From an uncultured Acidobacteriota bacterium (GTDB taxonomy: Bacteria > Acidobacteriota > UBA6911 > RPQK01 > JAPXNP01), in contig CAVRSV010000012.1 of assembly GCA_963723965.1 (NCBI GenBank), forward strand, positions 547,544 to 611,543: DNA of 64,000 bases. Reading direction: 5' to 3'. The translations under genes were made by a program, and so were the position numbers. A model generated the notes under the pieces. It was not told where the DNA came from, did not search any database, and saw only the letters and a program-made list of their open reading frames with translations. Positions 1 through 64,000 of the stretch are shown piece after piece. Numbering within the stretch: the first letter of the stretch is position 1; every line of letters starts with the position of its first letter.

Positions 1-249
1 ACCGCCTTCGACGGGAATCATCCACAGTCGGTTTTCGGACTTCTCTTCCTTCAGATCAGTCGTGCCGACGGTGTAGGCCAGCCACTTGCCGTCAGGGCTG
101 ATCTGGGGATCCCCGACACGCTTGATCTGAAACAGGTCGTCCACGGTCAGGTTTCTCTTTTGCGATTCCGCCGGTTGCCCTTGCGCTGCGAAGGCGACCG
201 GGACCCACAGGGCAAGCAGAACAACGTGAAATGCTGCCAGGCGCTTCAT
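1..249 (-). CDS. Secreted S9-peptidase / TolB-like beta-propeller protein, N-terminal part (gene runs off the left edge)
   Basis: The reverse-complement of 1-249 translates from ATG at 249-247 as MKRLAAFHVVLLALWVPVAFAAQGQ...DPQISPDGKWLAYTV...LWMIPVEGG. This is a signal peptide followed by the SPDG(K/R)W propeller repeat typical of acylaminoacyl-peptidase / TolB-like proteins. There is no stop codon inside the window. Confidence 0.5.
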   Translation of the reverse strand, partial: MKRLAAFHVVLLALWVPVAFAAQGQPAESQKRNLTVDDLFQIKRVGDPQISPDGKWLAYTVGTTDLKEEKSENRLWMIPVEGG

Positions 250-598
250 GTCAAATCTCCCCACTGAATGATCTTCATTTGAATGTGCAATCCCGGCGGA
301 GCATACCATGGCCGCCCGGAGTTTTCCTGGGGGCGGTCGAGACTCATGGGGCCACGGGGTGGTTCGACGAAGGAGGCATCCCCGTCTTTGAAGCCGTCGC
401 CGGTGGGTCGCACAGCCTCTCCGCCGAGGGTCCGGCTCTCATCTACTCAGACTTCTGTCTGCACTGGACTTAGTGCACGAATTAAAGATAGGATCGATGA
501 TTGGGGGTCAGGATTTTCTTATGTTTTCTGTGCCATCTGAACCAATGACACGCTCCCGCCATCCAGAGAATTGAAGTGATCGATCGGAGGCTGCAACC

Positions 599-1111
599 AT
601 GAGACGGCAGTTCGTAATTCTGTTGTTTGCCGCCGTTCTTCTGACGGCTCAAGTCGTGGCCCTCGACCAGTCTGACGAGCCCCAATCGAAAAGCCCCAGC
701 GAGTCTCCGAAAGTCGAGACCCGTCTGCGGCTCGGGGGTCTCCATGTCGGCGTAGGCGTGCAACATTGGTCGGGCTATCCGTACCCTCTTTGGTACGGCG
801 CGTACGCCAGTCCCTGGTTCTTTGATCCCTTCTATGCCTATCCGGCTGCTTTTCCGGTCTATCGGGCCGGAGTCGACCGGGATCATTTTGGCCGGGTGAA
901 ACTGAAGAACCTGGCAGGCGATGCCCAAATCTTCATCGACGGCGGCCTGGCCGGGGTCGGCTCGGACCTCAAGTCCTTCTACCTCAGGCCGGGCGCCTAT
1001 TCTCTGTCCATTCAGAGGCCCGGATACGAATCCTTCACCAAGAAGCTCTATGTGCTATCCGGAAAGACCCTTGACATCGACGTCCCCGAAACAGGCGAGG
1101 TGAAGCCATGA
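599..1111 (+). CDS. Secreted protein with C-terminal PEGA-like domain
   Basis: The 170 aa ORF starts with a signal peptide (MRRQFVILLFAAVLLTAQVVA). The C-terminus (AGDAQIFIDGGLAGVGSDL...PGAYSLSIQRPGYESF...) resembles a PEGA domain. The stop overlaps the next gene's start (ATGA at 1108). Confidence 0.45.
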   Translation: MRRQFVILLFAAVLLTAQVVALDQSDEPQSKSPSESPKVETRLRLGGLHVGVGVQHWSGYPYPLWYGAYASPWFFDPFYAYPAAFPVYRAGVDRDHFGRVKLKNLAGDAQIFIDGGLAGVGSDLKSFYLRPGAYSLSIQRPGYESFTKKLYVLSGKTLDIDVPETGEVKP

Positions 1112-1812
1112 CCCGCAGACTTGGGCTCGAGAGGTTGCTCATCGTGGCACTGTTGGCCGGTCTTCCCGGCATCTGCTGGGGACAGAGCACAACCGCCGAT
1201 CCTCCGACGACGAACCCGGCCACGACGGCCGACTATGTGCTGACGGCCCGGCTCCTGAAACAGGCGGAAATCAGCCGTGATTTCGTGTCTGCCGTCAACC
1301 GTGGCCACCTGGTCGTCGAGGTCACCCTGGAGCCAACCGCCGGCGCCATCGAGGTTCGCCGGGACGACTTCCAACTCATGGTCTCCGGCGACAACAATCG
1401 GCTCGGTGCTGAGGAGCCCGCGACCGTCGCCGCCTACCTGCAGAAAACGGCCCCGGTCTATCGCGACGTCACCGTCACGCCGGAGGTTGGGGCAGTTTAT
1501 CGGACCGGGCGGCCCCAGCCCGATCCCACGTTCGATCCCAACTACCCGATCGACCGGGCATCGCGGCGTCTGACGGTTCGGACGGGTGCCGACATCCGGT
1601 TCGGAGACCAGACCGGCGGCCTGACCGATGAAGATCGCAAGGTCATGGAAACCGAACTGTCCGACAAGGGGTTGCCCGAGGGAAAGACGAACCGACAGGT
1701 CGTCGGGTACCTCTACTTCCGCGTCGACAACCCCGAGAAGATCACCCAGATCTCGCTCGACTATTCCCCCGCGGGAGGGACGGCGACCCAGATTCAACTT
1801 CGGGGAAAGTAG
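1108..1812 (+). CDS. Secreted hypothetical protein, co-transcribed with the PEGA protein
   Basis: The 234 aa ORF has a signal peptide ending in the lipobox-like motif LPGICWG. It has a 4-nt overlap with the upstream gene. No recognisable catalytic motif. Confidence 0.4.
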   Translation: MTRRLGLERLLIVALLAGLPGICWGQSTTADPPTTNPATTADYVLTARLLKQAEISRDFVSAVNRGHLVVEVTLEPTAGAIEVRRDDFQLMVSGDNNRLGAEEPATVAAYLQKTAPVYRDVTVTPEVGAVYRTGRPQPDPTFDPNYPIDRASRRLTVRTGADIRFGDQTGGLTDEDRKVMETELSDKGLPEGKTNRQVVGYLYFRVDNPEKITQISLDYSPAGGTATQIQLRGK

Positions 1813-1860
1813 AGCCGGAGGGAAGAGCCCGATCCCGCTCTGACACTCGGAACCCAAGAC

Positions 1861-1912
1861 TCCCGTCCTCCCGTTCTCCGCTCCTCCCGTTCTCCCGTTC
1901 TCTGGTGCATGC
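1861..1912. repeat. Polypyrimidine CTCCCGT(T/C)CTCC tandem motif array, convergent intergenic
   Basis: The sequence tcccgtcctcccgttctccgctcctcccgttctcccgttctctgg lies between two convergent genes. The same 20-mer (ctcccgtcctcccgttctcc) recurs in reverse orientation at about 55479-55506. Related copies occur at 9735-9775 and 9929-9955. Confidence 0.6.
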
Positions 1913-1931
1913 CGGTCCCCGCCTCGGGACA

Positions 1932-3416
1932 TTAGGCGACGATGCGGAACTTCGAGCGGTTCTCGCGGCAGATCTTTTCGATGACCTTCCGGCCCTGCAT
2001 GGCGGCCGGGGGCAGTCCTCCGCCCGGCTGGACCCATTGCCCGATCATGTGGAAGTGGGCCACCGAGGGAAGGGTCTGCCGCATCCTCACCCGAATCGAC
2101 CGGGTGGTCGGCAGCCATCCTTCGAACGATCCCAGCCAATTGCCGGTGTAGCGCTCGAAAGTCAGAGGAGTGGCCACATTCACCATTTCGACCTGTTCCG
2201 CGATCCCCGGGAAGCGACGGTCCAGAAAACCGATGAACTCTTCACCGACGGCCTTCTTCTCCGTCACGTAGCGCTCGGGGTCCTGCCCGATCTCCTTCCA
2301 GAGATCGTAGTCGCTCTGGAACATGCTGATCACGACCGACTTTCCCGCCGGGGACAGCGACGGGTCGTAGCAGAAGTGCCGCAGAAACACCCGGTCACCG
2401 TCGCCGCCCGGGATGGCGAGCGGCGGGTCCGCCCGGCAGATGACACTGTGGGGCTGGTCGCTCAGGTCCCGGGCGACGCCTACGGCGACATAGACCAGGG
2501 GCTGGAAGGGCTTCAAGGTGCGGTAGTGCTCGAGAACCTTGCCGTCCAGGTATTGCTCGCCCAACAGGTCGAAGAGGGTCGAGTGACCGTCCGCCGCGGA
2601 AATGACGTAGTCGGAGCGAAACTGCCTGCCGTCGGCCAGTTCGACCCCGATCGCTTTCCCTTCCTCGACGAGAATTCGCGCGACTCTGCTCTTGTACCGG
2701 ACCTCCCCTCCCAGGGACAGGTACTTCCTCTCGATCCGCCTGGCGAACTCCAGTGACCCTCCGAGCGGATACCCGGCAGCCCGGTTGTGCATCATGGCCA
2801 GCGTGTAATAGACCGCGAACATCGGGAAGTCGGGCAGGTCGAAGACGGCGGGGAAGTTCCGCCTCAGAAACGGTTCCTGGAAACGGGCGGCAAAATCCTG
2901 GATCGAAGTCCGCGTGGACGTCATGAAGGAAAGGATCAGTCGGGCCGTCGCCAGAGCCCGGGCCACACGCCCGGACAGCGAGGCGGTCTCATCGGCCAGT
3001 TGCTCGTCCATCCGGGCATAGGCCCGGACCCGGTTGGTGAATCTCCGGATCATCGACGCGTCCCTGGGACACAGCTCCAACAGGTGTTTTTCGAACCGGT
3101 CCACGTCCGTGTAGAAGACCAGCGTCTTCCCATCGGGATCTTCCACGCGGGTGAACTCGTCGTGATCGACCACAGGCACGCCCTCGATCGCACCCAGCTC
3201 CTTCCAATACCGGTGGAAGCTGTTCCGTGGGGAGGAGCCGCAGAGCCAGTGGATGCACCCGTCGACGGTGTAGCCGTTCCTCTCCCAGGAAGTGCAGAGC
3301 CCACCCGGTTTATCGTGGAGCTCGAAAACAGTGGTTTCGAAGCCGTTCATGCGGCCGTAGCAGGCAGCCGACAGACCGGCGATCCCCGCCCCGATGATCG
3401 CGATGCTCTTCGGCAT
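1932..3416 (-). CDS. FAD-dependent oxidoreductase of the phytoene desaturase (CrtI/CrtD-like) family
   Basis: The 494 aa ORF has the N-terminal Rossmann dinucleotide motif IAIIGAGIAGLSAA and a C-terminal GxWxxPGGG-type motif (IGQWVQPGGGLP) typical of CrtI-like amine-oxidase-fold enzymes. Confidence 0.7.
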   Translation of the reverse strand: MPKSIAIIGAGIAGLSAACYGRMNGFETTVFELHDKPGGLCTSWERNGYTVDGCIHWLCGSSPRNSFHRYWKELGAIEGVPVVDHDEFTRVEDPDGKTLVFYTDVDRFEKHLLELCPRDASMIRRFTNRVRAYARMDEQLADETASLSGRVARALATARLILSFMTSTRTSIQDFAARFQEPFLRRNFPAVFDLPDFPMFAVYYTLAMMHNRAAGYPLGGSLEFARRIERKYLSLGGEVRYKSRVARILVEEGKAIGVELADGRQFRSDYVISAADGHSTLFDLLGEQYLDGKVLEHYRTLKPFQPLVYVAVGVARDLSDQPHSVICRADPPLAIPGGDGDRVFLRHFCYDPSLSPAGKSVVISMFQSDYDLWKEIGQDPERYVTEKKAVGEEFIGFLDRRFPGIAEQVEMVNVATPLTFERYTGNWLGSFEGWLPTTRSIRVRMRQTLPSVAHFHMIGQWVQPGGGLPPAAMQGRKVIEKICRENRSKFRIVA

Positions 3417-3685
3417 AAACCCTCCCTTTGCAGGGGATCATAGCATTCCGGGAGGCCCCGCCTCATCAGTCCCAGGCCCTCCCTTGGCTGCGAAGTCCTA
3501 TCTGCGAGGACGTGTTGCAGCAACCTTCTCGAACTCCCCCGATGCTGCACAATATCTGTCGAGACTCGCTGAGCCGATCTCACGCCACGGCCGCTACGGT
3601 CTCCAAGAGCTCGGAACCCAGAGAAACCCGTTGCGTCCCTTGCGACCGCCCGTGAGACCCAGTCGCCGGAGGCGCCGCTTTGCGG

Positions 3686-3952
3686 TCAGTCAGCTCTTCC
3701 CTTACCAGCGTTGTGTCGAACCCAGGACGCGATCAGATGACCGAGCAGACCCATGAACGCAGCATAAACGAAAGTAGGGAGTAGCCAGCTCGTCAGGGTT
3801 TCGAGGAGAAACCACCAGTGGGTTCCCTCAGGACCGTGGAAGACGCCACTTGGGTTCTCCAGCCAATTCCACAGGGTCATGCCGATCGAGATCAGAGCGG
3901 ACACCAACACTCCAAACTTGAGGCCAAATCGGACGGACTTCATCGGGTTCAT
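3686..3952 (-). CDS. Small two-TM membrane protein (hypothetical)
   Basis: An internal ATG (MNPMKSVRFGLKFGVLVSALISIGMTLWNW...) gives an ~89 aa product with two hydrophobic helices. The start site is uncertain. Confidence 0.3.
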   Translation of the reverse strand: MNPMKSVRFGLKFGVLVSALISIGMTLWNWLENPSGVFHGPEGTHWWFLLETLTSWLLPTFVYAAFMGLLGHLIASWVRHNAGKGRAD

Positions 3953-4084
3953 GGCCAGACTATGATCGCACCCTTGTTCCGGGGATGAGAAGAGCTCGAG
4001 TGACGCCGAACGCTGGACGGTTTTCGCCGAGGTGTTCGATTCGGCGCGGCTCGGGCCCGCGTGGCTTAGCGATTCGCGGACAAG

Positions 4085-4171
4085 CGGGATCGGACTCTGC
4101 CCCACGACTGCCTGCACGTCCTGCCCGGCTCCGCCGGCTACGAGATGGACGCCGGCCTCTTCAAGAAATGA
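4085..4171 (+). pseudogene. Remnant (~35 codons) of a paralogue of the C-terminus of the beta-helix gene at 10173-11249
   Basis: In frame, 4085-4171 reads ...DRTLPHDCLHVLPGSAGYEMDAGLFKK*, against ...DQPLPHDYLQVLPGSAGYEMDAGLFKK* at 11163-11249. About 85% nucleotide identity continues for ~50 bp past the stop (to about 4215 versus about 11300). The frame is closed by a TAG ~35 codons upstream, so no intact gene exists here. Confidence 0.55.
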
Positions 4172-4241
4172 CCGTACCGTCCGCTCCCCGGCTCCGTGCC
4201 TGCCGTGGGGCGGGAATCCCGAATGAGTCGATTGGACTTGA

Positions 4242-4274
4242 AATTAGGAATAATCCTAATTAGGATAGTTCCTA
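4242..4274. promoter_or_regulatory. Two tandem TAGGA-N4-TCCTA inverted repeats (putative ArsR-family operator) overlapping the arsR-like start codon
   Basis: The sequence is aattaggaataatcctaattaggatagttcctATG. ArsR/SmtB repressors bind imperfect inverted repeats overlapping their own promoters. Confidence 0.5.
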
Positions 4275-4594
4275 TGAACTTGATCTTCAAAGCCCTGAGC
4301 CATCCGGCGCGGCGGCGGATCATCGCCATGCTGCAGAAGGGCCCACTCACTTCCGGTGAGATCGCGGCTGAGTTCGACATGGCGTGGCCTTCCGTCACCG
4401 GCCACCTGGCGGCGCTCAAAGAGGCGGACCTGGTCGAGACGGAGCGTCGCGGCAACACCGTACGCTATCGTCTCAACATCTCGGCCGCCGAGGAAGCAGT
4501 CGGCTTCCTGCTCGGCCTGATGCAGGCGGCAAGACCGGCGCGGCGGCCCGGCGAAACGCCTTCGAACAAACCCTTGAGGACTAAACCGGCATGA
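4274..4594 (+). CDS. ArsR/SmtB-family winged-helix transcriptional regulator (SdpR-like)
   Basis: The product is MNLIFKALSHPARRRIIAMLQKGPLTSGEIAAEFDMAWPSVTGHLAALKEADLV. This is the canonical ArsR HTH (ALSxPxRRxIL...GEIA...SQPxVSHHL-like). The ATG at 4274 was chosen over the upstream ORF start. Confidence 0.75.
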   Translation: MNLIFKALSHPARRRIIAMLQKGPLTSGEIAAEFDMAWPSVTGHLAALKEADLVETERRGNTVRYRLNISAAEEAVGFLLGLMQAARPARRPGETPSNKPLRTKPA

Positions 4595-5235
4595 CTGACA
4601 ACGAAAAGGGCGACTTCGATTTCCTGGAGAGAGCCGGCTTTGTACTGATGGCGCTCCAAATCGCCATTTTCGGCTACATGTGGGTGGCGGAAGGTCTCGA
4701 CCGAGCCTCGGACGGTTTTCCCATCTTTGTCGTGTGCACCGGAGTCTTCCTCGCGGGCCAGCGAAGGCTGGTCGTCAAGCCTCCCAATCGCGGTGCGGCG
4801 CGCTGGATCCTCGCCTCGCGCGCGGCGGTGCTGGCGTTCCTCACGCTCGGCACACTGGCAGTCGGTTTCCATCGCATCGTGCCCAGCACAGCCCCCGCGC
4901 CACAGTTTATACTCCGCGTCCTGTTCGCCCTGCTCTGGGTTGTCATCGCGCTCAAAGGGGCGGCCGTGGGCAAGCTGAAGCCGGGCAGCGCCATGGGCCT
5001 GTGCGTCTCCTGGACGAGACACAGCCGACTCGCCTGGGACCGGGCACATCGCACATTGGGGCGCATCTTGTTCTGGGGCGGGCTCATTGGATTGGCGACG
5101 AGTCTCATCGTCGCCCCGCTCACCTCGATGGCGATGTGGGCCGCCACCGTCGCCCTCGCCGTCGCGGCGGCGCTGATCGAAAGCTGGCGCACCTGGCGCG
5201 TCGATCCCGACCGTTCCAGCGGGCGCCCCGCTTGA
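4591..5235 (+). CDS. Six-TM membrane protein, SdpI/YhfL-like (partner of ArsR/SdpR-like regulator)
   Basis: The 214 aa ORF has six predicted hydrophobic helices. Its start overlaps the arsR-like stop (ATGA). The arrangement matches the SdpR-SdpI pair in Bacillus. Family assignment is by architecture only. Confidence 0.4.
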   Translation: MTDNEKGDFDFLERAGFVLMALQIAIFGYMWVAEGLDRASDGFPIFVVCTGVFLAGQRRLVVKPPNRGAARWILASRAAVLAFLTLGTLAVGFHRIVPSTAPAPQFILRVLFALLWVVIALKGAAVGKLKPGSAMGLCVSWTRHSRLAWDRAHRTLGRILFWGGLIGLATSLIVAPLTSMAMWAATVALAVAAALIESWRTWRVDPDRSSGRPA

Positions 5236-5395
5236 AGTCCAACGAAGGCACCCGTCCGAGCAAGACGGTCAGCAAATCGATGGGACCGAGAGAATCCAGA
5301 GGACGCCGTGGCGATCAACTGCGGGTGCCGCACGCGACCGGTGGGTGCATCGCCGTGCCGTGCGGCCGGTCCTTGTCGATTTCATCGACGGACCC

Positions 5396-6374
5396 TCAAT
5401 TCTTTCCACCACCGCTTCGGATAATGCTGTCGTCTTCGCTCGGCAGAACCCACATCTCCGAGAGGAGCCACTCCCCGGCATCGCGAACGATCACCCACGT
5501 CGCACGAGCATAGCGGACGGGCAGGCGTTGATCCTCGGTCTGCTCGACGGCTGCACCCGTCGCGGTGATGTTAATCAGGGCCACGCCCGGCGTGATCATC
5601 CGAATCTCGTCGATGATGAAGATAGCGCGATAGGGCCGGGGCTGTGAGAAGTAGGTGCGCCACCAGTTCCGGATGGCTTCTCGGCCGTGCACCAAAGGTA
5701 CATTGCGGATCATGATGTCCGCTTCATCTCTGTAGAGTCCACTGACGGCAGACGGATCGCGGCTGTTCCACGCATCTTCGTACGCCGCCACGAATGCACG
5801 GATCTGAGGGCTGAGGGCTTCTGCCGCTTCGACGGATGCGTTCAGGACGACACGGTCTTCCTCTGTGGGGAATCCCCGCATGGCCGTGATGAGCCAGTCA
5901 CCGCTGCGTCGTTGCAGCAACCAGGTCCCGCGAAACTTCCGCGCAGGCAACTCCTGACCTGTGGAATCGTGACCACCGGTGGTCGTTGCGACATTCACAA
6001 TCGCGACATTCCCGTCGATGAGCTTCACCGTACTCACGTCAAGCGTCAGCCCTCGGTCGGGCTCCTGCCTTTCGAAGTACTCCTTCCACCATTCCCGGAT
6101 CGCCTGTCGTCCGCGCGCCTCGGGCAGGTTCCCCATCATCGAAGTCCGCATCCTCGGTGAAGAATGCGGCAAGAGCCGACGAATCGTGCGTGTTCCATGC
6201 CGTCCGATATGCTTCGACACGTGCACGAATTCCCGCGGAGTCGTCGACCTCCTGCGCCCTTGCCGCCACAGGCAGCGCGGCAGCGAGCAGGATGGCGGCA
6301 AGGGTTCTCGCGGCTACCCCTGCCAGCCCTGCAACCGTGAGCGTCGAGAATGGGCCGTCGGGCTTTCCGTTCAT
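5396..6374 (-). CDS. Secreted protein with two tandem SnoaL-like/DUF4440 (NTF2-fold) domains, interrupted by a frameshift near 6140
   Basis: The ORF 6039..6407 supplies a signal peptide and the N-half of domain 1 (...AYRTAWNTHDSSALAAFFTEDADF). The ORF 5396..6301, in another frame, continues (MMGNLPEARGRQAIREWW...) and contains a second full repeat (AYEDAWNSRDPSAVSGLYRDEADIMIRNVPLVHGREAIRNWW). The frame switch maps to gacttcgatgatgggg (a G4 run). Confidence 0.55.
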
Positions 6375-6556
6375 TTTCTGGTGTCTCCTCCCGAGGTAAG
6401 GCGGCACTCATGAGAATCGAGAGCCCACGCTCGCATGGCGTCGACACCAAGGGTTCTCAGATGCGCCTGCCGCCTGGTCTTACTTCCAGTGACACGCCGC
6501 CGATGCCGCTTCAATTCTCTTCCGTCGTTTGGCTGGGTAATTCTTCACGAGCCGGT

Positions 6557-6679
6557 CAACCATTGCATCCCGTGGAGGCTGCACCCTGGAGATCAAGCGG
6601 TGCGGTGGAACAAGAGTGTCCGAGCTTTTCCGGGCACGGCGCGGGATTTTCTCTAGATTGTCGCGCCTATCTACGGGAA
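6557..6679. repeat. Copy L of a ~120 bp diverged repeat flanking the low-GC island
   Basis: Copy L is caaccattgcatcccgtggagg...ggagatcaagcggtgcgg...attttctct...tctacgggaa. Copy R1 (9384-9502) is caaccatcgcatcccgtgcc...ggagaattatagggtgcgg...aattctctgg...tctacgggaa. The two share a 19/20 head and an exact 10-mer tail, with about 65-70% identity overall. Confidence 0.55.
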
Positions 6680-6954
6680 CACGCAAGGGCCAGGATCCGT
6701 AACGAGGCGGTGGAGAGGCGAGTAGATGTGGATGCAGGGCGCACGACGAGAAAGCCCCCGGCAGGCGTACACCATCCGTGCTACGAGCAGCCCGGGCTGC
6801 ATGTTCGTCCGTGGCGAACCGAAAGCGGCAGCAAGGCGCCGCACTCCAGAGTGACTCCGTCGCAGACGATCCCGACGTCCTCGGCAAGGGAGAAAGGGAC
6901 ACTCTTCAGTGTGGAGGTTGGACCAAGCTTTCGAGGGTGACCGAGGACAGGACC

Positions 6955-7143
6955 TCATGAGGAAAACAGTGTCCCCAACTCTCCGTCTGCAGAAAGATCC
7001 TCTGCATGCTGCGCGGCCTCGCAGGCCGCACCCATCTGGACCAGATCGCCCTTAGCGTGTCTGACTAGCTCGTTGGCATCATCAAATCTTCTCTTGTACT
7101 CACCAATCTGTTTCTGGCGACTTGCGACGGTAGTCAGGCACAC
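6955..7143 (-). CDS. Small ORF (62 aa) at the left edge of the low-GC island; coding status doubtful
   Basis: It has the same orientation as the island genes and a charged, coiled-coil-like sequence. No motif was found. Confidence 0.15.
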   Translation of the reverse strand: MCLTTVASRQKQIGEYKRRFDDANELVRHAKGDLVQMGAACEAAQHAEDLSADGELGTLFSS

Positions 7144-7197
7144 TGCCCAGCGGGGCCTCGATGGTTTTGTTGAGGAGGGCTTGCGGTTCCCCTTGTG

Positions 7198-8713
7198 CTA
7201 GTGCCTGAACACAGGGAGCCTTCTCAAGTCCTTATAGGCGACACGATCAGTCTGTCTGTTGAACAGATCAACACTCCGTGCTGCCCGGATCCCTGTATAG
7301 AAACCGTAGTCGAGAATGAGTCCGAGGTACTTACGGCCCACGTCACCAATTGTGATCCCTTCGTTGATTACGTGCAGCAGGCGCAGATCTACGAGTGTAC
7401 GGACGCTCTCATATGTTGGATCTTCTGTCTTGATCTCAACGAGGAACGCGTTACCCCGATGCTGCTTGACGCAGAAATCCCTGATGCTTTCGATTAGGGC
7501 TTGTAGCGGATGGGCTCTTCCAGATGCATCGGCTTCAAGTTCGCGCAGCTTCGCGTTGATGGTCTCAGATGCCGCAACGTTCACATTCGAAACCGACACT
7601 CGCTTCCGGTTAGCAAGCGTTGCCTTGGTGATTGCCTGGGAGAACAAATTCAGCGCATCCCGCGGCACTCCAGCAGCAACCCACGTTAATCTTGGAACAA
7701 CGTCTGCACTCGTACAGAGTCGCCGAACAGAAGGGAGACCGCAGTAGATCGCATGCGAATCAAGAATGGCCTCGATGTGCTGGGTGGCCTTGTCTGGCAT
7801 CGTCAGGTTGTAGTCGAGGGGAAGGATCTGCGCATCGTGTGGTATTTCCAGCCCCTGCCTGGTGCTGGATCGAATGTTCTAGTCAATGTCTCAATAGCCG
7901 ACAGCTTGAGGAAGAGTCGGTTCCCCCGGGATACGGCGTATAGCACGTCCAGCAGACGAGGCTGCAGAGACTCCGCTATGACGTGGAAATCGTCAAGGAA
8001 GATGAACAGCTCTTGGCCCGTCGATGCGAAATGGGACAGCAGACGGCGCAAGGCGGGAAGTTCCCTGCGTATCAATCCCTCGGTCAGATCGGGTCTCGTC
8101 AGTGTCGCCAGCGACGATGTGAATGCGGTATTGCAGCCAAAGAAAGAAGAGACTTGTTTCACGATGTCGGAGAGCACGTCCGCGATGACCGCGTCATCGT
8201 CACGCCGCGCGTAGACCTGCATATGGATCCAGACAGACGGCCGCGACTCCCTGTTGCGCGTGTGGAGAGCATAGAGCAAGAGGGTTGACTTCCCTGCCCC
8301 CCGTCGTCCGAAGACCACATGGTTGGACGCGGCCGTCACTTGTTCCTCCGCGCCGGCTACAGACTGTGTGTAGCGCGTAAGAAAATCCTCTTGGAAGCTG
8401 TACCGGTTGATGTTGAGGCTTTCGGATATAGTCTTCAGCAAGAGCTTACCTTCGGGCCCCCGCAGGACGTTCTCTCCTGGCTTCTTGACAAGTGTAACGA
8501 GCGGGGGGTCACGATAGGCCCCCCCGACTGAGGCACGAACCTGTTCCAACAGAGAAAATAGTCGATCGCTCGGATTCGCGATTTGTAGGACCAGGACGTC
8601 GCTCCCTTCCCTTTCCTAATCTCATAGGGCAGGCCCGCGAGTCCCGATTTCCGCTCAAACCGCTTGCGGACTTCGTCAAGTACGGCGTGGTCTCTAGTCA
8701 TTGATGGTCTCAC
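7198..8713 (-). CDS. Orc1/Cdc6-type AAA+ P-loop ATPase (~500 aa), split into three ORFs by two frameshifts at G runs
   Basis: ORFs 8435..8713, 7803..8549 and 7198..7800 tile one gene. Its N-terminus is an ATG coupled by ATGA to the upstream HEPN-like gene. Motifs are Walker A VVFGRRGAGKSTLLLYAL, Walker B LFIFLDDFH and a sensor-2/arginine-finger-like AAGVPRDALNLF, followed by a helical C-terminal domain. Frame switches coincide with a 7-G run (minus-strand sense; 8519-8525) and with gcagggg at about 7840. The local GC is about 50% against about 67% for the window. Confidence 0.55.
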
Positions 8714-9204
8714 ACATTCAGTCCTCGATCGTTGAGATACGTTGCCACATCGTCGAGGAAATCACGAACCAATTCAGCTGCCACCCGGGATCCCAGAGCC
8801 AAATCGCCAGCCGAGGAGAGGTGGTCATAATCGCAGGTGTTTCGATCTTCCCGCAGGATCGCGAGTTGGTTTATGTACCTGGATCGACTCGGAAAGTCGT
8901 TAGGAAGGTTCTCGAATTTCTGATGGTCTTTGACGTCTGTGGAATACTCTCCGTTGACATAGAGACGTAGGGCTCGCGCAGCATTGTATCCGGCGTAGTA
9001 CAACCGTGAAACTTTCTGTCTCCAGTTCGGAGCCGACTGTCGCGCGGCGAATCGGTAATGGGTGCGCGCTAGAACCATGAGAGCACGAGTATTGCCCTCT
9101 ATCTCCGATTCGATGAGGCCCAGAGCCGTAGCATCCAAGAGGCCAGACAGGTTGTCCTTCACTTTGCGGGGGTTTCCAAGATTTAGCAAGTGAGGAGTCT
9201 TCAT
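8710..9204 (-). CDS. Small (164 aa) hypothetical protein with HEPN-like R-x6-H motif, first gene of the island operon
   Basis: Candidate HEPN signature LAILREDRNTCDYDH (R-X6-H) sits in a helical ~160 aa protein. The stop TGA overlaps the ATG of the ATPase. The HEPN assignment rests on this motif alone and is tentative. Confidence 0.4.
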   Translation of the reverse strand: MKTPHLLNLGNPRKVKDNLSGLLDATALGLIESEIEGNTRALMVLARTHYRFAARQSAPNWRQKVSRLYYAGYNAARALRLYVNGEYSTDVKDHQKFENLPNDFPSRSRYINQLAILREDRNTCDYDHLSSAGDLALGSRVAAELVRDFLDDVATYLNDRGLNV

Positions 9205-9383
9205 CCCACTTCCATCTATCCGCGATTGGTTTCCTGGCGATTGAAGGCCTCAACCTCCCCAGTGTCGCGCGCCCAACTTCTGATCAAGTGGTTTCCAGAT
9301 AGTGCCACCACCTCGTGCTGCTCCTGATAACGGGTTGCGGGTGATTCCTCATGTGCGTTCTATCATCAGGCATCTGGATTCGC

Positions 9384-9502
9384 CAACCATCGCATCCCGT
9401 GCCAGATGCTCCATGGAGAATTATAGGGTGCGGGCTGACAAAAGAGGGGAAATTCTCTGGTCATTGAGTCGGATCTTCCTCCGTGTGTCGGGTCTACGGG
9501 AA
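9384..9502. repeat. Copy R1 of the ~120 bp island-flanking repeat
   Basis: See copy L. R1 lies ~180 bp upstream of the HEPN-like gene start (minus strand). Confidence 0.55.
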
Positions 9503-9778
9503 GATGCAGGCCGCTGGATCCCGCCGCAGTGGTCGAGGCAGCGCCTTTCGGACGCACATGGCGTGGCGACTCGCTGGCGCTCGCGTTCTGATGGCCTGCC
9601 CGAACCACCGCGCAGACAGAACGTGAGCGCCACCGAGCGTCACTCCCCGACCTCACGACAGGCTCACCTGGTCCACTGCGGCAAGGCCGGGGCGCATCTC
9701 CCCTTCTCAGTCGCGGTACCCGAAAATCTCGCACTCCCGCGTCCCGTTCTCCCTCCCTCCGTCCCGCTGCCCCGCTCG

Positions 9779-9900
9779 ACGACCATCGCGTCCCGTGGAG
9801 AATTCTGTTGGTAGATTATAGTGTGCGGCCTGATTGAATGGGCAAGTTTCTCCGGTCGTGACGGAGGATTCTCATCAACTTGTCGGGCCTTCCCGCGGCA
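9779..9900. repeat. Copy R2 (more diverged) of the island-flanking repeat
   Basis: The sequence gaccatcgcgtcccgtggagaattctgttggtagattatagtgtgcggcctga...gtttctccggtc...ttgtcgggcct aligns to R1 with gaps. It is followed by the CTCCCGTTCTCC motif. Confidence 0.45.
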
Positions 9901-10172
9901 GAATTGCGCCCACTCTCCTGCCGGCATCTTGTTCTCCCGTTCTCCCGCGTCCCTCACTCGCGCTCTGATTCCCAACCCGGCTCGCACCCCTTGTTCCTCT
10001 ACGCAGTTCAGCGCTTTACTTACTCGTTTCTGCCGAAGTAGACTCCTGTTGGCCAAAAGCCGATGTCTGTCCAACTGCCGCGATCGCCATGGACCGAGGC
10101 CCGGGCCGGGAATCGCGCCACTGGGGTATTTTCGCCGACCGCAGGGTCGGCACTGAACGAAGCGAGGTCCCG

Positions 10173-11249
10173 ATGAACATGAGGTCTCTCGTGACTCTCA
10201 CCTGCCTCACCTGCCTCACCTGCCTGGCCGCCGCCCCGGGCGGAGCGCCCCAGGGCAGCCCCGACGCCTCCGGATCCACCGCAGCGATCTACGTCGACTG
10301 CCGGTCAGGGGCGGACACCAACCCTGGCACCAGGGAGTCCCCTGTCCAGACCGTGGCCAGAGCCGCCGCGATCCTTCGCAGCCCGGACAACGCGATCTAC
10401 GTCATGCGGCTGAATCCAGGCATCCACGTCCTGCCACGACACGTGGAGCTCGCGACAGAGAAGAACATGGCCGGAAAGCGAATCGTGGTCGAGGCCTCCG
10501 TGCTGCCCGATGACTCCAAGTGGACGCCCGAATCCATGCCGATCGTGATCAGCAGCGCCGAGCTCGGCGACCTGGCGGCCGATTCGCCCAGCCTCGTCGT
10601 CGGGTTTCTGGTCAACGAGAGCCACGTGACGATCCGCGGCATCAAGTTCCACGGCTACCCGCGCCCCAACTCACGCTATTTCCCCATCGGTCGCTTCAAT
10701 GTGGCCAAGACCGATCTCCGTGTCGAGCAGTGCCTGTTCCTCGGAGACCCGAATGCCGCCCACCTTCAGGTCGGTGTCATCGGCCACGGCGACGGAATCC
10801 AGGTCGACCACTGTGTCTTCTACAACGTGAGGAACGCCGTCGTGTTCTGGCAAAGCAATCGCCCAAAGAGCGGCAACTCCCTCACCCACTGCATCATCTC
10901 GGGTGCTCGGCAGAGCGCGGTGTGGACGGCGTGGCCGGACCAGGACTTCACGTTCAAGAACAACATCGTGACCGGATGCAAATTCGTGTGGATCAAGAAC
11001 GGGGACAACACGTCCGAGTATTCGATCGAGGACAGCGTCGTCGTCGGCAACGAGTTCGAAATGGGCGTCTCCCGTAACGACACGGTGGCCCCCGAGGCAT
11101 TCGGGCTCCGTGAGAGCGGTGTCGTCAAGTCGGGGAAGGTCGCGCTGCGCCTGGTCGACCAGCTCGATCAGCCTCTGCCGCACGACTACCTGCAGGTCTT
11201 GCCCGGCTCCGCCGGCTACGAGATGGACGCCGGCCTCTTCAAGAAATGA
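10173..11249 (+). CDS. Secreted right-handed parallel beta-helix (pectate-lyase-fold) repeat protein
   Basis: ATG at 10173 gives MNMRSLVTLTCLTCLTCLAAAPGG, a signal peptide encoded by a cacctgcct x3 repeat. The body has repeated beta-helix rungs (IRGIKFHGY, VDHCVFYNV, NNIVTGCKFVW, SVVVGNEF). The last ~90 bp of this gene are duplicated as a remnant at 4085-4171. Confidence 0.6.
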   Translation: MNMRSLVTLTCLTCLTCLAAAPGGAPQGSPDASGSTAAIYVDCRSGADTNPGTRESPVQTVARAAAILRSPDNAIYVMRLNPGIHVLPRHVELATEKNMAGKRIVVEASVLPDDSKWTPESMPIVISSAELGDLAADSPSLVVGFLVNESHVTIRGIKFHGYPRPNSRYFPIGRFNVAKTDLRVEQCLFLGDPNAAHLQVGVIGHGDGIQVDHCVFYNVRNAVVFWQSNRPKSGNSLTHCIISGARQSAVWTAWPDQDFTFKNNIVTGCKFVWIKNGDNTSEYSIEDSVVVGNEFEMGVSRNDTVAPEAFGLRESGVVKSGKVALRLVDQLDQPLPHDYLQVLPGSAGYEMDAGLFKK

Positions 11250-11398
11250 CGGGATCGCCCGCTCCCCTGTCGACATGCCTGCCCTGGGGCGCGAATCCCG
11301 AATCCACGATTCCGAACCTCGAATGTCCGTGAAAGCGGTCGGCACGGCGCCCTTCGTTCGCCTGCGCCACGGGCCGGCCGGACTCCAGATACAGACCC

Positions 11399-11427
11399 AA
11401 AAAGGCCCGGCAGATGCCAGGCCTTTT
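11399..11427. terminator. Bidirectional intrinsic terminator hairpin flanked by A5/T5 runs
   Basis: The sequence aaaaaggcccggcaGATgccaggcctttttgg has a 10-bp stem (1 mismatch) and a 3-nt loop, with A-run and T-run flanks. It sits between the beta-helix gene (+) and tRNA-Leu (-). Confidence 0.6.
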
Positions 11428-11444
11428 TGGGTTCTCGAACTAAT

Positions 11445-11532
11445 TGGTGCCGGAGGCGGGATTTGAACCCGCACACCCTTTCGGGCGCCACCCCCTCAAG
11501 ATGGTGTGTCTGCCAAGTTCCACCACTCCGGC
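11445..11532 (-). tRNA. tRNA-Leu (anticodon GAG), 88 nt with long variable arm and encoded CCA
   Basis: The reverse-complement is GCCGGAG-TG-GTGG-AACTTGGCAGA-CAC-A-CCATC-TTGAGGG-GGTGG-CGCCCGAAAGGGTGT-GCGGG-TTCAAAT-CCCGC-CTCCGGC-A-CCA. It has a 7-bp acceptor stem, a GTTCAAATC T-loop, and an anticodon loop TT-GAG-GG with a 5-bp stem (one G.U). Confidence 0.8.
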
Positions 11533-11541
11533 ACACAAGGC

Positions 11542-11967
11542 CTACTGGCCGGAACCGCCGCCCTGGGGAGGATTCGCCTGCTGCGATCCGCCGCCCGATG
11601 CCGGCGGCTGAGCCGGGGTCTGGGCCGGCGCTTGAGCCGGTGCCTCAGTCGGCGGCTGAGCCGGCGTCGACGGCTGTTCGGCCGGCGTCGTCTGCTGGGT
11701 CGCGGCCGGCGCCTGCTCCATGATGCTCGATTCTTCCGTGCGTGAATAGAAGATCGCCAGCCCCAGCGAAGTCACCATGAACACGACTGCTGCAGCTGCC
11801 GTCGCCTTGGTCAGAACGGTCGTCGCACTGCGCACCCCGAAGGCGGTCTGGCTCGACGTTCCGCCAAAGGCGGACGCGAGGTCGCCGGCCTTGCCGGACT
11901 GCAACAGCACGACCAGGATCAGCACCAGAGCCGAAAGCACATGCAGGATCGTCAACACAATGAACAT
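11542..11967 (-). CDS. secG: Preprotein translocase subunit SecG
   Basis: The N-terminus is MFIVLTILHVLSALVLILVVLLQSGKAGDLASAFGG. This is the SecG signature (LLQ.GKG..L...FGG), followed by a second TM helix and a Pro/Ala/Gln-rich tail. secG followed by tRNA-Leu mirrors E. coli secG-leuU. Confidence 0.8.
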   Translation of the reverse strand: MFIVLTILHVLSALVLILVVLLQSGKAGDLASAFGGTSSQTAFGVRSATTVLTKATAAAAVVFMVTSLGLAIFYSRTEESSIMEQAPAATQQTTPAEQPSTPAQPPTEAPAQAPAQTPAQPPASGGGSQQANPPQGGGSGQ

Positions 11968-11971
11968 GTTT

Positions 11972-12724
11972 CTAATACTTCACGATTTGCGCAAAGGACT
12001 CGGCATCCAGACTTGCTCCGCCGACCAGTGCGCCGTCAATATCGGGTTGTGCCATCAGTTCCGCGATGTTGCCCGGCTTGACGCTTCCACCATAGAGGAT
12101 GCGCAACCCTTCGGCGAGCGCCTCCGAATAGGTGTCCCGAAGCCAGCCGCGAATCATGGCGTGAACTTCTTCGGCGACTTCGGGAGTCGCCGTACGACCA
12201 GTACCGATTGCCCACACTGGTTCGTAAGCGATGATGATACGAGATACCTCATCCTCTGTCAATTCAGCGAGACCGCGCCGCAACTGGCCCAGAATCACGT
12301 CTTCGACCCGGTCGGCCTCGCGCTGGTCGAGCGTTTCGCCGACGCAGAGGATGGGTGTCAGAGAGGTCCCGAGAACCTTGGACAGCTTGCGACCAATCGA
12401 CTCGTCGTCCTCCAGGAAATACTGCCGGCGTTCCGAGTGTCCGAGGATCACGTATTGACAACTGCAGTCCTGCAGCATGCCGACCGAGATCTCTCCCGTG
12501 TAAGCGCCTTCGTCTTCCCAGTGCACGTTTTGCGCACCCAGCTGGATCGTCGAACCCTCCAGCGCCTTCGCCGCGGCCGCCAGGCCGGTGAAGGTGGGGC
12601 AAACCACCACCTCCACCGCCTGATGACCGTCTACCTTCTGGCGAAGCCCCTGGATGGTACGGACCACCTCGGACTGGGTCTTGTACATCTTCCAGTTTCC
12701 AGCAATCACAGGCTTCCGCGCCAT
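11972..12724 (-). CDS. tpiA: Triose-phosphate isomerase
   Basis: The product begins MARKPVIAGNWKMYKT (IAGNWKM motif) and contains the active-site region AYEPVWAIGTG. It is 250 aa. Confidence 0.9.
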   Translation of the reverse strand: MARKPVIAGNWKMYKTQSEVVRTIQGLRQKVDGHQAVEVVVCPTFTGLAAAAKALEGSTIQLGAQNVHWEDEGAYTGEISVGMLQDCSCQYVILGHSERRQYFLEDDESIGRKLSKVLGTSLTPILCVGETLDQREADRVEDVILGQLRRGLAELTEDEVSRIIIAYEPVWAIGTGRTATPEVAEEVHAMIRGWLRDTYSEALAEGLRILYGGSVKPGNIAELMAQPDIDGALVGGASLDAESFAQIVKY

Positions 12725-12734
12725 TACTCCACCT

Positions 12735-13934
12735 TTACTTGTCGGTCAGGACCGCGATACCGGGAAGCTGCTTGCCCGAGAGGAACTCGAGCGAAGCACC
12801 CCCACCCGTTGAGATGTGCGAGATCTTGTCGGCGACGCCCGCCTTCTTGACGGCCGAGACAGAGTCGCCGCCGCCCACGAGGCTGTACGCGCCGCTGGCC
12901 GCCACGGCTTCGGCGATGCCCAGGGTCCCCTTGGCAAACTGCTCGATTTCGAACACGCCGAGGGGTCCGTTCCAGATCACGGTCCGGGCTCCCACGAGCT
13001 TGGACTTGAACTCCGCAATGGTCCGGGGACCAATGTCCAGGCCCATCCAGTCTCCGGGAATCGCATCCGCGCCGACGACGCGGGATTCCACTCCGACTTC
13101 GAGGCGAGGCGCCGCGACAATGTCGACGGGAAGAGCGAAATCGACGCCTTTCCTGCGGGCCTCGTCGAGAAAGCTCTGAGCCACATCCAGCTTGTCCGCT
13201 TCGAGCAGGGACTTGCCGATCTCGCGACCCTGGGCCTTGAAAAAGGTGAACGCCATTCCGCCGCCCAGCAGAATCCGATCCGCCAGCTTGAGGAAATTCT
13301 CGATCACCTCGATCTTGTCGGAGACTTTGGCGCCGCCGAAGATCGCCACCACCGGCTTCTCGGCCCCGAACAGAACGCGCGAGAGCGCTTCCAGTTCTCG
13401 GTCGATCAGCAGCCCCGCCGCGCCCTTCCCCAGCACCTGCGGAACTCCGACGGTGGAGGCATGGGCCCGGTGAGCCGTGCCGAAAGCGTCATTGACGTAC
13501 TCGTCGGCCAGGCTCGCGAGCTTCCCGGCGAACTCGGGGTCATTCTTGGTCTCGCCGTTGTAGAAGCGGACATTCTCGAGGACCAGGACCTGTCCCCGCC
13601 CGAGTGCGTCGACCGCCGCGGAGACCTTGTCTCCGACGCAGTCGTCCACGAAGCCCACCTCCTCTCCGAGGAGCTGCCCGAGACGACGGGCTACCGGCGC
13701 CAGCGAGAACTCCGGCTTTCGTTCACCCTTGGGCCGGCCCAGATGGGACGCCAGGATGACTCGGCCCCCCTTCTCCTTGACCAGCCGGATGGTGGGCAGA
13801 GCGGCCTGGATCCGAGTGTCGTCTCCCACTTCGCCGTCACTGACGGGAACGTTGAAGTCGACCCGGATGAAGACCCGCTTGCCGTCGAGATCCAGATCGC
13901 GCACCGACTTCTTGGGTCTCATTTTCTCAACCAT
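12735..13934 (-). CDS. pgk: Phosphoglycerate kinase
   Basis: The 399 aa product has the N-terminal substrate motif RVDFNVP, as well as GGGASLEFLSGKQLPG (GGGAS.E.L.GK). Confidence 0.9.
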   Translation of the reverse strand: MVEKMRPKKSVRDLDLDGKRVFIRVDFNVPVSDGEVGDDTRIQAALPTIRLVKEKGGRVILASHLGRPKGERKPEFSLAPVARRLGQLLGEEVGFVDDCVGDKVSAAVDALGRGQVLVLENVRFYNGETKNDPEFAGKLASLADEYVNDAFGTAHRAHASTVGVPQVLGKGAAGLLIDRELEALSRVLFGAEKPVVAIFGGAKVSDKIEVIENFLKLADRILLGGGMAFTFFKAQGREIGKSLLEADKLDVAQSFLDEARRKGVDFALPVDIVAAPRLEVGVESRVVGADAIPGDWMGLDIGPRTIAEFKSKLVGARTVIWNGPLGVFEIEQFAKGTLGIAEAVAASGAYSLVGGGDSVSAVKKAGVADKISHISTGGGASLEFLSGKQLPGIAVLTDK

Positions 13935-13938
13935 GACA

Positions 13939-15267
<1,329 letters not shown>

Positions 15268-15276
<9 letters not shown>

Positions 15277-16200
15277 GTAAAGGTCTCGTCCGTCGGGTTG
15301 GGTTCGGAAGCGTCGGTGTCCCCAGAGCCAGCAGTGCGGGAACTCCCGAATCACCGCCTCGATGAAACCGTTGAACCGGGTCGTATTGTGGATCACGTCC
15401 TGTTCGCGGGAGCCGGTCGACTCGGCATGCAGCGGAGGATAGAAGCGCATCCGATATCGACCTCGAGATTCGGCGGGAACGAGAAAGGCGGGAACGACGG
15501 GGGCACCGGTCTTCATCGACAACAGCGCGACCGAACTCGTGGTGCAAGCCGGTATGCCGAACAAGGGAGCATAGACTCCGTCCTTCTCCTGAACGTTTTG
15601 ATCGACCAGCAGGCCGACGGCTTCGCCCCGATGGAGCTCGCGCAGCATCTCCCGCAGCGAGCCCTGCTTGGGGATCACACGGTTTCCGAAACGGGTCCGG
15701 ATCCGGGTCATCCAGCCGTCGAGGTAGGGGTTGTCGAGGGGCCGGACCACGAAGCTCAGCGGGCGTTCCCTCAGTGCGTGGGCCTGCGGAAGGAGTTCCC
15801 AACTGCTGATATGGGCCGTCAGGAAGAGCACGCCCCGGCCCTCATCCCGCGCAAGCCGATAGTTCTCGACGCCGCGGCCCGGTTCGTAGTTGACCCGGCG
15901 ATGGATGTCGTCCCCCGAGACTCGGGTCAGCCGGCTCAGTTCGGCGACGTGGCCCGCGATCTGCGCGTAACTTCGTTCGAGAACCTTCGTCCGCCACTCG
16001 TCGGACTTCTCGGGAAAAGCCAGGCGGAGGTTGGTCATGCCGATGCGGCGATGGCGGACATCACGCCGGTAGACGAGTCGGCCGAGCATTTGGCAGATGG
16101 TGGTGGACAGTCCGAGGGGCAACAACGAGAGCGATCCCAGGACCCCACGGGCCGCCAGGTACCAAAGCAGGTCGGGTGATTCGCGTCGGGTGTCCGTCAC
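15268..16200 (-). CDS. Lysophospholipid acyltransferase family (LpxL/HtrB-like lipid A late acyltransferase fold)
   Basis: The product has an N-terminal TM segment LLWYLAARGVLGSLSLLPLGL, an HX4D/E box (LTAHISSWELL) and a C-terminus typical of LPLAT_LABLAT-like proteins. The true start is unresolved; the annotated ORF start at 16440 adds an Arg-rich artefact. Confidence 0.5.
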
Positions 16201-16226
16201 CGGTGGCCCAGCCTCTTTCGATGCCC

Positions 16227-17252
16227 TCACACTCGCCGAAACAGCAGCAGAGAAAAGACCCGGCCGGCATCGGCGTACTCTCCGACGAGATCGACGCCGA
16301 AAGCGGTGATCTGTTCGGCGAGACGGCGAGACTCGAACTTGCGGCTCACCTCGACGAGTATCGGATCCCCTTCCTCCCAGCACAGGGTCCGGCCGATGGA
16401 GCGAAACCGGGCACAACCGGGCCGGAGGGCCCGGACCCACATCTCCATCTGCTGCCAGGACTCGTTGAAAACCGGCGCATATTCGAAATCGGCGGGATCG
16501 AAATCGCCGTCGACCAGGGCGTTGATGCAGTTGAAAACGTTGAGAATGAAGGCTCGAGTGATGCCCGCAGGATCGTTATAGGCCCGTTCGATGAGCCCCC
16601 GCTCCTTCAGTCCGTCCACCCCCAGCAGGAAGAGGTCGTCCGGTCCCAGCGCGCTGGTGACGGACGACAGGAACTGCACCAGCTCCGTCCGGGGAAAGTT
16701 CCCCAGGCTGCTGCCCAGAAAGAGGACCAGCTTGGGCAGGGCCGGATCCAGATCAGGCAGCGCGTCTTCGAGGGCCCCGTGCAGCCCCAGGAACCGGAGA
16801 TCCGGATAATCCCGCCGGAGTGCATCGCGGGATGCCTGCAGGGCGCTCCGGCTCACGTCGATGGGTACGAACGTTCCTCCCTCTCCGCCGCCCAGCATGG
16901 CCTCAATGAGATGACGCGTCTTGACCGAGGAGCCGGCCCCGATTTCGACCAGGTAGCGGACCTCGAACCTGCGCATGATCCCATCCGCGTTCTCCCGCAG
17001 GATCGTGTTTTCGGTGCGCGTCAGATAGTACTCGGGCAGCGCGCTGATGCGCTCGAACAATTCGGAACCGCGTTCATCGTAGAGGAAGCGAGCTTCGAGC
17101 CAGCGGGGCTGATCCGTCAAGGTGCGGAAAATGCGCTCGGCCAACACCTCCTCGCGCGCCGGGGGCCGGGACCAGATCCCATCCTCGACGAAAGTCCAGT
17201 TCCGACAGGCTTCTTCCTTCAGCACACTGCAGACGCTGCGAACGTCCTCCAC
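16227..17252 (-). CDS. EgtD-like SAM-dependent N-methyltransferase (histidine N-alpha-methyltransferase family)
   Basis: Motifs FLYDERGSELFERISALPEYYLTRTENTIL, LVEIGAGSSVKTRHL, FLGSSLGNF and RAYNDPAGITRAFILNV align across the whole length with mycobacterial EgtD. Confidence 0.7.
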   Translation of the reverse strand: MEDVRSVCSVLKEEACRNWTFVEDGIWSRPPAREEVLAERIFRTLTDQPRWLEARFLYDERGSELFERISALPEYYLTRTENTILRENADGIMRRFEVRYLVEIGAGSSVKTRHLIEAMLGGGEGGTFVPIDVSRSALQASRDALRRDYPDLRFLGLHGALEDALPDLDPALPKLVLFLGSSLGNFPRTELVQFLSSVTSALGPDDLFLLGVDGLKERGLIERAYNDPAGITRAFILNVFNCINALVDGDFDPADFEYAPVFNESWQQMEMWVRALRPGCARFRSIGRTLCWEEGDPILVEVSRKFESRRLAEQITAFGVDLVGEYADAGRVFSLLLFRRV

Positions 17253-17253
17253 T

Positions 17254-17709
17254 TCACACCTCCGTCGCTGGCGGCTCGGTGACGGGACCCCCGAATGTGC
17301 CGGGTTTCAGAAACCGGCGGTATGCCTCGGGCAAGGCCTTCGGCCGACCGTCGTCTCCGGTGAAGAGGTGGCGGGTAAAGCCACTGGCGACCAGGCGTCC
17401 CTGCCCGTCGAGCACCTGATAGTCGAAGGTCACGGCCCGGCTCCGGAATTCCGTCACCCGGGTTCGCACCACGAAACCGTCATCATAGCTCAGAGAGCGA
17501 TGGTACCTGCAGACGGTCTCGATAACGGGGAGAAAGGTCCGGGTCTCCCTTTCCAGCTCGGCATAGCTGAATCCTCGCGCCTTGCAGAAGCTGGTCCGCG
17601 CAACCTCGAACCAGACGAAGTAATTGGCATAGTAGGCCCGGCCCATCTGGTCGGTCTCAGCGTAGCGCACGCAGAGGGGGACGTCGACATAGTCGCAGCC
17701 ATGCATCAT
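17254..17709 (-). CDS. Acyl-CoA thioesterase, hotdog fold (YbgC/4HBT family)
   Basis: The 151 aa product has the sequence YVDVPLCVRYAETDQMGRAYYANYFVWFEVAR typical of 4HBT thioesterases. The stop is 2 nt from the egtD-like start. Confidence 0.65.
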   Translation of the reverse strand: MMHGCDYVDVPLCVRYAETDQMGRAYYANYFVWFEVARTSFCKARGFSYAELERETRTFLPVIETVCRYHRSLSYDDGFVVRTRVTEFRSRAVTFDYQVLDGQGRLVASGFTRHLFTGDDGRPKALPEAYRRFLKPGTFGGPVTEPPATEV

Positions 17710-17924
17710 CGGTGATGGTAGCGGATCGGGAAGAGCGATGAAAGCCGGAGGTCCGGTTCGCAGCCGAACCCTGGGGAGCCGGACAAGAGCGCGAACATCG
17801 CGACTTCAACCTGGGTCATAGTCCGGTGTGGGATCATCGGTCTTTCATGCTCTGCTCGAACCGGCCGAGACACCCGCGCGGGGGGCTGGAAGCCTGGAGC
17901 ACTCTCGCGGCCAGAGGCCGCGCT

Positions 17925-17944
17925 CGAAACCCGAAACCCGAAAC
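17925..17944 (+). promoter_or_regulatory. CGAAACC x3 tandem heptamer ~30 bp upstream of the radical-SAM gene start
   Basis: The sequence is cgaaacccgaaacccgaaac. The same heptamer (x2) occurs on the coding-strand side ~200 bp upstream of the dapA-like gene (55091-55108, reverse orientation). Confidence 0.4.
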
Positions 17945-17975
17945 TGCTATCGTGGGTGAGCGAAGGCTGTCTACC

Positions 17976-19301
17976 ATGAAGATCCTGCTGGTCAACCCGC
18001 CGATCTATGATTTTTCGGCCTTCGATTTCTGGCTGAAGCCCTACGGACTGCTGCGCGTGGGAGGAGCCCTGCGGGACCAGGCGGATCTCCGGCTCTTCGA
18101 TTTTCTGGATCGCCGGCATCCCGATGCCCGGCGGAAACGTTGCGACGATTGGGGGCGGGGAAAGTTCATGAGCGAGGTCGTGGCCAAGCCGGCCGCACTG
18201 TGCGACATCCCGCGTCACTATCGCCGATACGGATTGCCCCGTGAGTCGTTCCGGCGATTCCTGGACGAGCAGGGACCGTTCGATTACGCCCTGATCCAGA
18301 CCTCCATGACCTACTGGTATCCCGGAGTCGCGGAAGTCCTCGAGACGCTCACCCGGGAGGCCCCGGCGACCCGAACCGTCCTGGGCGGAGTCTACGCCTC
18401 AATCTGCCCGGAGCATGCGCGAAGCCTGGGGCCGGACCTGGTCATCGAAGGAGACCGTCTGGACCCCCTGTGGGAATTTCTCGAGTGCCGGGGGGATCTC
18501 GACCAGCCGCCCTACTGGGAGGGATACGAGCGGCTCGATACGGGGGTCCTGAAGCTGGCCGAAGGCTGTCCTTTTCGCTGCACCTACTGTTCGGTTCCGC
18601 GCTTCCAGCCGGAATATCGACCCGGATCGCTCGGGGCGGCGCTGGACAGCCTGGATCTACTGGTTCGGCTGGGAAGCCGCCAGATCGTGTTCTACGACGA
18701 TGCCCTCTTGTTCCGGCCGGACTCCCTTTTCCTCCCTTTTCTGGAGGCCCTTCCCCACGACCCGATGGACCGGGTGTTCCACACTCCCAACGCCCTCAAC
18801 GCCCGCTTCTTGAACGATCGAGTTGCGGAGCGGATGGCCGCCGCCCGTTTTCGCTTTCTCTATCTCGGCTTCGAGAGCGACTCAATGGTCTGGCAGAGAC
18901 GCACGGGCGGGAAGGTGTATCCCGAGGAGCTGGAACGGGCGGTGCAGAGCCTGGCCCGGGCAGGGATCGGTCCCGAATGGGTCACCTGTTACCTGATCGT
19001 GGGTCACCCCCGGAGCGACGGACAGGCCGTCGAACATTCCATGCAGTACGCCCACAGCCTCGGGCTTCGGGTGATGCTGTCCGAGTACTCCCCCATACCG
19101 GGGACTCCGGATGGTGAACTCTGCCGCAGCCGGGTGGACCTGGACGAGCCGCTGAATCACAACAAGACAGCCTTCGCCCATCGTCACCTGGGGAGAGCAC
19201 GGCTGCAGGAACTCAAGGATCTCGCGAATGATCTGAACCGGGAAATCGAGACGCGAGGAGGGTTGGGGGGACCTGGGAGCTGGAAGCTGGGAGCTGGATA
19301 G
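17976..19301 (+). CDS. B12-binding-domain radical SAM protein
   Basis: The N-terminus is MKILLVNPPIYDFSAFDFWLKPYGLLRVGGAL (class B radical-SAM B12-binding domain). The CxxxCxxC box is AEGCPFRCTYCSVP. ATG at 17976 was chosen inside the ORF-track ORF. Confidence 0.7.
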   Translation: MKILLVNPPIYDFSAFDFWLKPYGLLRVGGALRDQADLRLFDFLDRRHPDARRKRCDDWGRGKFMSEVVAKPAALCDIPRHYRRYGLPRESFRRFLDEQGPFDYALIQTSMTYWYPGVAEVLETLTREAPATRTVLGGVYASICPEHARSLGPDLVIEGDRLDPLWEFLECRGDLDQPPYWEGYERLDTGVLKLAEGCPFRCTYCSVPRFQPEYRPGSLGAALDSLDLLVRLGSRQIVFYDDALLFRPDSLFLPFLEALPHDPMDRVFHTPNALNARFLNDRVAERMAAARFRFLYLGFESDSMVWQRRTGGKVYPEELERAVQSLARAGIGPEWVTCYLIVGHPRSDGQAVEHSMQYAHSLGLRVMLSEYSPIPGTPDGELCRSRVDLDEPLNHNKTAFAHRHLGRARLQELKDLANDLNREIETRGGLGGPGSWKLGAG

Positions 19302-19451
19302 TCCGGGCGGTCAGAGGGTTGGTTGCGGAGCCGCTTTGGACTGCGCAGCCTGCCGCCCCTTTCTTCGCGGGAGGCCTGACAGGCCCGGTGGACGGCGTTT
19401 CGCCCAACTCCTTGCTCAACTCGAAGATCGAATATCCTGAATCGCAGTTCT

Positions 19452-21041
19452 TCAGAACCGGTCGCTCAGAATCCGGGTGGACTGCTCGTCCTTGCCGAAA
19501 GAGATGGCCGGACCGTTCTTGCGGGCCTTCGCAGCCGCGACCGGTACCGACCCGGCCCGGCTTGCCTGGCCGGCGGGCCGGGCCCGAGGGGAGCGACGGT
19601 CAGTGCCGGTCTGACGCAGTTCGAACTGACCCGCGAGCGAGGCCATCTGCTCAGCCTGTCCTGTGAGCTCCTCGGCGGCGCTGGCCGACTCTTCGGCATT
19701 GGCCGCCGCCTGCTGGGTCACCTGGCTGATCTGCTCGACGGCCCGATTCAGTTGTTCAATGCCCTCGCTCTGCTGTTGAGAGGCGGTCGCAATCTCGATA
19801 ACGCCCTCTCGGACCTTTTCGACCTGTCGGTTGATTTCTTCCAGATTGCTCAGGACTTCACCGTTGATCTGCACACCCTCGTCGGCGTTGCGAACGGAGC
19901 CCTCGATGAGATTGGCTGTCGATTTGGCGGCCTCCGCGCTGCGCATGGCCAGACTGCGGACCTCTTCGGCCACCACGGCGAAGCCCTTCCCCGCCTCACC
20001 GGCCCGGGCGGCCTCGACGGCGGCATTGAGTGCCAGCAGGTTGGTCTGAAAAGCGATCTCGTCAATGGTCTTGACGATTTTCGCGGTTTCGTCGGATGAG
20101 CTCTTGATCCGGGCAATCGCTTCCGAGAGCCGGCGCATGCTGTCGACGCCTTGCCGGGCCACCTGCTCGGCCGAGTCCGCGAGAGTCCGCGATTCCTGGG
20201 CATTGGCGACGTTTTGGCCGGCCATGGAGGCAACCTCCTGCAAGCTACTGGCGACCTCCTGGAGGCCGCTGGCCTGTTCAGAGGCTCCCTGTGCCATGGT
20301 CTGACTCCCGACGCCGATCTGGCTCGAAGCCGCGGCCACCTGCTCGGCACTGACCGAGACGTACTTCAGGCTCTCTTCCAGGTTGTCCATGGCACGGTTG
20401 AGAACTTCCTGAATGCGCCCGAAGTCTCCCCGGTAATTGCCCTCCATCCGGCTCGTCAGATTGCGCGCCGCCAACTGATCCAACACGCCGGCCGCTTCAT
20501 GGATCGGATTCAGGATCTGATCCAGCAGGCCGTTGACGGTCTCGAAAAGGTCCCGGAAATCCCCCGAGACCCGAGTCGCGTTGAGGCGGATATCGGTGCG
20601 CCCTTCGGAGGCCGCCGCCCTGAGCTTGCGGACTTCCTCGACAGCTAGAGTCTGCTGAGCGCGTTCCGAGATGACTTCCACTCCTCCGACGATCTTCCCA
20701 TCGGCCCCGCGCACCACGCTGCAGCGCGCCCGAATCGGCAGTTTCTGGCCATCCCGGCGGACCACTTCCGTTTCGACCTTGACGGGCTGCCCCGTCCGGA
20801 GGCAACTCTTCATGGTGCAGCGATCCGTCCCACACAGTTCCGTCCGGCAGAGGTCTGCGCAGTTCATCTTCCCCACCACGTCCTGCCGGCGGTGACCGAG
20901 GATCTCGAGCATCTCATCACTGATCAGACGGACCCTCAGCTGGGGATCGACGACGAACATGCTGGCGGCTGCGGAGCCGACGATCTGATTGGCAAAGGTC
21001 TCTTCGAAGAAGTCACGCTTCCCTTTCGACAGAAAGGACAC
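19452..21041 (-). CDS. Soluble methyl-accepting chemotaxis protein with N-terminal Cys-rich PAS domain
   Basis: The product has no TM segment. The N-terminal PAS-like region contains [20 protein letters not shown] (five Cys in a C-x3-C-x4-C-x4-C-x4-C pattern). This is followed by HAMP and the MCP signalling domain ([31 protein letters not shown]). Confidence 0.8.
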
Positions 21042-21445
21042 GGTTCACCCCCCGGTTACCACTCGAAACGATTGTGGGCACGCGCACAGATATCTGCACA
21101 GTCTGGAGATCGGCGAAGTCCTGCAAAATCTTTAGGGTGGGGCCACGGCCCGGCGAAAAATGCCGGGCGGAACCTCCGCCCGAGATACGCCGTCCGGAAC
21201 TCCGGCCGATCGGGCCGGAGTTCCGCGACCCTTCGGTCGCGGTGGCAGGGCGCAGGCCCCCGTCGGTCGAACCGCTCTTTTCTTCTCGATTTAGGTCATA
21301 GTCCTCCGATATCCTTGGACCTCCAGGGCGATCGGTCGGGTGGCCAGGGAAGGCAGCGCCGTCCGCCGTACTAGGGATGGTCGACAACGTCCGGGGAGGC
21401 GGACCGACCATCCGGTAGGCAGGGTCCTGCCGGGGGTGTTGGGGG

Positions 21446-23602
<2,157 letters not shown>

Positions 23603-23608
23603 GTCCGG

Positions 23609-24250
23609 TCAACTGCCTGCGAAGGCCATCACTCTGTCGATGTAGCTCGAGATGGCGGCAATGGCCTCGGGGGACGGTGAATCGTACTGGAGTCCCAGCG
23701 AGGTTCTTTCGGAATCCTCCCGCAGACTTCGGACGATGCTTTCGAGACGGGTGGGCTCGTCCTTCGTGTCGAAGCGGGCGAGGAGCGTCACCGGAGCGGA
23801 CGGACTCAGCGCCAGTTCCTTGATCAGGCTGGTCTCGAAGAGCAGCCGGGCTCCCGTGGCGCTGAGGTCGACGATCATCCCCTCGACCGACTTCTCGCCG
23901 TTCACCAACATGACCGGAATGTGGGCCTCGACCCGTTGCGCGGCGCGCAGATCGTAGTTCTCCACTTCTTTGGGGAAAGCCGCGAAGACCACGCCGATCT
24001 CCCCTCCCACGGGCTGAATGACGGAGGACCGGAAGCCCCACACCGTGCCCTGGTGCAGGTAGCGGATGATCAGCTTCGTTCCGGCCGTCAGGTTCGTCCG
24101 GAGCAGACCGGCGGCAATGCTCACGGGTGTCCGGAGGATGAGGAAACGTTCGCCGTCCACACCGATCATGCGGCTTTTGAAGCGCTCCTCGACACCTTCG
24201 ACCTCGATGGTCACTTCGGTCCCCAGCGAGATGAATCCCAGATTCTTCAT
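23609..24250 (-). CDS. PilZ-domain c-di-GMP receptor (YcgR-like two-domain architecture)
   Basis: The product has RAAQRVEAH (RxxxR) and DLSATGARL (DxSxxG) PilZ motifs after an N-terminal YcgR-N-like domain. Confidence 0.65.
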   Translation of the reverse strand: MKNLGFISLGTEVTIEVEGVEERFKSRMIGVDGERFLILRTPVSIAAGLLRTNLTAGTKLIIRYLHQGTVWGFRSSVIQPVGGEIGVVFAAFPKEVENYDLRAAQRVEAHIPVMLVNGEKSVEGMIVDLSATGARLLFETSLIKELALSPSAPVTLLARFDTKDEPTRLESIVRSLREDSERTSLGLQYDSPSPEAIAAISSYIDRVMAFAGS

Positions 24251-24327
24251 GGAGATCGCTCTCCCCCATTATGCGGATCCACCGTTGCCGGCGGCCCGCG
24301 ATCCCGACGATCGCCCCGACCTCCCGC

Positions 24328-25557
24328 CTATTCGGCCATCTCCGGGAAGATGATTCGCCACATCAACTGTGTCGGCGGTAAATATGCCATAGCACCCCGA
24401 ACGTTTTTCTCATCATAGATCAGCTGACCACCTGGACGGATCTCGAGATCGATGTCGCGGCTCTCCAATCCCGCCTCTCCGGCAGTGAATCCCGTCATCC
24501 AGAGGGCCCCGCACAGGGAGGCGCCGGACTCGATCCGAACTCTCCCCCCGCCGAGGTGGACCAGCAGTCCCCGCAAACTGGTACCGCTGGAAAGCACGAC
24601 GTCACCACAGGCCAGAAAGAGGCCCTCCCGTTCACCCTCCAGCACCGCTCCCTGCGGCAGGACGTGCAGCCCCCGGCCGCTGTCGGAGCTCCCCCTTCCC
24701 CCGCCCAGGCTCTCCAGCCTCGCGTTCAGATCCATCCAGAAGCCTGGCTCCAGGAGACGAAGCAGGGAGGGGTCGGACAATCGAGCCTCGCTGACGTTGC
24801 GGTACCAGTTATCGACAGCCAGTCCCAGATCGCGGGCCGTCTGCTCGATGTCGTCGACAAGTCCGGCCTCCGGATACTCGATGATCTCCAGCGGAGGGCC
24901 GCCCTCGCGTTGAATCGAGTCGGCGGCCGGCAGGCGGATCCTGGCCCCCTCCCCCACCAAAGTCAGCGCCGTCTCGGCAGCGAAGCCCCGTTCGCGCCGG
25001 AGATGCGCCTCGACCATCGTCACGTTGTTGCGGCCCGAGAACCGCGCGGTCTGACGCAGTCGAGCCGGAACGATACCCATGGACCGTACGACCACCGTCC
25101 CATTGTGGTCCTCTCCCGGCGGCTCTCCCGGGTCATTGGAGAAGCGCAGCAGGATCCAGCCTCCGTCCGTGGTGGGCATGGCCGGCGCGGACGGTGTCAG
25201 CCCCAGAAAGGAGGGCAGCCCGTCGTCGCAATCGCTGGTGAGCAGCATGGGATCGGTCTGCCAGGCCGACTCGAGAGGGACCGGGTCCCTCCACCCGGGG
25301 ACTCCGAGGCAGTCGGGTACTCCGTTACTCCCCAGCAGCAGTTCTGGAGTCTCGACGGCCGGGAGCATCGCGCGCGCCAGTTCGAGGCCGTTTGCGGCCA
25401 GCACCTGACTGTGCATCTGGGTCTCCGATTCGGCCACCAGCGTTCCCACCAGGGCCAGTTCGAGCTGGAGGAGCCCTCCCACCAGGCAAAGGAGACTCAT
25501 ACTCAGCAGAACCGCGATGAGTACGAACCCCGCGTTGCGCTCCAAGTCATCGGGCAT
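24328..25557 (-). CDS. PilX/GspK-like minor (pseudo)pilin
   Basis: The 409 aa product has an N-terminal hydrophobic prepilin-like segment (ERNAGFVLIAVLLSMSLL). It is the last gene of the pseudopilin operon and is the size of PilX/GspK. Confidence 0.5.
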   Translation of the reverse strand: MPDDLERNAGFVLIAVLLSMSLLCLVGGLLQLELALVGTLVAESETQMHSQVLAANGLELARAMLPAVETPELLLGSNGVPDCLGVPGWRDPVPLESAWQTDPMLLTSDCDDGLPSFLGLTPSAPAMPTTDGGWILLRFSNDPGEPPGEDHNGTVVVRSMGIVPARLRQTARFSGRNNVTMVEAHLRRERGFAAETALTLVGEGARIRLPAADSIQREGGPPLEIIEYPEAGLVDDIEQTARDLGLAVDNWYRNVSEARLSDPSLLRLLEPGFWMDLNARLESLGGGRGSSDSGRGLHVLPQGAVLEGEREGLFLACGDVVLSSGTSLRGLLVHLGGGRVRIESGASLCGALWMTGFTAGEAGLESRDIDLEIRPGGQLIYDEKNVRGAMAYLPPTQLMWRIIFPEMAE

Positions 25558-25560
25558 GGT

Positions 25561-26112
25561 CTACTCCTTGAAAAGTTGCGGCCGCAGGTTCCAGAGATGC
25601 ACCGCCAATGGGCGGCGCAGAACGTTCGCCCCCGCACCCAGGCGATGGTTCGATCCGGCAGTCAGGTGAATCCAGAGCAATGCCGGGGCCTCACGATCGA
25701 ACTCCGCCGAAACCACGCCGGCCAGGGCCGGCTGGAAGCTCCCGGCACCCGAGCGGAGCTGCAGAGAGCGGCCGGCCGCTCGAATGTCGATGGCCTCGAA
25801 GGCCTGGTCGAGAGTCCCGTCGGGCCGGCCGTCGGGACCGTCGATGTCCGACCGAACCTGAAGGACCTCACCCGAAACGGTGAGTCCCTGCCCGGCTCCG
25901 GACAGACCGCATCCGGCAGCCGCCACCCAGCGCTCGAACAGAAGAGGAGCCAGCAACAGGCACCGGTCACGATCCAGCAGACTGGCGAGGACATCCGCCG
26001 TCTTCTGAAACTCATGCAGGCAGAGAAAAGCGCTGCCCGAGACGAGCGTGCCGATGAACAGCGCAATGAGCACTTCGAGGAGGCTACTCCCCCGCTGGCG
26101 TCGATCCGTCAT
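25561..26112 (-). CDS. PilW/GspJ-like pseudopilin
   Basis: An internal ATG gives MTDRRQRGSSLLEVLIALFIGTLV, the type IV prepilin N-terminal motif (G-S/T-x-L-E-V-L). The ORF-track N-terminal extension is Arg/Trp-rich junk. Confidence 0.6.
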   Translation of the reverse strand: MTDRRQRGSSLLEVLIALFIGTLVSGSAFLCLHEFQKTADVLASLLDRDRCLLLAPLLFERWVAAAGCGLSGAGQGLTVSGEVLQVRSDIDGPDGRPDGTLDQAFEAIDIRAAGRSLQLRSGAGSFQPALAGVVSAEFDREAPALLWIHLTAGSNHRLGAGANVLRRPLAVHLWNLRPQLFKE

Positions 26113-26425
26113 ATCGAAACACCTCCCAGCACCGCCCCAGCCCGTCGACGACTCGAAAGCGTCGAAGGGGAGGACAGCCGTCGGCGGGCACGATCCACTC
26201 GGCACCCTCTCCCGGCTCCTCGATTCCCGCCCGGATTTCCTGGACCCGATTCCAGCGCTGCAGCGTCGCGTCCGCCCCCTCGCGCAGCCGCGCGGCCAGA
26301 CGCACGCTGGCAGCCAGCAGACCGACTGCGGCCACCAGCGCCACAGTCGCGACCGCCATCGCCACGAGGACCTCGAGCAATGTGCCCCCCCTCTGTTTTC
26401 GGATCCTGTCACGACCCTCGATCAT
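26084..26425 (-). CDS. PilV/GspI-like pseudopilin
   Basis: An internal ATG gives MIEGRDRIRKQRGGTLLEVLVAMAVATVALVAAVG, a prepilin leader followed by the hydrophobic helix. Confidence 0.55.
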   Translation of the reverse strand: MIEGRDRIRKQRGGTLLEVLVAMAVATVALVAAVGLLAASVRLAARLREGADATLQRWNRVQEIRAGIEEPGEGAEWIVPADGCPPLRRFRVVDGLGRCWEVFRYDGSTPAGE

Positions 26426-26853
26426 GGCAGCCACTCCCAACGGATCCTGCCGAAGGGCGCCACCACGACGCGGACCGACCCCGCCGTCGAGGAAGTCAGC
26501 ACCAGGCTTCCCGCAGGCACGGCATTGGCCCTCGAATAGAACGTGATCGGTCGGGAGGGCGCCCCGGTAAATCGAATTCCCTCGGGAAGCCGGACCCAAC
26601 GCTCCGGCGTTCCAGTCCGGGGACCCGCTCCGTAGCCCTCACCGTCCTCGGTGATCCGGAGCGACAGCGGTTGATTCAGGCTGATCGCCCTTCCCCGCAG
26701 CGAGGACAAGTCGGCGACCAGCACCTGGGCCGTCGCCTGCAGAGCGAGCATGGCCCGCATCTCGTGGAAACGGGCGATCCCGAGTCCCGCCATGATGCCG
26801 AGAATCAACAGGACAATCAGGAGTTCCAGCGCGGTCCAACCATGATTTTTCAT
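26422..26853 (-). CDS. FimT/GspH-like pseudopilin
   Basis: ATG at 26853 gives MKNHGWTALELLIVLLILGIMAGL, the canonical prepilin peptidase-dependent N-terminus. Confidence 0.65.
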   Translation of the reverse strand: MKNHGWTALELLIVLLILGIMAGLGIARFHEMRAMLALQATAQVLVADLSSLRGRAISLNQPLSLRITEDGEGYGAGPRTGTPERWVRLPEGIRFTGAPSRPITFYSRANAVPAGSLVLTSSTAGSVRVVVAPFGRIRWEWLP

Positions 26854-26943
26854 CTCACTCTCTATAAACGCACGAGCCTGAAAATCTGCGAAAGGAACCC
26901 TCGGCCGGGCGGACCGAGGGTCGCTTGGGTTAGAATTCGCACT

Positions 26944-27309
26944 ATGATGAGTGAGCTTGGCTACAAGGTGCTCCATCTGTCGGGCGTCTTCCTGGTGCTG
27001 TTGTCCCTGGGCAGCCTGATCGTGATCGGAGCCGTGGGAGGCCCGGCGCTGAAGTGGAAACGGACGCTCTCAGCGGCCAACGGCATCGGCCTCCTGCTCA
27101 TCATCGTGGCGGGATTCGGTCTACTGGCCCGACTCGGGATGTCCTGGCCGTTCCAGGGCTGGGTCTTCCTGAAGATGATGATCTGGCTGTTCTTCGGCGC
27201 GTCGCTGACTCTCGCCGACCGGCTGGGTGAGCGGGCCCGCATCTTATGGTGGGCTGCCCTCGCGGCCGCGATCCTTGCCGCTTACCTCGGAGTATACAAG
27301 CCGTTCTGA
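26944..27309 (+). CDS. Small (121 aa) four-TM membrane protein, hypothetical
   Basis: The product is MMSELGYKVLHLSGVFLVLLSLGSLIVIGAV...YLGVYKPF*. It is entirely hydrophobic helices. It was read as the tail of a spurious 917 aa ORF in the track. Confidence 0.45.
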   Translation: MMSELGYKVLHLSGVFLVLLSLGSLIVIGAVGGPALKWKRTLSAANGIGLLLIIVAGFGLLARLGMSWPFQGWVFLKMMIWLFFGASLTLADRLGERARILWWAALAAAILAAYLGVYKPF

Positions 27310-27341
27310 GCCATTCTCTGGCCCCTTTTCGATTCAGACGC

Positions 27342-28319
27342 ATGCACTACAATTCGATGTTCGACATCGTGCAGAACGGTTGGACAGGAGCGGGAGACAG
27401 CATTGCTGTGGACGACAAACAAGCAACCTACCGAACAGATCCCTTCGCGGAACTCGAAAACCTCGAGCAGATCGTCGCGCATGTCGTCCCGTCCCCCGGA
27501 GACATCCCGACGCTGGACGGCATCGACATCCACGGTGTGACCCTGCCCCTGAATGGAATCATTGGGGGGGACCACATCATCTACCTGGACTTCAAAAAGC
27601 GCTACGATCTGGACGCCCGGATCGAGGAGGCCCGACGAAAGGGGCGGCACGAAGTTGCCGCGCGGCTGGCCTCCTGCCGGAATCGCGCCGGCATCGTGGT
27701 TGCGGATGTCTCCGGCCACCACATCACGGACGCTCTGCTGGCCCTGATGCTTCATCAGGCGTTCCTGCTGGGGGCCATTTACGAACTCGATATCGACGGG
27801 GAGCTTTCGACCCGACTCTTCGAGAATCTGAACGCCCGTTTCTTCAAGTCGTCGAGCGTCAGCAAGTTCCTGACTCTGATCTACGGAGAGATCTGGCAGG
27901 ATGGCAAGTTCCGATTCATTTCGGCGGGGCATCCCATTCCGGTGGTCTTCTCACGCAGCTTCGACCGCATCGTCGACATTTGTCCCGAACTGCTCACGAC
28001 CTTTCCCCCCATCGGGACCATGCCCTCCTCCGATGACATCGACCGCCGCATCATGAAGCCGCCGCTCGGGTTCAAGGGCCAGTACGAGGTCAACGAAATC
28101 AATCTGATGGGAAGCGGCGATATCCTGCTCCTCTACACGGACGGTCTGTCGGAGCACTCGAATGGCACGGAGGACTATTTCCCCGGTCGCCTCGAAGCGG
28201 TATTGCGTTCCTGCAAGGACCTGAGCGCGAGAGAAATCTCTAATGCCATTCGGGACGATCTTCTGGCGTTCAGCCCGCCGACCGACGATGTCAGCTTCGT
28301 GGTCATCAAGCGCCACTGA
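27342..28319 (+). CDS. PP2C-type (SpoIIE/RsbU family) serine phosphatase
   Basis: The product has the metal-binding segments GDHIIYLDF, VVADVSGHHITDAL and LLLYTDGLSE typical of the SpoIIE/PPM fold. ATG at 27342. Confidence 0.65.
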   Translation: MHYNSMFDIVQNGWTGAGDSIAVDDKQATYRTDPFAELENLEQIVAHVVPSPGDIPTLDGIDIHGVTLPLNGIIGGDHIIYLDFKKRYDLDARIEEARRKGRHEVAARLASCRNRAGIVVADVSGHHITDALLALMLHQAFLLGAIYELDIDGELSTRLFENLNARFFKSSSVSKFLTLIYGEIWQDGKFRFISAGHPIPVVFSRSFDRIVDICPELLTTFPPIGTMPSSDDIDRRIMKPPLGFKGQYEVNEINLMGSGDILLLYTDGLSEHSNGTEDYFPGRLEAVLRSCKDLSAREISNAIRDDLLAFSPPTDDVSFVVIKRH

Positions 28320-28346
28320 GTCGCGCTCCAGACGACGGCCTCACCC

Positions 28347-29273
28347 TCATCCCTGGCGCCCGCCGGCCGATTCCGGCTTGCGGGCCACCAGATAGAACTC
28401 GTGTCCCCGTCCCCGACGCCGCAGCCGGGCGTCGAGCCCGGGAGTCCTTCGATAGAACCAGTTCAGACGCTGCTGGATGACCTGCTGGTGAAAGGGCTGG
28501 TAAACAAAGGCGGTCAGGCGGTTCCCCAGGCGGCTCAGTCCGGCGAATCCGTGATCCGAAAGAAACTCGGAGACGCGGAGGAGACAGGCCTCCTCGAGCA
28601 GAAAATAGAGATTCGGTGCGTGAGTCCAGGTTTCCGCAAGCAGGATGGTGAACCCTTCCCGCTCGAGCCAGTCCGACAGTGATCGGAGCGAGAAGTACTG
28701 GAGGTGGCCCGGGCAGTAGATCCACGTCCAGTGCCTGCCCAGCATCCGGTAGATCGTGGAGTCCAGGTTCGGAGAGTTCAGCACGAGGCACCCTCCGGGC
28801 CGCAGGGCCCGCCGGCTCTGGCGCAGAACCCTGCCCGGGTCCTCGGTGTGCTCCAGCGAGTGCCACAGGGTCAGGACATCCCAGGTGCCGGAGGGCTGGT
28901 TCGCGAGCGCCTCGACGAGATCGGCCTCGATGAGCTCGACACCCAGGTCGTCTGCACCAAACCGCACCGCGTCCGCACTGCTCTCGACACCCTCGGCCTG
29001 CCAGCCGCAGTCGCGGGCCTTCTTCACGAAGAACCCCTGGCCGGCCCCAAGATCCAGGAGCCTTCCCGGCGCACAGTCAGGGATCTGCGCCAGGAGTTCC
29101 ACCCGCCGTCGGGCGAGTTCCTCGAACCAGGGGCGGATCGCGGTCAGGAACTCCGTAGCCGAGCCGAGACGATAATGGGCGGCGTTCTCTTCCTCGGTCG
29201 GCTGGGGCCAGACAAAGACATGACCGCACGCCCCACAGCGATGGTAAAGATGCCCCTTCTTGACGAAAGCCAT
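28347..29273 (-). CDS. Class I SAM-dependent methyltransferase with N-terminal Cys4 (Zn-ribbon-like) motif
   Basis: The N-terminus is CPHCGACGHVF-like (HRCGACGH). The SAM motif I is LLDLGAGQGFF. Confidence 0.6.
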   Translation of the reverse strand: MAFVKKGHLYHRCGACGHVFVWPQPTEEENAAHYRLGSATEFLTAIRPWFEELARRRVELLAQIPDCAPGRLLDLGAGQGFFVKKARDCGWQAEGVESSADAVRFGADDLGVELIEADLVEALANQPSGTWDVLTLWHSLEHTEDPGRVLRQSRRALRPGGCLVLNSPNLDSTIYRMLGRHWTWIYCPGHLQYFSLRSLSDWLEREGFTILLAETWTHAPNLYFLLEEACLLRVSEFLSDHGFAGLSRLGNRLTAFVYQPFHQQVIQQRLNWFYRRTPGLDARLRRRGRGHEFYLVARKPESAGGRQG

Positions 29274-29319
29274 CTCCGCCCTTCCGCTTCCGCACAGAGT
29301 GCAGATTGCAGAGTCCGGG

Positions 29320-29715
29320 CTAGAGAGCTTTGAAGACCCGATCGATCTTCTCCTCGGCCTCGTCGGCCAGGGGCTGGACCGCTGGATTGTTCACGGCTTT
29401 GAACATCGCCTGGGGCCGCGCCAGAGCCACCTCGGCTCCTCCTTCCCTCTCGGCCACGACGACATTACAGGGCAGCAGGAGGCCGACCGTGTCGTCCTGG
29501 GAAAGGGCACGGTGGGCCATCCGGGGATTACAGGCTCCCAGGATGAGATAGGGTCGGAAATCGACGTCGATCTTCTGCTTCAGTGTGGCTTGGACGTCGA
29601 TGCGGGTCAGGACGCCAAAGCCTTCCTGCTTGAGCGCGGCCGTCACCTTGGCTTCGGCCTCGGCCAGTGTCGCACCGGGCAGGAATCGGTACAGACTGTA
29701 CTCGGCTTCTTTCAT
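29320..29715 (-). CDS. DUF302-family protein
   Basis: The 131 aa product has conserved ...LGACNP... and YRFLPGATLAEA... segments characteristic of DUF302. Confidence 0.5.
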   Translation of the reverse strand: MKEAEYSLYRFLPGATLAEAEAKVTAALKQEGFGVLTRIDVQATLKQKIDVDFRPYLILGACNPRMAHRALSQDDTVGLLLPCNVVVAEREGGAEVALARPQAMFKAVNNPAVQPLADEAEEKIDRVFKAL

Positions 29716-30707
29716 GATCCACTTCCTTTGTTCTTGGCGATGTATTCCTCCAGCTCCTTTTTCTGGGCCGCGTTGGGCCGCTTCTGCAAATACTGCTCAT
29801 ACTCGGCGGCGGCGCGAGCCTTCATCCCGGCCCGGTCATAGAGCTGAGCCAGCCGCAGGTGCACGTCGGCCATTCCCTCAGGATCGAGCCGGATGGCCTC
29901 ATTCAGATAGCCCACCGCGATCGAGCCTTTGCGGATCCCCAGGTAGGCCTCTCCCAGCAGGTACTGGGACTCGGCCCGGCCGGGATCTGCTTCGACCGCC
30001 TTGGTGAGCGGCTCAATCGCCTGGTCGTACTTCTTCTGGGCCAGGCGGAGCTTGCCCAGGTTGACCAGGGCCGGGAGATAGTCGGGCTTCAACTCCAGGG
30101 CCTTCTCATAGGCCTTCGCCGCATCGTCGAGCTTCTGGAGCTGAAAGCGGGCCGTTCCGAGCTCCGTCCAGCCCTCGTAGTCGCCGCCGTCGGCTTTCAC
30201 GAGCTTCTCGAGAAGCTCCGCGGACTTCCGGGAATCGCCTTTGGAAGTCGCCTCTCGGGCCTGGTCCAGCAGCTGGACCTGGGCGGCGGAGCGATCGTAG
30301 GAGGAGCCTTCGGACTCGGAAGCCAGCCCCGATGTCTTCCAGACCAGTTCGATGTCCTTCCGGATATCGGTGCTTTGGGACTCATAGACGACGAACTGTT
30401 CCCGGTAGACCACCCTGTTTTCAACCTGGATCGTCAAAACGTAGGTATTGTTCTCGACGTCGTGAAAGCGATACCGGCCGTTGGGGGCCACCGAGTCACG
30501 CCCCACTTCCCTTCCCGAAACATTCGACAGCAGCAGAATGAAGGTCTGGGGGACCTTGACACCTTCGGGCTCTTCCACCTTCAGGTCGCCCCAGAGGGTG
30601 TTCAACACACCGCCTTGCCGGGACCTCCTCTGTGCTTCGACCGCGCCCGTCAGAAGAAGGACGCATCCGAGCAACGCCAACACACGAACGCCCGCACGAT
30701 ATGACAT
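29712..30707 (-). CDS. Secreted TPR-repeat protein
   Basis: The product has a signal peptide (MSYRAGVRVLALLGCVLLLTGAVEAQ) and at least five TPR-like repeats (W/LG..Y....A...Y..AL...P) in the C-terminal half. Confidence 0.65.
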   Translation of the reverse strand: MSYRAGVRVLALLGCVLLLTGAVEAQRRSRQGGVLNTLWGDLKVEEPEGVKVPQTFILLLSNVSGREVGRDSVAPNGRYRFHDVENNTYVLTIQVENRVVYREQFVVYESQSTDIRKDIELVWKTSGLASESEGSSYDRSAAQVQLLDQAREATSKGDSRKSAELLEKLVKADGGDYEGWTELGTARFQLQKLDDAAKAYEKALELKPDYLPALVNLGKLRLAQKKYDQAIEPLTKAVEADPGRAESQYLLGEAYLGIRKGSIAVGYLNEAIRLDPEGMADVHLRLAQLYDRAGMKARAAAEYEQYLQKRPNAAQKKELEEYIAKNKGSGS

Positions 30708-30770
30708 ATTGGAATACTAGCAGGGCCGAAACAGCACGAGAAGTAGCGAAACGGACACCGGGAGGACGAC

Positions 30771-31190
30771 ATGAAGAGCCTGACCGAGCATCTGGTCTTC
30801 AACGTCGATCGACGTCGCGACTACATCAACATCACCCCCAAGGTGGAGGAACTGGTCCGCCGCAGCGGCATCCAGGAGGGACTCTGCCTGGTCAACGCCA
30901 TGCACATCACGGCCAGCGTCTACATCAATGACGACGAGTCCGGACTGCTCGAGGACTACGACGACTGGCTGGAGCAGCTGGCACCCCACGCGCCGACCTC
31001 GCGATACCGTCACAATCGGACCGGCGAGGACAACGGCGACGCACATTTGAAGCGCCAGATCATGGGCCGTGAAGTGGTCGTCGCCATCACCGGGGGCCGG
31101 CTCGACTTCGGTCCCTGGGAACAGATCTTCTACGCCGAATTCGACGGACTCCGGGCGAAGCGGGTACTCGTGAAGGTCATCGGCGAGTAA
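30771..31190 (+). CDS. yjbQ: YjbQ/UPF0047 family secondary thiamine-phosphate synthase-like protein
   Basis: The 139 aa product has [11 protein letters not shown]...[23 protein letters not shown]...[35 protein letters not shown]. Confidence 0.7.
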
Positions 31191-31301
31191 GCCTCGGGCT
31201 CGCCCGGGTCATCGCACACCGTCCCTCACCGTACCCCGGGGTCGACGGGGCTCTCGGAATTCGGTCGAACAAAACGAACCCGACTGCCGTAGTCTAGATC
31301 A

Positions 31302-31898
31302 ATGGACATCGCACAACTGGCTCTGGCCCTGGGTGCAAGTCTGGCCGCCGGCCTCAATCTCTATATCACTATCCTGACGCTGGGCCTGGGGCAGCGATTC
31401 GAGCTCCTTCACCTGCCTCAGGACATGCAGATCCTGGGCAATCCCTGGGTGCTGGGGACCGCCGGAGTGCTGCTGGTGATCGAATTCGTGGCCGACAAGG
31501 TGCCCTATATCGACAATACCTGGGACGCCGTGCACACCTTTATCCGCGTGCCGGCAGGGGCGTTGCTCGCCGTCGCGGCCTTCAGCGACTTGTCCCAGCA
31601 ATGGCTCTGGGTGGCAGCCCTTCTGGGCGGCTTCGTAAGCTTCTCGGCCCACGGAGCCAAGGCCTCGACCCGTCTGGCGGTCAATGCCAGCCCGGAGCCC
31701 TTCAGCAACTGGCTGCTGAGTTTCGGTGAAGACGCCGTCAGCCTGACCGTGCTCTGGCTGGCCTCGAGCCACCCCTACATCGCGGTCGCGACCGTACTGA
31801 TTCTGGTGGGCGTCTGTTTGACGGTCCTGTTCTTCTTCTACCGGTTCCTCCGCCTGCTGTTCCGGCGGCGGCGCACGCCCAGCCCAGCGGCAGGATGA
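31302..31898 (+). CDS. DUF4126-like multi-TM membrane protein
   Basis: The 198 aa product has 4-5 TM helices and the conserved EFVADKVP segment. Confidence 0.45.
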   Translation: MDIAQLALALGASLAAGLNLYITILTLGLGQRFELLHLPQDMQILGNPWVLGTAGVLLVIEFVADKVPYIDNTWDAVHTFIRVPAGALLAVAAFSDLSQQWLWVAALLGGFVSFSAHGAKASTRLAVNASPEPFSNWLLSFGEDAVSLTVLWLASSHPYIAVATVLILVGVCLTVLFFFYRFLRLLFRRRRTPSPAAG

Positions 31899-32153
31899 AA
31901 GCCGGCGGGCAAGGCCGCAGCGAAACCGATCAGAATGCCCGTGCCGGAGAGTCGCCAGGCCGGGGTGTCTCCGGTCGCGATGCGGCGTCTGCTGCGGCAG
32001 GATTCCGGAGGAGGCTGCGACTGCGAGATCCTGCCGCAATGTTTCCGCGGAGACTCCGGGAATTCCGCGACGGGAAGCCCGCTGATGCCCACTTTCCGTC
32101 CCAGCGGCGATGCGGGATCGCGGCGGCCAATTCCTGCAGAAGCCGGAACCCGA

Positions 32154-32990
32154 CTATTCGCTCTCGGATTCCCGGCCGGTGCTCCCGGGCAACAGCGGCC
32201 GTCCCAATGAACCCGTTCGGCGACCGGCCAGGACTCGGGGCGTCGCGGTCCCCGAACTGGGGGAGCTCAAGCCCGGGGCCCGACGGCCGCGGCGCTGTTG
32301 TCGATGCAGCGCGTAAAGCAGTCGGTTGCGGAACCCCCCAAGAAAGAACCGGGCGACGAAGAGGGGACCGTTCGGCTGAGCCACGACCCTCACGTCACCT
32401 CGGCGGATGGCCTGCAGGACCGATCCGACCTCGCGTTCGGCGCGGACCATCGTGTAGGTCCGTCCCAGCTGGTAGAGAAAATGGGTGTCGCTGTTTCCCA
32501 CCAGAGGCAGCCCCCGGCGACGGGCTTCGCGGGCCGCCCGCCGGTTGAAGTCGAGTCCCCGCATCGACAGGGAGCTGAGCTCGACGGCATCGAAGAGATC
32601 GATCCACTCGAAAAAGAGATCCCTCAGGGCTTCCGCGACCGGATAGAAAGGATGGGGAGCAATGACCAGCTGATCCGTCCCCTTGGCCTCGCGCACCTGC
32701 TCGAAGGTGTTCCACGACGGCCGGTACCCGAGGAAATTGTAGAGGAGAACGTGGCGGCCGCGCAGAGTTGCTTCCACCCCCGGAAGCAGGAGGATTCCCA
32801 GGCCCTCGGCGAACTCCGCAAGCTCCATCGTGTAGAGAAGCTGATTGTGGTTGGTGATGGCAAGCACCTGGAAGCCCTGGCCGGCCGCATGCCGGATCAG
32901 CTCTTCGGGCGAGTGGACGACCATCCTCCCGCCGTCGTTCGGGTCCTCCCGCGTGTGCAAATGCAGATCAACCTTGAGCCAGCCGGACAT
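32154..32990 (-). CDS. PHP-domain metal-dependent phosphoesterase
   Basis: The N-terminus is VDLHLHTREDPNDGG and LAITNHN, the PHP His/Asp metal-binding motifs. Confidence 0.7.
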   Translation of the reverse strand: MSGWLKVDLHLHTREDPNDGGRMVVHSPEELIRHAAGQGFQVLAITNHNQLLYTMELAEFAEGLGILLLPGVEATLRGRHVLLYNFLGYRPSWNTFEQVREAKGTDQLVIAPHPFYPVAEALRDLFFEWIDLFDAVELSSLSMRGLDFNRRAAREARRRGLPLVGNSDTHFLYQLGRTYTMVRAEREVGSVLQAIRRGDVRVVAQPNGPLFVARFFLGGFRNRLLYALHRQQRRGRRAPGLSSPSSGTATPRVLAGRRTGSLGRPLLPGSTGRESESE

Positions 32991-33153
32991 GATGATGCTT
33001 CAGAATACCCGCTCCGCCGTTCCTGCTTCAAATTCGCCTCAACCGTGGGGCGGGCGAAACGGAATCACAGGTGACTCGGCGAAGAACCTCCCGGACAGAA
33101 TGAGGGCCGGACCGTTTTCCCTTCCGGCCGTTTGCTGCATACTAAGGCCCACC

Positions 33154-35380
33154 ATGAAACGGATGCTCAAGTACGCACTGCTCGGCGTTGCGGCAGCAGT
33201 TGGACTCGTGGTGCTCCTGATCGGCGGATGGTTGGGCTACAACGTGATGAAGTCGGCTCCGCCCGTCTCCCCTGCCGCCTATCCCTGGCCGAAGAACGCA
33301 ACCTCGACCGACATCGACCGAATCTCCAGGGAACTTCTCGCCCAAATGACCCTGGAGGAGAAGATCGATCAGAAAGTAGGCCAGGGACTGAGCCGCTTCA
33401 TCGCGGTCCTGCTGGTCAAGGGCCACTTCGGGATCGGCTACTCGGGATACAATGCCCGACTCCATATCCCTCCCTTGGCCTTTACCGACGGCCCGCGGGG
33501 GGTCACGGTGGCGACGGCGACGGCCTTCCCCGTGGCCATGGCGCGAGCCGCTTCCTGGGACGTCGAACTGGAACGGGCCGTCGGCGACGTGTTTGGCCAG
33601 GAAGCGCGGGCGGCGGGGGCCAATACCTTCGGAGGCATCTGCATCAATCTGCTCCGCCATCCCTCCTGGGGCCGGGCCCAGGAAACCTACGGCGAAGATC
33701 CGTGGCTGCTCGGGGAGATGGGACTGGCGGTGATGGAAGGCGTCCAGGCCAACAACGTGATGGGCTGCGCCAAGCACTTCGCCCTCAACAGCATCGAGGA
33801 TTCGCGTTTCCAGGTCGATGTCAAAATCGACGAGCGCACCCTGCGAGAGGTCTACCTTCCCCATTTCAAGAAGCTGGTCGAACACGGTCTCGCCTCGATC
33901 ATGAGCTCATACAACCGCGTTCGCGGAGAGTACGCCGGCCAGAATCGCGCTCTGCTTACGGACATCCTTCGCCATGACTGGGGCTTTCGGGGCTTCGTGT
34001 CGTCGGACTGGATCTACGGTTTGCGCGACGGTCTGAAGGGCCTTCACGCGGGTCTCGATGTTGAGATGCCGGGATCGGAACAGTTCGGGAAGCTTCCCGA
34101 ACTGATTCGGGACGGAAAGGCCAGCGAAGAGGAAGTCGACGAGAGTGTCCTGCGCGTGCTTCGGACCAAGCTGGACTACATTACGCGTAAGGACCCGATG
34201 ACCTACGACGAGTCCCTGCTGGCATCGCCGGAACACATCGAACTGTCCCGAGAGGTCGCCGAGCAGAGCATGGTGCTGCTGAAGAACGAGTCGGGCCTTC
34301 TGCCGCTGGACCGGGCCGGGATTCGGAAACTCGCTCTGATCGGGCGTCTGGTCGAAGAAGACAACACGGGTGACCGCGGCAGCAGCCGGGTGCGAGCGCC
34401 CTATGTCGTGACTCCTCTCCAGGGATTCGCCGGCTATCTCGGCAGCACGGTCGAGCTGACGCACTGCGACGGAAGCGATCTCGAAGAGGTGCGGCGCCTG
34501 TCCGGAGAGGCGGACGCCGTCGTCCTGCTGGCCGGTTTCCGCCACGATGATGAGGGAGAGTACGTCAACTCCGACGGAGGCATGCCCCACGACGAGGCGG
34601 AAAAGGAGGCGAACGAAATGGGCTTCGGCTCGAAGGGCGGGGACCGCTATCCGCTGGGACTGCGAGACTCCGATATCCGCACTATTCGGTCGGCCGCCGA
34701 GGCCAATCCACGGGTCGTGGTCGCCCTGATCGGGGGCAGCGCCATCACGATGGAGGAATGGAAAAACGAGGTCCCGGCGATCCTGATGGCCTGGTACTTC
34801 GGGATGGAGGGCGCCAGCGCCCTGCCCCGCATTTTGTTCGGAGACGTCAACCCGTCCGGGAAGCTTCCCTTCACCATCCCGACGGGCGTCGATCAACTTC
34901 CCCCCTTCGACCCCTACGCGTCGTCCGTCGACTACGGCTACTATCATGGCTATACGCTGATCGACAAGAGGGGGCTGGAACCGGCCTACCGGTTCGGCTA
35001 CGGCCTTAGCTACACCAACTTTACCTACGACAATCTGCAGGTCCTGACCCCGGTGCTTTCACCCGACGGCGAGCTCCAGGTCACGGTCGACGTCACCAAC
35101 GACGGGCGGCGAGCAGGGCGGGAGATCGTTCAGCTCTACATCGGGTTCGAGAACTCGGCGGTGGACCGCCCGCGTGCGGTTGCTGAGGGGCTTCACCAAG
35201 ATCCCTCTGGAGCCGGGGGAGAAGCGCACCGTGAGCCTCTCGGTCCCGGCCGCCGACCTGGCCTGGTACAACCCCGATTCGAAGTCCTGGGAAATCGAGC
35301 GCATGCAGTACACGGTCTGGGCTGGGCCCTCCTCGAATCCCCGACAGCTCCTATCCAGACCTTTCACGATTCAGGATTGA
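33154..35380 (+). CDS. Glycoside hydrolase family 3 (beta-glucosidase-like) with frameshift near 35155
   Basis: ATG at 33154 gives a membrane-anchored GH3 (KHFALNSIE, SDW, C-terminal FnIII-like domain). After ...IGFENSAVDRP the frame breaks at gaccgcccgCgtgcgg. The GH3 C-terminus (LRGFTKIPLEPGEKRTVSLSVPAADLAWYNPDSKSWEIE...TVWAGPSS) continues in the +1 frame to the stop at 35380. Confidence 0.65.
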
Positions 35381-35458
35381 TCCGCGTGGCCACGCGGCGG
35401 CGCAAGGGAGAAGGAGATTCCCGGCCGTCCGGCCCCAAACCGAAGGAATGCATTTACG

Positions 35459-38200
35459 ATGAGAGACTCGAACAGACGCACTCCCCTCTTTCTGATCTGG
35501 ACCTTCAGCGCCCTGCTGCTGGGAGGCTGGGCGGCGACGGAGCGACTGGCCGCCGAGACCAGCCGCTGGAGCCCGGACGACATCCTTCTGGCCGAAGATG
35601 CCGGGAACTTCGAGATTTCTCCGGATGCCACCCGGGTCGTCTGGGTCAAGACGCAGATGGACAAGGAGAAGGGCCGGAGATTTGCCAACCTGTTTCTGAG
35701 CTGGCTCGGGGAGAAGAAGGAGGTCCAGCTGACCCGCGGCAAGTCCGTGCAACGCAGTCCGCGCTGGTCCCCGGACGGCACGAGGATCGCTTTCCTCAGC
35801 GCTCGTCCTTCCCCCGACCAGTCGGATGAAGGCAATGGCGGACGGTCCGTCACGGGGCTCTGGCTGATCAGTCTGGACGGTGGTGAACCCTGGCCGGTCG
35901 TGGACTTCAAGCGGTCGGTGCGCGATTTCGCCTGGAAGGACGACAACACGATCGTCTTTGCCGCTCAGGAGGATCCTTCCCTGTACGAGCAGGAAAAGGA
36001 GAAGGCGAAGGACGATTCTGAGGTGGTCGAGGACGCCGCGCACGAGCCGCCCGTTCGGATCTACCTGCTCGACATCAAGGGCAAGTCGATCCACCGCCTG
36101 ACCGACAACAGTGACTGGATCCAGGACATTGCCGTCTCACCCGACGGGCGCTGGGTCACTTCGATCCACGAGCGCAGCCTCAGCTTTGCCTTCGATCAAA
36201 AGGTGACGCCGGCCATCTTCCTGACCCGCATCGAGGACGGGGAGACGACGCCCATCGAACCCGATCGCCGCATGGCGCCACGGGGCATCGTGTGGTCCAA
36301 AGACTCGGCCGGCTTCTATTTCGCCACCGAGTATTCCAGCGACCCCTTCTACTTCACCGCCACGGTCACGCGTCTGAACTACTACGATCTGGCGTCCCGC
36401 CAGACCACCGAAGTGAATCTTGACTGGCCGCGCGGCCTGGGCGGCTACGCCTTGTCGGTCAAGCCCGTCGAGGGCGGCTTCCTGGCGCTCCTGGCGGACG
36501 GTGTGCGGTTCCGTCCCGCCCTCTACAGCCGTCACGGCCTGGCCTGGACGCGGGTAGACCTGACGGGCGAACAGAGCCGGAACATCTGGGACTGGACGCT
36601 CGCCCAAGATGGCAAGACCCTCGTCTTTGCCTACTCCACGGCTTCCACTCCCGAACAGTGGTACCACGCCAGCCTCGACGGCACTGCCATCGCGTCCGCC
36701 TCTCAGTTCACGGACCTGAACCCCTCGTTCAAGGACAAGAAGAAGCCTCGAGTCGAGGTGATTTCCTGGCCGGGGGCCAATGGAGACACCGTGGAGGGAC
36801 TGCTCTACTATCCACTGGACTACCAGGAAGGCCGGCGCTATCCCCTGATGCTCTCCATCCATGGCGGCCCTTCGGGAACCGATTTCGACGCCTGGAGCGA
36901 ATCCTGGTCTTCACCCAAGATCCTGCTGGAGCAGCGGGGCGCGTTCGTTCTGAAGGTCAACTACCACGGCAGCGCCAACTACGGCCTGGAATGGGTCGAG
37001 TCCATCTGCTGCGGCAAATACTACGAACTCGAACGGGTCGACATCGAAAACGGTGTGGACCATGTCATCCAGCAGGGTCTCGTCGATCCCGACCGGCTGG
37101 GGACGATGGGCTGGTCGAACGGCGCCATTCTGACGACGGAACTCGTCACGCGCAGCCGCCGCTTCAAGGTGGCCTCGGCCGGCGCCGGTGACGTCGAATG
37201 GATCAGCGACTGGGGCAACGTCATGTTCGGGGCCTCGTTCGACAACTACTACTTCGGGAAACCACCTTATCAGGACCCGGAGTTGTACATCCGCAAGTCC
37301 CCTTATTTCAGGCTGAAGGATGTGACCACTCCAACCATCATTTTCACCGGCACCAACGACGTCAACGTCCCTCCCAGCCAGAGTTGGTCACATTTTCGGG
37401 TCCTGCAGCAGGCCACGGACACGCCCGTTCGCTTCGTGGTCTTTCCCGGCGAGCCCCACGGGCTGCGCAGCTACCAACATCAGCGACGAAAGCTCGACGA
37501 GGATCTGGCCTGGATCGACCGCTACCTGTTCCAGAAGCCCGATCAAGCCAACGAGGCCGTCAAGGAAGACTCGCCGCTCGAGGCCGCCCTCGCGCTCAAC
37601 AAGGCGGCCCGGGCGGAAGACGGCCACTACGGCACCCTGCGCGAGGGCGTCCTGGTCCCGGAGATCGCCTCCTTTCGTGATCTGCACGTGTCCCGCTTCG
37701 AGATCACCCGAGCCCAGTACCAGGCATTCGACGCTTCCTTCCGCTACGCCCCCGGCACCGGCAATTACCCGGCCAGCGGCCTCTCCTTCGAGCAGGCGCA
37801 AGCTTACTGCCGGTGGTTGTCGCAGAAGACCGGAGAAACCTACCGGCTGCCCGGGTCGGAAGAGAGCGGCCTTCTGTACGGGGGCAACGGCTCGACCGGG
37901 GAGAATACGCTCGACTACTGGGCGGGATACGCACCGAATCTGGATGATCGCTCCCGGCTGCAGAAGGCGATCTCACAGCTGCCGGGTGACGCGCCGCTGC
38001 TTCGCCCGGTGGGACAATTCCGCGGACGGGGGGAAGACGATCCGGTCTTCGATTTGGGCGGCAATGTGGCCGAGTGGACGACGGACAAGGATGGACAACC
38101 GCTCCTGAAGGGCGGAAGCGCCGATCTGCCGGCCAAGCCCAAGCAACCCGACCTGTCCGCAGCCGAGGCCTATCGCGGCTTCCGCGTCGTCCGCGAGTAG
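35459..38200 (+). CDS. Secreted fusion protein: beta-propeller + S9 prolyl-oligopeptidase-type alpha/beta hydrolase + C-terminal FGE-sulfatase (SUMF1/EgtB-like) domain
   Basis: The 913 aa product has a signal peptide. The propeller has SPDG(T/R)(R/W) repeats. The S9 nucleophile elbow is MGWSNGAIL. The C-terminal ~240 aa have FGE-type motifs (YRLPGSEESGLLYGG, GGNVAEWTTD, ending AYRGFRVVRE). Confidence 0.6.
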   Translation: MRDSNRRTPLFLIWTFSALLLGGWAATERLAAETSRWSPDDILLAEDAGNFEISPDATRVVWVKTQMDKEKGRRFANLFLSWLGEKKEVQLTRGKSVQRSPRWSPDGTRIAFLSARPSPDQSDEGNGGRSVTGLWLISLDGGEPWPVVDFKRSVRDFAWKDDNTIVFAAQEDPSLYEQEKEKAKDDSEVVEDAAHEPPVRIYLLDIKGKSIHRLTDNSDWIQDIAVSPDGRWVTSIHERSLSFAFDQKVTPAIFLTRIEDGETTPIEPDRRMAPRGIVWSKDSAGFYFATEYSSDPFYFTATVTRLNYYDLASRQTTEVNLDWPRGLGGYALSVKPVEGGFLALLADGVRFRPALYSRHGLAWTRVDLTGEQSRNIWDWTLAQDGKTLVFAYSTASTPEQWYHASLDGTAIASASQFTDLNPSFKDKKKPRVEVISWPGANGDTVEGLLYYPLDYQEGRRYPLMLSIHGGPSGTDFDAWSESWSSPKILLEQRGAFVLKVNYHGSANYGLEWVESICCGKYYELERVDIENGVDHVIQQGLVDPDRLGTMGWSNGAILTTELVTRSRRFKVASAGAGDVEWISDWGNVMFGASFDNYYFGKPPYQDPELYIRKSPYFRLKDVTTPTIIFTGTNDVNVPPSQSWSHFRVLQQATDTPVRFVVFPGEPHGLRSYQHQRRKLDEDLAWIDRYLFQKPDQANEAVKEDSPLEAALALNKAARAEDGHYGTLREGVLVPEIASFRDLHVSRFEITRAQYQAFDASFRYAPGTGNYPASGLSFEQAQAYCRWLSQKTGETYRLPGSEESGLLYGGNGSTGENTLDYWAGYAPNLDDRSRLQKAISQLPGDAPLLRPVGQFRGRGEDDPVFDLGGNVAEWTTDKDGQPLLKGGSADLPAKPKQPDLSAAEAYRGFRVVRE

Positions 38201-38391
38201 TTTTCGGGGTCCGAGTTCCTGGTTCCTAGTTCCTGGTTCCTGGTTCCGCGTGCCCCGGTCGGGGCACGATTGCCCCTGGCCCAGGGTCCCGCACGGCGCG
38301 ACCCTGGGTCGCACCCTCTGAACGAGGCAACTCGGAAGGAGGAACGCGGAACTCGGAACTCCCGAAAACCGGGAACCCCGGTTTCGGGGTC
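38201..38391. repeat. Convergent-gene spacer built from GTTCCTG x5 heptamers, inverse GGAACNC copies, GC hairpins, and gtttcggggtc direct repeats at both ends
   Basis: The sequence is ttttcggggtccgaGTTCCTGGTTCCTAGTTCCTGGTTCCTGGTTCCgcg ... gtgccccggtcggggcac ... ggaacgcggaactcggaactcccgaaaaccgggaaccccggtttcggggtc. Confidence 0.65.
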
Positions 38392-38770
38392 AGTGGCAGC
38401 CGCCGCGGTGCTGCCCATGGCCGGCGCAGGAATCGTCGGCCGTGAAGCGGGGCAACCGGTTCTCTTTGAGACCCTCCATTGCTTCGCCCACGGTCCCGCC
38501 GTCGAAACGCAAGACTTCAAGGCCCACGGACTGCAGGGCCATGAGCGCCCGGCGTCCGATGCCACCCACGATCACCGCATCGACGGCATGGCCGCCGATG
38601 GCGCCCACGGGATTACAGGCCCCGTGCTGGTGGGCGTGATTCGAGTTCTCGATGCTCTCCACCGCCATCGTCTCGCTATCCACGACCAGAAAGCAGGGCG
38701 CCGAACCGAAATGACCGTACGTCGAACTGTCCAAACCAAAATCCTGGGCTACTGGAATACAGACTCTCAT
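38390..38770 (-). CDS. NifB/NifX/NafY-like dinitrogenase FeMo-cofactor-binding-fold protein
   Basis: ATG at 38770 gives MRVCIPVAQDFGLDSSTYGHFGSAPCFLVVD..., the characteristic start of this family (M.I..P.......V..HFG.AP.F.I.D). The C-terminus has a CxxHxxxHxxxC cluster (CAGHGQHRGGCH). Confidence 0.6.
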   Translation of the reverse strand: MRVCIPVAQDFGLDSSTYGHFGSAPCFLVVDSETMAVESIENSNHAHQHGACNPVGAIGGHAVDAVIVGGIGRRALMALQSVGLEVLRFDGGTVGEAMEGLKENRLPRFTADDSCAGHGQHRGGCH

Positions 38771-39225
38771 TGTTCCTCCACTGCGTGTTGCGCCTGAACG
38801 GATTTCCCGTGGTCCGCCGCTCGATCGGACCGGATCTCGCGCCGCCGACAGCGCCCATGCTTCCGACATGTCCGCCGTATGCGGCCTCGCCTGCAACCAC
38901 ACTCACCGGCGGAAGTCTCCGCCTGACTGTCTCCTTCGAAACTCACCTGCCCGCCGTCGACCCTGAGCGCCTTTCCTTCGACGAGTGCCTCCGCCACGGT
39001 CTGCCGCGCCTCAGCGAGAATCCGCGACAGAGTCGGCCTCGAGACACCCATGCTTTCAGCGGCACTCTCCTGATAGTTGCCCTCCAGATCGACGAGTCGC
39101 AAGGCCTCGAGTTCATCCATGCTCAGGGTCACTTCCTCGAGACATCGCAACGGGGTCCCGGCCGGCTTGAAGAACCGGACCTCGGGAGCGAAGCGGATGC
39201 GGCGGCACTGAACGGGTCTCGACAT
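38767..39225 (-). CDS. DUF134 (UPF0251) predicted DNA-binding protein with Cys/Arg-rich tail
   Basis: The product is MSRPVQCRRIRFAPEVRFFKPAGTPLRCLEEVTLSMDELEALRLVDLEGNYQESAAESMGVSRPTLSRILAEAR. This is the DUF134 consensus (sigma-70 region-4-like HTH). The stop overlaps the nifX-like start (ATGA). Confidence 0.6.
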   Translation of the reverse strand: MSRPVQCRRIRFAPEVRFFKPAGTPLRCLEEVTLSMDELEALRLVDLEGNYQESAAESMGVSRPTLSRILAEARQTVAEALVEGKALRVDGGQVSFEGDSQAETSAGECGCRRGRIRRTCRKHGRCRRREIRSDRAADHGKSVQAQHAVEEQ

Positions 39226-39240
39226 GACCCAGTCAGTTTA

Positions 39241-39260
39241 TTATGAACATATGTTCATAA
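39241..39260. promoter_or_regulatory. Perfect 20-bp palindrome TTATGAACAT|ATGTTCATAA immediately upstream of the DUF134 gene
   Basis: The two halves are exact reverse complements. The site is AT-rich in a GC-rich genome and sits 16 bp upstream of the start codon at 39225. Confidence 0.6.
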
Positions 39261-39470
39261 TCAAGTCGATCCGGCGCACCGACGCAGAGAGGAATGGGAG
39301 CCATCAGAGGGATCGTCTCACAGCCGCAGATTCCAGCTTCGGAGAGCATGGCACAGATTGCCCGGCCCGCCCGTTGACGCGTCGGGCAGAGCTGGCGAGG
39401 TCGGCTCGCTCCTCCGTAATCCAACGCTCGATCCCGACGTAGCCGAGAACGTCACCGGCGGCCCGGGAAT

Positions 39471-39905
39471 CTACTCCCAGAAGACGGGGACTTCCAGCCG
39501 AATCGTGGCGTCCTCCAGGACGACGCCATAAACACCGCCCCGCCAGTCCGAGCCGAGGGCTCGTCTCAGGCCGGGCAGAGCCTGATCCATCCTCTCACAG
39601 GGTCGGGTCTCCCCCCGAATCTCCAGTCGGAGAGCCCCGATCCGCAGCACGCGCCCCCGACTGTCCCCGAGTCGGAGGCCGCTGACCATCAGATTCGCCC
39701 GGCGAAAGCGGGGGTCGACGGTGCAGCCGAGCTCGACGCCGGCAGCCTCCATGGCTTCCCTCTCGATCACGGTCACCTGACGGTGGCCTCCCTGATCGGC
39801 ATTGCCGACGAGACCGCGGTTCTGGCGCAGAACGGCCTCCACGGCGAAATCCATGGGCCCGCCCTTGGCGCGCTTGATCCAGATTGCCTCGAGTCGTCCG
39901 CTCAT
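39471..39905 (-). CDS. MOSC-domain protein (YiiM-like)
   Basis: The 144 aa product has the conserved GD..GEN-like core (VGNADQGGHRQVTV...GETRPCERMD) of the MOSC beta-barrel. Confidence 0.45.
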   Translation of the reverse strand: MSGRLEAIWIKRAKGGPMDFAVEAVLRQNRGLVGNADQGGHRQVTVIEREAMEAAGVELGCTVDPRFRRANLMVSGLRLGDSRGRVLRIGALRLEIRGETRPCERMDQALPGLRRALGSDWRGGVYGVVLEDATIRLEVPVFWE

Positions 39906-39928
39906 GGCCCGTCCTGTTTCTCCTGGTT

Positions 39929-40552
39929 TCAGAACCCGAACCGTTGCCCTTCGGTGACGATATATCCGCCCGCGAGGGCTGGTCCGCCCTTCTTGCTCTT
40001 GATGTAGAGATAGCCCTGCAACTCAGCCCCCGCCTCGAGCAGCGTCGCCTTCAACTGGTGTGCCTCGAGCTCCGCGCGAAGCGCCGGGCCGGTTCCCGCA
40101 TCCACGTGCCCCGCATCCCCCGCCGGCGGGCCGATGGTGCGAACGGATTCGTAACGAGCGCGGTTGGGATCCGGAGGGTAAGGGTAGCCCGAGCGGGCTT
40201 CGCCGTGGACGACGCCGGACCCAGTTCCTCCCCGCACGTAGTACTTCACGAGTCGGGGAGCCATCTCGCTCGGCTGAGCCGTCTTCAGTCCCTTGCCCCT
40301 CGCATTGAAGATCTCGATCCGGTCGGGTTCGATACGGAGGTCCTGGCCCGATCGGTTGGTGATATGAACCTCCAGGACGGCGAAGCCTTCCTCGAAGACC
40401 TGGTTGGGGAAACCGTCCGGCAGATCCTGGCGACGCAGGGACACCACTGTGCAGTCCAGGGGTGAACCGCTTTCTTCCGCGAGCGGCGTCCCGGCCCACA
40501 CCGACACAACGGCCAACGCGAAAACAGCCCGGAAGAGAGGCGGCATACGCAC
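39929..40552 (-). CDS. Secreted hypothetical protein
   Basis: The 207 aa product has a signal peptide (MRMPPLFRAVFALAVVSVWAG). Confidence 0.4.
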   Translation of the reverse strand: MRMPPLFRAVFALAVVSVWAGTPLAEESGSPLDCTVVSLRRQDLPDGFPNQVFEEGFAVLEVHITNRSGQDLRIEPDRIEIFNARGKGLKTAQPSEMAPRLVKYYVRGGTGSGVVHGEARSGYPYPPDPNRARYESVRTIGPPAGDAGHVDAGTGPALRAELEAHQLKATLLEAGAELQGYLYIKSKKGGPALAGGYIVTEGQRFGF

Positions 40553-40705
40553 ACTATAGCAGAGGGGAGGCGACCCGTTGGGCGGGAAAGCATTGAAGAC
40601 CCGGCACCGGGTCGCCTCAGCGCTTGGCGCTTCTTCCGGGGACGGGCTACACTGGGGGGGCGGATCGCGAATCGCTCACGGGGAGGAAGGCACGATCCGA
40701 AGGAG

Positions 40706-41677
40706 GTGCTTGCCATGATGCATCGTAGAAGATTCCTTCAATCGTCCGCTACGACGGCGTTGCTCGCCTGCTTTCCAGCCGGTCTCTCCGGGCTTGCCCG
40801 CGAGCGAACGCCCGGCCAGATCGAGAAGCGGGCACTCGGAAAGACCGGAGAAATGCTCTCGATGATCGGTTTCGGGGGCATCGTGGTCATGGACGCGACT
40901 TCCACCGAGGCCTCGCAGCGCGTCTCTCAGGCGATCGACTATGGCATCAACTACTTCGATGTCGCCCCAACTTACGGGAACGCCGAACAGATGCTCGGTC
41001 CGGCGCTCGAAGCCTATCGCAAGGGCGTATTCCTGGCCTGTAAGACCCAGGCCCGCGATCGCGACGGCGCGCTGAAGGAGCTGGAGAGTTCTCTGAGGAA
41101 CCTGCGGACGGATCACTTCGATCTCTATCAGATGCATGCGGTGACAACGGTCGCCGACGCCAGGAAGATCCTTGCTCCGGGTGGCGCGCTGGAAGCCTTT
41201 CAGCAGGCGCGCAAAGACGGCAAGATCCGGTTCATCGGCTTTTCTGCCCACTCGGTGGAAGCGGCCCTGACGCTGCTCGACGGCTTCGCCTTCGATACGA
41301 TCCTCTTTCCCGTCAACTTCAAGACCTGGAACGCGGGCGACTTCGGGCCGCAGGTCCTGCAGAAGGCGAAGGAGAAGGAGGTCGCCGTGCTGGCCCTCAA
41401 GGCTCTCGCGAACGGCCCCTGGCCCGAGGGCGTCGAACGGATTCCCAAGTGCTGGTACCAGCCGCTGACGGACATGAAGCAGGCGGAACTGGGGCTGCGC
41501 TTCACGCTGTCTCATCCGGTCACGGCAGCTATCCCGCCGGGCAACGAGAATCTCTTTCGAAAGGCGCTCGATCTGGCGCTGCGCTTCGAGCCTCTCGACG
41601 CGCAGGAAGTCGCCGAGATCAAACGTCTGGCGGCCGTCGGCCGGCCTCTGTTCCGGTATCCGTCGGCTGAGGCCTGA
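40706..41677 (+). CDS. Aldo/keto reductase with Tat signal peptide
   Basis: The product has a twin-arginine motif MHRRRFLQS. It also has the AKR motifs GFGGIVV, INYFDVAPTYGNAE and LDLYQMH. Confidence 0.75.
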   Translation: MLAMMHRRRFLQSSATTALLACFPAGLSGLARERTPGQIEKRALGKTGEMLSMIGFGGIVVMDATSTEASQRVSQAIDYGINYFDVAPTYGNAEQMLGPALEAYRKGVFLACKTQARDRDGALKELESSLRNLRTDHFDLYQMHAVTTVADARKILAPGGALEAFQQARKDGKIRFIGFSAHSVEAALTLLDGFAFDTILFPVNFKTWNAGDFGPQVLQKAKEKEVAVLALKALANGPWPEGVERIPKCWYQPLTDMKQAELGLRFTLSHPVTAAIPPGNENLFRKALDLALRFEPLDAQEVAEIKRLAAVGRPLFRYPSAEA

Positions 41678-42638
41678 GCAGCGTTTCGGATATCGATTCC
41701 GTGAGGCCAGGGCCCGGGACTCTCCCGCGGCGCCGTAACCAGGAAGAGGCGCCTGCCGCGGTCAGAACGCACCAGGTGGCAAACAGCGCTCCGGGCAGGG
41801 CCGTCTCGGCCTCGAAATGGCGCAGCGCCAGGGCGACCCCCAGGCCGGCGTTTTGCATGCCCACCTCGATCATCAGAGTCAGCTGGTAGCGACGGTCGAA
41901 GCCGTAGAGACGGGCCAGGTTCCAGCCGGCCACGTAGCCCAGGCCGTTGACCAGAATCACCCACAGGAAGACGCTCGGGCCGACGGACAGAAGGGCCGCG
42001 TGATTTGCCGCCACCGCATATCCGATGATGACGACGATGGACAGCACCGCAACGGCCGGGGCCGCGTGTCGGGCCGCCGCCTCGAAGCGCCGCAGCCGGC
42101 GCCGCAGCACCATGCCTCCGGCCAGCGGCAACAGAACTGTCAGGAGGATGGTCTGCATCATCGGCCAGAACGGGATGGGAAGAAAGACTCCTCCCAGCCA
42201 CTCCACGAGCGCCGGAGTCACGACCGGCGAGAGGAAGGTCGCAAAACTGGTGAGGGTCACGGAATAGGCCACCGCCCCGCCCGCCAGGAAGACGATCACG
42301 TTGGATGCCATGGCGCCGGGAGCACAGCCGACGATGACGAAGCCCAGGGCCAGTCTCGGATCCAGTCCGCTCCAGTAGGCCGCCAGGAATCCCAGCAAAG
42401 GCATCACCGTGAATTGGGTCGCCAACCCGAGGCCGATCTCACGAGGTCGGCGAAGGGTCTCCACGAACTCCTTCGGATCGAGCACCAGGCCCAGCGCCAG
42501 CATGGTGATGGCGAAGAACCAGAGAAACCAGTCGGCGAAAATGAGAAACGAAGGCGGATACAACAGAGCCGCCAGGGCTCCCAGAAACGTCAGCGGCGCG
42601 AGGCCGGCGGCTATCCATCGCAGCACTCGAGGCAGCAT
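41619..42638 (-). CDS. Bile acid:sodium symporter (BASS/SBF) family transporter
   Basis: ATG at 42638 gives MLPRVLRWIAAGLAPLTFLGALAAL... This is an ~340 aa polytopic membrane protein with the BASS crossover motifs (GLVLDPKEF, VGCAPGAMASNV). Confidence 0.6.
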   Translation of the reverse strand: MLPRVLRWIAAGLAPLTFLGALAALLYPPSFLIFADWFLWFFAITMLALGLVLDPKEFVETLRRPREIGLGLATQFTVMPLLGFLAAYWSGLDPRLALGFVIVGCAPGAMASNVIVFLAGGAVAYSVTLTSFATFLSPVVTPALVEWLGGVFLPIPFWPMMQTILLTVLLPLAGGMVLRRRLRRFEAAARHAAPAVAVLSIVVIIGYAVAANHAALLSVGPSVFLWVILVNGLGYVAGWNLARLYGFDRRYQLTLMIEVGMQNAGLGVALALRHFEAETALPGALFATWCVLTAAGASSWLRRRGRVPGPGLTESISETLLRPQPTDTGTEAGRRPPDV

Positions 42639-42679
42639 GACTCCACAGGTTCCCTCGAAGGACGGTCGTTGTTCGCGGC

Positions 42680-45145
42680 TCAACCGAGGCGGGCGAAGGC
42701 CAGGGTGAGAAGTGTTTTCTGCTCCACCTGATGGGCTTTGGCGGACCCTGTCGCAGGCGTCCCCGTGGCGCTTCGCTTGACGGACCGGAAATGCAGATGC
42801 GCCGCCAGCCGTCGGATCCGGGGCTCGACGAAAAACAGAGCACCCATGTTGGCCGGCTCCTCCTGGACCCAGACCACTTCCGTTGCCCGGGAATGTCGCT
42901 CGAAGACCTCGCGCAACTCCTGCTCCGGAAAGGGGTACAGCTGTTCCACGAAGACGATATCCGTGGTTGCGTCCTTGCGAGCCTGGCGTTCCTTCTCCAA
43001 CTCGTGACCGATCTTCCCCGTGCACAACAGGATGCGACGGGCGTCTTCGACGTCGGTGGCGCTCCGAACCAGACGAAATCGGGAGGATTCCAGCTCCGCC
43101 AGGTCGGACGACGCGTTGGGATGCCGCAACATGCTCTTGGGCGTGAAGACGATGAGGGGCTTGCGCCACTTGCGCAGAGCCTGCCGCCGGAGAAGATGAA
43201 AGTACTGGCCCGCCGTCGAAGGTTGGGCGATCTGAACGTTGTCGCGGGCCGCCAGCTGGAGAAACCGCTCGATCCGGGCGCTCGAATGCTCCGGCCCCTG
43301 TCCCTCGTATCCATGCGGGAGGAGTACGACGAGTCCGGACAGGAGCTCCCACTTGTCTTCCGCCGCCGTGATGAACTGGTCGGTGATGACTTGGGCTCCG
43401 TTGGCAAAATCGCCGAACTGAGCTTCCCACAGAACCAGGGCCTCCGGAAAATCCCGGCTGTAGCCGTACTCGAAGCCGAGCACGGCCGCTTCAGAGAGCA
43501 TCGAGTCGAGGGCGGTGAAACTCCCCTGTTCCGGGGCGACATGCTGCAACGGGCAGTACTCTTCCCCGTTCTCCACGTCGATCAGATAGCTGTGACGCTG
43601 GTTGAAGGTACCGCGACGGCTGTCTTGTCCGGAGATCCGGACGGGGTGGCCGACCTCGACGATCGAGGCGAAGGCCAGCGCTTCGGCCATCCCGTAATCC
43701 AGGGGGCGCTCGCCGCGCCCCATTTCCAGACGCTGCTCGAGCAGCCGCTGGACCTTGGGGTGGACATGAAAGCCCTCGGGATGGCGCACGACCTTTTCCG
43801 CCAGTTCGGCCAGCCGGTCGCGATCGAGGCCGGTCTCGATCTCGAACTCCGGCCGGTAGCGGCCCCCGTAGAAGTCGGACCAGTAGTCCGGCAGCTGGCG
43901 CATCACCGGCCGGCGTGTCCTTTCCTTGGCCTGCTCGATGGAGGCTTCGAACTCACCTCGAATGTCGGCGATCCGCGGTTTCAGATCCTCGTCCGTGAGA
44001 CCCGCACCGGCTGCGAAGGATTGCCACAGAGGCTGCCGCTCCTGAATCTTCCGATAGAGGAGAGGCTGCGTGATGGTCGGGTCATCGATCTCGCTATGCC
44101 CGTAGAGACGGTATCCGATCAGATCGACCACCACATCGCTGCCGAACTCGTACCGGTACTCCAGGGCCAGCCGTCCGACTCGAATGACCGCTTCGGGATC
44201 CTCGCCGTTGACGTGGAAGATGGGAATTGGAAGCCGCTTGGCGACGTCCGAAGCGAACCGCGAGGAGTGAAGTTCGTCGGGGGTTGCCGTGAAGCCGATC
44301 AGGTTGTTGACGACGATGTGAATCGCCCCCCCCACCGTAAAGCCTTCCAATTGGGAGAGATTCAGCACCTCCGCCACGATTCCCTGCCCGGCAAAGGCCG
44401 CGTCCCCGTGCATCAGGATGGGAAGGATGGCCCGGGGACCCTGCTCTCCGAGACGAACCTGGTGGGCCTTGGCGCGGCCCAGAGCAACCGGATCGACCGC
44501 CTCGAGGTGACTCGGGTTCGAGACCAGATGGATGGCGAGCCTGGCGCCGTTGCGTGCCTGGAAGGTCCCGGTGGCTCCCAGATGGTACTTGACGTCGCCG
44601 CCGCCCAGAGTGCTCTTGGGATCGACATCCTCGAAACCGGCAAAGATCTCCTCGGCGGGCCGCCCGACGATGTGGATCATCACGTTGAGCCGGCCCCGGT
44701 GGCTCATTGCCAGGATGGCCCGTTCCAAACCGTGACCGGAAGCCTCTTCGAGCATCTCGTACAGGAGCGGAACCAGGGCGTCCACACCTTTGATGGAAAA
44801 GCGCTTGTTCCCAAGGTAACGGGTCTGGAGAAGCTGCTCCAGCATGTCGACACGGATCAGCAGGTCGGCAATCTCCTCGACGTCGGCAGGTCCGACCTCG
44901 CTCTCCATGCGCTCCTGGATCCAGCGTCGACGCTCCGGATCGGGAATGTGCATGAATTCGGCGCCGACAGCGCCGCAGTAGTAGCGGCGATAGCGCTCGG
45001 CTTCCTCGCCCCTCTGGTCCAGTTCGGAATGAAGCTGCGGGGCCAAGCGGCCCAGAGGGTCCAGCTCCGCTTCCAGGTAGCCCCACCGCCGAAAAGCATC
45101 TGCAACCCGTTCGGTTGCACTGTCTTTGAGAACTTCAGTAGCCAT
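42680..45145 (-). CDS. sucA: 2-oxoglutarate dehydrogenase E1 component (short form)
   Basis: The 821 aa product has YCGAVGAEFMHI, a ThDP-binding GDAAFAGQG region and an HGYEGQGPEHSSARIERFLQL C-terminal signature. No sucB or lpd is adjacent. Confidence 0.8.
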   Translation of the reverse strand: MATEVLKDSATERVADAFRRWGYLEAELDPLGRLAPQLHSELDQRGEEAERYRRYYCGAVGAEFMHIPDPERRRWIQERMESEVGPADVEEIADLLIRVDMLEQLLQTRYLGNKRFSIKGVDALVPLLYEMLEEASGHGLERAILAMSHRGRLNVMIHIVGRPAEEIFAGFEDVDPKSTLGGGDVKYHLGATGTFQARNGARLAIHLVSNPSHLEAVDPVALGRAKAHQVRLGEQGPRAILPILMHGDAAFAGQGIVAEVLNLSQLEGFTVGGAIHIVVNNLIGFTATPDELHSSRFASDVAKRLPIPIFHVNGEDPEAVIRVGRLALEYRYEFGSDVVVDLIGYRLYGHSEIDDPTITQPLLYRKIQERQPLWQSFAAGAGLTDEDLKPRIADIRGEFEASIEQAKERTRRPVMRQLPDYWSDFYGGRYRPEFEIETGLDRDRLAELAEKVVRHPEGFHVHPKVQRLLEQRLEMGRGERPLDYGMAEALAFASIVEVGHPVRISGQDSRRGTFNQRHSYLIDVENGEEYCPLQHVAPEQGSFTALDSMLSEAAVLGFEYGYSRDFPEALVLWEAQFGDFANGAQVITDQFITAAEDKWELLSGLVVLLPHGYEGQGPEHSSARIERFLQLAARDNVQIAQPSTAGQYFHLLRRQALRKWRKPLIVFTPKSMLRHPNASSDLAELESSRFRLVRSATDVEDARRILLCTGKIGHELEKERQARKDATTDIVFVEQLYPFPEQELREVFERHSRATEVVWVQEEPANMGALFFVEPRIRRLAAHLHFRSVKRSATGTPATGSAKAHQVEQKTLLTLAFARLG

Positions 45146-45234
45146 CCTTGTCTCTTCCGTCGCCCAGTATAGTACGAAAGGAGGCGTCCTTTCCGGGTTC
45201 CCTTGGCGGGGATCTGGTGTATAGTTTCCCGGCT

Positions 45235-45882
45235 ATGAACAAGAAAGTCGTTCTGGGATGTCTTGGTGCTGCTGCTGTTGTTCTGATCGCCGGCGGTGTC
45301 GCGGGCTACTTCTTCCTGGTTCGACCCGGGATGGAGTACGTCCGGAGCATCGGCGATGTGGCCAAGGTGAGTGAAATGGACTCTCAGGTCCAGAATACCC
45401 GGTCCTTCACGCCTCCCCAGGACGGGCTCCTCACCGAGGACCAGGTCACGCGTTTCGTCCAGGTACAGCGGACGATCACCAGCCGGCTCGGAGAAGAGCT
45501 TCAGAATCTGAAGCAGAAACACTCTTCCATGTCGGGTGAGGGTGGAAATCCGAGCCTGACCGAGTTTATCTCGATTTGGCACGATCTGAGCGGGACGGTG
45601 TTGAAGGCCAAGGAAATCCAGGTGCAGGCCCTCAATGACTCCGACTTTTCGCTCGAAGAATACCGCTGGGTCCGATCCAGTTTCTATAAGGCCCTGGGTG
45701 CCAGCTTCGTCTCCCTCAATCTGGAGCAGGCCGCGGCGGCCATCAAGCAGCAGAACCCGGAGCTTCTCGAACAGAATCAGGCCGAGGCCGACCAACTGGC
45801 TCCGGAACAGAACCGCGAGCTGGCGGCTCCCTACGCGGATGAATCGAAGAACTGGATCGCCTACGCCTGGCTCGGGCTGTAG
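45235..45882 (+). CDS. Membrane-anchored hypothetical protein
   Basis: ATG at 45235 gives MNKKVVLGCLGAAAVVLIAGGVAGYFFLV, followed by a Gln/Glu-rich soluble domain. Confidence 0.4.
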   Translation: MNKKVVLGCLGAAAVVLIAGGVAGYFFLVRPGMEYVRSIGDVAKVSEMDSQVQNTRSFTPPQDGLLTEDQVTRFVQVQRTITSRLGEELQNLKQKHSSMSGEGGNPSLTEFISIWHDLSGTVLKAKEIQVQALNDSDFSLEEYRWVRSSFYKALGASFVSLNLEQAAAAIKQQNPELLEQNQAEADQLAPEQNRELAAPYADESKNWIAYAWLGL

Positions 45883-45941
45883 AAAAGCGCGGCGCAGCCG
45901 CAGTCCAAAGAGACGCCTGCGGCGTCGGATGGGCCACCAGA

Positions 45942-46826
45942 TCAGAGGCTGAGGCGGTCGTAGAGGGACCGGACGGCCGGTTGGCCATAGATCCGTTCGA
46001 GCCTGCGAATCGTAAAATGGCCCCGTGCCACGGACTGGAAGTGGGAGATGAAGAGGGTGTTGATCATGGCACCTCCCGCCGCTCCAATCACGGGCACGGC
46101 CATGGCCGCCACCTTCTCGGAAACCACCACACCGAACCGGCTCCCGATGGCCGCCATCAGTCGTACCAGAACCGGCGCGCCCTTTTCCTGAACGCCGCGC
46201 TGAGCGATGTAGCGGGCCGCGTCACTGATGGAGCCCGCCAGTGCCGATCGAACGGCGAAATAGCCCGTCTCGGCTGCGTCGTCGGTCGAGGAGCGCCCGC
46301 CGAGAGCAAAGACCTCGAGGCAGGCCAACTGCGGCTCGATGGACCGGATGTCCTCCCCCTGGCTGCGGGCAATATCCGCGATGGCCCGCAGCATGAGGGT
46401 CGTCGAAAGGGGAAGTTCGACCACCAGCCCGGCCAGACCAAAGGCGCCGCCGCCGGCTCCGGTCGCCGCCACGGCCAGCTTGTGAAAACGATCCCTGGCG
46501 ATCCGAGGACGTCGCCCGAGGGAGCGGACGGCGACGCCCAGAGCCCGCTCGAGCGAGATGCGGACCGCACTGTGAACGGTCTGCGCCCACTTCTCCGGAA
46601 GGAGGTCGAAGCCGCGTTCGATGGGAGCGCCCAGAGCATCCGTCATGCGGGCGGCCAGACTGGGTCGCTCCAGCAGGCGCTTGGCTTCTCGCAGTTCCTC
46701 CCGGTGTTCCGGGGTGAGCGTCGAAGCGGAGGCATCGACAGACGGACCCGCACCGGAGATAGGCTGATCGGTCAAGTTTCGAATCGCTCCTTCGGAGGCG
46801 GCCGGCGGACCGACTCCTCCGCTCAA
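45942..46826 (-). CDS. EcsC-family protein
   Basis: The 294 aa product has Gly-rich AVAATGAGGGAFGLAGLVVELPLSTTLMLRAIADIA and AVPVIGAAGGAMINTLF segments typical of EcsC. Confidence 0.45.
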   Translation of the reverse strand: MSGGVGPPAASEGAIRNLTDQPISGAGPSVDASASTLTPEHREELREAKRLLERPSLAARMTDALGAPIERGFDLLPEKWAQTVHSAVRISLERALGVAVRSLGRRPRIARDRFHKLAVAATGAGGGAFGLAGLVVELPLSTTLMLRAIADIARSQGEDIRSIEPQLACLEVFALGGRSSTDDAAETGYFAVRSALAGSISDAARYIAQRGVQEKGAPVLVRLMAAIGSRFGVVVSEKVAAMAVPVIGAAGGAMINTLFISHFQSVARGHFTIRRLERIYGQPAVRSLYDRLSL

Positions 46827-47809
46827 TAGTCCTCGGGCTCTCGCTCGCCGGAACGCGACCGTGCCCGTCCGCCCGTTCGGTCGAAGCTCTCATCTTCCTC
46901 TTCGGGAGACAACCCCTCCAGCTCGCGGTCGGTCCACGGCTCCCCGCAGCGGAGGATGCGGAACGGCTGCTCGATCCGTTCGCAGGCGCGGGCGAAATCC
47001 TCCGTGACCGAGGCGTCATCGTCGAACATCTCGTAGTGACAGGGGATGACCAGCCTGGCATCGATGGCCTTGGCGAGATCAGCCGCCTGTGCGGCCGTGA
47101 GAGTTTCCGCCAGTCCCGTCCCGGGCCTGCTGCCGGCGATGGGCAACAGGGCCACGTCGATCGCGTAGGCCTGTAACTGCTCGATGAGCTCTTCGGAGTG
47201 CACGATGTCCCCGGAGTGGTAAATCATCCAGGGCCCGAACTCGAAGATGAATCCGAGTCTGCGGCGGCCTTCCGCGCCGTCCCGATCCTCCGGACCGACG
47301 GCGGACACACCGGTGATCGTGACCTCGTCCACGTTCTCGCTCACGCTGTCGTCGAGGCCGGTGAGGCGGTCCGCATCACAGCCGAGAAGCCCGGCTGCCT
47401 CCGCCCGGACTGCTTCGGGAATGACGACGTCCATGTTGGGGTTGACGTCGAGCAGAGTTTTCAACGTGTGCGGATCCAGGTGATCCCTCTGAAGGTCGCT
47501 GGCCGTCACGAGCTGTATGAAGGCCAGCTCGGCCGGTTCGACCGCCAGCTCGGTCATGCGGATCAGAGGATGGTCGGATTCCGCGGTCTGTTCACTCAAT
47601 GCATCGGACAGATAGGGGTCACACAGGAGATGCACGCCCTCCCATTGAATGAGGAACCCGCTTTGTCCAAGCCACCAGATACTCAGACGGCCCCGCGTTT
47701 TGGAGGAGGCATGGATGTTCTTCACCAGTGCCTCACCCTTCAGAACTGGCTTGATCATATGCGCTAAGAATACAAGTTGAGCCCCGACAGCGGCAAACAC
47801 CTTCGCCAA
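46823..47809 (-). CDS. MBL-fold metallo-hydrolase (UlaG/UPF0173-like)
   Basis: The product has LSIWWLGQSGFLIQWEGVHLLCDPYLSD... and IYHSGD, matching the beta-lactamase-fold His/Asp motifs. Confidence 0.55.
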   Translation of the reverse strand: MAKVFAAVGAQLVFLAHMIKPVLKGEALVKNIHASSKTRGRLSIWWLGQSGFLIQWEGVHLLCDPYLSDALSEQTAESDHPLIRMTELAVEPAELAFIQLVTASDLQRDHLDPHTLKTLLDVNPNMDVVIPEAVRAEAAGLLGCDADRLTGLDDSVSENVDEVTITGVSAVGPEDRDGAEGRRRLGFIFEFGPWMIYHSGDIVHSEELIEQLQAYAIDVALLPIAGSRPGTGLAETLTAAQAADLAKAIDARLVIPCHYEMFDDDASVTEDFARACERIEQPFRILRCGEPWTDRELEGLSPEEEDESFDRTGGRARSRSGEREPEDY

Positions 47810-47832
47810 GCGGTGGGTGCTAAGCTACTTCC

Positions 47833-48858
47833 ATGAATCCCACGATGCTGCAGAACCAGATCTACCTGGATGAGATCGCCGGTGGGTACCGGGCGGCACA
47901 GGTCCTGTTCACGGCCTGCCGGTTGGGTGTCTTCGAGGTGATCGGACACGACGCCCTGGAACTCGAGACGGTGGTGGAACGACTCGGAAGCGACCGGAGG
48001 GGGACCCGGGTCCTGCTGGACGCCCTGGTCGGAATGGGGCTGCTCGAGATGCGAGACGGCCGCTACCTCAACTCGGCGCTCGCTCTGGATGCGCTCCTGC
48101 CCGCGGCGCCGCACTCCCGGATCGCTCAGCTTCTGCACGGTGCTCGTCTGTACGAGCGCTGGGCCGGACTCTACGACGCCGTCCTCACCGGACAGCCCGT
48201 TCCCGACGACCGGATCGATCCGCGGATCGACAGCGGGAAGGCTGCATTTGCCCGGGCCATGGCCGACTCGGCCCGCCAGATCGCCGCCACGACGGCCGCC
48301 TCTCTCGATCTCGACGGAGTGTCGAAGCTGCTCGACATCGGAGGAGGACCCGGACTTTACTCCATCGAGTTCGCCCGTCGGAGCTCCGGCCTGCGGGCGT
48401 GGATCCTCGACGACGCCGAGACCCTGCGGGTGGCGGAACGGAACATCGAGACGGCCGGACTCGGAGATCGGGTCACTCTGTTGCCCGGCGATGCCCACTC
48501 CGACGACCTGGGCGGGCCTTACGACTTCATCTTCATCTCCAACGTTCTGCACATCTACTCGGGTGACCGGAATCGCGAGCTGATCCGCCGCTGTGCGGCG
48601 GCGCTCGGAACGGGCGGGCGGCTGGCGCTGAAGGACTTCTTCCTGCAGGATACGGCCGGAGGGGGCAAATCCGGCCCTCTGTGGAATCTGTTGTTCGCCG
48701 CCAACATGCTGGCGGGTACGGCCGAAGGAGACTGCTACACCGAAGGCGAAGTGCGTTCCTGGTCTCGGGACGCAGGCCTGGATCTGAGCCAGAAGATCCC
48801 CCTGACCGAAAGGACCTCGATCCTGGTCTTCCGAAATCAGCCCAGGACTTCGCGGTAG
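47833..48858 (+). CDS. Class I SAM-dependent O-methyltransferase (dimerisation domain + MT domain)
   Basis: The product has LLDIGGGPGLYSIEFAR (motif I) and DFIFISNVLH. The architecture resembles COMT/ASMT-like bacterial O-MTs. It is convergent with and overlaps the bshA tail. Confidence 0.6.
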   Translation: MNPTMLQNQIYLDEIAGGYRAAQVLFTACRLGVFEVIGHDALELETVVERLGSDRRGTRVLLDALVGMGLLEMRDGRYLNSALALDALLPAAPHSRIAQLLHGARLYERWAGLYDAVLTGQPVPDDRIDPRIDSGKAAFARAMADSARQIAATTAASLDLDGVSKLLDIGGGPGLYSIEFARRSSGLRAWILDDAETLRVAERNIETAGLGDRVTLLPGDAHSDDLGGPYDFIFISNVLHIYSGDRNRELIRRCAAALGTGGRLALKDFFLQDTAGGGKSGPLWNLLFAANMLAGTAEGDCYTEGEVRSWSRDAGLDLSQKIPLTERTSILVFRNQPRTSR

Positions 48859-49955
48859 AGGGCCTCGTACTGCGGGATGATGGCCTCGCGGCGGAAGTGC
48901 TCGACGGCGAGTGCACGGGCCCGCAGGCGAAAACTCCGCAGCATCTCCTCGTCCGAAAGCAGCAACGCCGCCTTGTCCACCATGGCGCCGATCTCTCCGA
49001 CGGGGACCAGAAAGCCCGTCTCTCCGTCGCGGACCAGCTCCGGCATGCCGCCGACGCGGGTTCCGATGACGGGGACTCCGCAGGCATGCGCCTCCAGGGC
49101 CACGAGGCCGAAGCTCTCCTGTTCGCTGGGAAGCACGAACAGGTCGGCGCAGGCCATCAACTGCTCCAGGTAGTCCTGCTGGCCCAGAAAATGGACGTGG
49201 CCGGTCAGCTTCAGCTCCTTGACGAGTTGCTGCACGAACAGCCGTTCGGGGCCTTCCCCGACCAGGATCAGCTTGGCCGGGATCCGCTCCCGCAATCGCC
49301 CCAGAAGTCGAACTGCATCCCCCGGCCGCTTGACCGGACGGAAATTGGAGGCGTGCATCAGGATCTTCTCGCCCTCGGGAGCGAAATGCCCGCGAAAACA
49401 CCGCTCCGCGTCGGGTCGATAGCGCTCGGTGTCCACGAAGTTGTAGATCACGCGGATTTCCCGGCGGATGTCGAATTCCTCGACCGTCCGTTTCCGGAGA
49501 TACTCCGAGACGGCGGTGACGCCGTCCGATTCCTCAATGGCGAACTTGATGACCTGGTAGAACGAACTGTCGAGACCGACCAGAGTGATGTCGGTCCCGT
49601 GAAGCGTGGTGATCGTGCGGAGCTGCCGGTCTCCCAGGATCTTCTTGGCCAGATAGGCGCTGGCCGCATGGGGGATTGCATAATGAGAGTGGACCAGGTC
49701 GAGATGGTACTCCCGCGTCACATCCACCAGCTTGGTCGCCAGCGACAGGGCGTAAGGCGGGTAACGGAAAAGGGGGTAGGACGACACTTCGACTTCGTGC
49801 ACGTAGATGTTCTCGTAAAAGGATCCCAGCCGAAACGGCGTTGCGTAGCTGATGATGTGGATCTCGTGGCCCTTCTCGGCGAGACCGATTGCGAGCTCCG
49901 ACGCGACGACTCCGCTGCCTCCGTGGGTGGGGTAACAGGCGATTCCGATCTTCAA
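48837..49955 (-). CDS. bshA: N-acetyl-alpha-D-glucosaminyl L-malate synthase BshA (GT4 glycosyltransferase)
   Basis: The product has [43 protein letters not shown], close to Bacillus BshA ([36 protein letters not shown]). A probable TTG start at 49955 is preceded by GGAGGA. Confidence 0.75.
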
Positions 49956-50063
49956 TCCCTTCCTCCAGTCTTCCTCAGCATCAACCCTCCAAACCAGACG
50001 GGAAGTCCCCGCGCACCTCAAGCGCCCGAGGAGAGATCCGGTCCTCTCCCCTCTATGTCGAAC

Positions 50064-50831
50064 TCAAAGGAAAGATTCAAGATAGCCGGGCCCGAAGAAA
50101 GCAACCGGATCGTCCAGCCGGAGCGGTTCGCGGACCAGAAAGGGCTCCCCATACTCGACACCGATGTAAGCGCCGTACTGGCGGGCCCTCGCCACGACGG
50201 CTTCCAGGAAGCCCGGGTGGCTGATGTTGGTATGCTCTTCCCCGGCCGGATCGCCCGAGCCGTGGAAGAACTGCGATCGGTAGGCCCGAATCGCCTCCAG
50301 CTTCCGGGCGTGGGTCTCCGAAATGTCGACGATGAAGCTGGGCCGGAATTCGTAGCGGGACGCATAGTAGAGCACGCGATTCGGACGGAAGGCCTCCTGT
50401 CCGGTGTCGATCTTCTTGAGACCGGCCAGAAAGGCGGCCTCCTGAACGAGTCGGCCTCCGCCGGCGTGATCGGGGTGGCGGTCCTCCCAATAGGGCGCCA
50501 GGACGATGCGGGGCCGCAACGCCCGGATGGCCCCAATCACCGCCAGCTTCTGCTCGGGACTGGGTCGCAGGTCACCGTCGGGCAGTCCCAGAATCGAATG
50601 GTGGGTCACCTCCAGCAGGGCGGCGGCCGCGGCGAACTCCCGGGCTCGGACTTCCGCACCACCCCGCGTTCCAAGCTCCCCGGCCGTCAGCGCGACTACG
50701 CCCGTCCGGTACGTCATGCGGGCCAGTTTGATCAGAGTCCCCGCGCAGGTCAGTTCGACGTCGTCGGGATGCGCCCCGAACGCCAGGACATCGAGCGGAC
50801 CGTCGCCATTCGTCGGATTCTTCATCGTCAT
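50064..50831 (-). CDS. bshB1: Bacillithiol biosynthesis deacetylase BshB1 (PIG-L/LmbE family)
   Basis: The product has LDVLAFGAHPDDVELTCAGTL (AHPDDE motif) and HPDH. Confidence 0.75.
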   Translation of the reverse strand: MTMKNPTNGDGPLDVLAFGAHPDDVELTCAGTLIKLARMTYRTGVVALTAGELGTRGGAEVRAREFAAAAALLEVTHHSILGLPDGDLRPSPEQKLAVIGAIRALRPRIVLAPYWEDRHPDHAGGGRLVQEAAFLAGLKKIDTGQEAFRPNRVLYYASRYEFRPSFIVDISETHARKLEAIRAYRSQFFHGSGDPAGEEHTNISHPGFLEAVVARARQYGAYIGVEYGEPFLVREPLRLDDPVAFFGPGYLESFL

Positions 50832-50868
50832 TTCACGAGGCCGGGTCGCTCTTCCCGGCCCCGCCTCC

Positions 50869-52308
50869 TCAGCGTGCCCCGCGTCCCGTGAACACGGCCG
50901 GGATCGTCTTCAGCATGATGCGCAGATCGAGCCAGAAAGACCAGTTGTCGATGTACTGCAGATCCATCTCCATCCACTTCTGGAAATTGATGTCGCTCCG
51001 ACCCGAGACCTGCCACAAACAGGTGATTCCCGGCTTGACGCTGAGGCGCCGACGCTGGCCGATGGCGTAATGTTCGACTTCCTCGGGCAGGGGCGCCCGC
51101 GGACCCACGATGCTCATCTCGCCCTTGATCACGTTCCAGAGCTGGGGCAGCTCATCGATGCTGAACTTGCGCAGGAAGCGTCCCAGCGGGGTGACCCGCG
51201 GGTCGTTGCGCATCTTGAAGACGGGGCCATCCATCTCGTTCAGGTGCCGGATCTCCCAGAGCCGGTCCTCCGCCCCATGGATCATGGTCCGGAACTTCAC
51301 CAGCCGGAACCGCCGCCCGTGCAGACCGCAGCGGACCTGGCGATAGAAGACGGGACCCTGGGAGGTAAACTTGATGGCGGCGGCAATCAATGCCAGGACC
51401 GGCGAGAGCAGGGTGAGACCCAGGGCCGCCACGAAGAAATCAACGATCCGCTTGGCAACGATCTCGAGGCTGTGTTCGGGAACGGTCGAGAATGTGATCA
51501 GCGGCAGGTTGTCGAAGTACTCGAGCGACACGGCCGAAGCCGACGGCGGCAGGAAGTCGGCCGCAATGCGTGTCCGAATGCCGATCTGCTCGCACAGACG
51601 GAGGATGTCTGCGTAGTCCTCCAGATCCTTCTTCGAGGTACCGCAGAAAACGATCTCGTCGGCCGGCGCGCTTTGCTGCAGGAGGCTCGGCAAATCTTCG
51701 ACCCGCGCGACCACCTCGGAGTCATCGATGACCTCCGGGTGCCCATTGTTCCGAACATATCCGACAACGTGATAGCCCCACTTTCGCGCCGATTCGAGGA
51801 TCTCTCCCACGCGCAGGGCACTGCGGTCCGTGCCCACGATGAGGATACGGACCTGATTGTGTTCGTTGATGTTGCGACTTCGCAGGACGAGATGGAAAGC
51901 GACCCGGTTGGCCAACAGGAGACCGAGCAGCACCCCGAAAAAGGTGAAGAAGACGGGACGGCTCACCTCCAGTTTCAGGGCGAAACTCAACAATCCCATC
52001 GCGCTGCCCGCCAGCACGATGAAATAGAGAAGGCGCTCCGCCTGTCGGCTCAGCGGTCGGCGCAGCAGGGTTTCGTAGTGCTGCGTCAGCAACAGTGCCC
52101 CCAGCCAGACGGGAAGGGACAGGAGCAGGAATCCGAAATAGTCCTGAAGCGGGAGCAGAATCGGATTGAAGTGTCCGCTGAACTCGCCGGGCGCCAGTCG
52201 CACGAGCAGCGGCCGGGCATAATAGGCGATCAGCAGCGCGGGCAGGACGCTGACCGCGTCGGCCGCGAGGAGAATCCTGGAGTACACGCGGTAATGTCGA
52301 TCGAACAT
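50869..52308 (-). CDS. Undecaprenyl-phosphate sugar phosphotransferase (WbaP/EPS polyprenyl glycosylphosphotransferase family)
   Basis: ATG at 52308 gives MFDRHYRV... followed by multiple TM helices. The C-terminal catalytic domain has LSVKPGITCLWQVSGRSDI and DNWSFWLD. The upstream part of the 924 aa track ORF is a spurious extension. Confidence 0.7.
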   Translation of the reverse strand: MFDRHYRVYSRILLAADAVSVLPALLIAYYARPLLVRLAPGEFSGHFNPILLPLQDYFGFLLLSLPVWLGALLLTQHYETLLRRPLSRQAERLLYFIVLAGSAMGLLSFALKLEVSRPVFFTFFGVLLGLLLANRVAFHLVLRSRNINEHNQVRILIVGTDRSALRVGEILESARKWGYHVVGYVRNNGHPEVIDDSEVVARVEDLPSLLQQSAPADEIVFCGTSKKDLEDYADILRLCEQIGIRTRIAADFLPPSASAVSLEYFDNLPLITFSTVPEHSLEIVAKRIVDFFVAALGLTLLSPVLALIAAAIKFTSQGPVFYRQVRCGLHGRRFRLVKFRTMIHGAEDRLWEIRHLNEMDGPVFKMRNDPRVTPLGRFLRKFSIDELPQLWNVIKGEMSIVGPRAPLPEEVEHYAIGQRRRLSVKPGITCLWQVSGRSDINFQKWMEMDLQYIDNWSFWLDLRIMLKTIPAVFTGRGAR

Positions 52309-52373
52309 CGGTTTGCCTCTGCGGGCCCGAACCGGCGATTCTCCCCCGTTCCGGCCGGGTCCTGCCTTCCCCT

Positions 52374-54011
52374 CTACAAGTATAGAATCTTGTGCGCGCT
52401 GCATTCCGATTCGACAGCGCCGATCAGTCGCTCGATAAAGTCGGGTCCACCCTCGTTCAGAAAGTAGTTGAAGTTCAGGCACCGCTCCTGCAATTTTCTG
52501 GCCGGCGCCAAATGGTGCGAGAGGTGGTCCAGGTGCCGCCGCACCACCGCGTCCCGCTCCGCCCGGTTGGCCACGAGACGGCGCTTGACCTTCTCGATCT
52601 GGTACAGGATCTTGGACTCGGCCTTCTTCGTCATTTCGAGCTCCGGCGCCTCCAGTCCGGCGCCCAGGGAACTCTCGAACAACACCCGGACATTCTGCTC
52701 GACGCAGGCCCGCAACGCCTCCAGCTTGTCGAGGGCCGGCTGCTCGCCGCTGCCGCGCAGCAGCAACTCGGCCAGGTCTCGCGGCTCCATCTGGAGGACT
52801 CGAGAGGCCGGGATCTCGTATTTGTCGAGCAGGCGTCGGCTCTTTCGATCGACGATGGTGAAGGCCGAACGCGGGCAGGCCATCGGCTCCTGGCCAAAAT
52901 AGGGAGCAATGGCGTTGACCTGGGCGTAGTAGGCGATTTCGGCGGGACCCAGCACGGACGTGACCGTCGGAAAGAGGTAGTCCTGGACGATCGGCCGGAG
53001 CAGGACGTTGGGCGCCAGACGCACTTTTCCGGACGCCAGACCCTGGAGCAGCGTCTCGGCCGAGTAACGATCCCGGGAGCGATCCCGCACCCGGAACGCT
53101 CCGTCCGCCGCCTCCAGCTTGTAGCGACCTTCGCCTTCGAGCCAGAAGAGGAAGGTCTCGGCTTCGTCGACCATCACCTGAGGTTCGAATCCGGCCGCCC
53201 GCAACCGCCGGCGGCGTTCGAGGGAGACCTCGACCAGTTCCTCCCTGCGGGAGATGACCGTTTCGAACAGGCCGCTCAAGCCGCCCCGATATCCCTCGAT
53301 GAGGGGATCGAAGAAGACCAGTCCCTGCTCCCGGAAGACCCGGGAGATCCAGCGCACGAAGGCTTCGCGAAAGGTCCGGCGGGGCGCGTAGTCCTCCAGC
53401 ATGGAATCGCGGATGCGGGCCGAGGGAAGGCCGCTCTCGAGGGAGGTTCGGACCGGAGCGAGCCAGGATTCCCAGTCGTCGATGCGGGTAGTCCCCGCCA
53501 TCTGTTGCTCGTCCGATCGGACATCGGGATGGCTCACCGAGAAGAGTCCGCCGTCGCCGTCGACAAAGTGGGTCGTTCGCACCTCGTCGAAATCGGAATC
53601 GTCGGCGGCCAGCCAGAACACCGGGACGGCCGCAATTCCCCACGTCCGGAGACGCCGCGCTAATTCCACGGCCGTCGCCGCCTTGTAGGCGGTATAACAG
53701 GGGCCCCCGAGCAGCCCCACCTGCTGACCCGTCACCACCGCTACCGTTTCGGGATCGGCCAGCAGCGCCAGATTGTCCAGCGTGGCCTGCGAGGCGCCGA
53801 GCCGCCGGTTGTAGTCTTCCAGCAGTGCACTCAGCTGCTGTCGCGGGAATCGCTCCCGTTCCAGGACGCTCCGGGCACGGGACTTCCAGGCATCGGGCGA
53901 CGCCGGCAGGGGATGATAGAACTCCGCGACCTTCCCGAAATCATAGAGATAATCCAGGAAGAGAGGGTTCTGATCCGGCAGCTCCCGATAGTCGATACAC
54001 TCCGATTTCAT
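52374..54011 (-). CDS. bshC: Bacillithiol biosynthesis cysteine-adding enzyme BshC
   Basis: ATG at 54011 gives MKSECIDYRELPDQNPLFLDYLYDFGKVAEFY. This is the BshC N-terminus and ~545 aa length, with the VVTGQQVGLLGGP motif. The start overlaps the dapA-like stop (ATGA). Confidence 0.7.
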   Translation of the reverse strand: MKSECIDYRELPDQNPLFLDYLYDFGKVAEFYHPLPASPDAWKSRARSVLERERFPRQQLSALLEDYNRRLGASQATLDNLALLADPETVAVVTGQQVGLLGGPCYTAYKAATAVELARRLRTWGIAAVPVFWLAADDSDFDEVRTTHFVDGDGGLFSVSHPDVRSDEQQMAGTTRIDDWESWLAPVRTSLESGLPSARIRDSMLEDYAPRRTFREAFVRWISRVFREQGLVFFDPLIEGYRGGLSGLFETVISRREELVEVSLERRRRLRAAGFEPQVMVDEAETFLFWLEGEGRYKLEAADGAFRVRDRSRDRYSAETLLQGLASGKVRLAPNVLLRPIVQDYLFPTVTSVLGPAEIAYYAQVNAIAPYFGQEPMACPRSAFTIVDRKSRRLLDKYEIPASRVLQMEPRDLAELLLRGSGEQPALDKLEALRACVEQNVRVLFESSLGAGLEAPELEMTKKAESKILYQIEKVKRRLVANRAERDAVVRRHLDHLSHHLAPARKLQERCLNFNYFLNEGGPDFIERLIGAVESECSAHKILYL

Positions 54012-54889
54012 CTCTGATCGATCCGCTCGAGCACTGCCCGCACCTGCTCGCACTCCGCCTCGTTCAGCGGCGCCAGGGGCCGCCGGCAGTGCAAACCTTC
54101 GTAGCCCATCCGGTCCATGGCGCACTTGATTCCGGGGACACCCAGACCCCGTATCACCGTCGCCGAGAGGAGAGTGATCCGTCTCTGGACCGCCCTGAAT
54201 TCGGAATCGGGCCGACCGGCGCGCGATGCCTGTTCGACCAGCAACTCCGGGATGATGCAACTGGCCCCCAGGACGGCCGCCTCGACACCCAGTTGCCGGG
54301 CGAAAGCGAAGGTCTCGGCCGATCCACTCATCAGCTGGAACGTCTGCCCTTCGACGGCAGCCAGCACTTCCTGCAGGTAGATCAGGTTTCCGGAGCTCTC
54401 CTTCATGCCGGCGATATTCGGGTGGGCCGCCAACTCCTGTACGACGGCAACGGGCAATTCGATTCCGGTCAGTTGGGGAATGTTGTAGAGATAGACCGGA
54501 AAGGGCATCTGCGCGGCGACTTCGGCAAAGTAGTCGCTGAGGGCGGTCCGCGTCATCCGCGACCGGTAGTAGGAGGGAACGGTGACCAGAAGCCCGTCGA
54601 GCCGGTGACCTGCCAGCCGGTCGGCCAGGCGCAGGGCCTCCGCCCCACTCTGGGCGGGGACACCGGCGATCAGACAGCGATCGGGCGGAATCAGGCGGGC
54701 CGCTTCCTCCACCAGCCGGAGTTTCTCGTCATCGGACAGATGCAGCCCTTCCCCGGTCGTCCCGGCGACGACGAAACCGCTCAGAGGCGTCTCGAGGTAG
54801 CGCTCCAGGTTCCGGCAGAAGGCATTCAGCTGCAGGTCTCCGGCGACCCCAAAGGGAGTGGCCAGCGGTGCGATCACGCCGCGAAACAT
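54008..54889 (-). CDS. DapA-family (4-hydroxy-tetrahydrodipicolinate synthase / class I aldolase) protein
   Basis: The product has APLATPF, GFVVAGTTGEG and the Schiff-base Lys region (NIAGMKES). Confidence 0.65.
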   Translation of the reverse strand: MFRGVIAPLATPFGVAGDLQLNAFCRNLERYLETPLSGFVVAGTTGEGLHLSDDEKLRLVEEAARLIPPDRCLIAGVPAQSGAEALRLADRLAGHRLDGLLVTVPSYYRSRMTRTALSDYFAEVAAQMPFPVYLYNIPQLTGIELPVAVVQELAAHPNIAGMKESSGNLIYLQEVLAAVEGQTFQLMSGSAETFAFARQLGVEAAVLGASCIIPELLVEQASRAGRPDSEFRAVQRRITLLSATVIRGLGVPGIKCAMDRMGYEGLHCRRPLAPLNEAECEQVRAVLERIDQR

Positions 54890-55712
54890 CGTCTCTCCTC
54901 CCCTGCTCGAACCCGGCGGTCCACCGGTCTTTCTGATTCAGGTCCTGCTCGTTTGAGGGGCCGGTCCGGCCCTGTAGACAAACACCGCAAGTTACGTGGG
55001 ATCCCGCCTCCCACGCGACCGTGTGTCGAAGCCTCTACTCTATCGGATTTCAGACCACCACGCCACTGGGCGGACCGTTCCGAGTCCCGAGGTTTCGGGT
55101 TTCGGGGGCGCGTCGGCGAAAGGGCTGGGGCCTCCGATCGGTGTGTCCTCACTGGAGTGAGTTCTCGGCAGCTTGATCTCACGCCAAGCCGCCAAGTACG
55201 CAACGCCGCAAAGGAATTCTGTGTGGGCGGCGGCTTGGCGTACTCTGCGTCTTTGCGTGGAACCAACCCGCCGTGCATTCGCCTGCCTGCCAGCGTCCGA
55301 TCCGACAACGGCCCTTGCCATTCGGACAACCTGCCTTCGCCCTTCGCCCCTCTCCTCGCACTTCGCCCTTCGCACTTCGGCGTTGGGCCTTCGCCGTTCG
55401 GCCCGGAGAACGGGAGGGCGGGAGCGCGGGATGCCGCTCCGTATTTCAGAACCCGAACGAAGTGAGGCGCCCCGCGCCGGGCCCGGAGAACGGGAGGACG
55501 GGAGTCTCGCGAGGGGGGGTGGGAACCGCGTCAGAGCGATTCGGGCAACACGCCCCGGAAGTGCCAATTCGAAACCTCCCGTTTCCCGTTTCCCGGCTCC
55601 CGTCTCCCCCAGAACGCGGAACCCTTGCCACTTGGGCAACACGCCCCCGGGGATTCGGTCCCCCGGGGCGCCCGAGGGCGCCCCGGGCGCTTCACGTGCC
55701 GCAGGCCTTGTC
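54890..55712. repeat. 820-bp gene-free spacer dense in short tandem repeats
   Basis: There is no credible ORF in the spacer. It contains ggtttcgggtttcggggg (55091-55108), CTTCGCC-type heptamers (55333-55404) and a ~75-bp tandem duplication beginning gcccggagaacgggagg (55403 and 55479). It also contains gggcaacacgcccc x2, cgtttcccgtttcccggctcccgtctcccc and a GC palindrome (ggggcgcccgagggcgcccc) next to the comEA stop. Confidence 0.6.
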
Positions 55713-56072
55713 TCAGCTCTGCTTCTGTTTCTGTGGCTGGGCCGGTTTCGGCTGGGCCGCTTCGGGCTGCTCGGTCTCCGGTTTGGCGGGGGCCCCGACC
55801 GTGACCCGGTCCTTGAGGCTGAGGAACTTCTTCTCGCCGATTCCCCGCACCTCCATCAGGTCTTCGACCTTGCCGAAAGGACCGTTCTTTTCGCGGTACT
55901 CGACGATACGGGCCGCGATGGCCGGTCCGATGCCCGGCAGTTCATCCAGTTCCTGGATGCTCGCCGAATTGATGTCGATGACCTTGGCGGGCTGGGCCAG
56001 GACGTCGCCCGCCCCCCAGACCATCAGTCCCAGCACTGCAACCACTGTGAGAAGAACACTTTTCTTGAACAT
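55713..56072 (-). CDS. comEA: ComEA-like helix-hairpin-helix DNA-binding protein
   Basis: The product has a signal/anchor peptide followed by IDINSASIQELDELPGIGPAIAARIVEYREKNGPF...LMEVRGIGEKKF, the tandem HhH motif. Confidence 0.75.
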   Translation of the reverse strand: MFKKSVLLTVVAVLGLMVWGAGDVLAQPAKVIDINSASIQELDELPGIGPAIAARIVEYREKNGPFGKVEDLMEVRGIGEKKFLSLKDRVTVGAPAKPETEQPEAAQPKPAQPQKQKQS

Positions 56073-56135
56073 GACTTTCCTCCTTCGGGCGCGTCATGCG
56101 CCTCTTACCAACCATTAACGTTCGAGAAGGAAAAT

Positions 56136-56954
56136 CTACGAACCGAGGAAGAAACGAATGTACCAGCCGACGAAGGCCGGACCGCCCAGAGTGACGAAAA
56201 TGACCGCCAGGCCCAGGAAGGAACCAAAGGGGAGCTCGTAACGCCGGTTCTGGCCGAAAAGCCAGATGTAGAGACCGCCCACGACCGCGCCGAGCAGCGA
56301 ACCGAGCAGGATCGTCAGCCAGCTGAACTGCCAGCCCAGAAAGGCGCCCACCAGGGCCATCATCTTCACATCACCAAATCCCATGCCCTCGATCTTGCGC
56401 AGCTTGAGATAGGCCGTCGCCACGACCCAAAGAAAGCCGCCGCCGAAGAGAATCCCCAGACCCGAATTGAGATAGCTCCCGAGAACCGGACCGCCCCACG
56501 AGACCGATCCGGGCCCGTGCAGAAAGGCCGGGGACTGGAAGGGGGCCAGCAGAAAACCGACGGCCGTACCGCTCAGCGTCAACACGTCGGGCAGGATCCG
56601 ATCGAACAGATCGATGAAAATCAGGGCGATGATCAGGCAGAAGAAGACGGCGTTGAGAAAGAAGGCAGGCTCGAGGCCGAACCTCAGATAGAGTGCCAGG
56701 AAGCTGACGGCGGTGATGGCCTCGACGGTGGGGTAGACCCAGCTGATGCGACGGCCGCAGCCGCGGCAACGGCCCCGCTGCAACAGGTAACTCAGGAGGG
56801 GAATGTTTTCCCAGGGCCGGATGGCGCGGCCGCACTGGGGGCAGCGCGATGCAGGCGTGACCACCGAGATGCCCCTCGGCAGACGATAGATGCAGACGTT
56901 CAGGAAGCTTCCGAAGACCAGTCCGGCGATCACGACGAGCACTGCAGCCGACAT
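56136..56954 (-). CDS. pilD: Prepilin peptidase (A24 family; PilD/GspO)
   Basis: The product has GSFLNVCIYRLP...CPQCGRAIRPWENIPLLSYL...GRCRGCG (zinc-ribbon tetracysteine) and catalytic Asp-containing TM helices. Confidence 0.8.
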   Translation of the reverse strand: MSAAVLVVIAGLVFGSFLNVCIYRLPRGISVVTPASRCPQCGRAIRPWENIPLLSYLLQRGRCRGCGRRISWVYPTVEAITAVSFLALYLRFGLEPAFFLNAVFFCLIIALIFIDLFDRILPDVLTLSGTAVGFLLAPFQSPAFLHGPGSVSWGGPVLGSYLNSGLGILFGGGFLWVVATAYLKLRKIEGMGFGDVKMMALVGAFLGWQFSWLTILLGSLLGAVVGGLYIWLFGQNRRYELPFGSFLGLAVIFVTLGGPAFVGWYIRFFLGS

Positions 56955-57014
56955 CCGGGCGATTATAGGCGAAGGGGCTGCAATATGGGACGGCCTGGGA
57001 CCGATGGGGGATTA

Positions 57015-57120
57015 GAGACCGATGGGACCTCGCACTTGGCCACGGTCCATGCCGATCCCAGCTGTCCTATGTGTCCTATCTGTCCTCTCTGTCCTATCCG
57101 TCCTAGCCGTCGCATTGCCC
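57015..57120. repeat. Left flank of the tlpA cassette: 13-bp direct repeat gagaccgatggga plus (T)GTCCTAT x5 heptamer array
   Basis: The sequence is attagagaccgatgggacc...gctgtcctatgtgtcctatctgtcctctctgtcctatccgtcctagcc. Confidence 0.6.
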
Positions 57121-57135
57121 CATCGGAAGCGTACA

Positions 57136-57675
57136 ATGCGGCTCATGAGAATTCGCAGCCTCTTCCTGTTCGGCGTCCTTTGTGCCGCTGCGGTCGCCCC
57201 CCTGTCGGCCCAGCCCCCCTACGAGCACGAGTACCTGGTCAAGGTCGGAGACCTGGCCCCGGATTTCACTATCCGCGAGGCCTCGGGCAAGAGCTACCGC
57301 CTCTCCGACCTGAGAGGCGACGTCGTCATGCTCCAGTTCACGGCGAGCTGGTGCAGTGTCTGCCGCGGGGAGATGCCCTTCATCGAGAAAGAGATCTGGC
57401 AGGCCTGGAAGGACAAGGGCCTGCACGTGATCGGCATCGACCGGGACGAGCCGGTCGAGACCGTCCGCTCATTCGCCGGGCAGGTCGGAATTTCCTACCC
57501 ACTGGCCCTCGATCCGGGGGCGGCGATCTTCGCCCGCTATGCCGAAAAGGACTCGGGCGTGACGCGCAACGTCATCGTCGACCGCGAGGGAAGGATCATC
57601 TACCTGACCCGCCTGTTCGACCGCGCCGAGTTCGATGGAATGAAGGCGAGGATCGCGAAGGAGTTGCAGAAGTAG
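57136..57675 (+). CDS. TlpA-like thiol:disulfide oxidoreductase (thioredoxin fold, CxxC)
   Basis: ATG at 57136 gives MRLMRIRSLFLFGVLCAAAVAPLSA (signal peptide). The product has the redox motif FTASWCSVCRGEMP. Confidence 0.7.
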   Translation: MRLMRIRSLFLFGVLCAAAVAPLSAQPPYEHEYLVKVGDLAPDFTIREASGKSYRLSDLRGDVVMLQFTASWCSVCRGEMPFIEKEIWQAWKDKGLHVIGIDRDEPVETVRSFAGQVGISYPLALDPGAAIFARYAEKDSGVTRNVIVDREGRIIYLTRLFDRAEFDGMKARIAKELQK

Positions 57676-57785
57676 CGGGAATTGGGACGAGCTGGGACGG
57701 TCGAGACCGATGGGAATTCGAAGGAGTTCACGGTCCGGCCCGGGTCCCATGAGTCCCATGGGTCCCAGGCCGTCCCATTATTGTC
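57676..57785. repeat. Right flank of the tlpA cassette: 13-bp direct repeat gagaccgatggga plus GTCCCAT x4 and inverse TGGGAC copies
   Basis: The sequence is gggaattgggacgagctgggacggtcgagaccgatgggaattcg...gggtcccatgagtcccatgggtcccaggccgtcccatta. The 13-mer at 57703-57715 equals that at 57015-57027. Confidence 0.6.
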
Positions 57786-57788
57786 CGC

Positions 57789-59519
57789 TTACTGATCCCG
57801 CCGGGCGGTGACGAAGTCGTTCTCGTTGACGATGGTGAACATGGCCGTCTGCAGCGCCGTCAGCGCCTGCTGGTAGTTGACCATGGCGCCCAGTTCGTTC
57901 ACCTGGGCCGTGACCAGGTCACGCTGGTAGCGCAGGACCTCGAAGTTGGTCGAAAGCCCCGCCTCGAACCGCTTGTTCTCGCCGTCGAGCTGCTCCTGGG
58001 CGAGCTGACGCGCCAGCCGGGCCGCGTCCAGGGCCTTCCGCTGCGTCGCAATTCCTTCGTAGGCATTGCGGACATCCACGATGATGGCCTGCTGCTGGCT
58101 CTTCACCTGGCTTTCCAGAGAGCGCTTGTTGATCGCGTTCTGGGCCAGCTGGGCTTCGTTGCTCCGGTTCCGCAGCGGAATCTGCACGTTGAAGGCGGCA
58201 TCGTAGGTGAGGTAGTTGAATCCGAACGCCTGTCCCAGCACGTTGCCGACATTTCCATAGAAGGGGCTATCCGGGTGCCGGCGTCTTGGTCCCCGGTTCG
58301 CCCAGGCCGCCCGTCGTGTCGTAGACGGTTCCCGCCGTGCCGACGGAGCGAAGCCCGAGTACCAGGTTCACCTGGGGTTTGCCCTGATTGTGGTAGAACT
58401 TGCGGTCGATGTCGGATTGTTCGAGCTGCAGGCTGAGCTGCTCCAGCTCCGGCCGATTCTGCAGCGCCGTGTCAACGGCCGTGTTGAGGGTCACCTGAAC
58501 CTCCTTGACCTCGGGCTCATCCGTCGGAATCATGGTCTCGCTCCAGAGAGTGGAACGGGGATCGGGAGCCAGCAGGTTCTTCATGGCGTTCTGGGCCTGG
58601 ATGATCTGCACCTCGGAGGAGATCATGTCCTGCTCGCGGCTGGCCACCTCCGCCCGTGAGGACGTGATTTCGATGGGCGCCATGACTCCGATCTCCACCC
58701 GCTTCTGGTTGTTCCGGTAGGTGATGATCGCCATCTCGAGGGAGCGGCGCCTCGCCTCATAGTTCTGGATCGCGTAGACGAGTCCCCAGTACTGGTTCTC
58801 CACCCGCTGGAGGATCCCTGCCACGGCCTGCTTGAACTGGCTGTCGGAGATCTTCGTGTCCAGGTTGTAGATCTTCAGCTGGCGCTCGGTCTGGGTTTCC
58901 CGGAACCCGCTCCAGAGGGGCTGAGTGAAGTTGAGGGCGAAGATTCGAATCGTATTGAGGGTTGATGGTCGAGAATACGCTGTTCGAGGTCCCCCGGTTG
59001 TTATTGAAGTCCAGCTGGAAGTTGCCGCCCCCGACCACGTTCTGAAGTCAGGGTCGAATTGAAGGTCCAGGTCTTTCCAATCGTCGTCAGAATACCCGTT
59101 CCAGCTTGAAGAATGCTCGTGTTCGGCTGCGTACTGGAGTTCCATCCGAAGGTGAACTGGAGAACCGGGTCGTAGTAGCCCTTGGTCCCGAAAACCCGCA
59201 TCCGGCTGAGGTCCTCGTTGTAGTTCTGGATTTCGAGATCCAGGTTATTGGTCAGCGCCAGGCGGATGGCGTCCTTCATGGTGAGTTCCAGGACGGCCCC
59301 TTCCTTCTTGACCCGGTCGATATACGAGTCGGGAACCTGGAAGTCCTGTTCGGCGGCCTTCGTTGTCTGCTGGGGATTGGGCTGGTCCTGTCCCGGAATG
59401 GTCGGTTGGGGAGGAACCGACGGTGCCTGTTCGGAACCGGTAGTCCCCTGGGCCCATGCACCGGTGACCGCCAGGAATGCAACGACTATAAAGACCCTTA
59501 CCAAGCGAGCGACTTTCAT
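57789..59519 (-). CDS. TolC-like outer-membrane efflux channel, split into three ORFs by at least two frameshifts (possible pseudogene or indel errors)
   Basis: ORF 59001..59519 has a signal peptide and the first TolC helix (DAIRLALTNNLDLEIQNYNED). ORF 58267..59145 has the middle part (TQPLWSGFRETQTERQL...). ORF 57789..58241 has the C-terminus (...LSTNFEVLRYQRDLVTAQVNEL). Junctions are near 58950 and 58250-58300. Confidence 0.55.
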
Positions 59520-59662
59520 TTTGACTCCAATCTCCTGCCCATCAATAACGAAGGTTCGACTACGAAATTACGAAAATGGTTGTGAAATTGTTTCAACCGG
59601 GGCCAAAAACAGAAAAGGCCGTGCCTTTTCGAGCACGGCCTTGAAATCGAACCCCGAGCGGA

Positions 59663-60784
59663 TCAGCGTCCGCCGTCGTCCTGAGTGTCGGTCTTCTTCT
59701 CCAGCGTCGGTCGTTTGAGAGTCGGTCGGTCCTGTTTCAGGGTCGGCTCTTCCCGCTCTGATCGATCGGTGTTGGTCTTCCGTTTCAGGGTCGGTCGTTT
59801 GCTGGCGCTCTGGCTTCCCGCGAGACCCGGGGCCGCGAGCTTGTTGTCCATGGCGATGAGCCGATTCTTGACCTGGCTGAATTCGGAAGTACTGACGACG
59901 TATTCATCCTTGACCGGCAGGAAGGAGATCTCCTCCTGCACCTTGGTGATCCGGTCTTCCACCGGCGGATGGGTCCGGAAGAAGCTGGCGAATTTGCCCG
60001 GCTTGTTCTTCTCGTGGGCCTGGAGCTTCTCGAAGAAGGTGATGAAACCGTTGGGATCGAAGCCCGAGTTCCAGAGGTACTGGGTGCCCAGCTGGTCGGC
60101 TTCCTCTTCCGACTTCCGGGTGATTCCGAGCACGGCCAGCGAAACGCCCATGCCCAACCCGTTCTGGATCGCCATCTGCGTCCAGTAGCCACCGACGAAC
60201 AGGGCCGGCAACGCCGCAAACTGGATCAACTGCTGCTTGGTCATCCGCTCGGTAGCGTGCCGGGCTGCCACGTGGGCGATCTCGTGTGCCATGACGCCGG
60301 CCAGCTCCGACTCGTTCTCCGCCTCCAGGATGAGCCCCTTGTTCACGTAGAAATAGCCGCCCGGCAGGGCGAAGGCATTCACCTCGTCCGTGTCCACGAC
60401 CTTGATGACGAAGGGCACCTTGGCGTCGGAGTGCTTGACGAGCTGCTGCCCCAGGCTATCCACGTACTCGGTGATGACCGGATCTTCGACCAGGCGTGCG
60501 GTCTGCTCGAAGTACTGGGCGTACTGAGCACCGATCTGGATCTCCTTCTCCAGGGAGACGAAGTTCGGGAAGATCAGCGCGACCTTGCCGTTGATATTCC
60601 GGTTTCCGATATTCTCGACATCCCCGTGCTTTCTTCCCGCCAGCAGGCCCGCCGGGAGCGCCAGGGTGAGTGAAATACATACTGCGAGGGAACGAACGTA
60701 GATGGTTCTCACGACCTTACCTCTCCGCCAGTGACGATTATATCGGAAGGACCGATCGACTTCCGCCCTCATACTGCCGACCAC
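59663..60784 (-). CDS. M48-family zinc metallopeptidase
   Basis: The product has the zinc-binding motif VMAHEIAHVAARH (HExxH) and a Glu-containing downstream helix. The N-terminus is a signal/anchor. The C-terminus is Lys/Arg/Thr-rich and low-complexity. Start uncertain. Confidence 0.6.
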   Translation of the reverse strand: MVGSMRAEVDRSFRYNRHWRRGKVVRTIYVRSLAVCISLTLALPAGLLAGRKHGDVENIGNRNINGKVALIFPNFVSLEKEIQIGAQYAQYFEQTARLVEDPVITEYVDSLGQQLVKHSDAKVPFVIKVVDTDEVNAFALPGGYFYVNKGLILEAENESELAGVMAHEIAHVAARHATERMTKQQLIQFAALPALFVGGYWTQMAIQNGLGMGVSLAVLGITRKSEEEADQLGTQYLWNSGFDPNGFITFFEKLQAHEKNKPGKFASFFRTHPPVEDRITKVQEEISFLPVKDEYVVSTSEFSQVKNRLIAMDNKLAAPGLAGSQSASKRPTLKRKTNTDRSEREEPTLKQDRPTLKRPTLEKKTDTQDDGGR

Positions 60785-60861
60785 CCTCCTGATCTTCTAT
60801 TATTAAAGGACTGGTTTCCGCACAAAAGGTTTCAACCTTGGGGATTGGAGAGACAAGAGCC

Positions 60862-62454
60862 ATGAAGATACTGACAGCCGACCAGATGCGGGAGGTGGAT
60901 CGCCTCAGCACGGAAAAAGCGGGAGTCCCGAGCCTGACGCTCATGGAAAACGCCGGATTCCATCTCTACCTGGCCCTGCGTGACCGTTTCGAAGATCTGG
61001 CGGAACTCAACATCGCCGTCATCTGCGGCAAGGGGAACAACGGCGGCGACGGGATGGTGCTGTCCCGCCAACTGCTGCAACGGGCAATCTACCCGGATGT
61101 GATCCTGCTGGCTTCCCGGGAGGAGGTCCGGGGTGACGCGGCAGTGAATCTGACGATTCTCGAGAACTCCGGTTTGCCCGTGTTCGAGGTCCCGGCGGAG
61201 GAAGTCTGGGAAGAATTCTCGAAGACTCTCGAAGTCTACGACATCGTCGTCGACGCCATCCTGGGAACAGGCCTCACGAAGCCGCTCGAGGGGTTCTACG
61301 CCAGAGTCGTCGCCGATCTGAACGATCTGCCGGCTTTCCTGCTCGCCGTGGACATTCCTTCCGGGCTGGCCTCGGACTCCGTCTCCGCACCGAATTTGTG
61401 CATCTCCGCCGACGCGACGGTGACCTTCACCGCCCCCAAGATCGCCCACGTTCTCAGCCAGGATCTCGAGGCAGTGGGTGAGTTGTCCGTGGTTTCCATC
61501 GGCACGCCTTCGAGCCTGCTCGATCGATCCGATTTCGATCTGAACCTGCTGACCCTGGAGGAGATGAGCGAGGCCCTGCTGCCCCGGCCCCTGGCCTCCC
61601 ACAAGGGAACCTACGGCCACGTCGTCCTGATCTCGGGCAGCCGCGGCAAGGCGGGGGCGGCGTCCCTGTGCTCTCTCTCGGCGCTGCGGGCCGGATCGGG
61701 CCTGGTGACGGTGTTCACGCCGCGGGACGCCCAGGCGACCGTGGCGGGTTTCCAGGCGGAGATCATGACGGAGGGGTTCCCAGCGACGGCCGCCGGCAGC
61801 TTCTCGAAGGAAGCCGTCCGCCCGGTCCTGGATCAACTCGCGCGCCTGACCGCCGCGGGCGTCGGCCCCGGTTTGACCACCGACCCGGAAACCGTTGAGT
61901 TCGTGCACACCCTGGTCGCGGATTCTCCGGTCCCTCTGGTCATCGATGCGGATGGTCTCAACGCCTTCGACGGTTGCACGGAACGCCTGCGCAACCGGCA
62001 CGGCCGACCCCTCGTGCTCACTCCCCATCCCGGGGAATTCTCGCGTTTGTCGGGCCGGCCGGTGGCGGAGATCCTGGCGGATCCCATCACCGCCGCGTCG
62101 GACTTTGCCCGCCGACTGGGCGTCTGGCTGGTACTCAAGAATTTTCGCACGCTGGTGGCAACGCCCGACGGAACCCTCTTCGTGTCCCCGACGGGAAACC
62201 CGGGGATGGCGACCGCGGGCATGGGGGATGTTCTCACCGGAGTGCTGACCTCCGTAATCGGACAGTTCGTGGGATCCGGACTGCAGGAAGAGTCCGACGT
62301 GACCCGTGCCGTTTGCCTGGGTGTCTTCCTGCACGGGCTGGCCGGCGGGATTGCGGCCGACGAGCAGGGCTGGGAGCACCTCATCGCCGGAGACGTCGTC
62401 GCCCGCCTCGGAGAGGCCTACGACGAGTTGTTGGAGGCGGCCGGCCAGCCATGA
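60862..62454 (+). CDS. nnr: Bifunctional NAD(P)H-hydrate repair enzyme Nnr (epimerase + ADP-dependent dehydratase)
   Basis: ATG at 60862 gives MKILTADQMREVDR... The YjeF-N domain has CGKGNNGGDG. The C-terminal carbohydrate-kinase-like domain has GSRGKAGA and GMATAGMGDVLTG. Confidence 0.85.
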   Translation: MKILTADQMREVDRLSTEKAGVPSLTLMENAGFHLYLALRDRFEDLAELNIAVICGKGNNGGDGMVLSRQLLQRAIYPDVILLASREEVRGDAAVNLTILENSGLPVFEVPAEEVWEEFSKTLEVYDIVVDAILGTGLTKPLEGFYARVVADLNDLPAFLLAVDIPSGLASDSVSAPNLCISADATVTFTAPKIAHVLSQDLEAVGELSVVSIGTPSSLLDRSDFDLNLLTLEEMSEALLPRPLASHKGTYGHVVLISGSRGKAGAASLCSLSALRAGSGLVTVFTPRDAQATVAGFQAEIMTEGFPATAAGSFSKEAVRPVLDQLARLTAAGVGPGLTTDPETVEFVHTLVADSPVPLVIDADGLNAFDGCTERLRNRHGRPLVLTPHPGEFSRLSGRPVAEILADPITAASDFARRLGVWLVLKNFRTLVATPDGTLFVSPTGNPGMATAGMGDVLTGVLTSVIGQFVGSGLQEESDVTRAVCLGVFLHGLAGGIAADEQGWEHLIAGDVVARLGEAYDELLEAAGQP

Positions 62455-62903
62455 GGTTCGTCACTCACAGCGAATCGGAGACCGAGGAGGTCGGCCGCAA
62501 GCTGGGTCAGGGACTGGCGGAGCCGCGCATCATTCTCCTGACCGGTCGCCTGGGTGCGGGTAAGACGGCCTTCACCCGCGGGCTCGCCTGCGGTCTCGGT
62601 CTCGAGGACCCGTCGCAGGTCCACAGCCCGACTTTCAGCCTGATCAACCAGTACCCCATCCGGTCGCGCACCCTGTATCACATCGATCTCTACCGGCTGG
62701 ACGGAAACCGGGATTTCTACTCGATCGGTCTCGAAGAACTGGTGGACGGAGAGAAATTCGTCGTCATCGAGTGGGCCGAAAAGCTGACCTGGAGGATCCC
62801 CGACCCTCTGCGCATCACTCTCGAGGTGCTCTCCGATTTCGAGCGCCTCATTCGCATCGACGATTTGACGGTGGAGGAGAAAAATCCACTCGCCGATGGT
62901 TGA
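62451..62903 (+). CDS. tsaE: tRNA threonylcarbamoyladenosine biosynthesis protein TsaE
   Basis: The product has MRFVTHSESETEEVGRKLGQGL...LLTGRLGAGKTAFTRGL (P-loop) ...HSPTFSLINQY...LYHIDLYRL. The start overlaps the nnr stop (ATGA). Confidence 0.8.
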   Translation: MRFVTHSESETEEVGRKLGQGLAEPRIILLTGRLGAGKTAFTRGLACGLGLEDPSQVHSPTFSLINQYPIRSRTLYHIDLYRLDGNRDFYSIGLEELVDGEKFVVIEWAEKLTWRIPDPLRITLEVLSDFERLIRIDDLTVEEKNPLADG

Positions 62904-62998
62904 GTGTTCGAGCCTGAGATAGTAGCGTTGAAATCGATCATCCGAGACGCCTTTCCGGCGGAATGCCGACTGGGGACATCAGGTAGGGGGTACAGACC

Positions 62999-64000
62999 AT
63001 GGAGGAAGCGTTAGATCTCCATCGCTTTCACTTCGCATTCACGGTCACGTTTCACTACATTTTCGTCCAGCTCAGCATGGGCCTTGCGCTGATGGTGTTC
63101 ATCTTCAAGACCCTGTCCTTGAAGACCGGCAATCCGCGCTACAACGAAGCGGCGCGGTTCTGGACCAAGCTGCTGGCCATCAGTTTCGCCCTGGGTGTGG
63201 TGACGGGTATTCCCATGGAATTCCAGTTCGGCACCAACTGGGCGCAGTTCTCGAAGGCCGCGGGGGGGGTCATCGGGCAGACTCTGGCAATGGAAGGGGT
63301 CTTCGCCTTCTTCCTGGAATCGTCGTTCCTGGGCCTGTTGCTGTTCGGCGAGAAGAAGCTCGGCCAGAAAGGTCACTGGTGGATGTCCCTGCTGGTCTTC
63401 GTGGGATCCTGGCTGTCGGGATATTTCATCATCGCCACCAATGCCTGGATGCTCCATCCCGTCGGCTACACGGTGAATGCGGACGGCATGTACGCTCTGG
63501 GCAGCTTCTGGTCGCTCCTGCTCAACCCGTGGCTGCTCTGGCAGTACCCCCATAACCAGCTCGGGGCCGCCGTGACCGGCTCGTTCGTGGTCGGCGGCAT
63601 CGGCGCCCTCTATCTGCTCCTGAAGCGGCATGACGAACATGCCCGGATCTTCGTCCGAACGGGTGTGATCACGGCCTTCGTCTGCTGCTGCCTGCTGGCC
63701 TTCCCCACCGGGGACCGACAGGGCAAGAACATTGCGAAATATCAGCCGGTCACCCTGGCCGGAATGGAAGGAGTGTTCCAGACCGTTGAAGGAGCTCCGC
63801 TGGCCATTCTGGGCCAGCCCGACACCGTGAAGCAACGTCTGGACAATCCACTGCTCCTCCCCAACGTTCTGAGCTTTCTGACCTATCAGCGCTGGGAAGC
63901 CGAGGTCCGGGGCCTGGATTCATTTCCCAGGGAGGACTGGCCCACCAATATCCCGCTTCTCTACTACGGCTTCAGGATCATGGTCGGGCTGGGTACCATC
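62999..64000 (+). CDS. cydA: Cytochrome bd ubiquinol oxidase subunit I (5' part; runs off the right edge)
   Basis: ATG at 62999 gives MEEALDLHRFHFAFTVTFHYIFVQLSMGLALMVFIFKT...GIPMEFQFGTNWAQFS...MEGVFAFFLESSFLGLLLFGEKKLG, the CydA N-terminus with the Q-loop start. There is no stop in the window, so it is absent from the ORF track. Confidence 0.8.
   Translation, partial: MEEALDLHRFHFAFTVTFHYIFVQLSMGLALMVFIFKTLSLKTGNPRYNEAARFWTKLLAISFALGVVTGIPMEFQFGTNWAQFSKAAGGVIGQTLAMEGVFAFFLESSFLGLLLFGEKKLGQKGHWWMSLLVFVGSWLSGYFIIATNAWMLHPVGYTVNADGMYALGSFWSLLLNPWLLWQYPHNQLGAAVTGSFVVGGIGALYLLLKRHDEHARIFVRTGVITAFVCCCLLAFPTGDRQGKNIAKYQPVTLAGMEGVFQTVEGAPLAILGQPDTVKQRLDNPLLLPNVLSFLTYQRWEAEVRGLDSFPREDWPTNIPLLYYGFRIMVGLGTI

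Follow-up and report, generated by a model that had tools for sequence, protein, structure and literature searches.

The closest described counterparts of the repeats reported here come from several systems. The attL/attR sites of genomic islands, tandem islands included, are direct repeats around a low-GC, strain-variable cargo, with a third copy beyond it, and contain short near-identical blocks. Integron attC/CALIN arrays consist of sites of ~60-140 bp that lie in one orientation between variable units with no integrase nearby, and MITEs and the Correia, ERIC and REP/BIME elements are of the same size class, occupy intergenic sites and have sharp unit boundaries. In bidirectional promoters, symmetric -10 elements have been described in which -11A and -7T are reciprocally paired (PMC10268837). 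Relic paralogs and pseudogene fragments, finally, diverge with codon periodicity, are interrupted by stops and frameshifts, and have pseudogenes as neighbours. Here we describe a ~140-base non-genic segment of a soil-bacterium genome that has points in common with all of these systems and departs from each of them.

The segment is present as three old, diverged direct copies, termed L, R1 and R2 (Table 1), in a 64,000-nucleotide stretch of DNA from an uncultured Acidobacteriota bacterium, to which we refer as the window. An 18-mer (CAACCATYGCATCCCGTG) occurs at 6557, 9384 and 9780 with 0, 0 and 2 mismatches, where 0.1 chance matches are expected, and an exact 10-mer (TCTACGGGAA) is present at 6670-6679 in L and at 9493-9502 in R1. 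The 18-mer, the 10-mer and alignment thus confirmed the three direct-orientation copies reported in a first-pass annotation, and the similarity persisted under a proper alignment with statistics, at 65-68% pairwise identity (global values of 68.0% for L-R1, 64.6% for L-R2 and 68.3% for R1-R2) and with z = 8.2-9.7 against shuffles for the copy pairs, all other segments of the window scoring far lower. The ends given in that annotation had to be moved, as the L-R1 homology extends ~20 nt further, to GGATCC, and ~5 nt further left, and R2, which had been called the more diverged copy, is not so, all three copies being about equidistant. The element is a discrete unit: similarity sets in and breaks off at common points in each copy, between flanks that are unrelated. 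A larger tandem unit was considered and rejected, since extension of the homology into the flanks found none, and the sequences after the three copies have no mutual similarity. Neither a fourth copy (nhmmer, and the covariance model with filters off) nor one in inverted orientation was found within the 64 kb window.

Table 1. Features of the DUF4440/beta-helix spacer and its borders (positions in the window).
Feature	Position	Strand	Remarks
Two-domain DUF4440/SnoaL-like gene	5396-6374	-	Apparently frameshifted; left border of variable spacer
Segment absent from contig L123	5912-9773		L123 is a 99% relative; 16-nt filler AGCCGGTCCTTCCGGA in its place
Copy L	6557-6698	+	Covariance model 162 bits
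Codon-periodic segment	6614-6665 (L), 9441-9492 (R1), 9836-9887 (R2)	+	3-nt periodicity of variation
L-cargo spacer	6699-7156		6873-6983 common with contig L124 (73%), remainder unique
Cargo module	7157-9255	-	164-aa gene, then ORC/Cdc6-like AAA ATPase; 88% nt identity to contig L129
ORC/Cdc6-like AAA ATPase, pseudogenised	8435-8713, 7803-8549, 7198-7800	-	Split by frameshift and in-frame stop
164-aa protein gene	8710-9204	-	First cargo gene
Cargo-R1 spacer	9256-9383		Outside cargo homology block; unrelated to leader left of L
Copy R1	9384-9521	+	Covariance model 120 bits; most damaged copy
R1-R2 spacer	9522-9779		21-nt-arm hairpin at 9570-9637; CCCGTTCTCC low-complexity at right end
Copy R2	9780-~9900	+	Covariance model 113 bits
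Secreted beta-helix protein gene	10173-11249	+	Right border of variable spacer

The low-GC cargo had been placed exactly between L and R1. It does not fill this interval, because the block that it has in common with an independent cargo copy stops short of both repeats, and unrelated spacers of 458 nt on the L side and 128 nt on the R1 side separate it from them; GC content is down to 0.52-0.59 over ~7000-9400. The surroundings are decaying, with DUF4440 apparently frameshifted and the ATPase broken. Searches of the ORFs between and around the copies with Pfam and PADLOC detected AAA_16 and ORC-CDC6-like domains only, and no integrase or recombinase domain. The 3' end of the beta-helix gene is duplicated, over 146 bp, at 4079-4224.

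For comparison we used contigs that carry homologues of the beta-helix gene (99, 88, 66 and 62% amino acid identity), of DUF4440 (65-72%) and of the cargo (96, 90 and 75%). Among them, the element is present on only the three closest, L123, L124 and L130. L123 retains R2 only, at 3892-4028. The left end of the segment missing from it lies inside DUF4440 and the right end 1-6 nt from the left boundary of R2, so that R2 is now 47 nt upstream of a truncated DUF4440 ORF; the L123 haplotype is an imprecise deletion and not a repeat-to-repeat excision. The first 8 nt of the filler match the 8 nt left of L, a match that we set aside, as the window contains this GC-rich 8-mer 11 times. Position 9773 is also where contig L130 ends, and R1 is identical in that contig. 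In L124, a ~84-88% relative, an ortholog of L is found at 2289-2430, upstream of DUF4440; cargo, R1 and R2 are missing, and a different sequence of 1.1 kb follows L. Comparison of relatives for a single-copy empty site, as the first-pass annotation had suggested, therefore gave no clean one, L123 being imprecise with filler and L124 carrying its different 1.1 kb. These haplotypes support the view of the region as an insertion/deletion hot spot. The cargo is independent of the element: positions 612-2707 of contig L129 hold it with an intact ATPase of 506 aa and no element copy, and L129, L131 and L132 all carry the two-gene module without the element.

The element is also restricted in its wider distribution, as no relative beyond this species-level clade was found in public collections searched as DNA by exact pattern. 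A scan of genome contigs with the 16-mer ACCATYGCRTCCCGTG returned at least 120 loci, and those listed were all chance matches to the seed only. One of the listed matches, in a Bradymonadaceae MAG, is identical to R1 over 27 nt; it falls within an oxidoreductase gene and is accompanied by no further similarity. Two metagenome scans, run with composite patterns matching each of the five known variants, gave 0 and 9 chance matches, a scan of a viral collection gave 18 chance matches only, and blastn against plasmids and phages gave no match.

Variation among the copies proved unexpectedly to be codon-periodic (p ~0.002-0.008, from only four independent sequences and with several of the tests picked post hoc). 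When R2 was taken as the reference frame and two 1-nt indels were taken out, the variable columns were distributed over the codon positions as 17/21/31 in one frame (p = 0.008) and, in the 3' half, as 7/10/18 (p = 0.002); the 5' half showed no codon periodicity. A scanning-window permutation test of the periodicity gave p = 0.005. The same + frame contains 10 synonymous-only codon columns (only p = 0.027 in a column-shuffle test), whereas the other + frames contain 0 and 1, and in the independent pair formed by L and its L124 ortholog five of the six differences in the 3' half share one phase (p = 0.017). The third-position excess together with the synonymous-only columns, in a small sample and by tests that were partly post hoc, points to a relic of coding sequence.

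A live small gene was not found, as no open frame with a start codon is conserved across all copies. In the + frame, in which the periodic segment of L reads E-C-P-S-F-S-G-H-G-A-G-F-S-L-D-C-R, every copy is disrupted by a stop or a frameshift: R1 is broken by a TGA stop and by two indels (1 nt inserted, 4 nt deleted), R2 has one TAG, and the L and L124 copies have a +1 indel in common, the L124 copy having in addition an upstream TAG and no start. The minus frame is open throughout in R2 and has stops in L, L124 and R1. Both frames score alike (BLOSUM 1.99 for + and 1.95 for -), which fixes neither as the coding strand. The peptides deduced from both strands had no match in Pfam, NCBIfam or 1.84 billion representative proteins, nor in the window and all related loci when these were translated in six frames. 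L is 83.8% identical to its L124 ortholog without gaps, against 77-81% at third codon positions of the neighbouring genes, and thus evolves at an approximately neutral rate; the L130 variant indicates that indels are tolerated in the element.

Several rival explanations compete with a coding origin. That the element is regulatory DNA acting in cis, a promoter and/or operator module belonging to the divergent DUF4440/beta-helix intergenic region and copied so that one copy would now also drive the cargo operon, is possible, if unlikely. This explanation takes up an earlier suggestion of a portable promoter or leader, of which the placement held: on the minus strand, the DUF4440 ATG (6374) follows L after 183 nt and the 164-aa gene, the first of the cargo, follows R1 after 180 nt, and the position of R2 before the truncated DUF4440 ORF in L123 is of the same kind. 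The leaders between element and start codon show no relatedness, however, and we therefore treated the near-equal distances as coincidence. Two of the window's only four TATAAT hexamers are in R1 (plus 9420-9425) and R2 (plus 9815-9820), both on the minus strand, and each is overlapped by a 4/6 plus-strand hexamer at a 1-nt offset, the geometry of a bidirectional promoter, with -11A and -7T paired as in symmetric sigma-70 -10 elements. This likeness in sequence is confined to two of the three copies, comes with no -35 and is not a family-wide feature. At the -10 position L, the copy upstream of DUF4440 in two genomes, has CTTGAT and its L124 ortholog TCTGAT, both without the critical A2, and a consensus scan called no -35 plus -10 at 16-18 nt spacing in any copy, nor was an acceptable -35 seen by eye; the suggestion of a portable promoter or leader is weak as a whole. 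The 18 nt of block 1 are conserved above the expectation for uniform divergence (p = 0.015-0.03), but conserved positions in the element vary in a codon-like manner, unpredicted by DNA-binding or promoter function, and in more distant genomes the element accompanies neither the DUF4440 and beta-helix homologues nor those of the cargo. A structured non-coding RNA on the plus strand, either a tandem sRNA gene family or a cis-regulatory leader, is scarcely credible, even though RNAalifold favours the plus strand (consensus of -20.8 kcal/mol, against -9.2 for the minus strand), blocks 1 and 3 pair via G-U wobbles in five sequences, and pairs are kept at 87.9% against 81.5% in shuffles, with double-sided changes at 7 of them. 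The excess of pairs is circular, as the structure was derived from those same five sequences, and the prediction shifts with the sequence set; the alifold energy is no better than that of column-shuffled alignments (z = +0.3 on the plus and +2.5 on the minus strand). Single-sequence folding gave z-scores from -2.9 to +2.0, of which only that of L is negative enough to matter, one of the four copies thus folding better than its own shuffles and the L124 ortholog worse (z = +2.0). A terminator is absent. The Rfam search that had been proposed gave one tRNA as the only gathering-threshold match in the window, and at E <= 10 no match to the element, the region 6300-10200 yielding two chance-level eukaryotic lncRNA models. 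Tested in four ways, RNA structure was rejected, no conserved fold being found beyond that of shuffled alignments, and the codon-periodic variation likewise stands against it.

The original reading of L and R1 as attL/attR-like flanks did not survive: the cargo occurs elsewhere without the element (L129), no integrase lies between the copies, and the relatives hold no clean single-copy empty site. Insertion of the cargo among pre-existing copies, offered with it, fits better than att duplication, although a plain tandem array finds no support, the sequence that follows each copy being unrelated to the others. A more elaborate version, in which islets integrated site-specifically one after another at a single target and left att-type direct repeats, each islet bringing its own diverged target copy in the form of a gene-end fragment and crossover taking place in the conserved 18-mer, is distinctly unlikely. 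It would account for direct repeats that agree at 17/18 positions of one block and throughout a 10-mer, for between-copy content that varies by strain, and for codon-like divergence, which is expected of xenologous gene-end copies; the haplotype junction 9773|9774 of L123 and L130 lies at the left edge of R2, and the homology between the window and L124 falls at the right edge of L (6698). Unlike in known islands, however, there is no integrase or recombinase in or beside the array, neither terminal copy runs on into an intact target gene, a precise empty site is lacking, the cargo at other loci comes without an attP-like copy, and the L123 deletion starts inside DUF4440 and not in a copy, and has filler. 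An ORF continuing from R2 to the beta-helix gene was rejected as a candidate, as its comparison with L124 shows no codon bias and a stop interrupts it in L124. The similarity is, moreover, diffuse (~66% over 140 bp) instead of a sharp identical core with unrelated arms. From attC sites the element differs in the absence of RYYYAAC and GTTRRRY boxes at its ends (the best 5' candidates are GGTCAAC in L and CGCCAAC in R1, with none in R2, and a GTT-containing core is missing from the 3' end of every copy) and of an imperfect-hairpin fold (MFE z ~0 or positive in three of four copies, with RNA parameters), and the genes between the copies are not promoterless cassettes ending at a site. A small non-autonomous mobile element, MITE-like or of the IS200/IS605 type without terminal repeats, hopping locally, would suit a discrete unit with sharp common boundaries and unrelated flanks, and R2 does lie within a tract of GTTCTCCC-type 8-mer repeats with similar sequence on either side. 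We nevertheless regard it as highly improbable. What the flanks of R2 have in common is merely these low-complexity repeats, L and R1 have no target-site duplications, and there is no nearby transposase. In contrast to MITEs, Correia, ERIC and REP/BIME elements, the segment has neither terminal inverted repeats (the sole inverted pair, TCCCGTGG/CTACGGGA, is internal and 7-8 nt long) nor palindromes or a strong hairpin, and dispersed copies were not detected, the 64 kb holding no inverted or further one and the genome, metagenome, viral, plasmid and phage collections giving chance matches or none.

Our preferred reading, to which we assign a probability of roughly 40%, is that a short orphan coding fragment was amplified locally in a strain-variable spacer and that the copies are its decayed paralogous relics. 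The unit of ~44 codons would be a fragment of an orphan protein-coding sequence, the copies of which would for a time have diverged subject to constraint on the protein and would now be disabled, sitting in a decaying DUF4440/beta-helix spacer with its pseudogenes, insertions and deletions. The cargo would have arrived separately, between copies that already existed, and these would not belong to it, whether as att sites or otherwise. The copies would have no demonstrable present role, with two possible exceptions: the consensus -10 hexamer of R1 and R2 faces the cargo and DUF4440 side, and the copies, as direct repeats and islands of retained similarity, may mark the points at which haplotypes differ. 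Known relic paralogs and pseudogene fragments resemble the element in codon-periodic divergence with stops and frameshifts and in their pseudogene neighbours, and a gene-end duplicate is likewise present in the region. They differ from it in that the element has no database match and that one ~44-codon piece is kept three times with identical ends, which is hard to account for by random decay alone.

The element might instead be a 5' module conserved within a family of tiny orphan genes, or the recombination module of an integrase-free cassette hot spot, an improbable pair of readings. In the gene family, a conserved head of ~25-45 codons would be joined to an unrelated hypervariable tail, by analogy with multi-copy precursor-peptide/cassette systems; as a recombination module, the element would define the left end of exchangeable units. 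Either would explain why the copies have sharp common boundaries, are conserved in a codon-like manner and lie in direct orientation, and why what follows them is swapped from strain to strain; as the conserved head of an exchangeable unit, the element would if true represent an unrecognised organisation of variable loci.

If, as we prefer, the copies are relics of a coding fragment, the finding itself would be of little import, and the more useful lesson is one of method: codon periodicity among diverged 'non-coding' repeats is usable without a homolog and can tell gene-fragment relics from regulatory or RNA elements. Direct repeats flanking a low-GC insert, furthermore, need not be att sites. 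For the organism, the relics would record the gain and loss of DNA in the spacer between two core genes, which in this uncultured Acidobacteriota lineage would collect a defence-like two-gene module, gene-end duplicates and fragment relics.

The spacer between the DUF4440 gene and the beta-helix gene was read directly (6200-10300) and contains three copies of the element, L, R1 and R2, all in direct orientation. A repeat finder placed a common 5' block at 6557, 9384 and 9780 and a common 3' block at 6670 and 9493. The 18-mer CAACCATYGCATCCCGTG has three matches (0, 0 and 2 mismatches) against 0.1 expected, and 15 of the 18 columns in block 1 of the paralogs are invariant, a modest clustering (p = 0.015-0.03). 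Global pairwise identities of 68.0% (L-R1), 64.6% (L-R2) and 68.3% (R1-R2) lie 8-10 SD over shuffles and far above every other 121-nt segment of the window, which confirmed the three-copy repeat proposed in the first-pass annotation. The copies are roughly equidistant, so R2 is not the more diverged one it had been taken for, and the repeat is real but longer than the claimed 120 bp, as local alignment extends the L-R1 homology to GGATCC, giving a unit of about 140 bp. No fourth copy was found in the 64 kb with an nhmmer profile or with a covariance model run without filters (next best match, 10 bits).

Features of the element locus and its surroundings (window positions)
Feature	Position	Strand	Remarks
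ArsR-family regulator	4196-4594	+	
SdpI-like membrane protein	4591-5235	+	
Two-domain DUF4440/SnoaL gene	5396-6374	-	two overlapping ORFs, apparent frameshift
Element copy L	6557-6698	+	
AAA ATPase	7198-8713	-	three pieces (8435-8713, 7803-8549, 7198-7800), one frameshift and one in-frame stop
164-aa gene	8710-9204	-	
Element copy R1	9384-9521	+	
Element copy R2	9780-~9900	+	
Secreted beta-helix gene	10173-11249	+	
tRNA-Leu, then secG-tpiA-pgk	11445-11532 onward	-	

The nearest database proteins are those of Acidobacteriota MAGs, and GC falls to 0.52-0.59 across about 7000-9400. The DUF4440/SnoaL ORFs (minus strand, 5396-6407) lie in different frames (6039-6407 and 5396-6301); the gene is intact (325 aa) in the related contig L124, and a 247-aa homologue, P0249, probably the window genome's own truncated call, agrees with the split. 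The cause is a sequencing error or else a frameshift that has made the gene a pseudogene. Between the window and L124, about 50 nt directly 5' of the beta-helix start (10120-10172; L124 3900-3953) are conserved far better than the remaining leader; this stretch includes a short hairpin (CCGAC-CGCAGG-GTCGG) and may serve the gene as a translational or leader element. The R1-R2 spacer carries a strong hairpin (9570-9637; 21-nt arms, 90% complementary, 26-nt loop) with no U-tract on either strand. Tandem repeats of 7-9 nt are frequent in intergenic DNA (1860-1902, 9736-9760, 9921-9947, 55405-55608 and many more), among them CTCCCGTT/GTTCTCCC, GAGATTT, GTTCCTG, CCTTCGC and CTGTCCTAT. Another direct repeat, younger than the element, is 146 bp long (4079-4224 and 11157-11303; 82-88% identity, spacing 7078 bp); its left copy duplicates the final ~90 nt of the beta-helix gene and ~55 nt beyond it. 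The pair encloses everything from ArsR to the beta-helix gene, with tRNA-Leu(gag) just outside; L124 lacks both the 4079-4224 duplicate and ArsR-SdpI, and the pair may be the scar of a larger duplication or insertion.

The copies had been suggested to be attL/attR-like flanks of the low-GC cargo, the 164-aa gene and the ATPase gene, said to sit exactly between L and R1. The cargo leaves part of that interval unfilled, and it travels without the element. In contig L129 (612-2707, 88% nucleotide identity to window 7157-9255, minus strand) it is intact, with 164-aa and 506-aa products, and lies between other genes with no element copy; the more distant cargo copies in L131 and L132 are likewise element-free. 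The ATPase is a P-loop protein of about 506 aa, ORC-CDC6-like/Sll1717-like and broken in the window. Pfam, NCBIfam and PADLOC gave no match for the 164-aa protein, for which 128 homologues were found at E <= 0.001; the gene directly after it encodes 409-506 aa in the three contigs examined (L129, L131 and one other) and is annotated as this ATPase in two. By eye, the 164-aa protein carries RNTCDYDH, a putative HEPN-like Rx6H motif. The cargo is a conserved two-gene module and a candidate defence system. As no recombinase was found and no relative has a precise single-copy empty site, we rejected the copies as att sites of the cargo. A simple tandem array was dismissed as well, because the sequences before and after the three copies are unrelated, except for a low-complexity CCCGTTCTCC-type repeat on either side of R2. 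The copies are also not attC sites (no RYYYAAC or GTTRRRY boxes, no hairpin) or a MITE (no terminal inverted repeats, no target duplication).

Contigs for comparison were fetched through protein homologues. L123 (GCA_049282195.1) is 99% identical in both flanks and lacks window 5912-9773, which is replaced by a 16-nt filler; its left breakpoint falls within DUF4440 and its right breakpoint 1-6 nt from the left edge of R2, the sole copy kept. L130, a 3.3-kb contig from a different sample, matches window 6487-9773 at 98.6%, and because it ends at the same coordinate as the L123 junction, 9773 is a real population-level branch point. The first 8 nt of the filler AGCCGGTCCTTCCGGA (L123 3870-3885) equal the 8 nt directly left of L (6550-6557). 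This 8-mer occurs 11 times in the window; the match may be coincidence, a templated insertion is another possibility, and so is a former allelic relationship of L and R2. In the more distant L124 (84-88% identity), the two-domain DUF4440 gene is present, as is an ortholog of L (2289-2430), which is followed by about 110 nt matching window 6873-6983 and then by 1140 nt of unrelated DNA; homology resumes from window 10026, and the cargo, R1 and R2 are absent. A small ORF in the replacement segment (3528-3686, MSFLKKLLFWRRSKPVQRVRICVECGMPVAEHKEWCSILRAMQSHRPQMGQ) looks like a zinc-ribbon-type small protein, judged by eye from a CxxC...C pattern. No element was found near more distant homologues of DUF4440 (65-72% aa) or of the beta-helix gene (62-66% aa), blastn gave no match in plasmids and phages, and pattern scans of genome, metagenome and viral collections gave, among the matches listed, chance matches alone. 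One of them, a 27-nt exact match to R1 (AACCATCGCATCCCGTGCCAGATGCTC) in an apparent oxidoreductase coding region of a Bradymonadaceae MAG contig (JAQCND010000086.1, 2062-2088), has no other similarity around it and is probably chance, though long for chance. Within the reach of these searches, the element occurs in a single species-level clade and at this locus alone.

A portable promoter or leader had also been proposed. The window contains only four TATAAT hexamers, each on the minus strand, and two of them occupy equivalent sites in R1 (plus 9420-9425) and R2 (9815-9820). A plus-strand hexamer matching at 4 of 6 positions overlaps each of these two, shifted by 1 nt; this is the reciprocal -11A/-7T arrangement reported for bidirectional promoters (PMC10268837). 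The corresponding hexamer is CTTGAT in L and TCTGAT in its ortholog, the copies show no evident -35, a consensus promoter scan called nothing, and the leaders from the element to the downstream start codons are mutually unrelated, which argues against a promoter shared by all copies; R1 and R2 may contain one as an accident of sequence. Nor is the element a structured RNA. Rfam gave no match even at E <= 10, folding z scores against shuffles were -2.9 (L), +0.4 (R1), -0.8 (R2) and +2.0 (L124 ortholog), so that L alone folds better, and the RNAalifold structure differs between the three- and five-sequence alignments. Consensus energy was no better than for column-shuffled alignments (z = +0.3 plus strand, +2.5 minus strand), and an apparent excess of compensated pairs is circular, as the structure was derived from the same sequences.

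L and its L124 ortholog share 83.8% identity with zero gaps, compared with 77-81% at third codon positions of three neighbouring genes and 61-77%, gapped, in adjoining non-coding stretches; the L130 variant of L has one 3-nt and one 1-nt indel. Constraint on L would thus be weak at most. Variation among the copies has a period of three. In the 3' half (L 6614-6665, R1 9441-9492, R2 9836-9887), variable/invariant columns by phase are 9/8, 15/2 and 6/12 (p = 0.004; p = 0.005 by scanning-window permutation corrected for window choice), and on the independent L/L124 branch that phase holds five of the six differences within the segment (p = 0.017). With the frame set by R2 and two 1-nt indels taken out, variable columns by codon position are 17/21/31 (p = 0.008), or 7/10/18 in the 3' half (p = 0.002), with no periodicity in the 5' half (10/11/13). 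This plus frame has 10 synonymous-only codon columns (the other plus frames have 0 and 1) and turns all conserved blocks into conserved residues (.S.TIASRG.C..EI..CG......FSGH..GFS..CRA..R). Either strand could be the coding one, because the minus frame sharing the wobble column (ARQ..ENP...PEKL..S..PH..I......PRDAMV) is equally good: 8 of its codon columns vary only synonymously, and its BLOSUM mean is 1.95 (plus frame, 1.99).

None of the copies has an intact ORF conserved from start to stop. R2 is fully open on the minus strand and stopped by a TAG in the plus frame. R1 is disrupted by a TGA and two indels (1 nt inserted, 4 nt deleted). A +1 indel is common to L and its L124 ortholog, and the latter in addition lacks a start codon and is stopped by an in-frame TAG. 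An ORF from R2 to the beta-helix gene has no codon bias against L124 and is broken there. The ORF spanning L matched solely the L130 ORF (phmmer, 1.84 billion representative proteins), and the deduced peptides matched nothing in Pfam, NCBIfam, a large protein library, or the window and related loci translated in six frames. The pattern suggests a coding past for the unit, or for its 3' half at least, of which disabled fragments now persist; with four lineages sampled and several tests devised once the data had been inspected, this is suggestive rather than proven.

Paralog divergence (32-35%) is about 1.5-2x ortholog divergence. A short unit would already have been present three times in the spacer before the window and L124 lineages split. 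Subsequently the window lineage probably acquired the cargo between L and R1, where it decayed, the R1/R2 part was probably swapped for other DNA in the L124 lineage, and 5912-9773 was probably deleted in the L123 lineage. Other scars lie nearby, namely the apparently frameshifted DUF4440 gene and, at 4079-4224, the duplicate of the beta-helix 3' end plus ~55 nt of downstream sequence. We give a probability of about 0.4 to the copies being relics in a decaying variable spacer. The survival of a ~140-bp piece three times with identical ends is hard to account for by random decay, which keeps alive both an att-like reading and one in which the copies are the conserved head of an exchangeable unit, each of which we hold to be unlikely. 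Neither an attachment site of the cargo nor a structured RNA, the element is a lineage-specific repeat of probable gene-fragment origin, a feature that is real yet ordinary in kind.

Follow-up and report, generated by a model that had tools for sequence, protein, structure and literature searches.

A low-GC cassette pairing a HEPN-fold protein with an ORC/Cdc6-like AAA+ ATPase: probably an unnamed anti-phage or toxin-type module

Two genes on the minus strand make up a cassette at positions 7157-9255 of the window (the whole 64,000-nucleotide stretch of DNA that was analysed): an intact gene for a small HEPN-fold protein and, immediately following it, a gene for an AAA+ ATPase whose reading frame is broken twice. 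In the order of transcription, the features are:

7157-9255, minus strand: cassette, with ends set by blastn homology with an 88%-identical contig (L050)
8710-9204, minus strand: intact gene for the HEPN-fold protein (164 aa), of the AF0298-like HEPN-T / PF05168 branch
8917-8931, minus strand: KDHQK, site of the "alternative" catalytic His of AF0298-like HEPN domains
8821-8856, minus strand: LREDRNTCDYDH, region of the HEPN R-x6-H motif (R121...H128) at the end of helix 3
8701-8727, minus strand: gene junction, with an SD-like GAGGA at 8722-8726, GTG at 8713 overlapping the TGA stop at 8712-8710, and an alternative ATG at 8701
7198-8713, minus strand: gene for the ORC/Cdc6-STAND-like AAA+ ATPase (~501 aa), broken by two 1-nt deletions
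8615-8616, minus strand: frameshift 1, one G missing (ATTAGG^GAAAGG), ...PYEIR continuing as EREGSDVL... in the next frame
8283-8309, minus strand: Walker A, GRRGAGKST, with G132, R133, R134, G135, A136, G137, K138 and S139 invariant
7983-8009, minus strand: Walker B, LFIFLDDFH (hhhhDD), with D237, D238 and H240 invariant
7865-7866, minus strand: frameshift 2, one G missing (CCAG^GCACC), ...TRTFDP continuing as (GT)RQGLEIPH... in the next frame
7651-7674, minus strand: AGVPRDAL, sensor-2 / GxP-type lid motif, with A344, G345, V346, P347, R348, D349 and A350 invariant
C-terminal end of the ATPase: conserved tail of ~40 aa, LDYGFYTGIRAARSVDLFN...YKDLRKLPVF

Homology with the L050 contig begins ~50 nt before the HEPN start and ends ~40 nt past the ATPase stop. 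The region so delimited has 55.1% GC, compared with 63.0% in both flanks and in the window as a whole, and its span coincides with the GC minimum of the window, being the lowest of 619 sliding 2.1 kb windows at about 4 SD under the mean. An earlier sequence-only reading of this DNA had described the pair as lying in a compositional islet, which it does, but the contrast given there (47-55% versus 67% GC) was exaggerated; 200-nt windows within the cassette range from 51.5% to 61.5% (mean 55% versus 63%). At third codon positions, GC3 is 0.58 in the HEPN gene and 0.82 in pgk. In agreement with that reading, no transposase, integrase, methylase or restriction gene adjoins the pair in the window. 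Neither an RNA antitoxin-like repeat array nor an Rfam element was found in a search near the cassette, and a scan for promoters and terminators gave nothing above shuffled background.

The small protein is encoded without interruption, as had been claimed for this helical ORF with an R-x6-H motif, and has an extension of ~24 aa at its N terminus. In HEPN domains, helix 3 ends in the motif R-x4-6-H, whose R is followed by a polar residue (Anantharaman et al. 2013, PMC3710099); in the AF0298-like domains, an alternative His is conserved in the insert between helices 2 and 3 (PMC3710099). In the window protein, which has the four-helix up-and-down HEPN fold, the motif reads RNTCDYDH, which puts Tyr at R+5 and His at R+7, N122 follows R121, and the alternative His is present as H94. 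R121, N122, D125, Y126, D127 and H128, as well as D93-H94, are invariant in 31 sequences; a distant Paraburkholderia relative keeps the D-H pair (H94) and has N in place of H128. Judged from these residues, R121, N122, H128 and the alternative H94 appear to form a constellation like the metal-independent RNase sites of HEPN domains. The HEPN fold that had been suggested for this ORF was found, and the ORF is conserved.

The HEPN identity was obtained from structure, a PDB profile match and intermediate sequences, not from direct family scans: the 164 aa protein has no Pfam match even at E<=1, and the NCBIfam and PADLOC scans were also empty. The PF05168 cut-off of 22 is passed by distant family members (P0327, 25.0; P0361, 28.3; the protein of contig L051, 23.9), and the L051 protein aligns with the family profile at an hhalign probability of 99.1%. 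Since the window protein itself has no match and distant members pass the cut-off, the PF05168/HEPN membership of the window protein rests on transitive homology. Its closest structural relatives include the HEPN toxins of MNT systems (5yep, 7ae2 and 8xdj).

At the junction of the two genes, the overlap of stop and start previously placed at 8710-8713 was confirmed, but the minus strand reads GTGA there and not ATGA. ATGA is the commonest junction elsewhere in the family (26/43 loci), in which a 4-nt start/stop overlap occurs at 31 of 43 loci, usually with GGAG ~8 nt upstream. Translation of the ATPase may begin at GTG 8713 or at ATG 8701; the latter, an in-frame codon 8 nt past the HEPN stop that agrees with the start of the closest homologues, seems the more likely.

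The ATPase consists of an N-terminal alpha/beta domain of ~100 aa, an AAA+ core, a lid, a winged helix and the conserved tail. The three motifs reported for it earlier are all present, and GRRGAGKS, FLDDFH and AGVPRDA, corresponding to Walker A, Walker B and a GxPR-type sensor 2, show no variation across 26-33 homologues. The AGVPRDAL segment is the part that matches PF24389, the Sll1717 family and TIGR02928 (orc1/cdc6). With its frame repaired, the window ATPase scores 37.5 bits against PF24389 (ORC-CDC6-like; cut-off 27) and the homologue P0121 scores 39.1 bits, the matches covering only short stretches of the 571-position profile. The AAA+ core, lid and C-terminal winged helix are structurally nearest to Cdc6/Orc1, and the best matches in structure comparison were SSO1545, Cdc6/Orc1 and CED-4, ahead of TnsC and MuB; a PDB sequence search with the ATPase profile returned P-loop noise only. 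The Orc1/Cdc6 part of the proposed assignment is supported by both the PF24389 score and the structural matches. The protein is not a STAND ATPase in the strict sense (NB-ARC/NACHT/AVAST type), as its winged helix is followed only by a short tail that lacks repeats, and the fused effector which that class also demands is here a separate gene; nSTAND Pfam models matched it at E 0.01-0.09 only.

Although the ~500 aa ATPase had been presented as one gene, in the window it spans three reading frames, being split by two single-G deletions. The sites were placed by comparison with intact homologues and with contig L049, which is 98.5% identical, comes from another sample and has the G at both of them; a placement of frameshift 1 in the G7 run near 8519-8525 was ruled out, since intact homologues contradict residues 30-62 of such a repair. 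Because the two deletions break the frame, the window copy is either mis-assembled or very recently inactivated. Were both frameshifts real, the ATPase would be a pseudogene, the cassette would be dead here, and the HEPN protein, if still expressed, would be an orphan. This is conceivable but somewhat doubtful. The three frames themselves speak for it, as do decayed copies at other loci, short-read assemblies included (L093-098, L109, L113 and L129). However, when the two Gs are restored, the protein departs from the consensus at none of the 96 columns that are >=90% conserved, whereas for other family members the median is 2 such departures; the 98.5%-identical contig, as noted, has both Gs; a TolC-like OEP gene at 57792-59244 of the window also looks frameshift-split; and the related records are long-read metagenome assemblies, which often contain single-base deletions. 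Taken together, the evidence favours assembly error or very recent mutation.

Linkage of the two genes elsewhere, which the sequence-only reading had wanted checked, holds whichever of them is used for retrieval: the HEPN gene is immediately followed by the ATPase gene at 42 of 44 loci in GTDB genomes from >10 phyla, and the HEPN gene lies directly upstream at 63 of 71 loci retrieved independently with the ATPase, the exceptions being decayed copies. No third conserved gene stands beside the pair among the 44 genome loci, and no HEPN-ATPase fusion was seen among the best 150 HEPN-profile matches or among 479 family matches. The pair is a strict two-gene unit. Its members have also diverged in parallel, their pairwise-identity matrices being correlated at r=0.84, a value that none of 999 Mantel permutations attained. 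The family is rare, accounting for 65 clusters at 50% identity (E<=1e-30) in a set of 1.84 billion representatives, with carriers in Acidobacteriota, Verrucomicrobiota, Planctomycetota, Cyanobacteriota, Pseudomonadota and other phyla. Candidate cultured carriers of an intact pair are Tunturiibacter psychrotolerans X4BP1 (NZ_CP132941, about 4.267 Mb), Halomonas sp. ML-15, Rhodoblastus acidophilus DSM 142, Caballeronia sordidicola LMG 22029 and Rhizobium sp. Root564 (KQZ97362.1 and the gene downstream of it), and a phage-borne copy lies in IMGVR_UViG_3300048928_000352. The module is AT-richer than its flanks at 40 of 41 loci, with GC 11.8 points lower on average. The cassette is self-contained and has spread horizontally.

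Most immediate neighbours of the pair are housekeeping genes, and defence-island enrichment among them was not seen. On two viral contigs, the pair lies in the prophage immunity region: between integrase/excisionase genes and a CI repressor gene, followed by CII and primase-helicase genes (L053), and ~4 kb from a CI-like repressor gene (L052). On a Paraburkholderia plasmid, a distant HEPN and ATPase pair adjoins SIR2 and ATPase genes and PIN genes. Scattered neighbours at other loci include PIN, Fic, HipA, MmeI, a C5-methylase and an IS; the only IS observed is an IS605 TnpB insertion that wrecks the HEPN gene at one locus.

From this context we infer a defence or abortive-infection role, and a conflict module that serves abortive infection or phage defence is the most likely reading of the pair, with a probability of about 0.55. 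In such a module, the ATPase would act as sensor and switch, driven by nucleotide, with the HEPN protein as the effector that cleaves RNA and the two joined in a complex. Binding of a phage-derived cue via the winged helix, the N-terminal domain or the tail would trigger ATP-dependent assembly, which would join HEPN subunits as an active dimer; RNA would then be cut and the infection aborted. A narrower version, which we advance tentatively by analogy, is an unnamed, phylum-spanning abortive-infection system in which an ORC/Cdc6-type switch would, like its initiator relatives, recognise a replication or DNA intermediate of the phage through its winged helix or tail, with ATP-dependent assembly then licensing the separate AF0298-type HEPN protein to cut RNA. 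Several observations count against a conflict module: the neighbours in other genomes, mostly housekeeping genes, form no consistent defence island; neither protein matches a PADLOC v2 model or a named NCBIfam anti-phage family; a relative was found on only 1 of 72,556 plasmids and in 0 of 50,697 GenBank phage records; no fusion of the two proteins turned up that would prove their physical cooperation; H128 is lost in the most distant relatives; and the window copy is frameshifted twice. The catalytic status of AF0298-type HEPN domains has, moreover, been debated and uncertain since 2013. The sequence-only reading had named three findings that would speak against its defence-candidate interpretation, namely an ORF lacking conservation or the HEPN fold, a transposition helper with decayed partners, and a pair unlinked elsewhere; each was looked for, none emerged, and the interpretation is supported.

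The pair could also be an addiction-type toxin-antitoxin system, with the HEPN protein as a constitutive RNase toxin and the ATPase as an antitoxin that acts by ATP-dependent binding or modification, so that the outcome would be post-segregational killing and not phage sensing; the ATPase would then replace the MNT of HepT/MntA or the ParA/Soj ATPase of MAE_18760 dyads. A compact, tightly coupled two-gene operon, inserted alone among housekeeping genes and patchily distributed, suits this explanation, as does the structural nearness of the small protein to MNT-system HEPN toxins, and a dyad of HEPN with a ParA-type ATPase has been proposed as a TA system (Anantharaman et al. 2013, PMC3710099). 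We nevertheless consider it unlikely. The would-be antitoxin is three times the size of the toxin, is equally conserved (mean pairwise identity across the family 45% for the ATPase and 44% for the HEPN protein) and has a full AAA+ catalytic set, and a switch therefore fits better than a labile antitoxin. The toxin gene would come first in the order, and plasmids nearly lack relatives. In addition, an intact HEPN gene accompanies a disrupted ATPase gene in this window and at three other loci (L007, L021 and L045), which should be lethal if the ATPase were the sole brake, although some of these are long-read assemblies whose indels may be errors.

A role outside conflict, in housekeeping or element maintenance, is less probable still. 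Here the ATPase would bind DNA as an initiator or regulator, for instance in the replication or transcription of an integrated element, and the HEPN protein would be a non-catalytic partner that binds a nucleotide or ligand. The top structural matches, ORC/Cdc6 and SSO1545-type ATPases, are indeed DNA-binding initiators or regulators, a HEPN domain that is attached to a nucleotidyltransferase may bind substrate without being catalytic (PMC3710099), and the module sits in the lysogeny-control region of two phages. Yet by far most loci lack further element genes that the pair could serve, the invariant polar and charged residues of the HEPN motif argue for catalysis, and the sporadic distribution and strongly deviant GC are unlike those of a housekeeping function. 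That the pair is a transposon remnant, with the ATPase as a target-selection helper of the TniB/TnsC/IstB/MuB type whose transposase partners have decayed, is so improbable as to be effectively refuted: no conserved transposase or resolvase stands beside the pair at the 44 genome loci or the metagenome loci, let alone in its operon, the sole IS is the insertion that destroyed a HEPN gene, transposition ATPases are outscored by Cdc6, SSO1545 and CED-4 in structure, and the conserved partner is a HEPN protein.

The pair is thus probably an unnamed anti-phage or toxin-type module. If it is a working one, it adds a compact two-protein design, in which an ORC/Cdc6-like switch is combined with a separate HEPN effector, from phyla that E. 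coli-centred discovery screens have barely sampled, and it would give an experimental handle on AF0298-type HEPN domains of uncertain catalytic status. Should the abortive-infection switch proposed above be correct, the pair would provide both the first functional read-out for an "alternative histidine" HEPN active site and a minimal split version of STAND/Avs-type immunity. Its small size, strict pairing and candidate catalytic residues (K138 and D237/D238 in the ATPase; H94, R121 and H128 in the HEPN protein) make it directly testable. The weight of the finding is limited, in that the family is rare, control of a HEPN RNase by an NTPase is a familiar idea and the window copy may not function; the pair is a further candidate among two-gene systems assembled from familiar domains.

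The earlier statement that the gene order of the pair matches no familiar defence system agrees with the family scans. In PADLOC-DB v2.0.0, the HEPN protein matches no family and neither protein significantly matches any system model, the best match of the ATPase being PtuA (E 0.031, 11.5 bits) over 23 residues of the P-loop only. In NCBIfam, the HEPN protein is unmatched and the ATPase has partial matches below all cut-offs (score/cut-off: NF047389 (Sll1717), 41.8/75; NF053860 (DS41_1), 17.9/370; TIGR02928, 16.9/181). A HEPN and ATPase dyad of this kind is not described in the literature covered (the HEPN census, BREX/BR, Dnd, TRADD-N, DefensePredictor, the archaeal defence survey and fused MNT-HEPN), and literature searches for "Sll1717" and "PF24389" found nothing useful.

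Among HEPN proteins, the nearest comparison is with the AF0298-like HEPN-T group (PF05168; PDB 2hsb, 1ufb and 1wol; sacsin HEPN, 3o10). The window protein falls below the PF05168 threshold, adds the N-terminal extension and the invariant His at R+7, and has an AAA+ ATPase and not a minimal nucleotidyltransferase as its partner. In the type VII toxin-antitoxin system HepT/MntA, the motif is Rx4HxY, with the AMPylated tyrosine at R+7, whereas the window family has RNxxDYDH; the HEPN gene comes first in the window family, and an MNT gene is absent from every pair locus, the ATPase being the sole conserved neighbour (44 loci). With a winged-helix AAA+ protein of 500 aa as the partner, neutralisation of the AMPylation type is not expected.

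Combinations of HEPN with an NTPase are known from other conflict systems, such as PrrC/RloC (ABC ATPase-HEPN), STAND-HEPN fusions, the MAE_18760 dyad of HEPN and ParA/Soj, and Ava_2192/HmaC, a HEPN-DUF499 AAA+ protein of BREX-related type 1 systems. In contrast to these, the window proteins are separate and translationally coupled, have no methyltransferase or helicase partner, and include an ATPase without DUF499, an ABC signature or a repeat-type sensor domain. In the BREX-related type 1 / Hma systems, genes for an N6-methyltransferase and a helicase-nuclease neighbour that of the DUF499 ATPase (PMC12839542); no such neighbours are conserved beside the pair and its ATPase has no DUF499 Pfam match.

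Compared with ORC/Cdc6 and the PF01637 "archaeal ATPase" proteins (SSO1545, 2fna; PAB2304, 2qen), the window ATPase adds the ~100 aa N-terminal domain and the ~40 aa tail, is bacterial, sporadic and of low GC, and has an obligate HEPN partner; its sequence similarity to PF01637 and TIGR02928 is far under the thresholds. Septu PtuAB, PARIS AriAB, Gabija GajAB and DefensePredictor DS-41 likewise combine an NTPase with a small nuclease-type effector in horizontally mobile cassettes, but their homology with the window pair is limited to the P-loop, and the effector of the present cassette is a HEPN protein and not an HNH or Toprim protein.

The cassette (7157-9255, minus strand) consists of a small intact gene for a putative HEPN protein, as first read from the sequence, and a downstream ATPase reading spread over three frames (A, B and C). 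Features of the window are as follows:

9204..8710, minus strand: HEPN gene, intact ORF of 164 aa
From GTG 8713 or ATG 8701, minus strand: ATPase frame A
Minus strand: ATPase frame B, containing Walker A and Walker B
To TAG at 7198-7200, minus strand: ATPase frame C, containing GVPRDA
8615/8616, minus strand: frameshift 1, single-G deletion (ATTAGG^GAAAGG)
7865/7866, minus strand: frameshift 2, single-G deletion (CCAG^GCACC)
4196-4594: ArsR-family HTH regulator, overlapping the start of the membrane protein gene
4591-5235: 214 aa multi-pass membrane protein
11395-11432 and 11445-11532, tRNA on minus strand: hairpin and tRNA-Leu(GAG)

In a 500-nt sliding profile of the window, GC was 0.53-0.58 at about 7000-9500 compared with 0.60-0.65 on either side. 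The cassette has 55.1% GC, whereas both flanks and the whole window have 63.0%, and it is the GC minimum among all 619 sliding 2.1-kb windows; GC3 is 0.58 in the HEPN gene versus 0.82 in pgk. The low-GC islet of the sequence-only reading thus exists, but its figures (47-55% against 67%) were overstated. Homology with contig L050, which is 88% identical to the window, stops within ~50 nt of the two genes, giving a cassette size of 2.1 kb.

A direct repeat of ~150 nt (88% and 82% identity; 4079-4224 and 11157-11303) brackets a 7.1-kb segment that holds the ArsR/membrane-protein pair, a SnoaL-like gene, the HEPN-ATPase cassette and a beta-helix protein gene, and no integrase. The right copy comprises the 3' end of the beta-helix gene (10089-11249) and a further ~55 nt, which makes the left one a vestige of that gene end or of a paralogous one (...LPGSAGYEMDAGLFKK-stop); a past duplication or insertion could lie behind the repeat. 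The ArsR/membrane-protein pair is arranged like SdpR/SdpI, and an AT-rich palindrome (TAGGAATAATCCTAATTAGGATAGTTCCTA, 4245-4274) at the 5' end of this locus (4196-5235) may be an operator. The tRNA-Leu(GAG) gene lies directly downstream of secG-tpiA-pgk (11542-13934) and is followed by the hairpin (18-nt arms, 94% complementary; ACCCAAAAAGGCCCGGCA / TGCCAGGCCTTTTTGGGT), probably the operon terminator.

At E<=1e-3, 128 homologues of the 164 aa protein were found, nearly all 160-170 aa long. Sixteen residues are invariant in a 31-sequence alignment (W61, R62, Q63, S66, R67, Y69, Y70, D93, H94, R118, R121, N122, D125, Y126, D127 and H128). No direct match was found in Pfam, NCBIfam or PADLOC, and a profile search of PDB sequences returned a sole match, the 'HEPN domain-containing protein' 9xbd/9xbc (E 0.02), with SRxYYA and RNxxDYD in register. 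The AlphaFold2 model (pLDDT 94.6) had HEPN domains as its top seven Foldseek matches. Pfam PF05168 is passed by distant family members and by a protein from a Paraburkholderia plasmid, which PGAP already names 'HEPN domain-containing' and which matches the family profile with an hhalign probability of 99.1%. The profile match, the model and these relatives agree with one another and with the HEPN fold first suspected from the sequence, and the protein is assigned to the HEPN domains. In the AF0298-like HEPN-T branch, the Rx4-6H His is frequently absent, and the active site may be completed by another conserved His that sits in an insert between helices 2 and 3 (Anantharaman et al. 2013, PMC3710099). 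The family belongs to exactly this branch. It carries H128 (R-x6-H) as well as the D93-H94 of the insert, and the distant Paraburkholderia relative keeps only D93-H94.

With both missing Gs restored, the ATPase (~501 aa) passes Pfam PF24389 'ORC-CDC6-like' (37.5 bits, cut-off 27) and scores just under the AAA_16 cut-off; in NCBIfam, the Sll1717 P-loop ATPases and orc1/cdc6 were matched in part and below threshold. The AF2 model of P0121 (86% identical; pLDDT 88.1) comprises an N-terminal alpha/beta domain of ~100 aa, the AAA+ core, a helical lid, a winged helix and a C-terminal tail of low model confidence, yet highly conserved. Few parts of the family are as conserved as these last ~40 residues (7201-7314; LDYGFYTGIRAARSVDLFN...YKDLRRLPVFRH), yet their pLDDT is 53-62, which suggests a disordered interaction motif.

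The Walker A, Walker B and GVPRDA motifs of the ~500 aa ATPase are present as first read, but not in an uninterrupted ORF. The deletion sites were placed by alignment to intact ~500 aa homologues and to contig L049 (98.5% identity over 3.3 kb), in which both Gs are present but which carries many further indels of its own. At the junction, 8713-8710 reads GTGA rather than the ATGA reported earlier, and ATG 8701, 8 nt past the HEPN stop, matches the start of the closest homologues. At none of the 96 columns with >=90% conservation among ~110 homologues does the repaired protein depart from the consensus (median for other members, 2 deviations). Two abutting minus-strand ORFs in different frames (58270-59244 and 57792-58367), with one OEP repeat each, look like one TolC-like outer-membrane efflux gene split by a frameshift, suggesting single-base indels elsewhere in the assembly too. 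Since, in addition, the related records are long-read metagenome assemblies, an assembly error or very recent mutation is the likelier cause of the ATPase frameshifts. The copy in the window is possibly inactive.

A HEPN-motif scan of one genome per GTDB species yielded 44 loci in Verrucomicrobiota, Hydrogenedentota, Acidobacteriota, Gemmatimonadota, Planctomycetota, Cyanobacteriota, Nitrospirota, Omnitrophota, a Bacillota MAG and Alpha-, Beta- and Gammaproteobacteria. In 42 of them the next gene downstream, in the same orientation, is the ATPase, the exceptions being a contig end and a truncated remnant, and clustering of all neighbouring ORFs revealed no third conserved gene. Conversely, a search by ATPase motifs yielded 80 metagenome and 2 viral loci, 71 with room upstream, and the HEPN gene immediately precedes the ATPase in 63 of these; the linkage expected from the first reading is thus found from either gene. 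The remaining copies are decayed (six near-identical truncated and frameshifted, one IS605 TnpB insertion, one rearrangement). In L109 (21-1148) the place of the HEPN gene, immediately before an intact ATPase, is taken by an IS605-type TnpB gene; in L093-L098 (six near-identical peat or soil contigs, ~3700-5250) unrelated sequence replaces the entire HEPN gene and the first ~87 ATPase codons, the rest being frameshifted. Both show ways in which the cassette decays. A 4-nt overlap of stop and start occurs in 31/43 loci (ATGA 26, GTGA 4, TTGA 1), usually with GGAG ~8 nt upstream. The two proteins diverge at equal rates, and their pairwise-identity matrices are correlated (r=0.84; 0/999 Mantel permutations as high). 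A search of 1.84 billion representatives gave 479 matches, the best 150 of which include no HEPN-ATPase fusion; with 65 clusters at E<=1e-30, the family is a small one. The two genes form a single unit.

In 40/41 loci the module has a higher AT content than its flanks (mean difference 11.8 points). Since in other genomes it mostly adjoins unrelated housekeeping genes (and in a minority of cases PIN, Fic, HipA, MmeI, C5-methylase, IS200 and Mutator transposase genes), it is usually a solitary insertion and not a defence-island member. Plasmid and GenBank phage collections contain hardly any relatives. The single plasmid copy (L051; Paraburkholderia aromaticivorans NZ_CP051517, 5117-12098), a distant HEPN and ATP-binding protein pair with ~30% identity to the family, adjoins genes for a SIR2-family protein, a second ATP-binding protein, a KTSC-domain protein and a PIN-domain protein, with ImuB/DnaE2-type error-prone polymerase genes on the other side; this locus looks like a small defence island. 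Both IMG/VR matches lie in temperate-phage contexts. In L052 the pair is ~4 kb from a CI-like repressor; in L053 (IMGVR_UViG_3300048928_000352, 494-11865) it lies at 5465-7515, within the lysogeny module, in the order integrase, excisionase, two ORFs, HEPN, ATPase, CI repressor, CII and primase-helicase. The two ORFs (4089-4781 and 4851-5267) had no PHROG match. The immunity region is the classical site of prophage-borne exclusion genes, such as lambda rexAB beside cI.

The best-supported reading, to which we give a probability of about 0.55, is a two-component conflict module; the folds, motifs, coupling, co-evolution, horizontal spread and prophage context are established, and from them we infer catalysis, complex formation, a trigger and a phenotype. 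The AAA+ protein would act as an ATP-dependent sensor and switch and the HEPN protein as RNase effector. Since HEPN RNases act as dimers with composite sites (PMC3710099; PMC13000451), ATPase assembly could draw HEPN subunits together. The main rival, an addiction-type toxin-antitoxin pair in which the ATPase is the antitoxin, is considerably less probable: the ATPase is large, conserved and fully equipped for catalysis, the gene order argues against it, plasmid copies are rare, and some loci have an intact HEPN gene but a disrupted ATPase. A DNA-binding role outside conflict is unlikely, and a decayed transposon helper is effectively refuted.

The closest known kinds to this conflict-module candidate are AF0298-type HEPN domains, HepT/MntA systems, the NTPase-HEPN combinations (PrrC/RloC, STAND-HEPN fusions, the MAE_18760 and ParA dyad, and HEPN-DUF499 of BREX-related systems; PMC12839542) and ORC/Cdc6-type ATPases, already known as mainstays of conflict systems (PMC10853773). 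No name for the dyad was found in the searched model libraries or searchable literature. By their defining tests, it falls outside each named system compared, and it is a testable candidate whose concept is not surprising.
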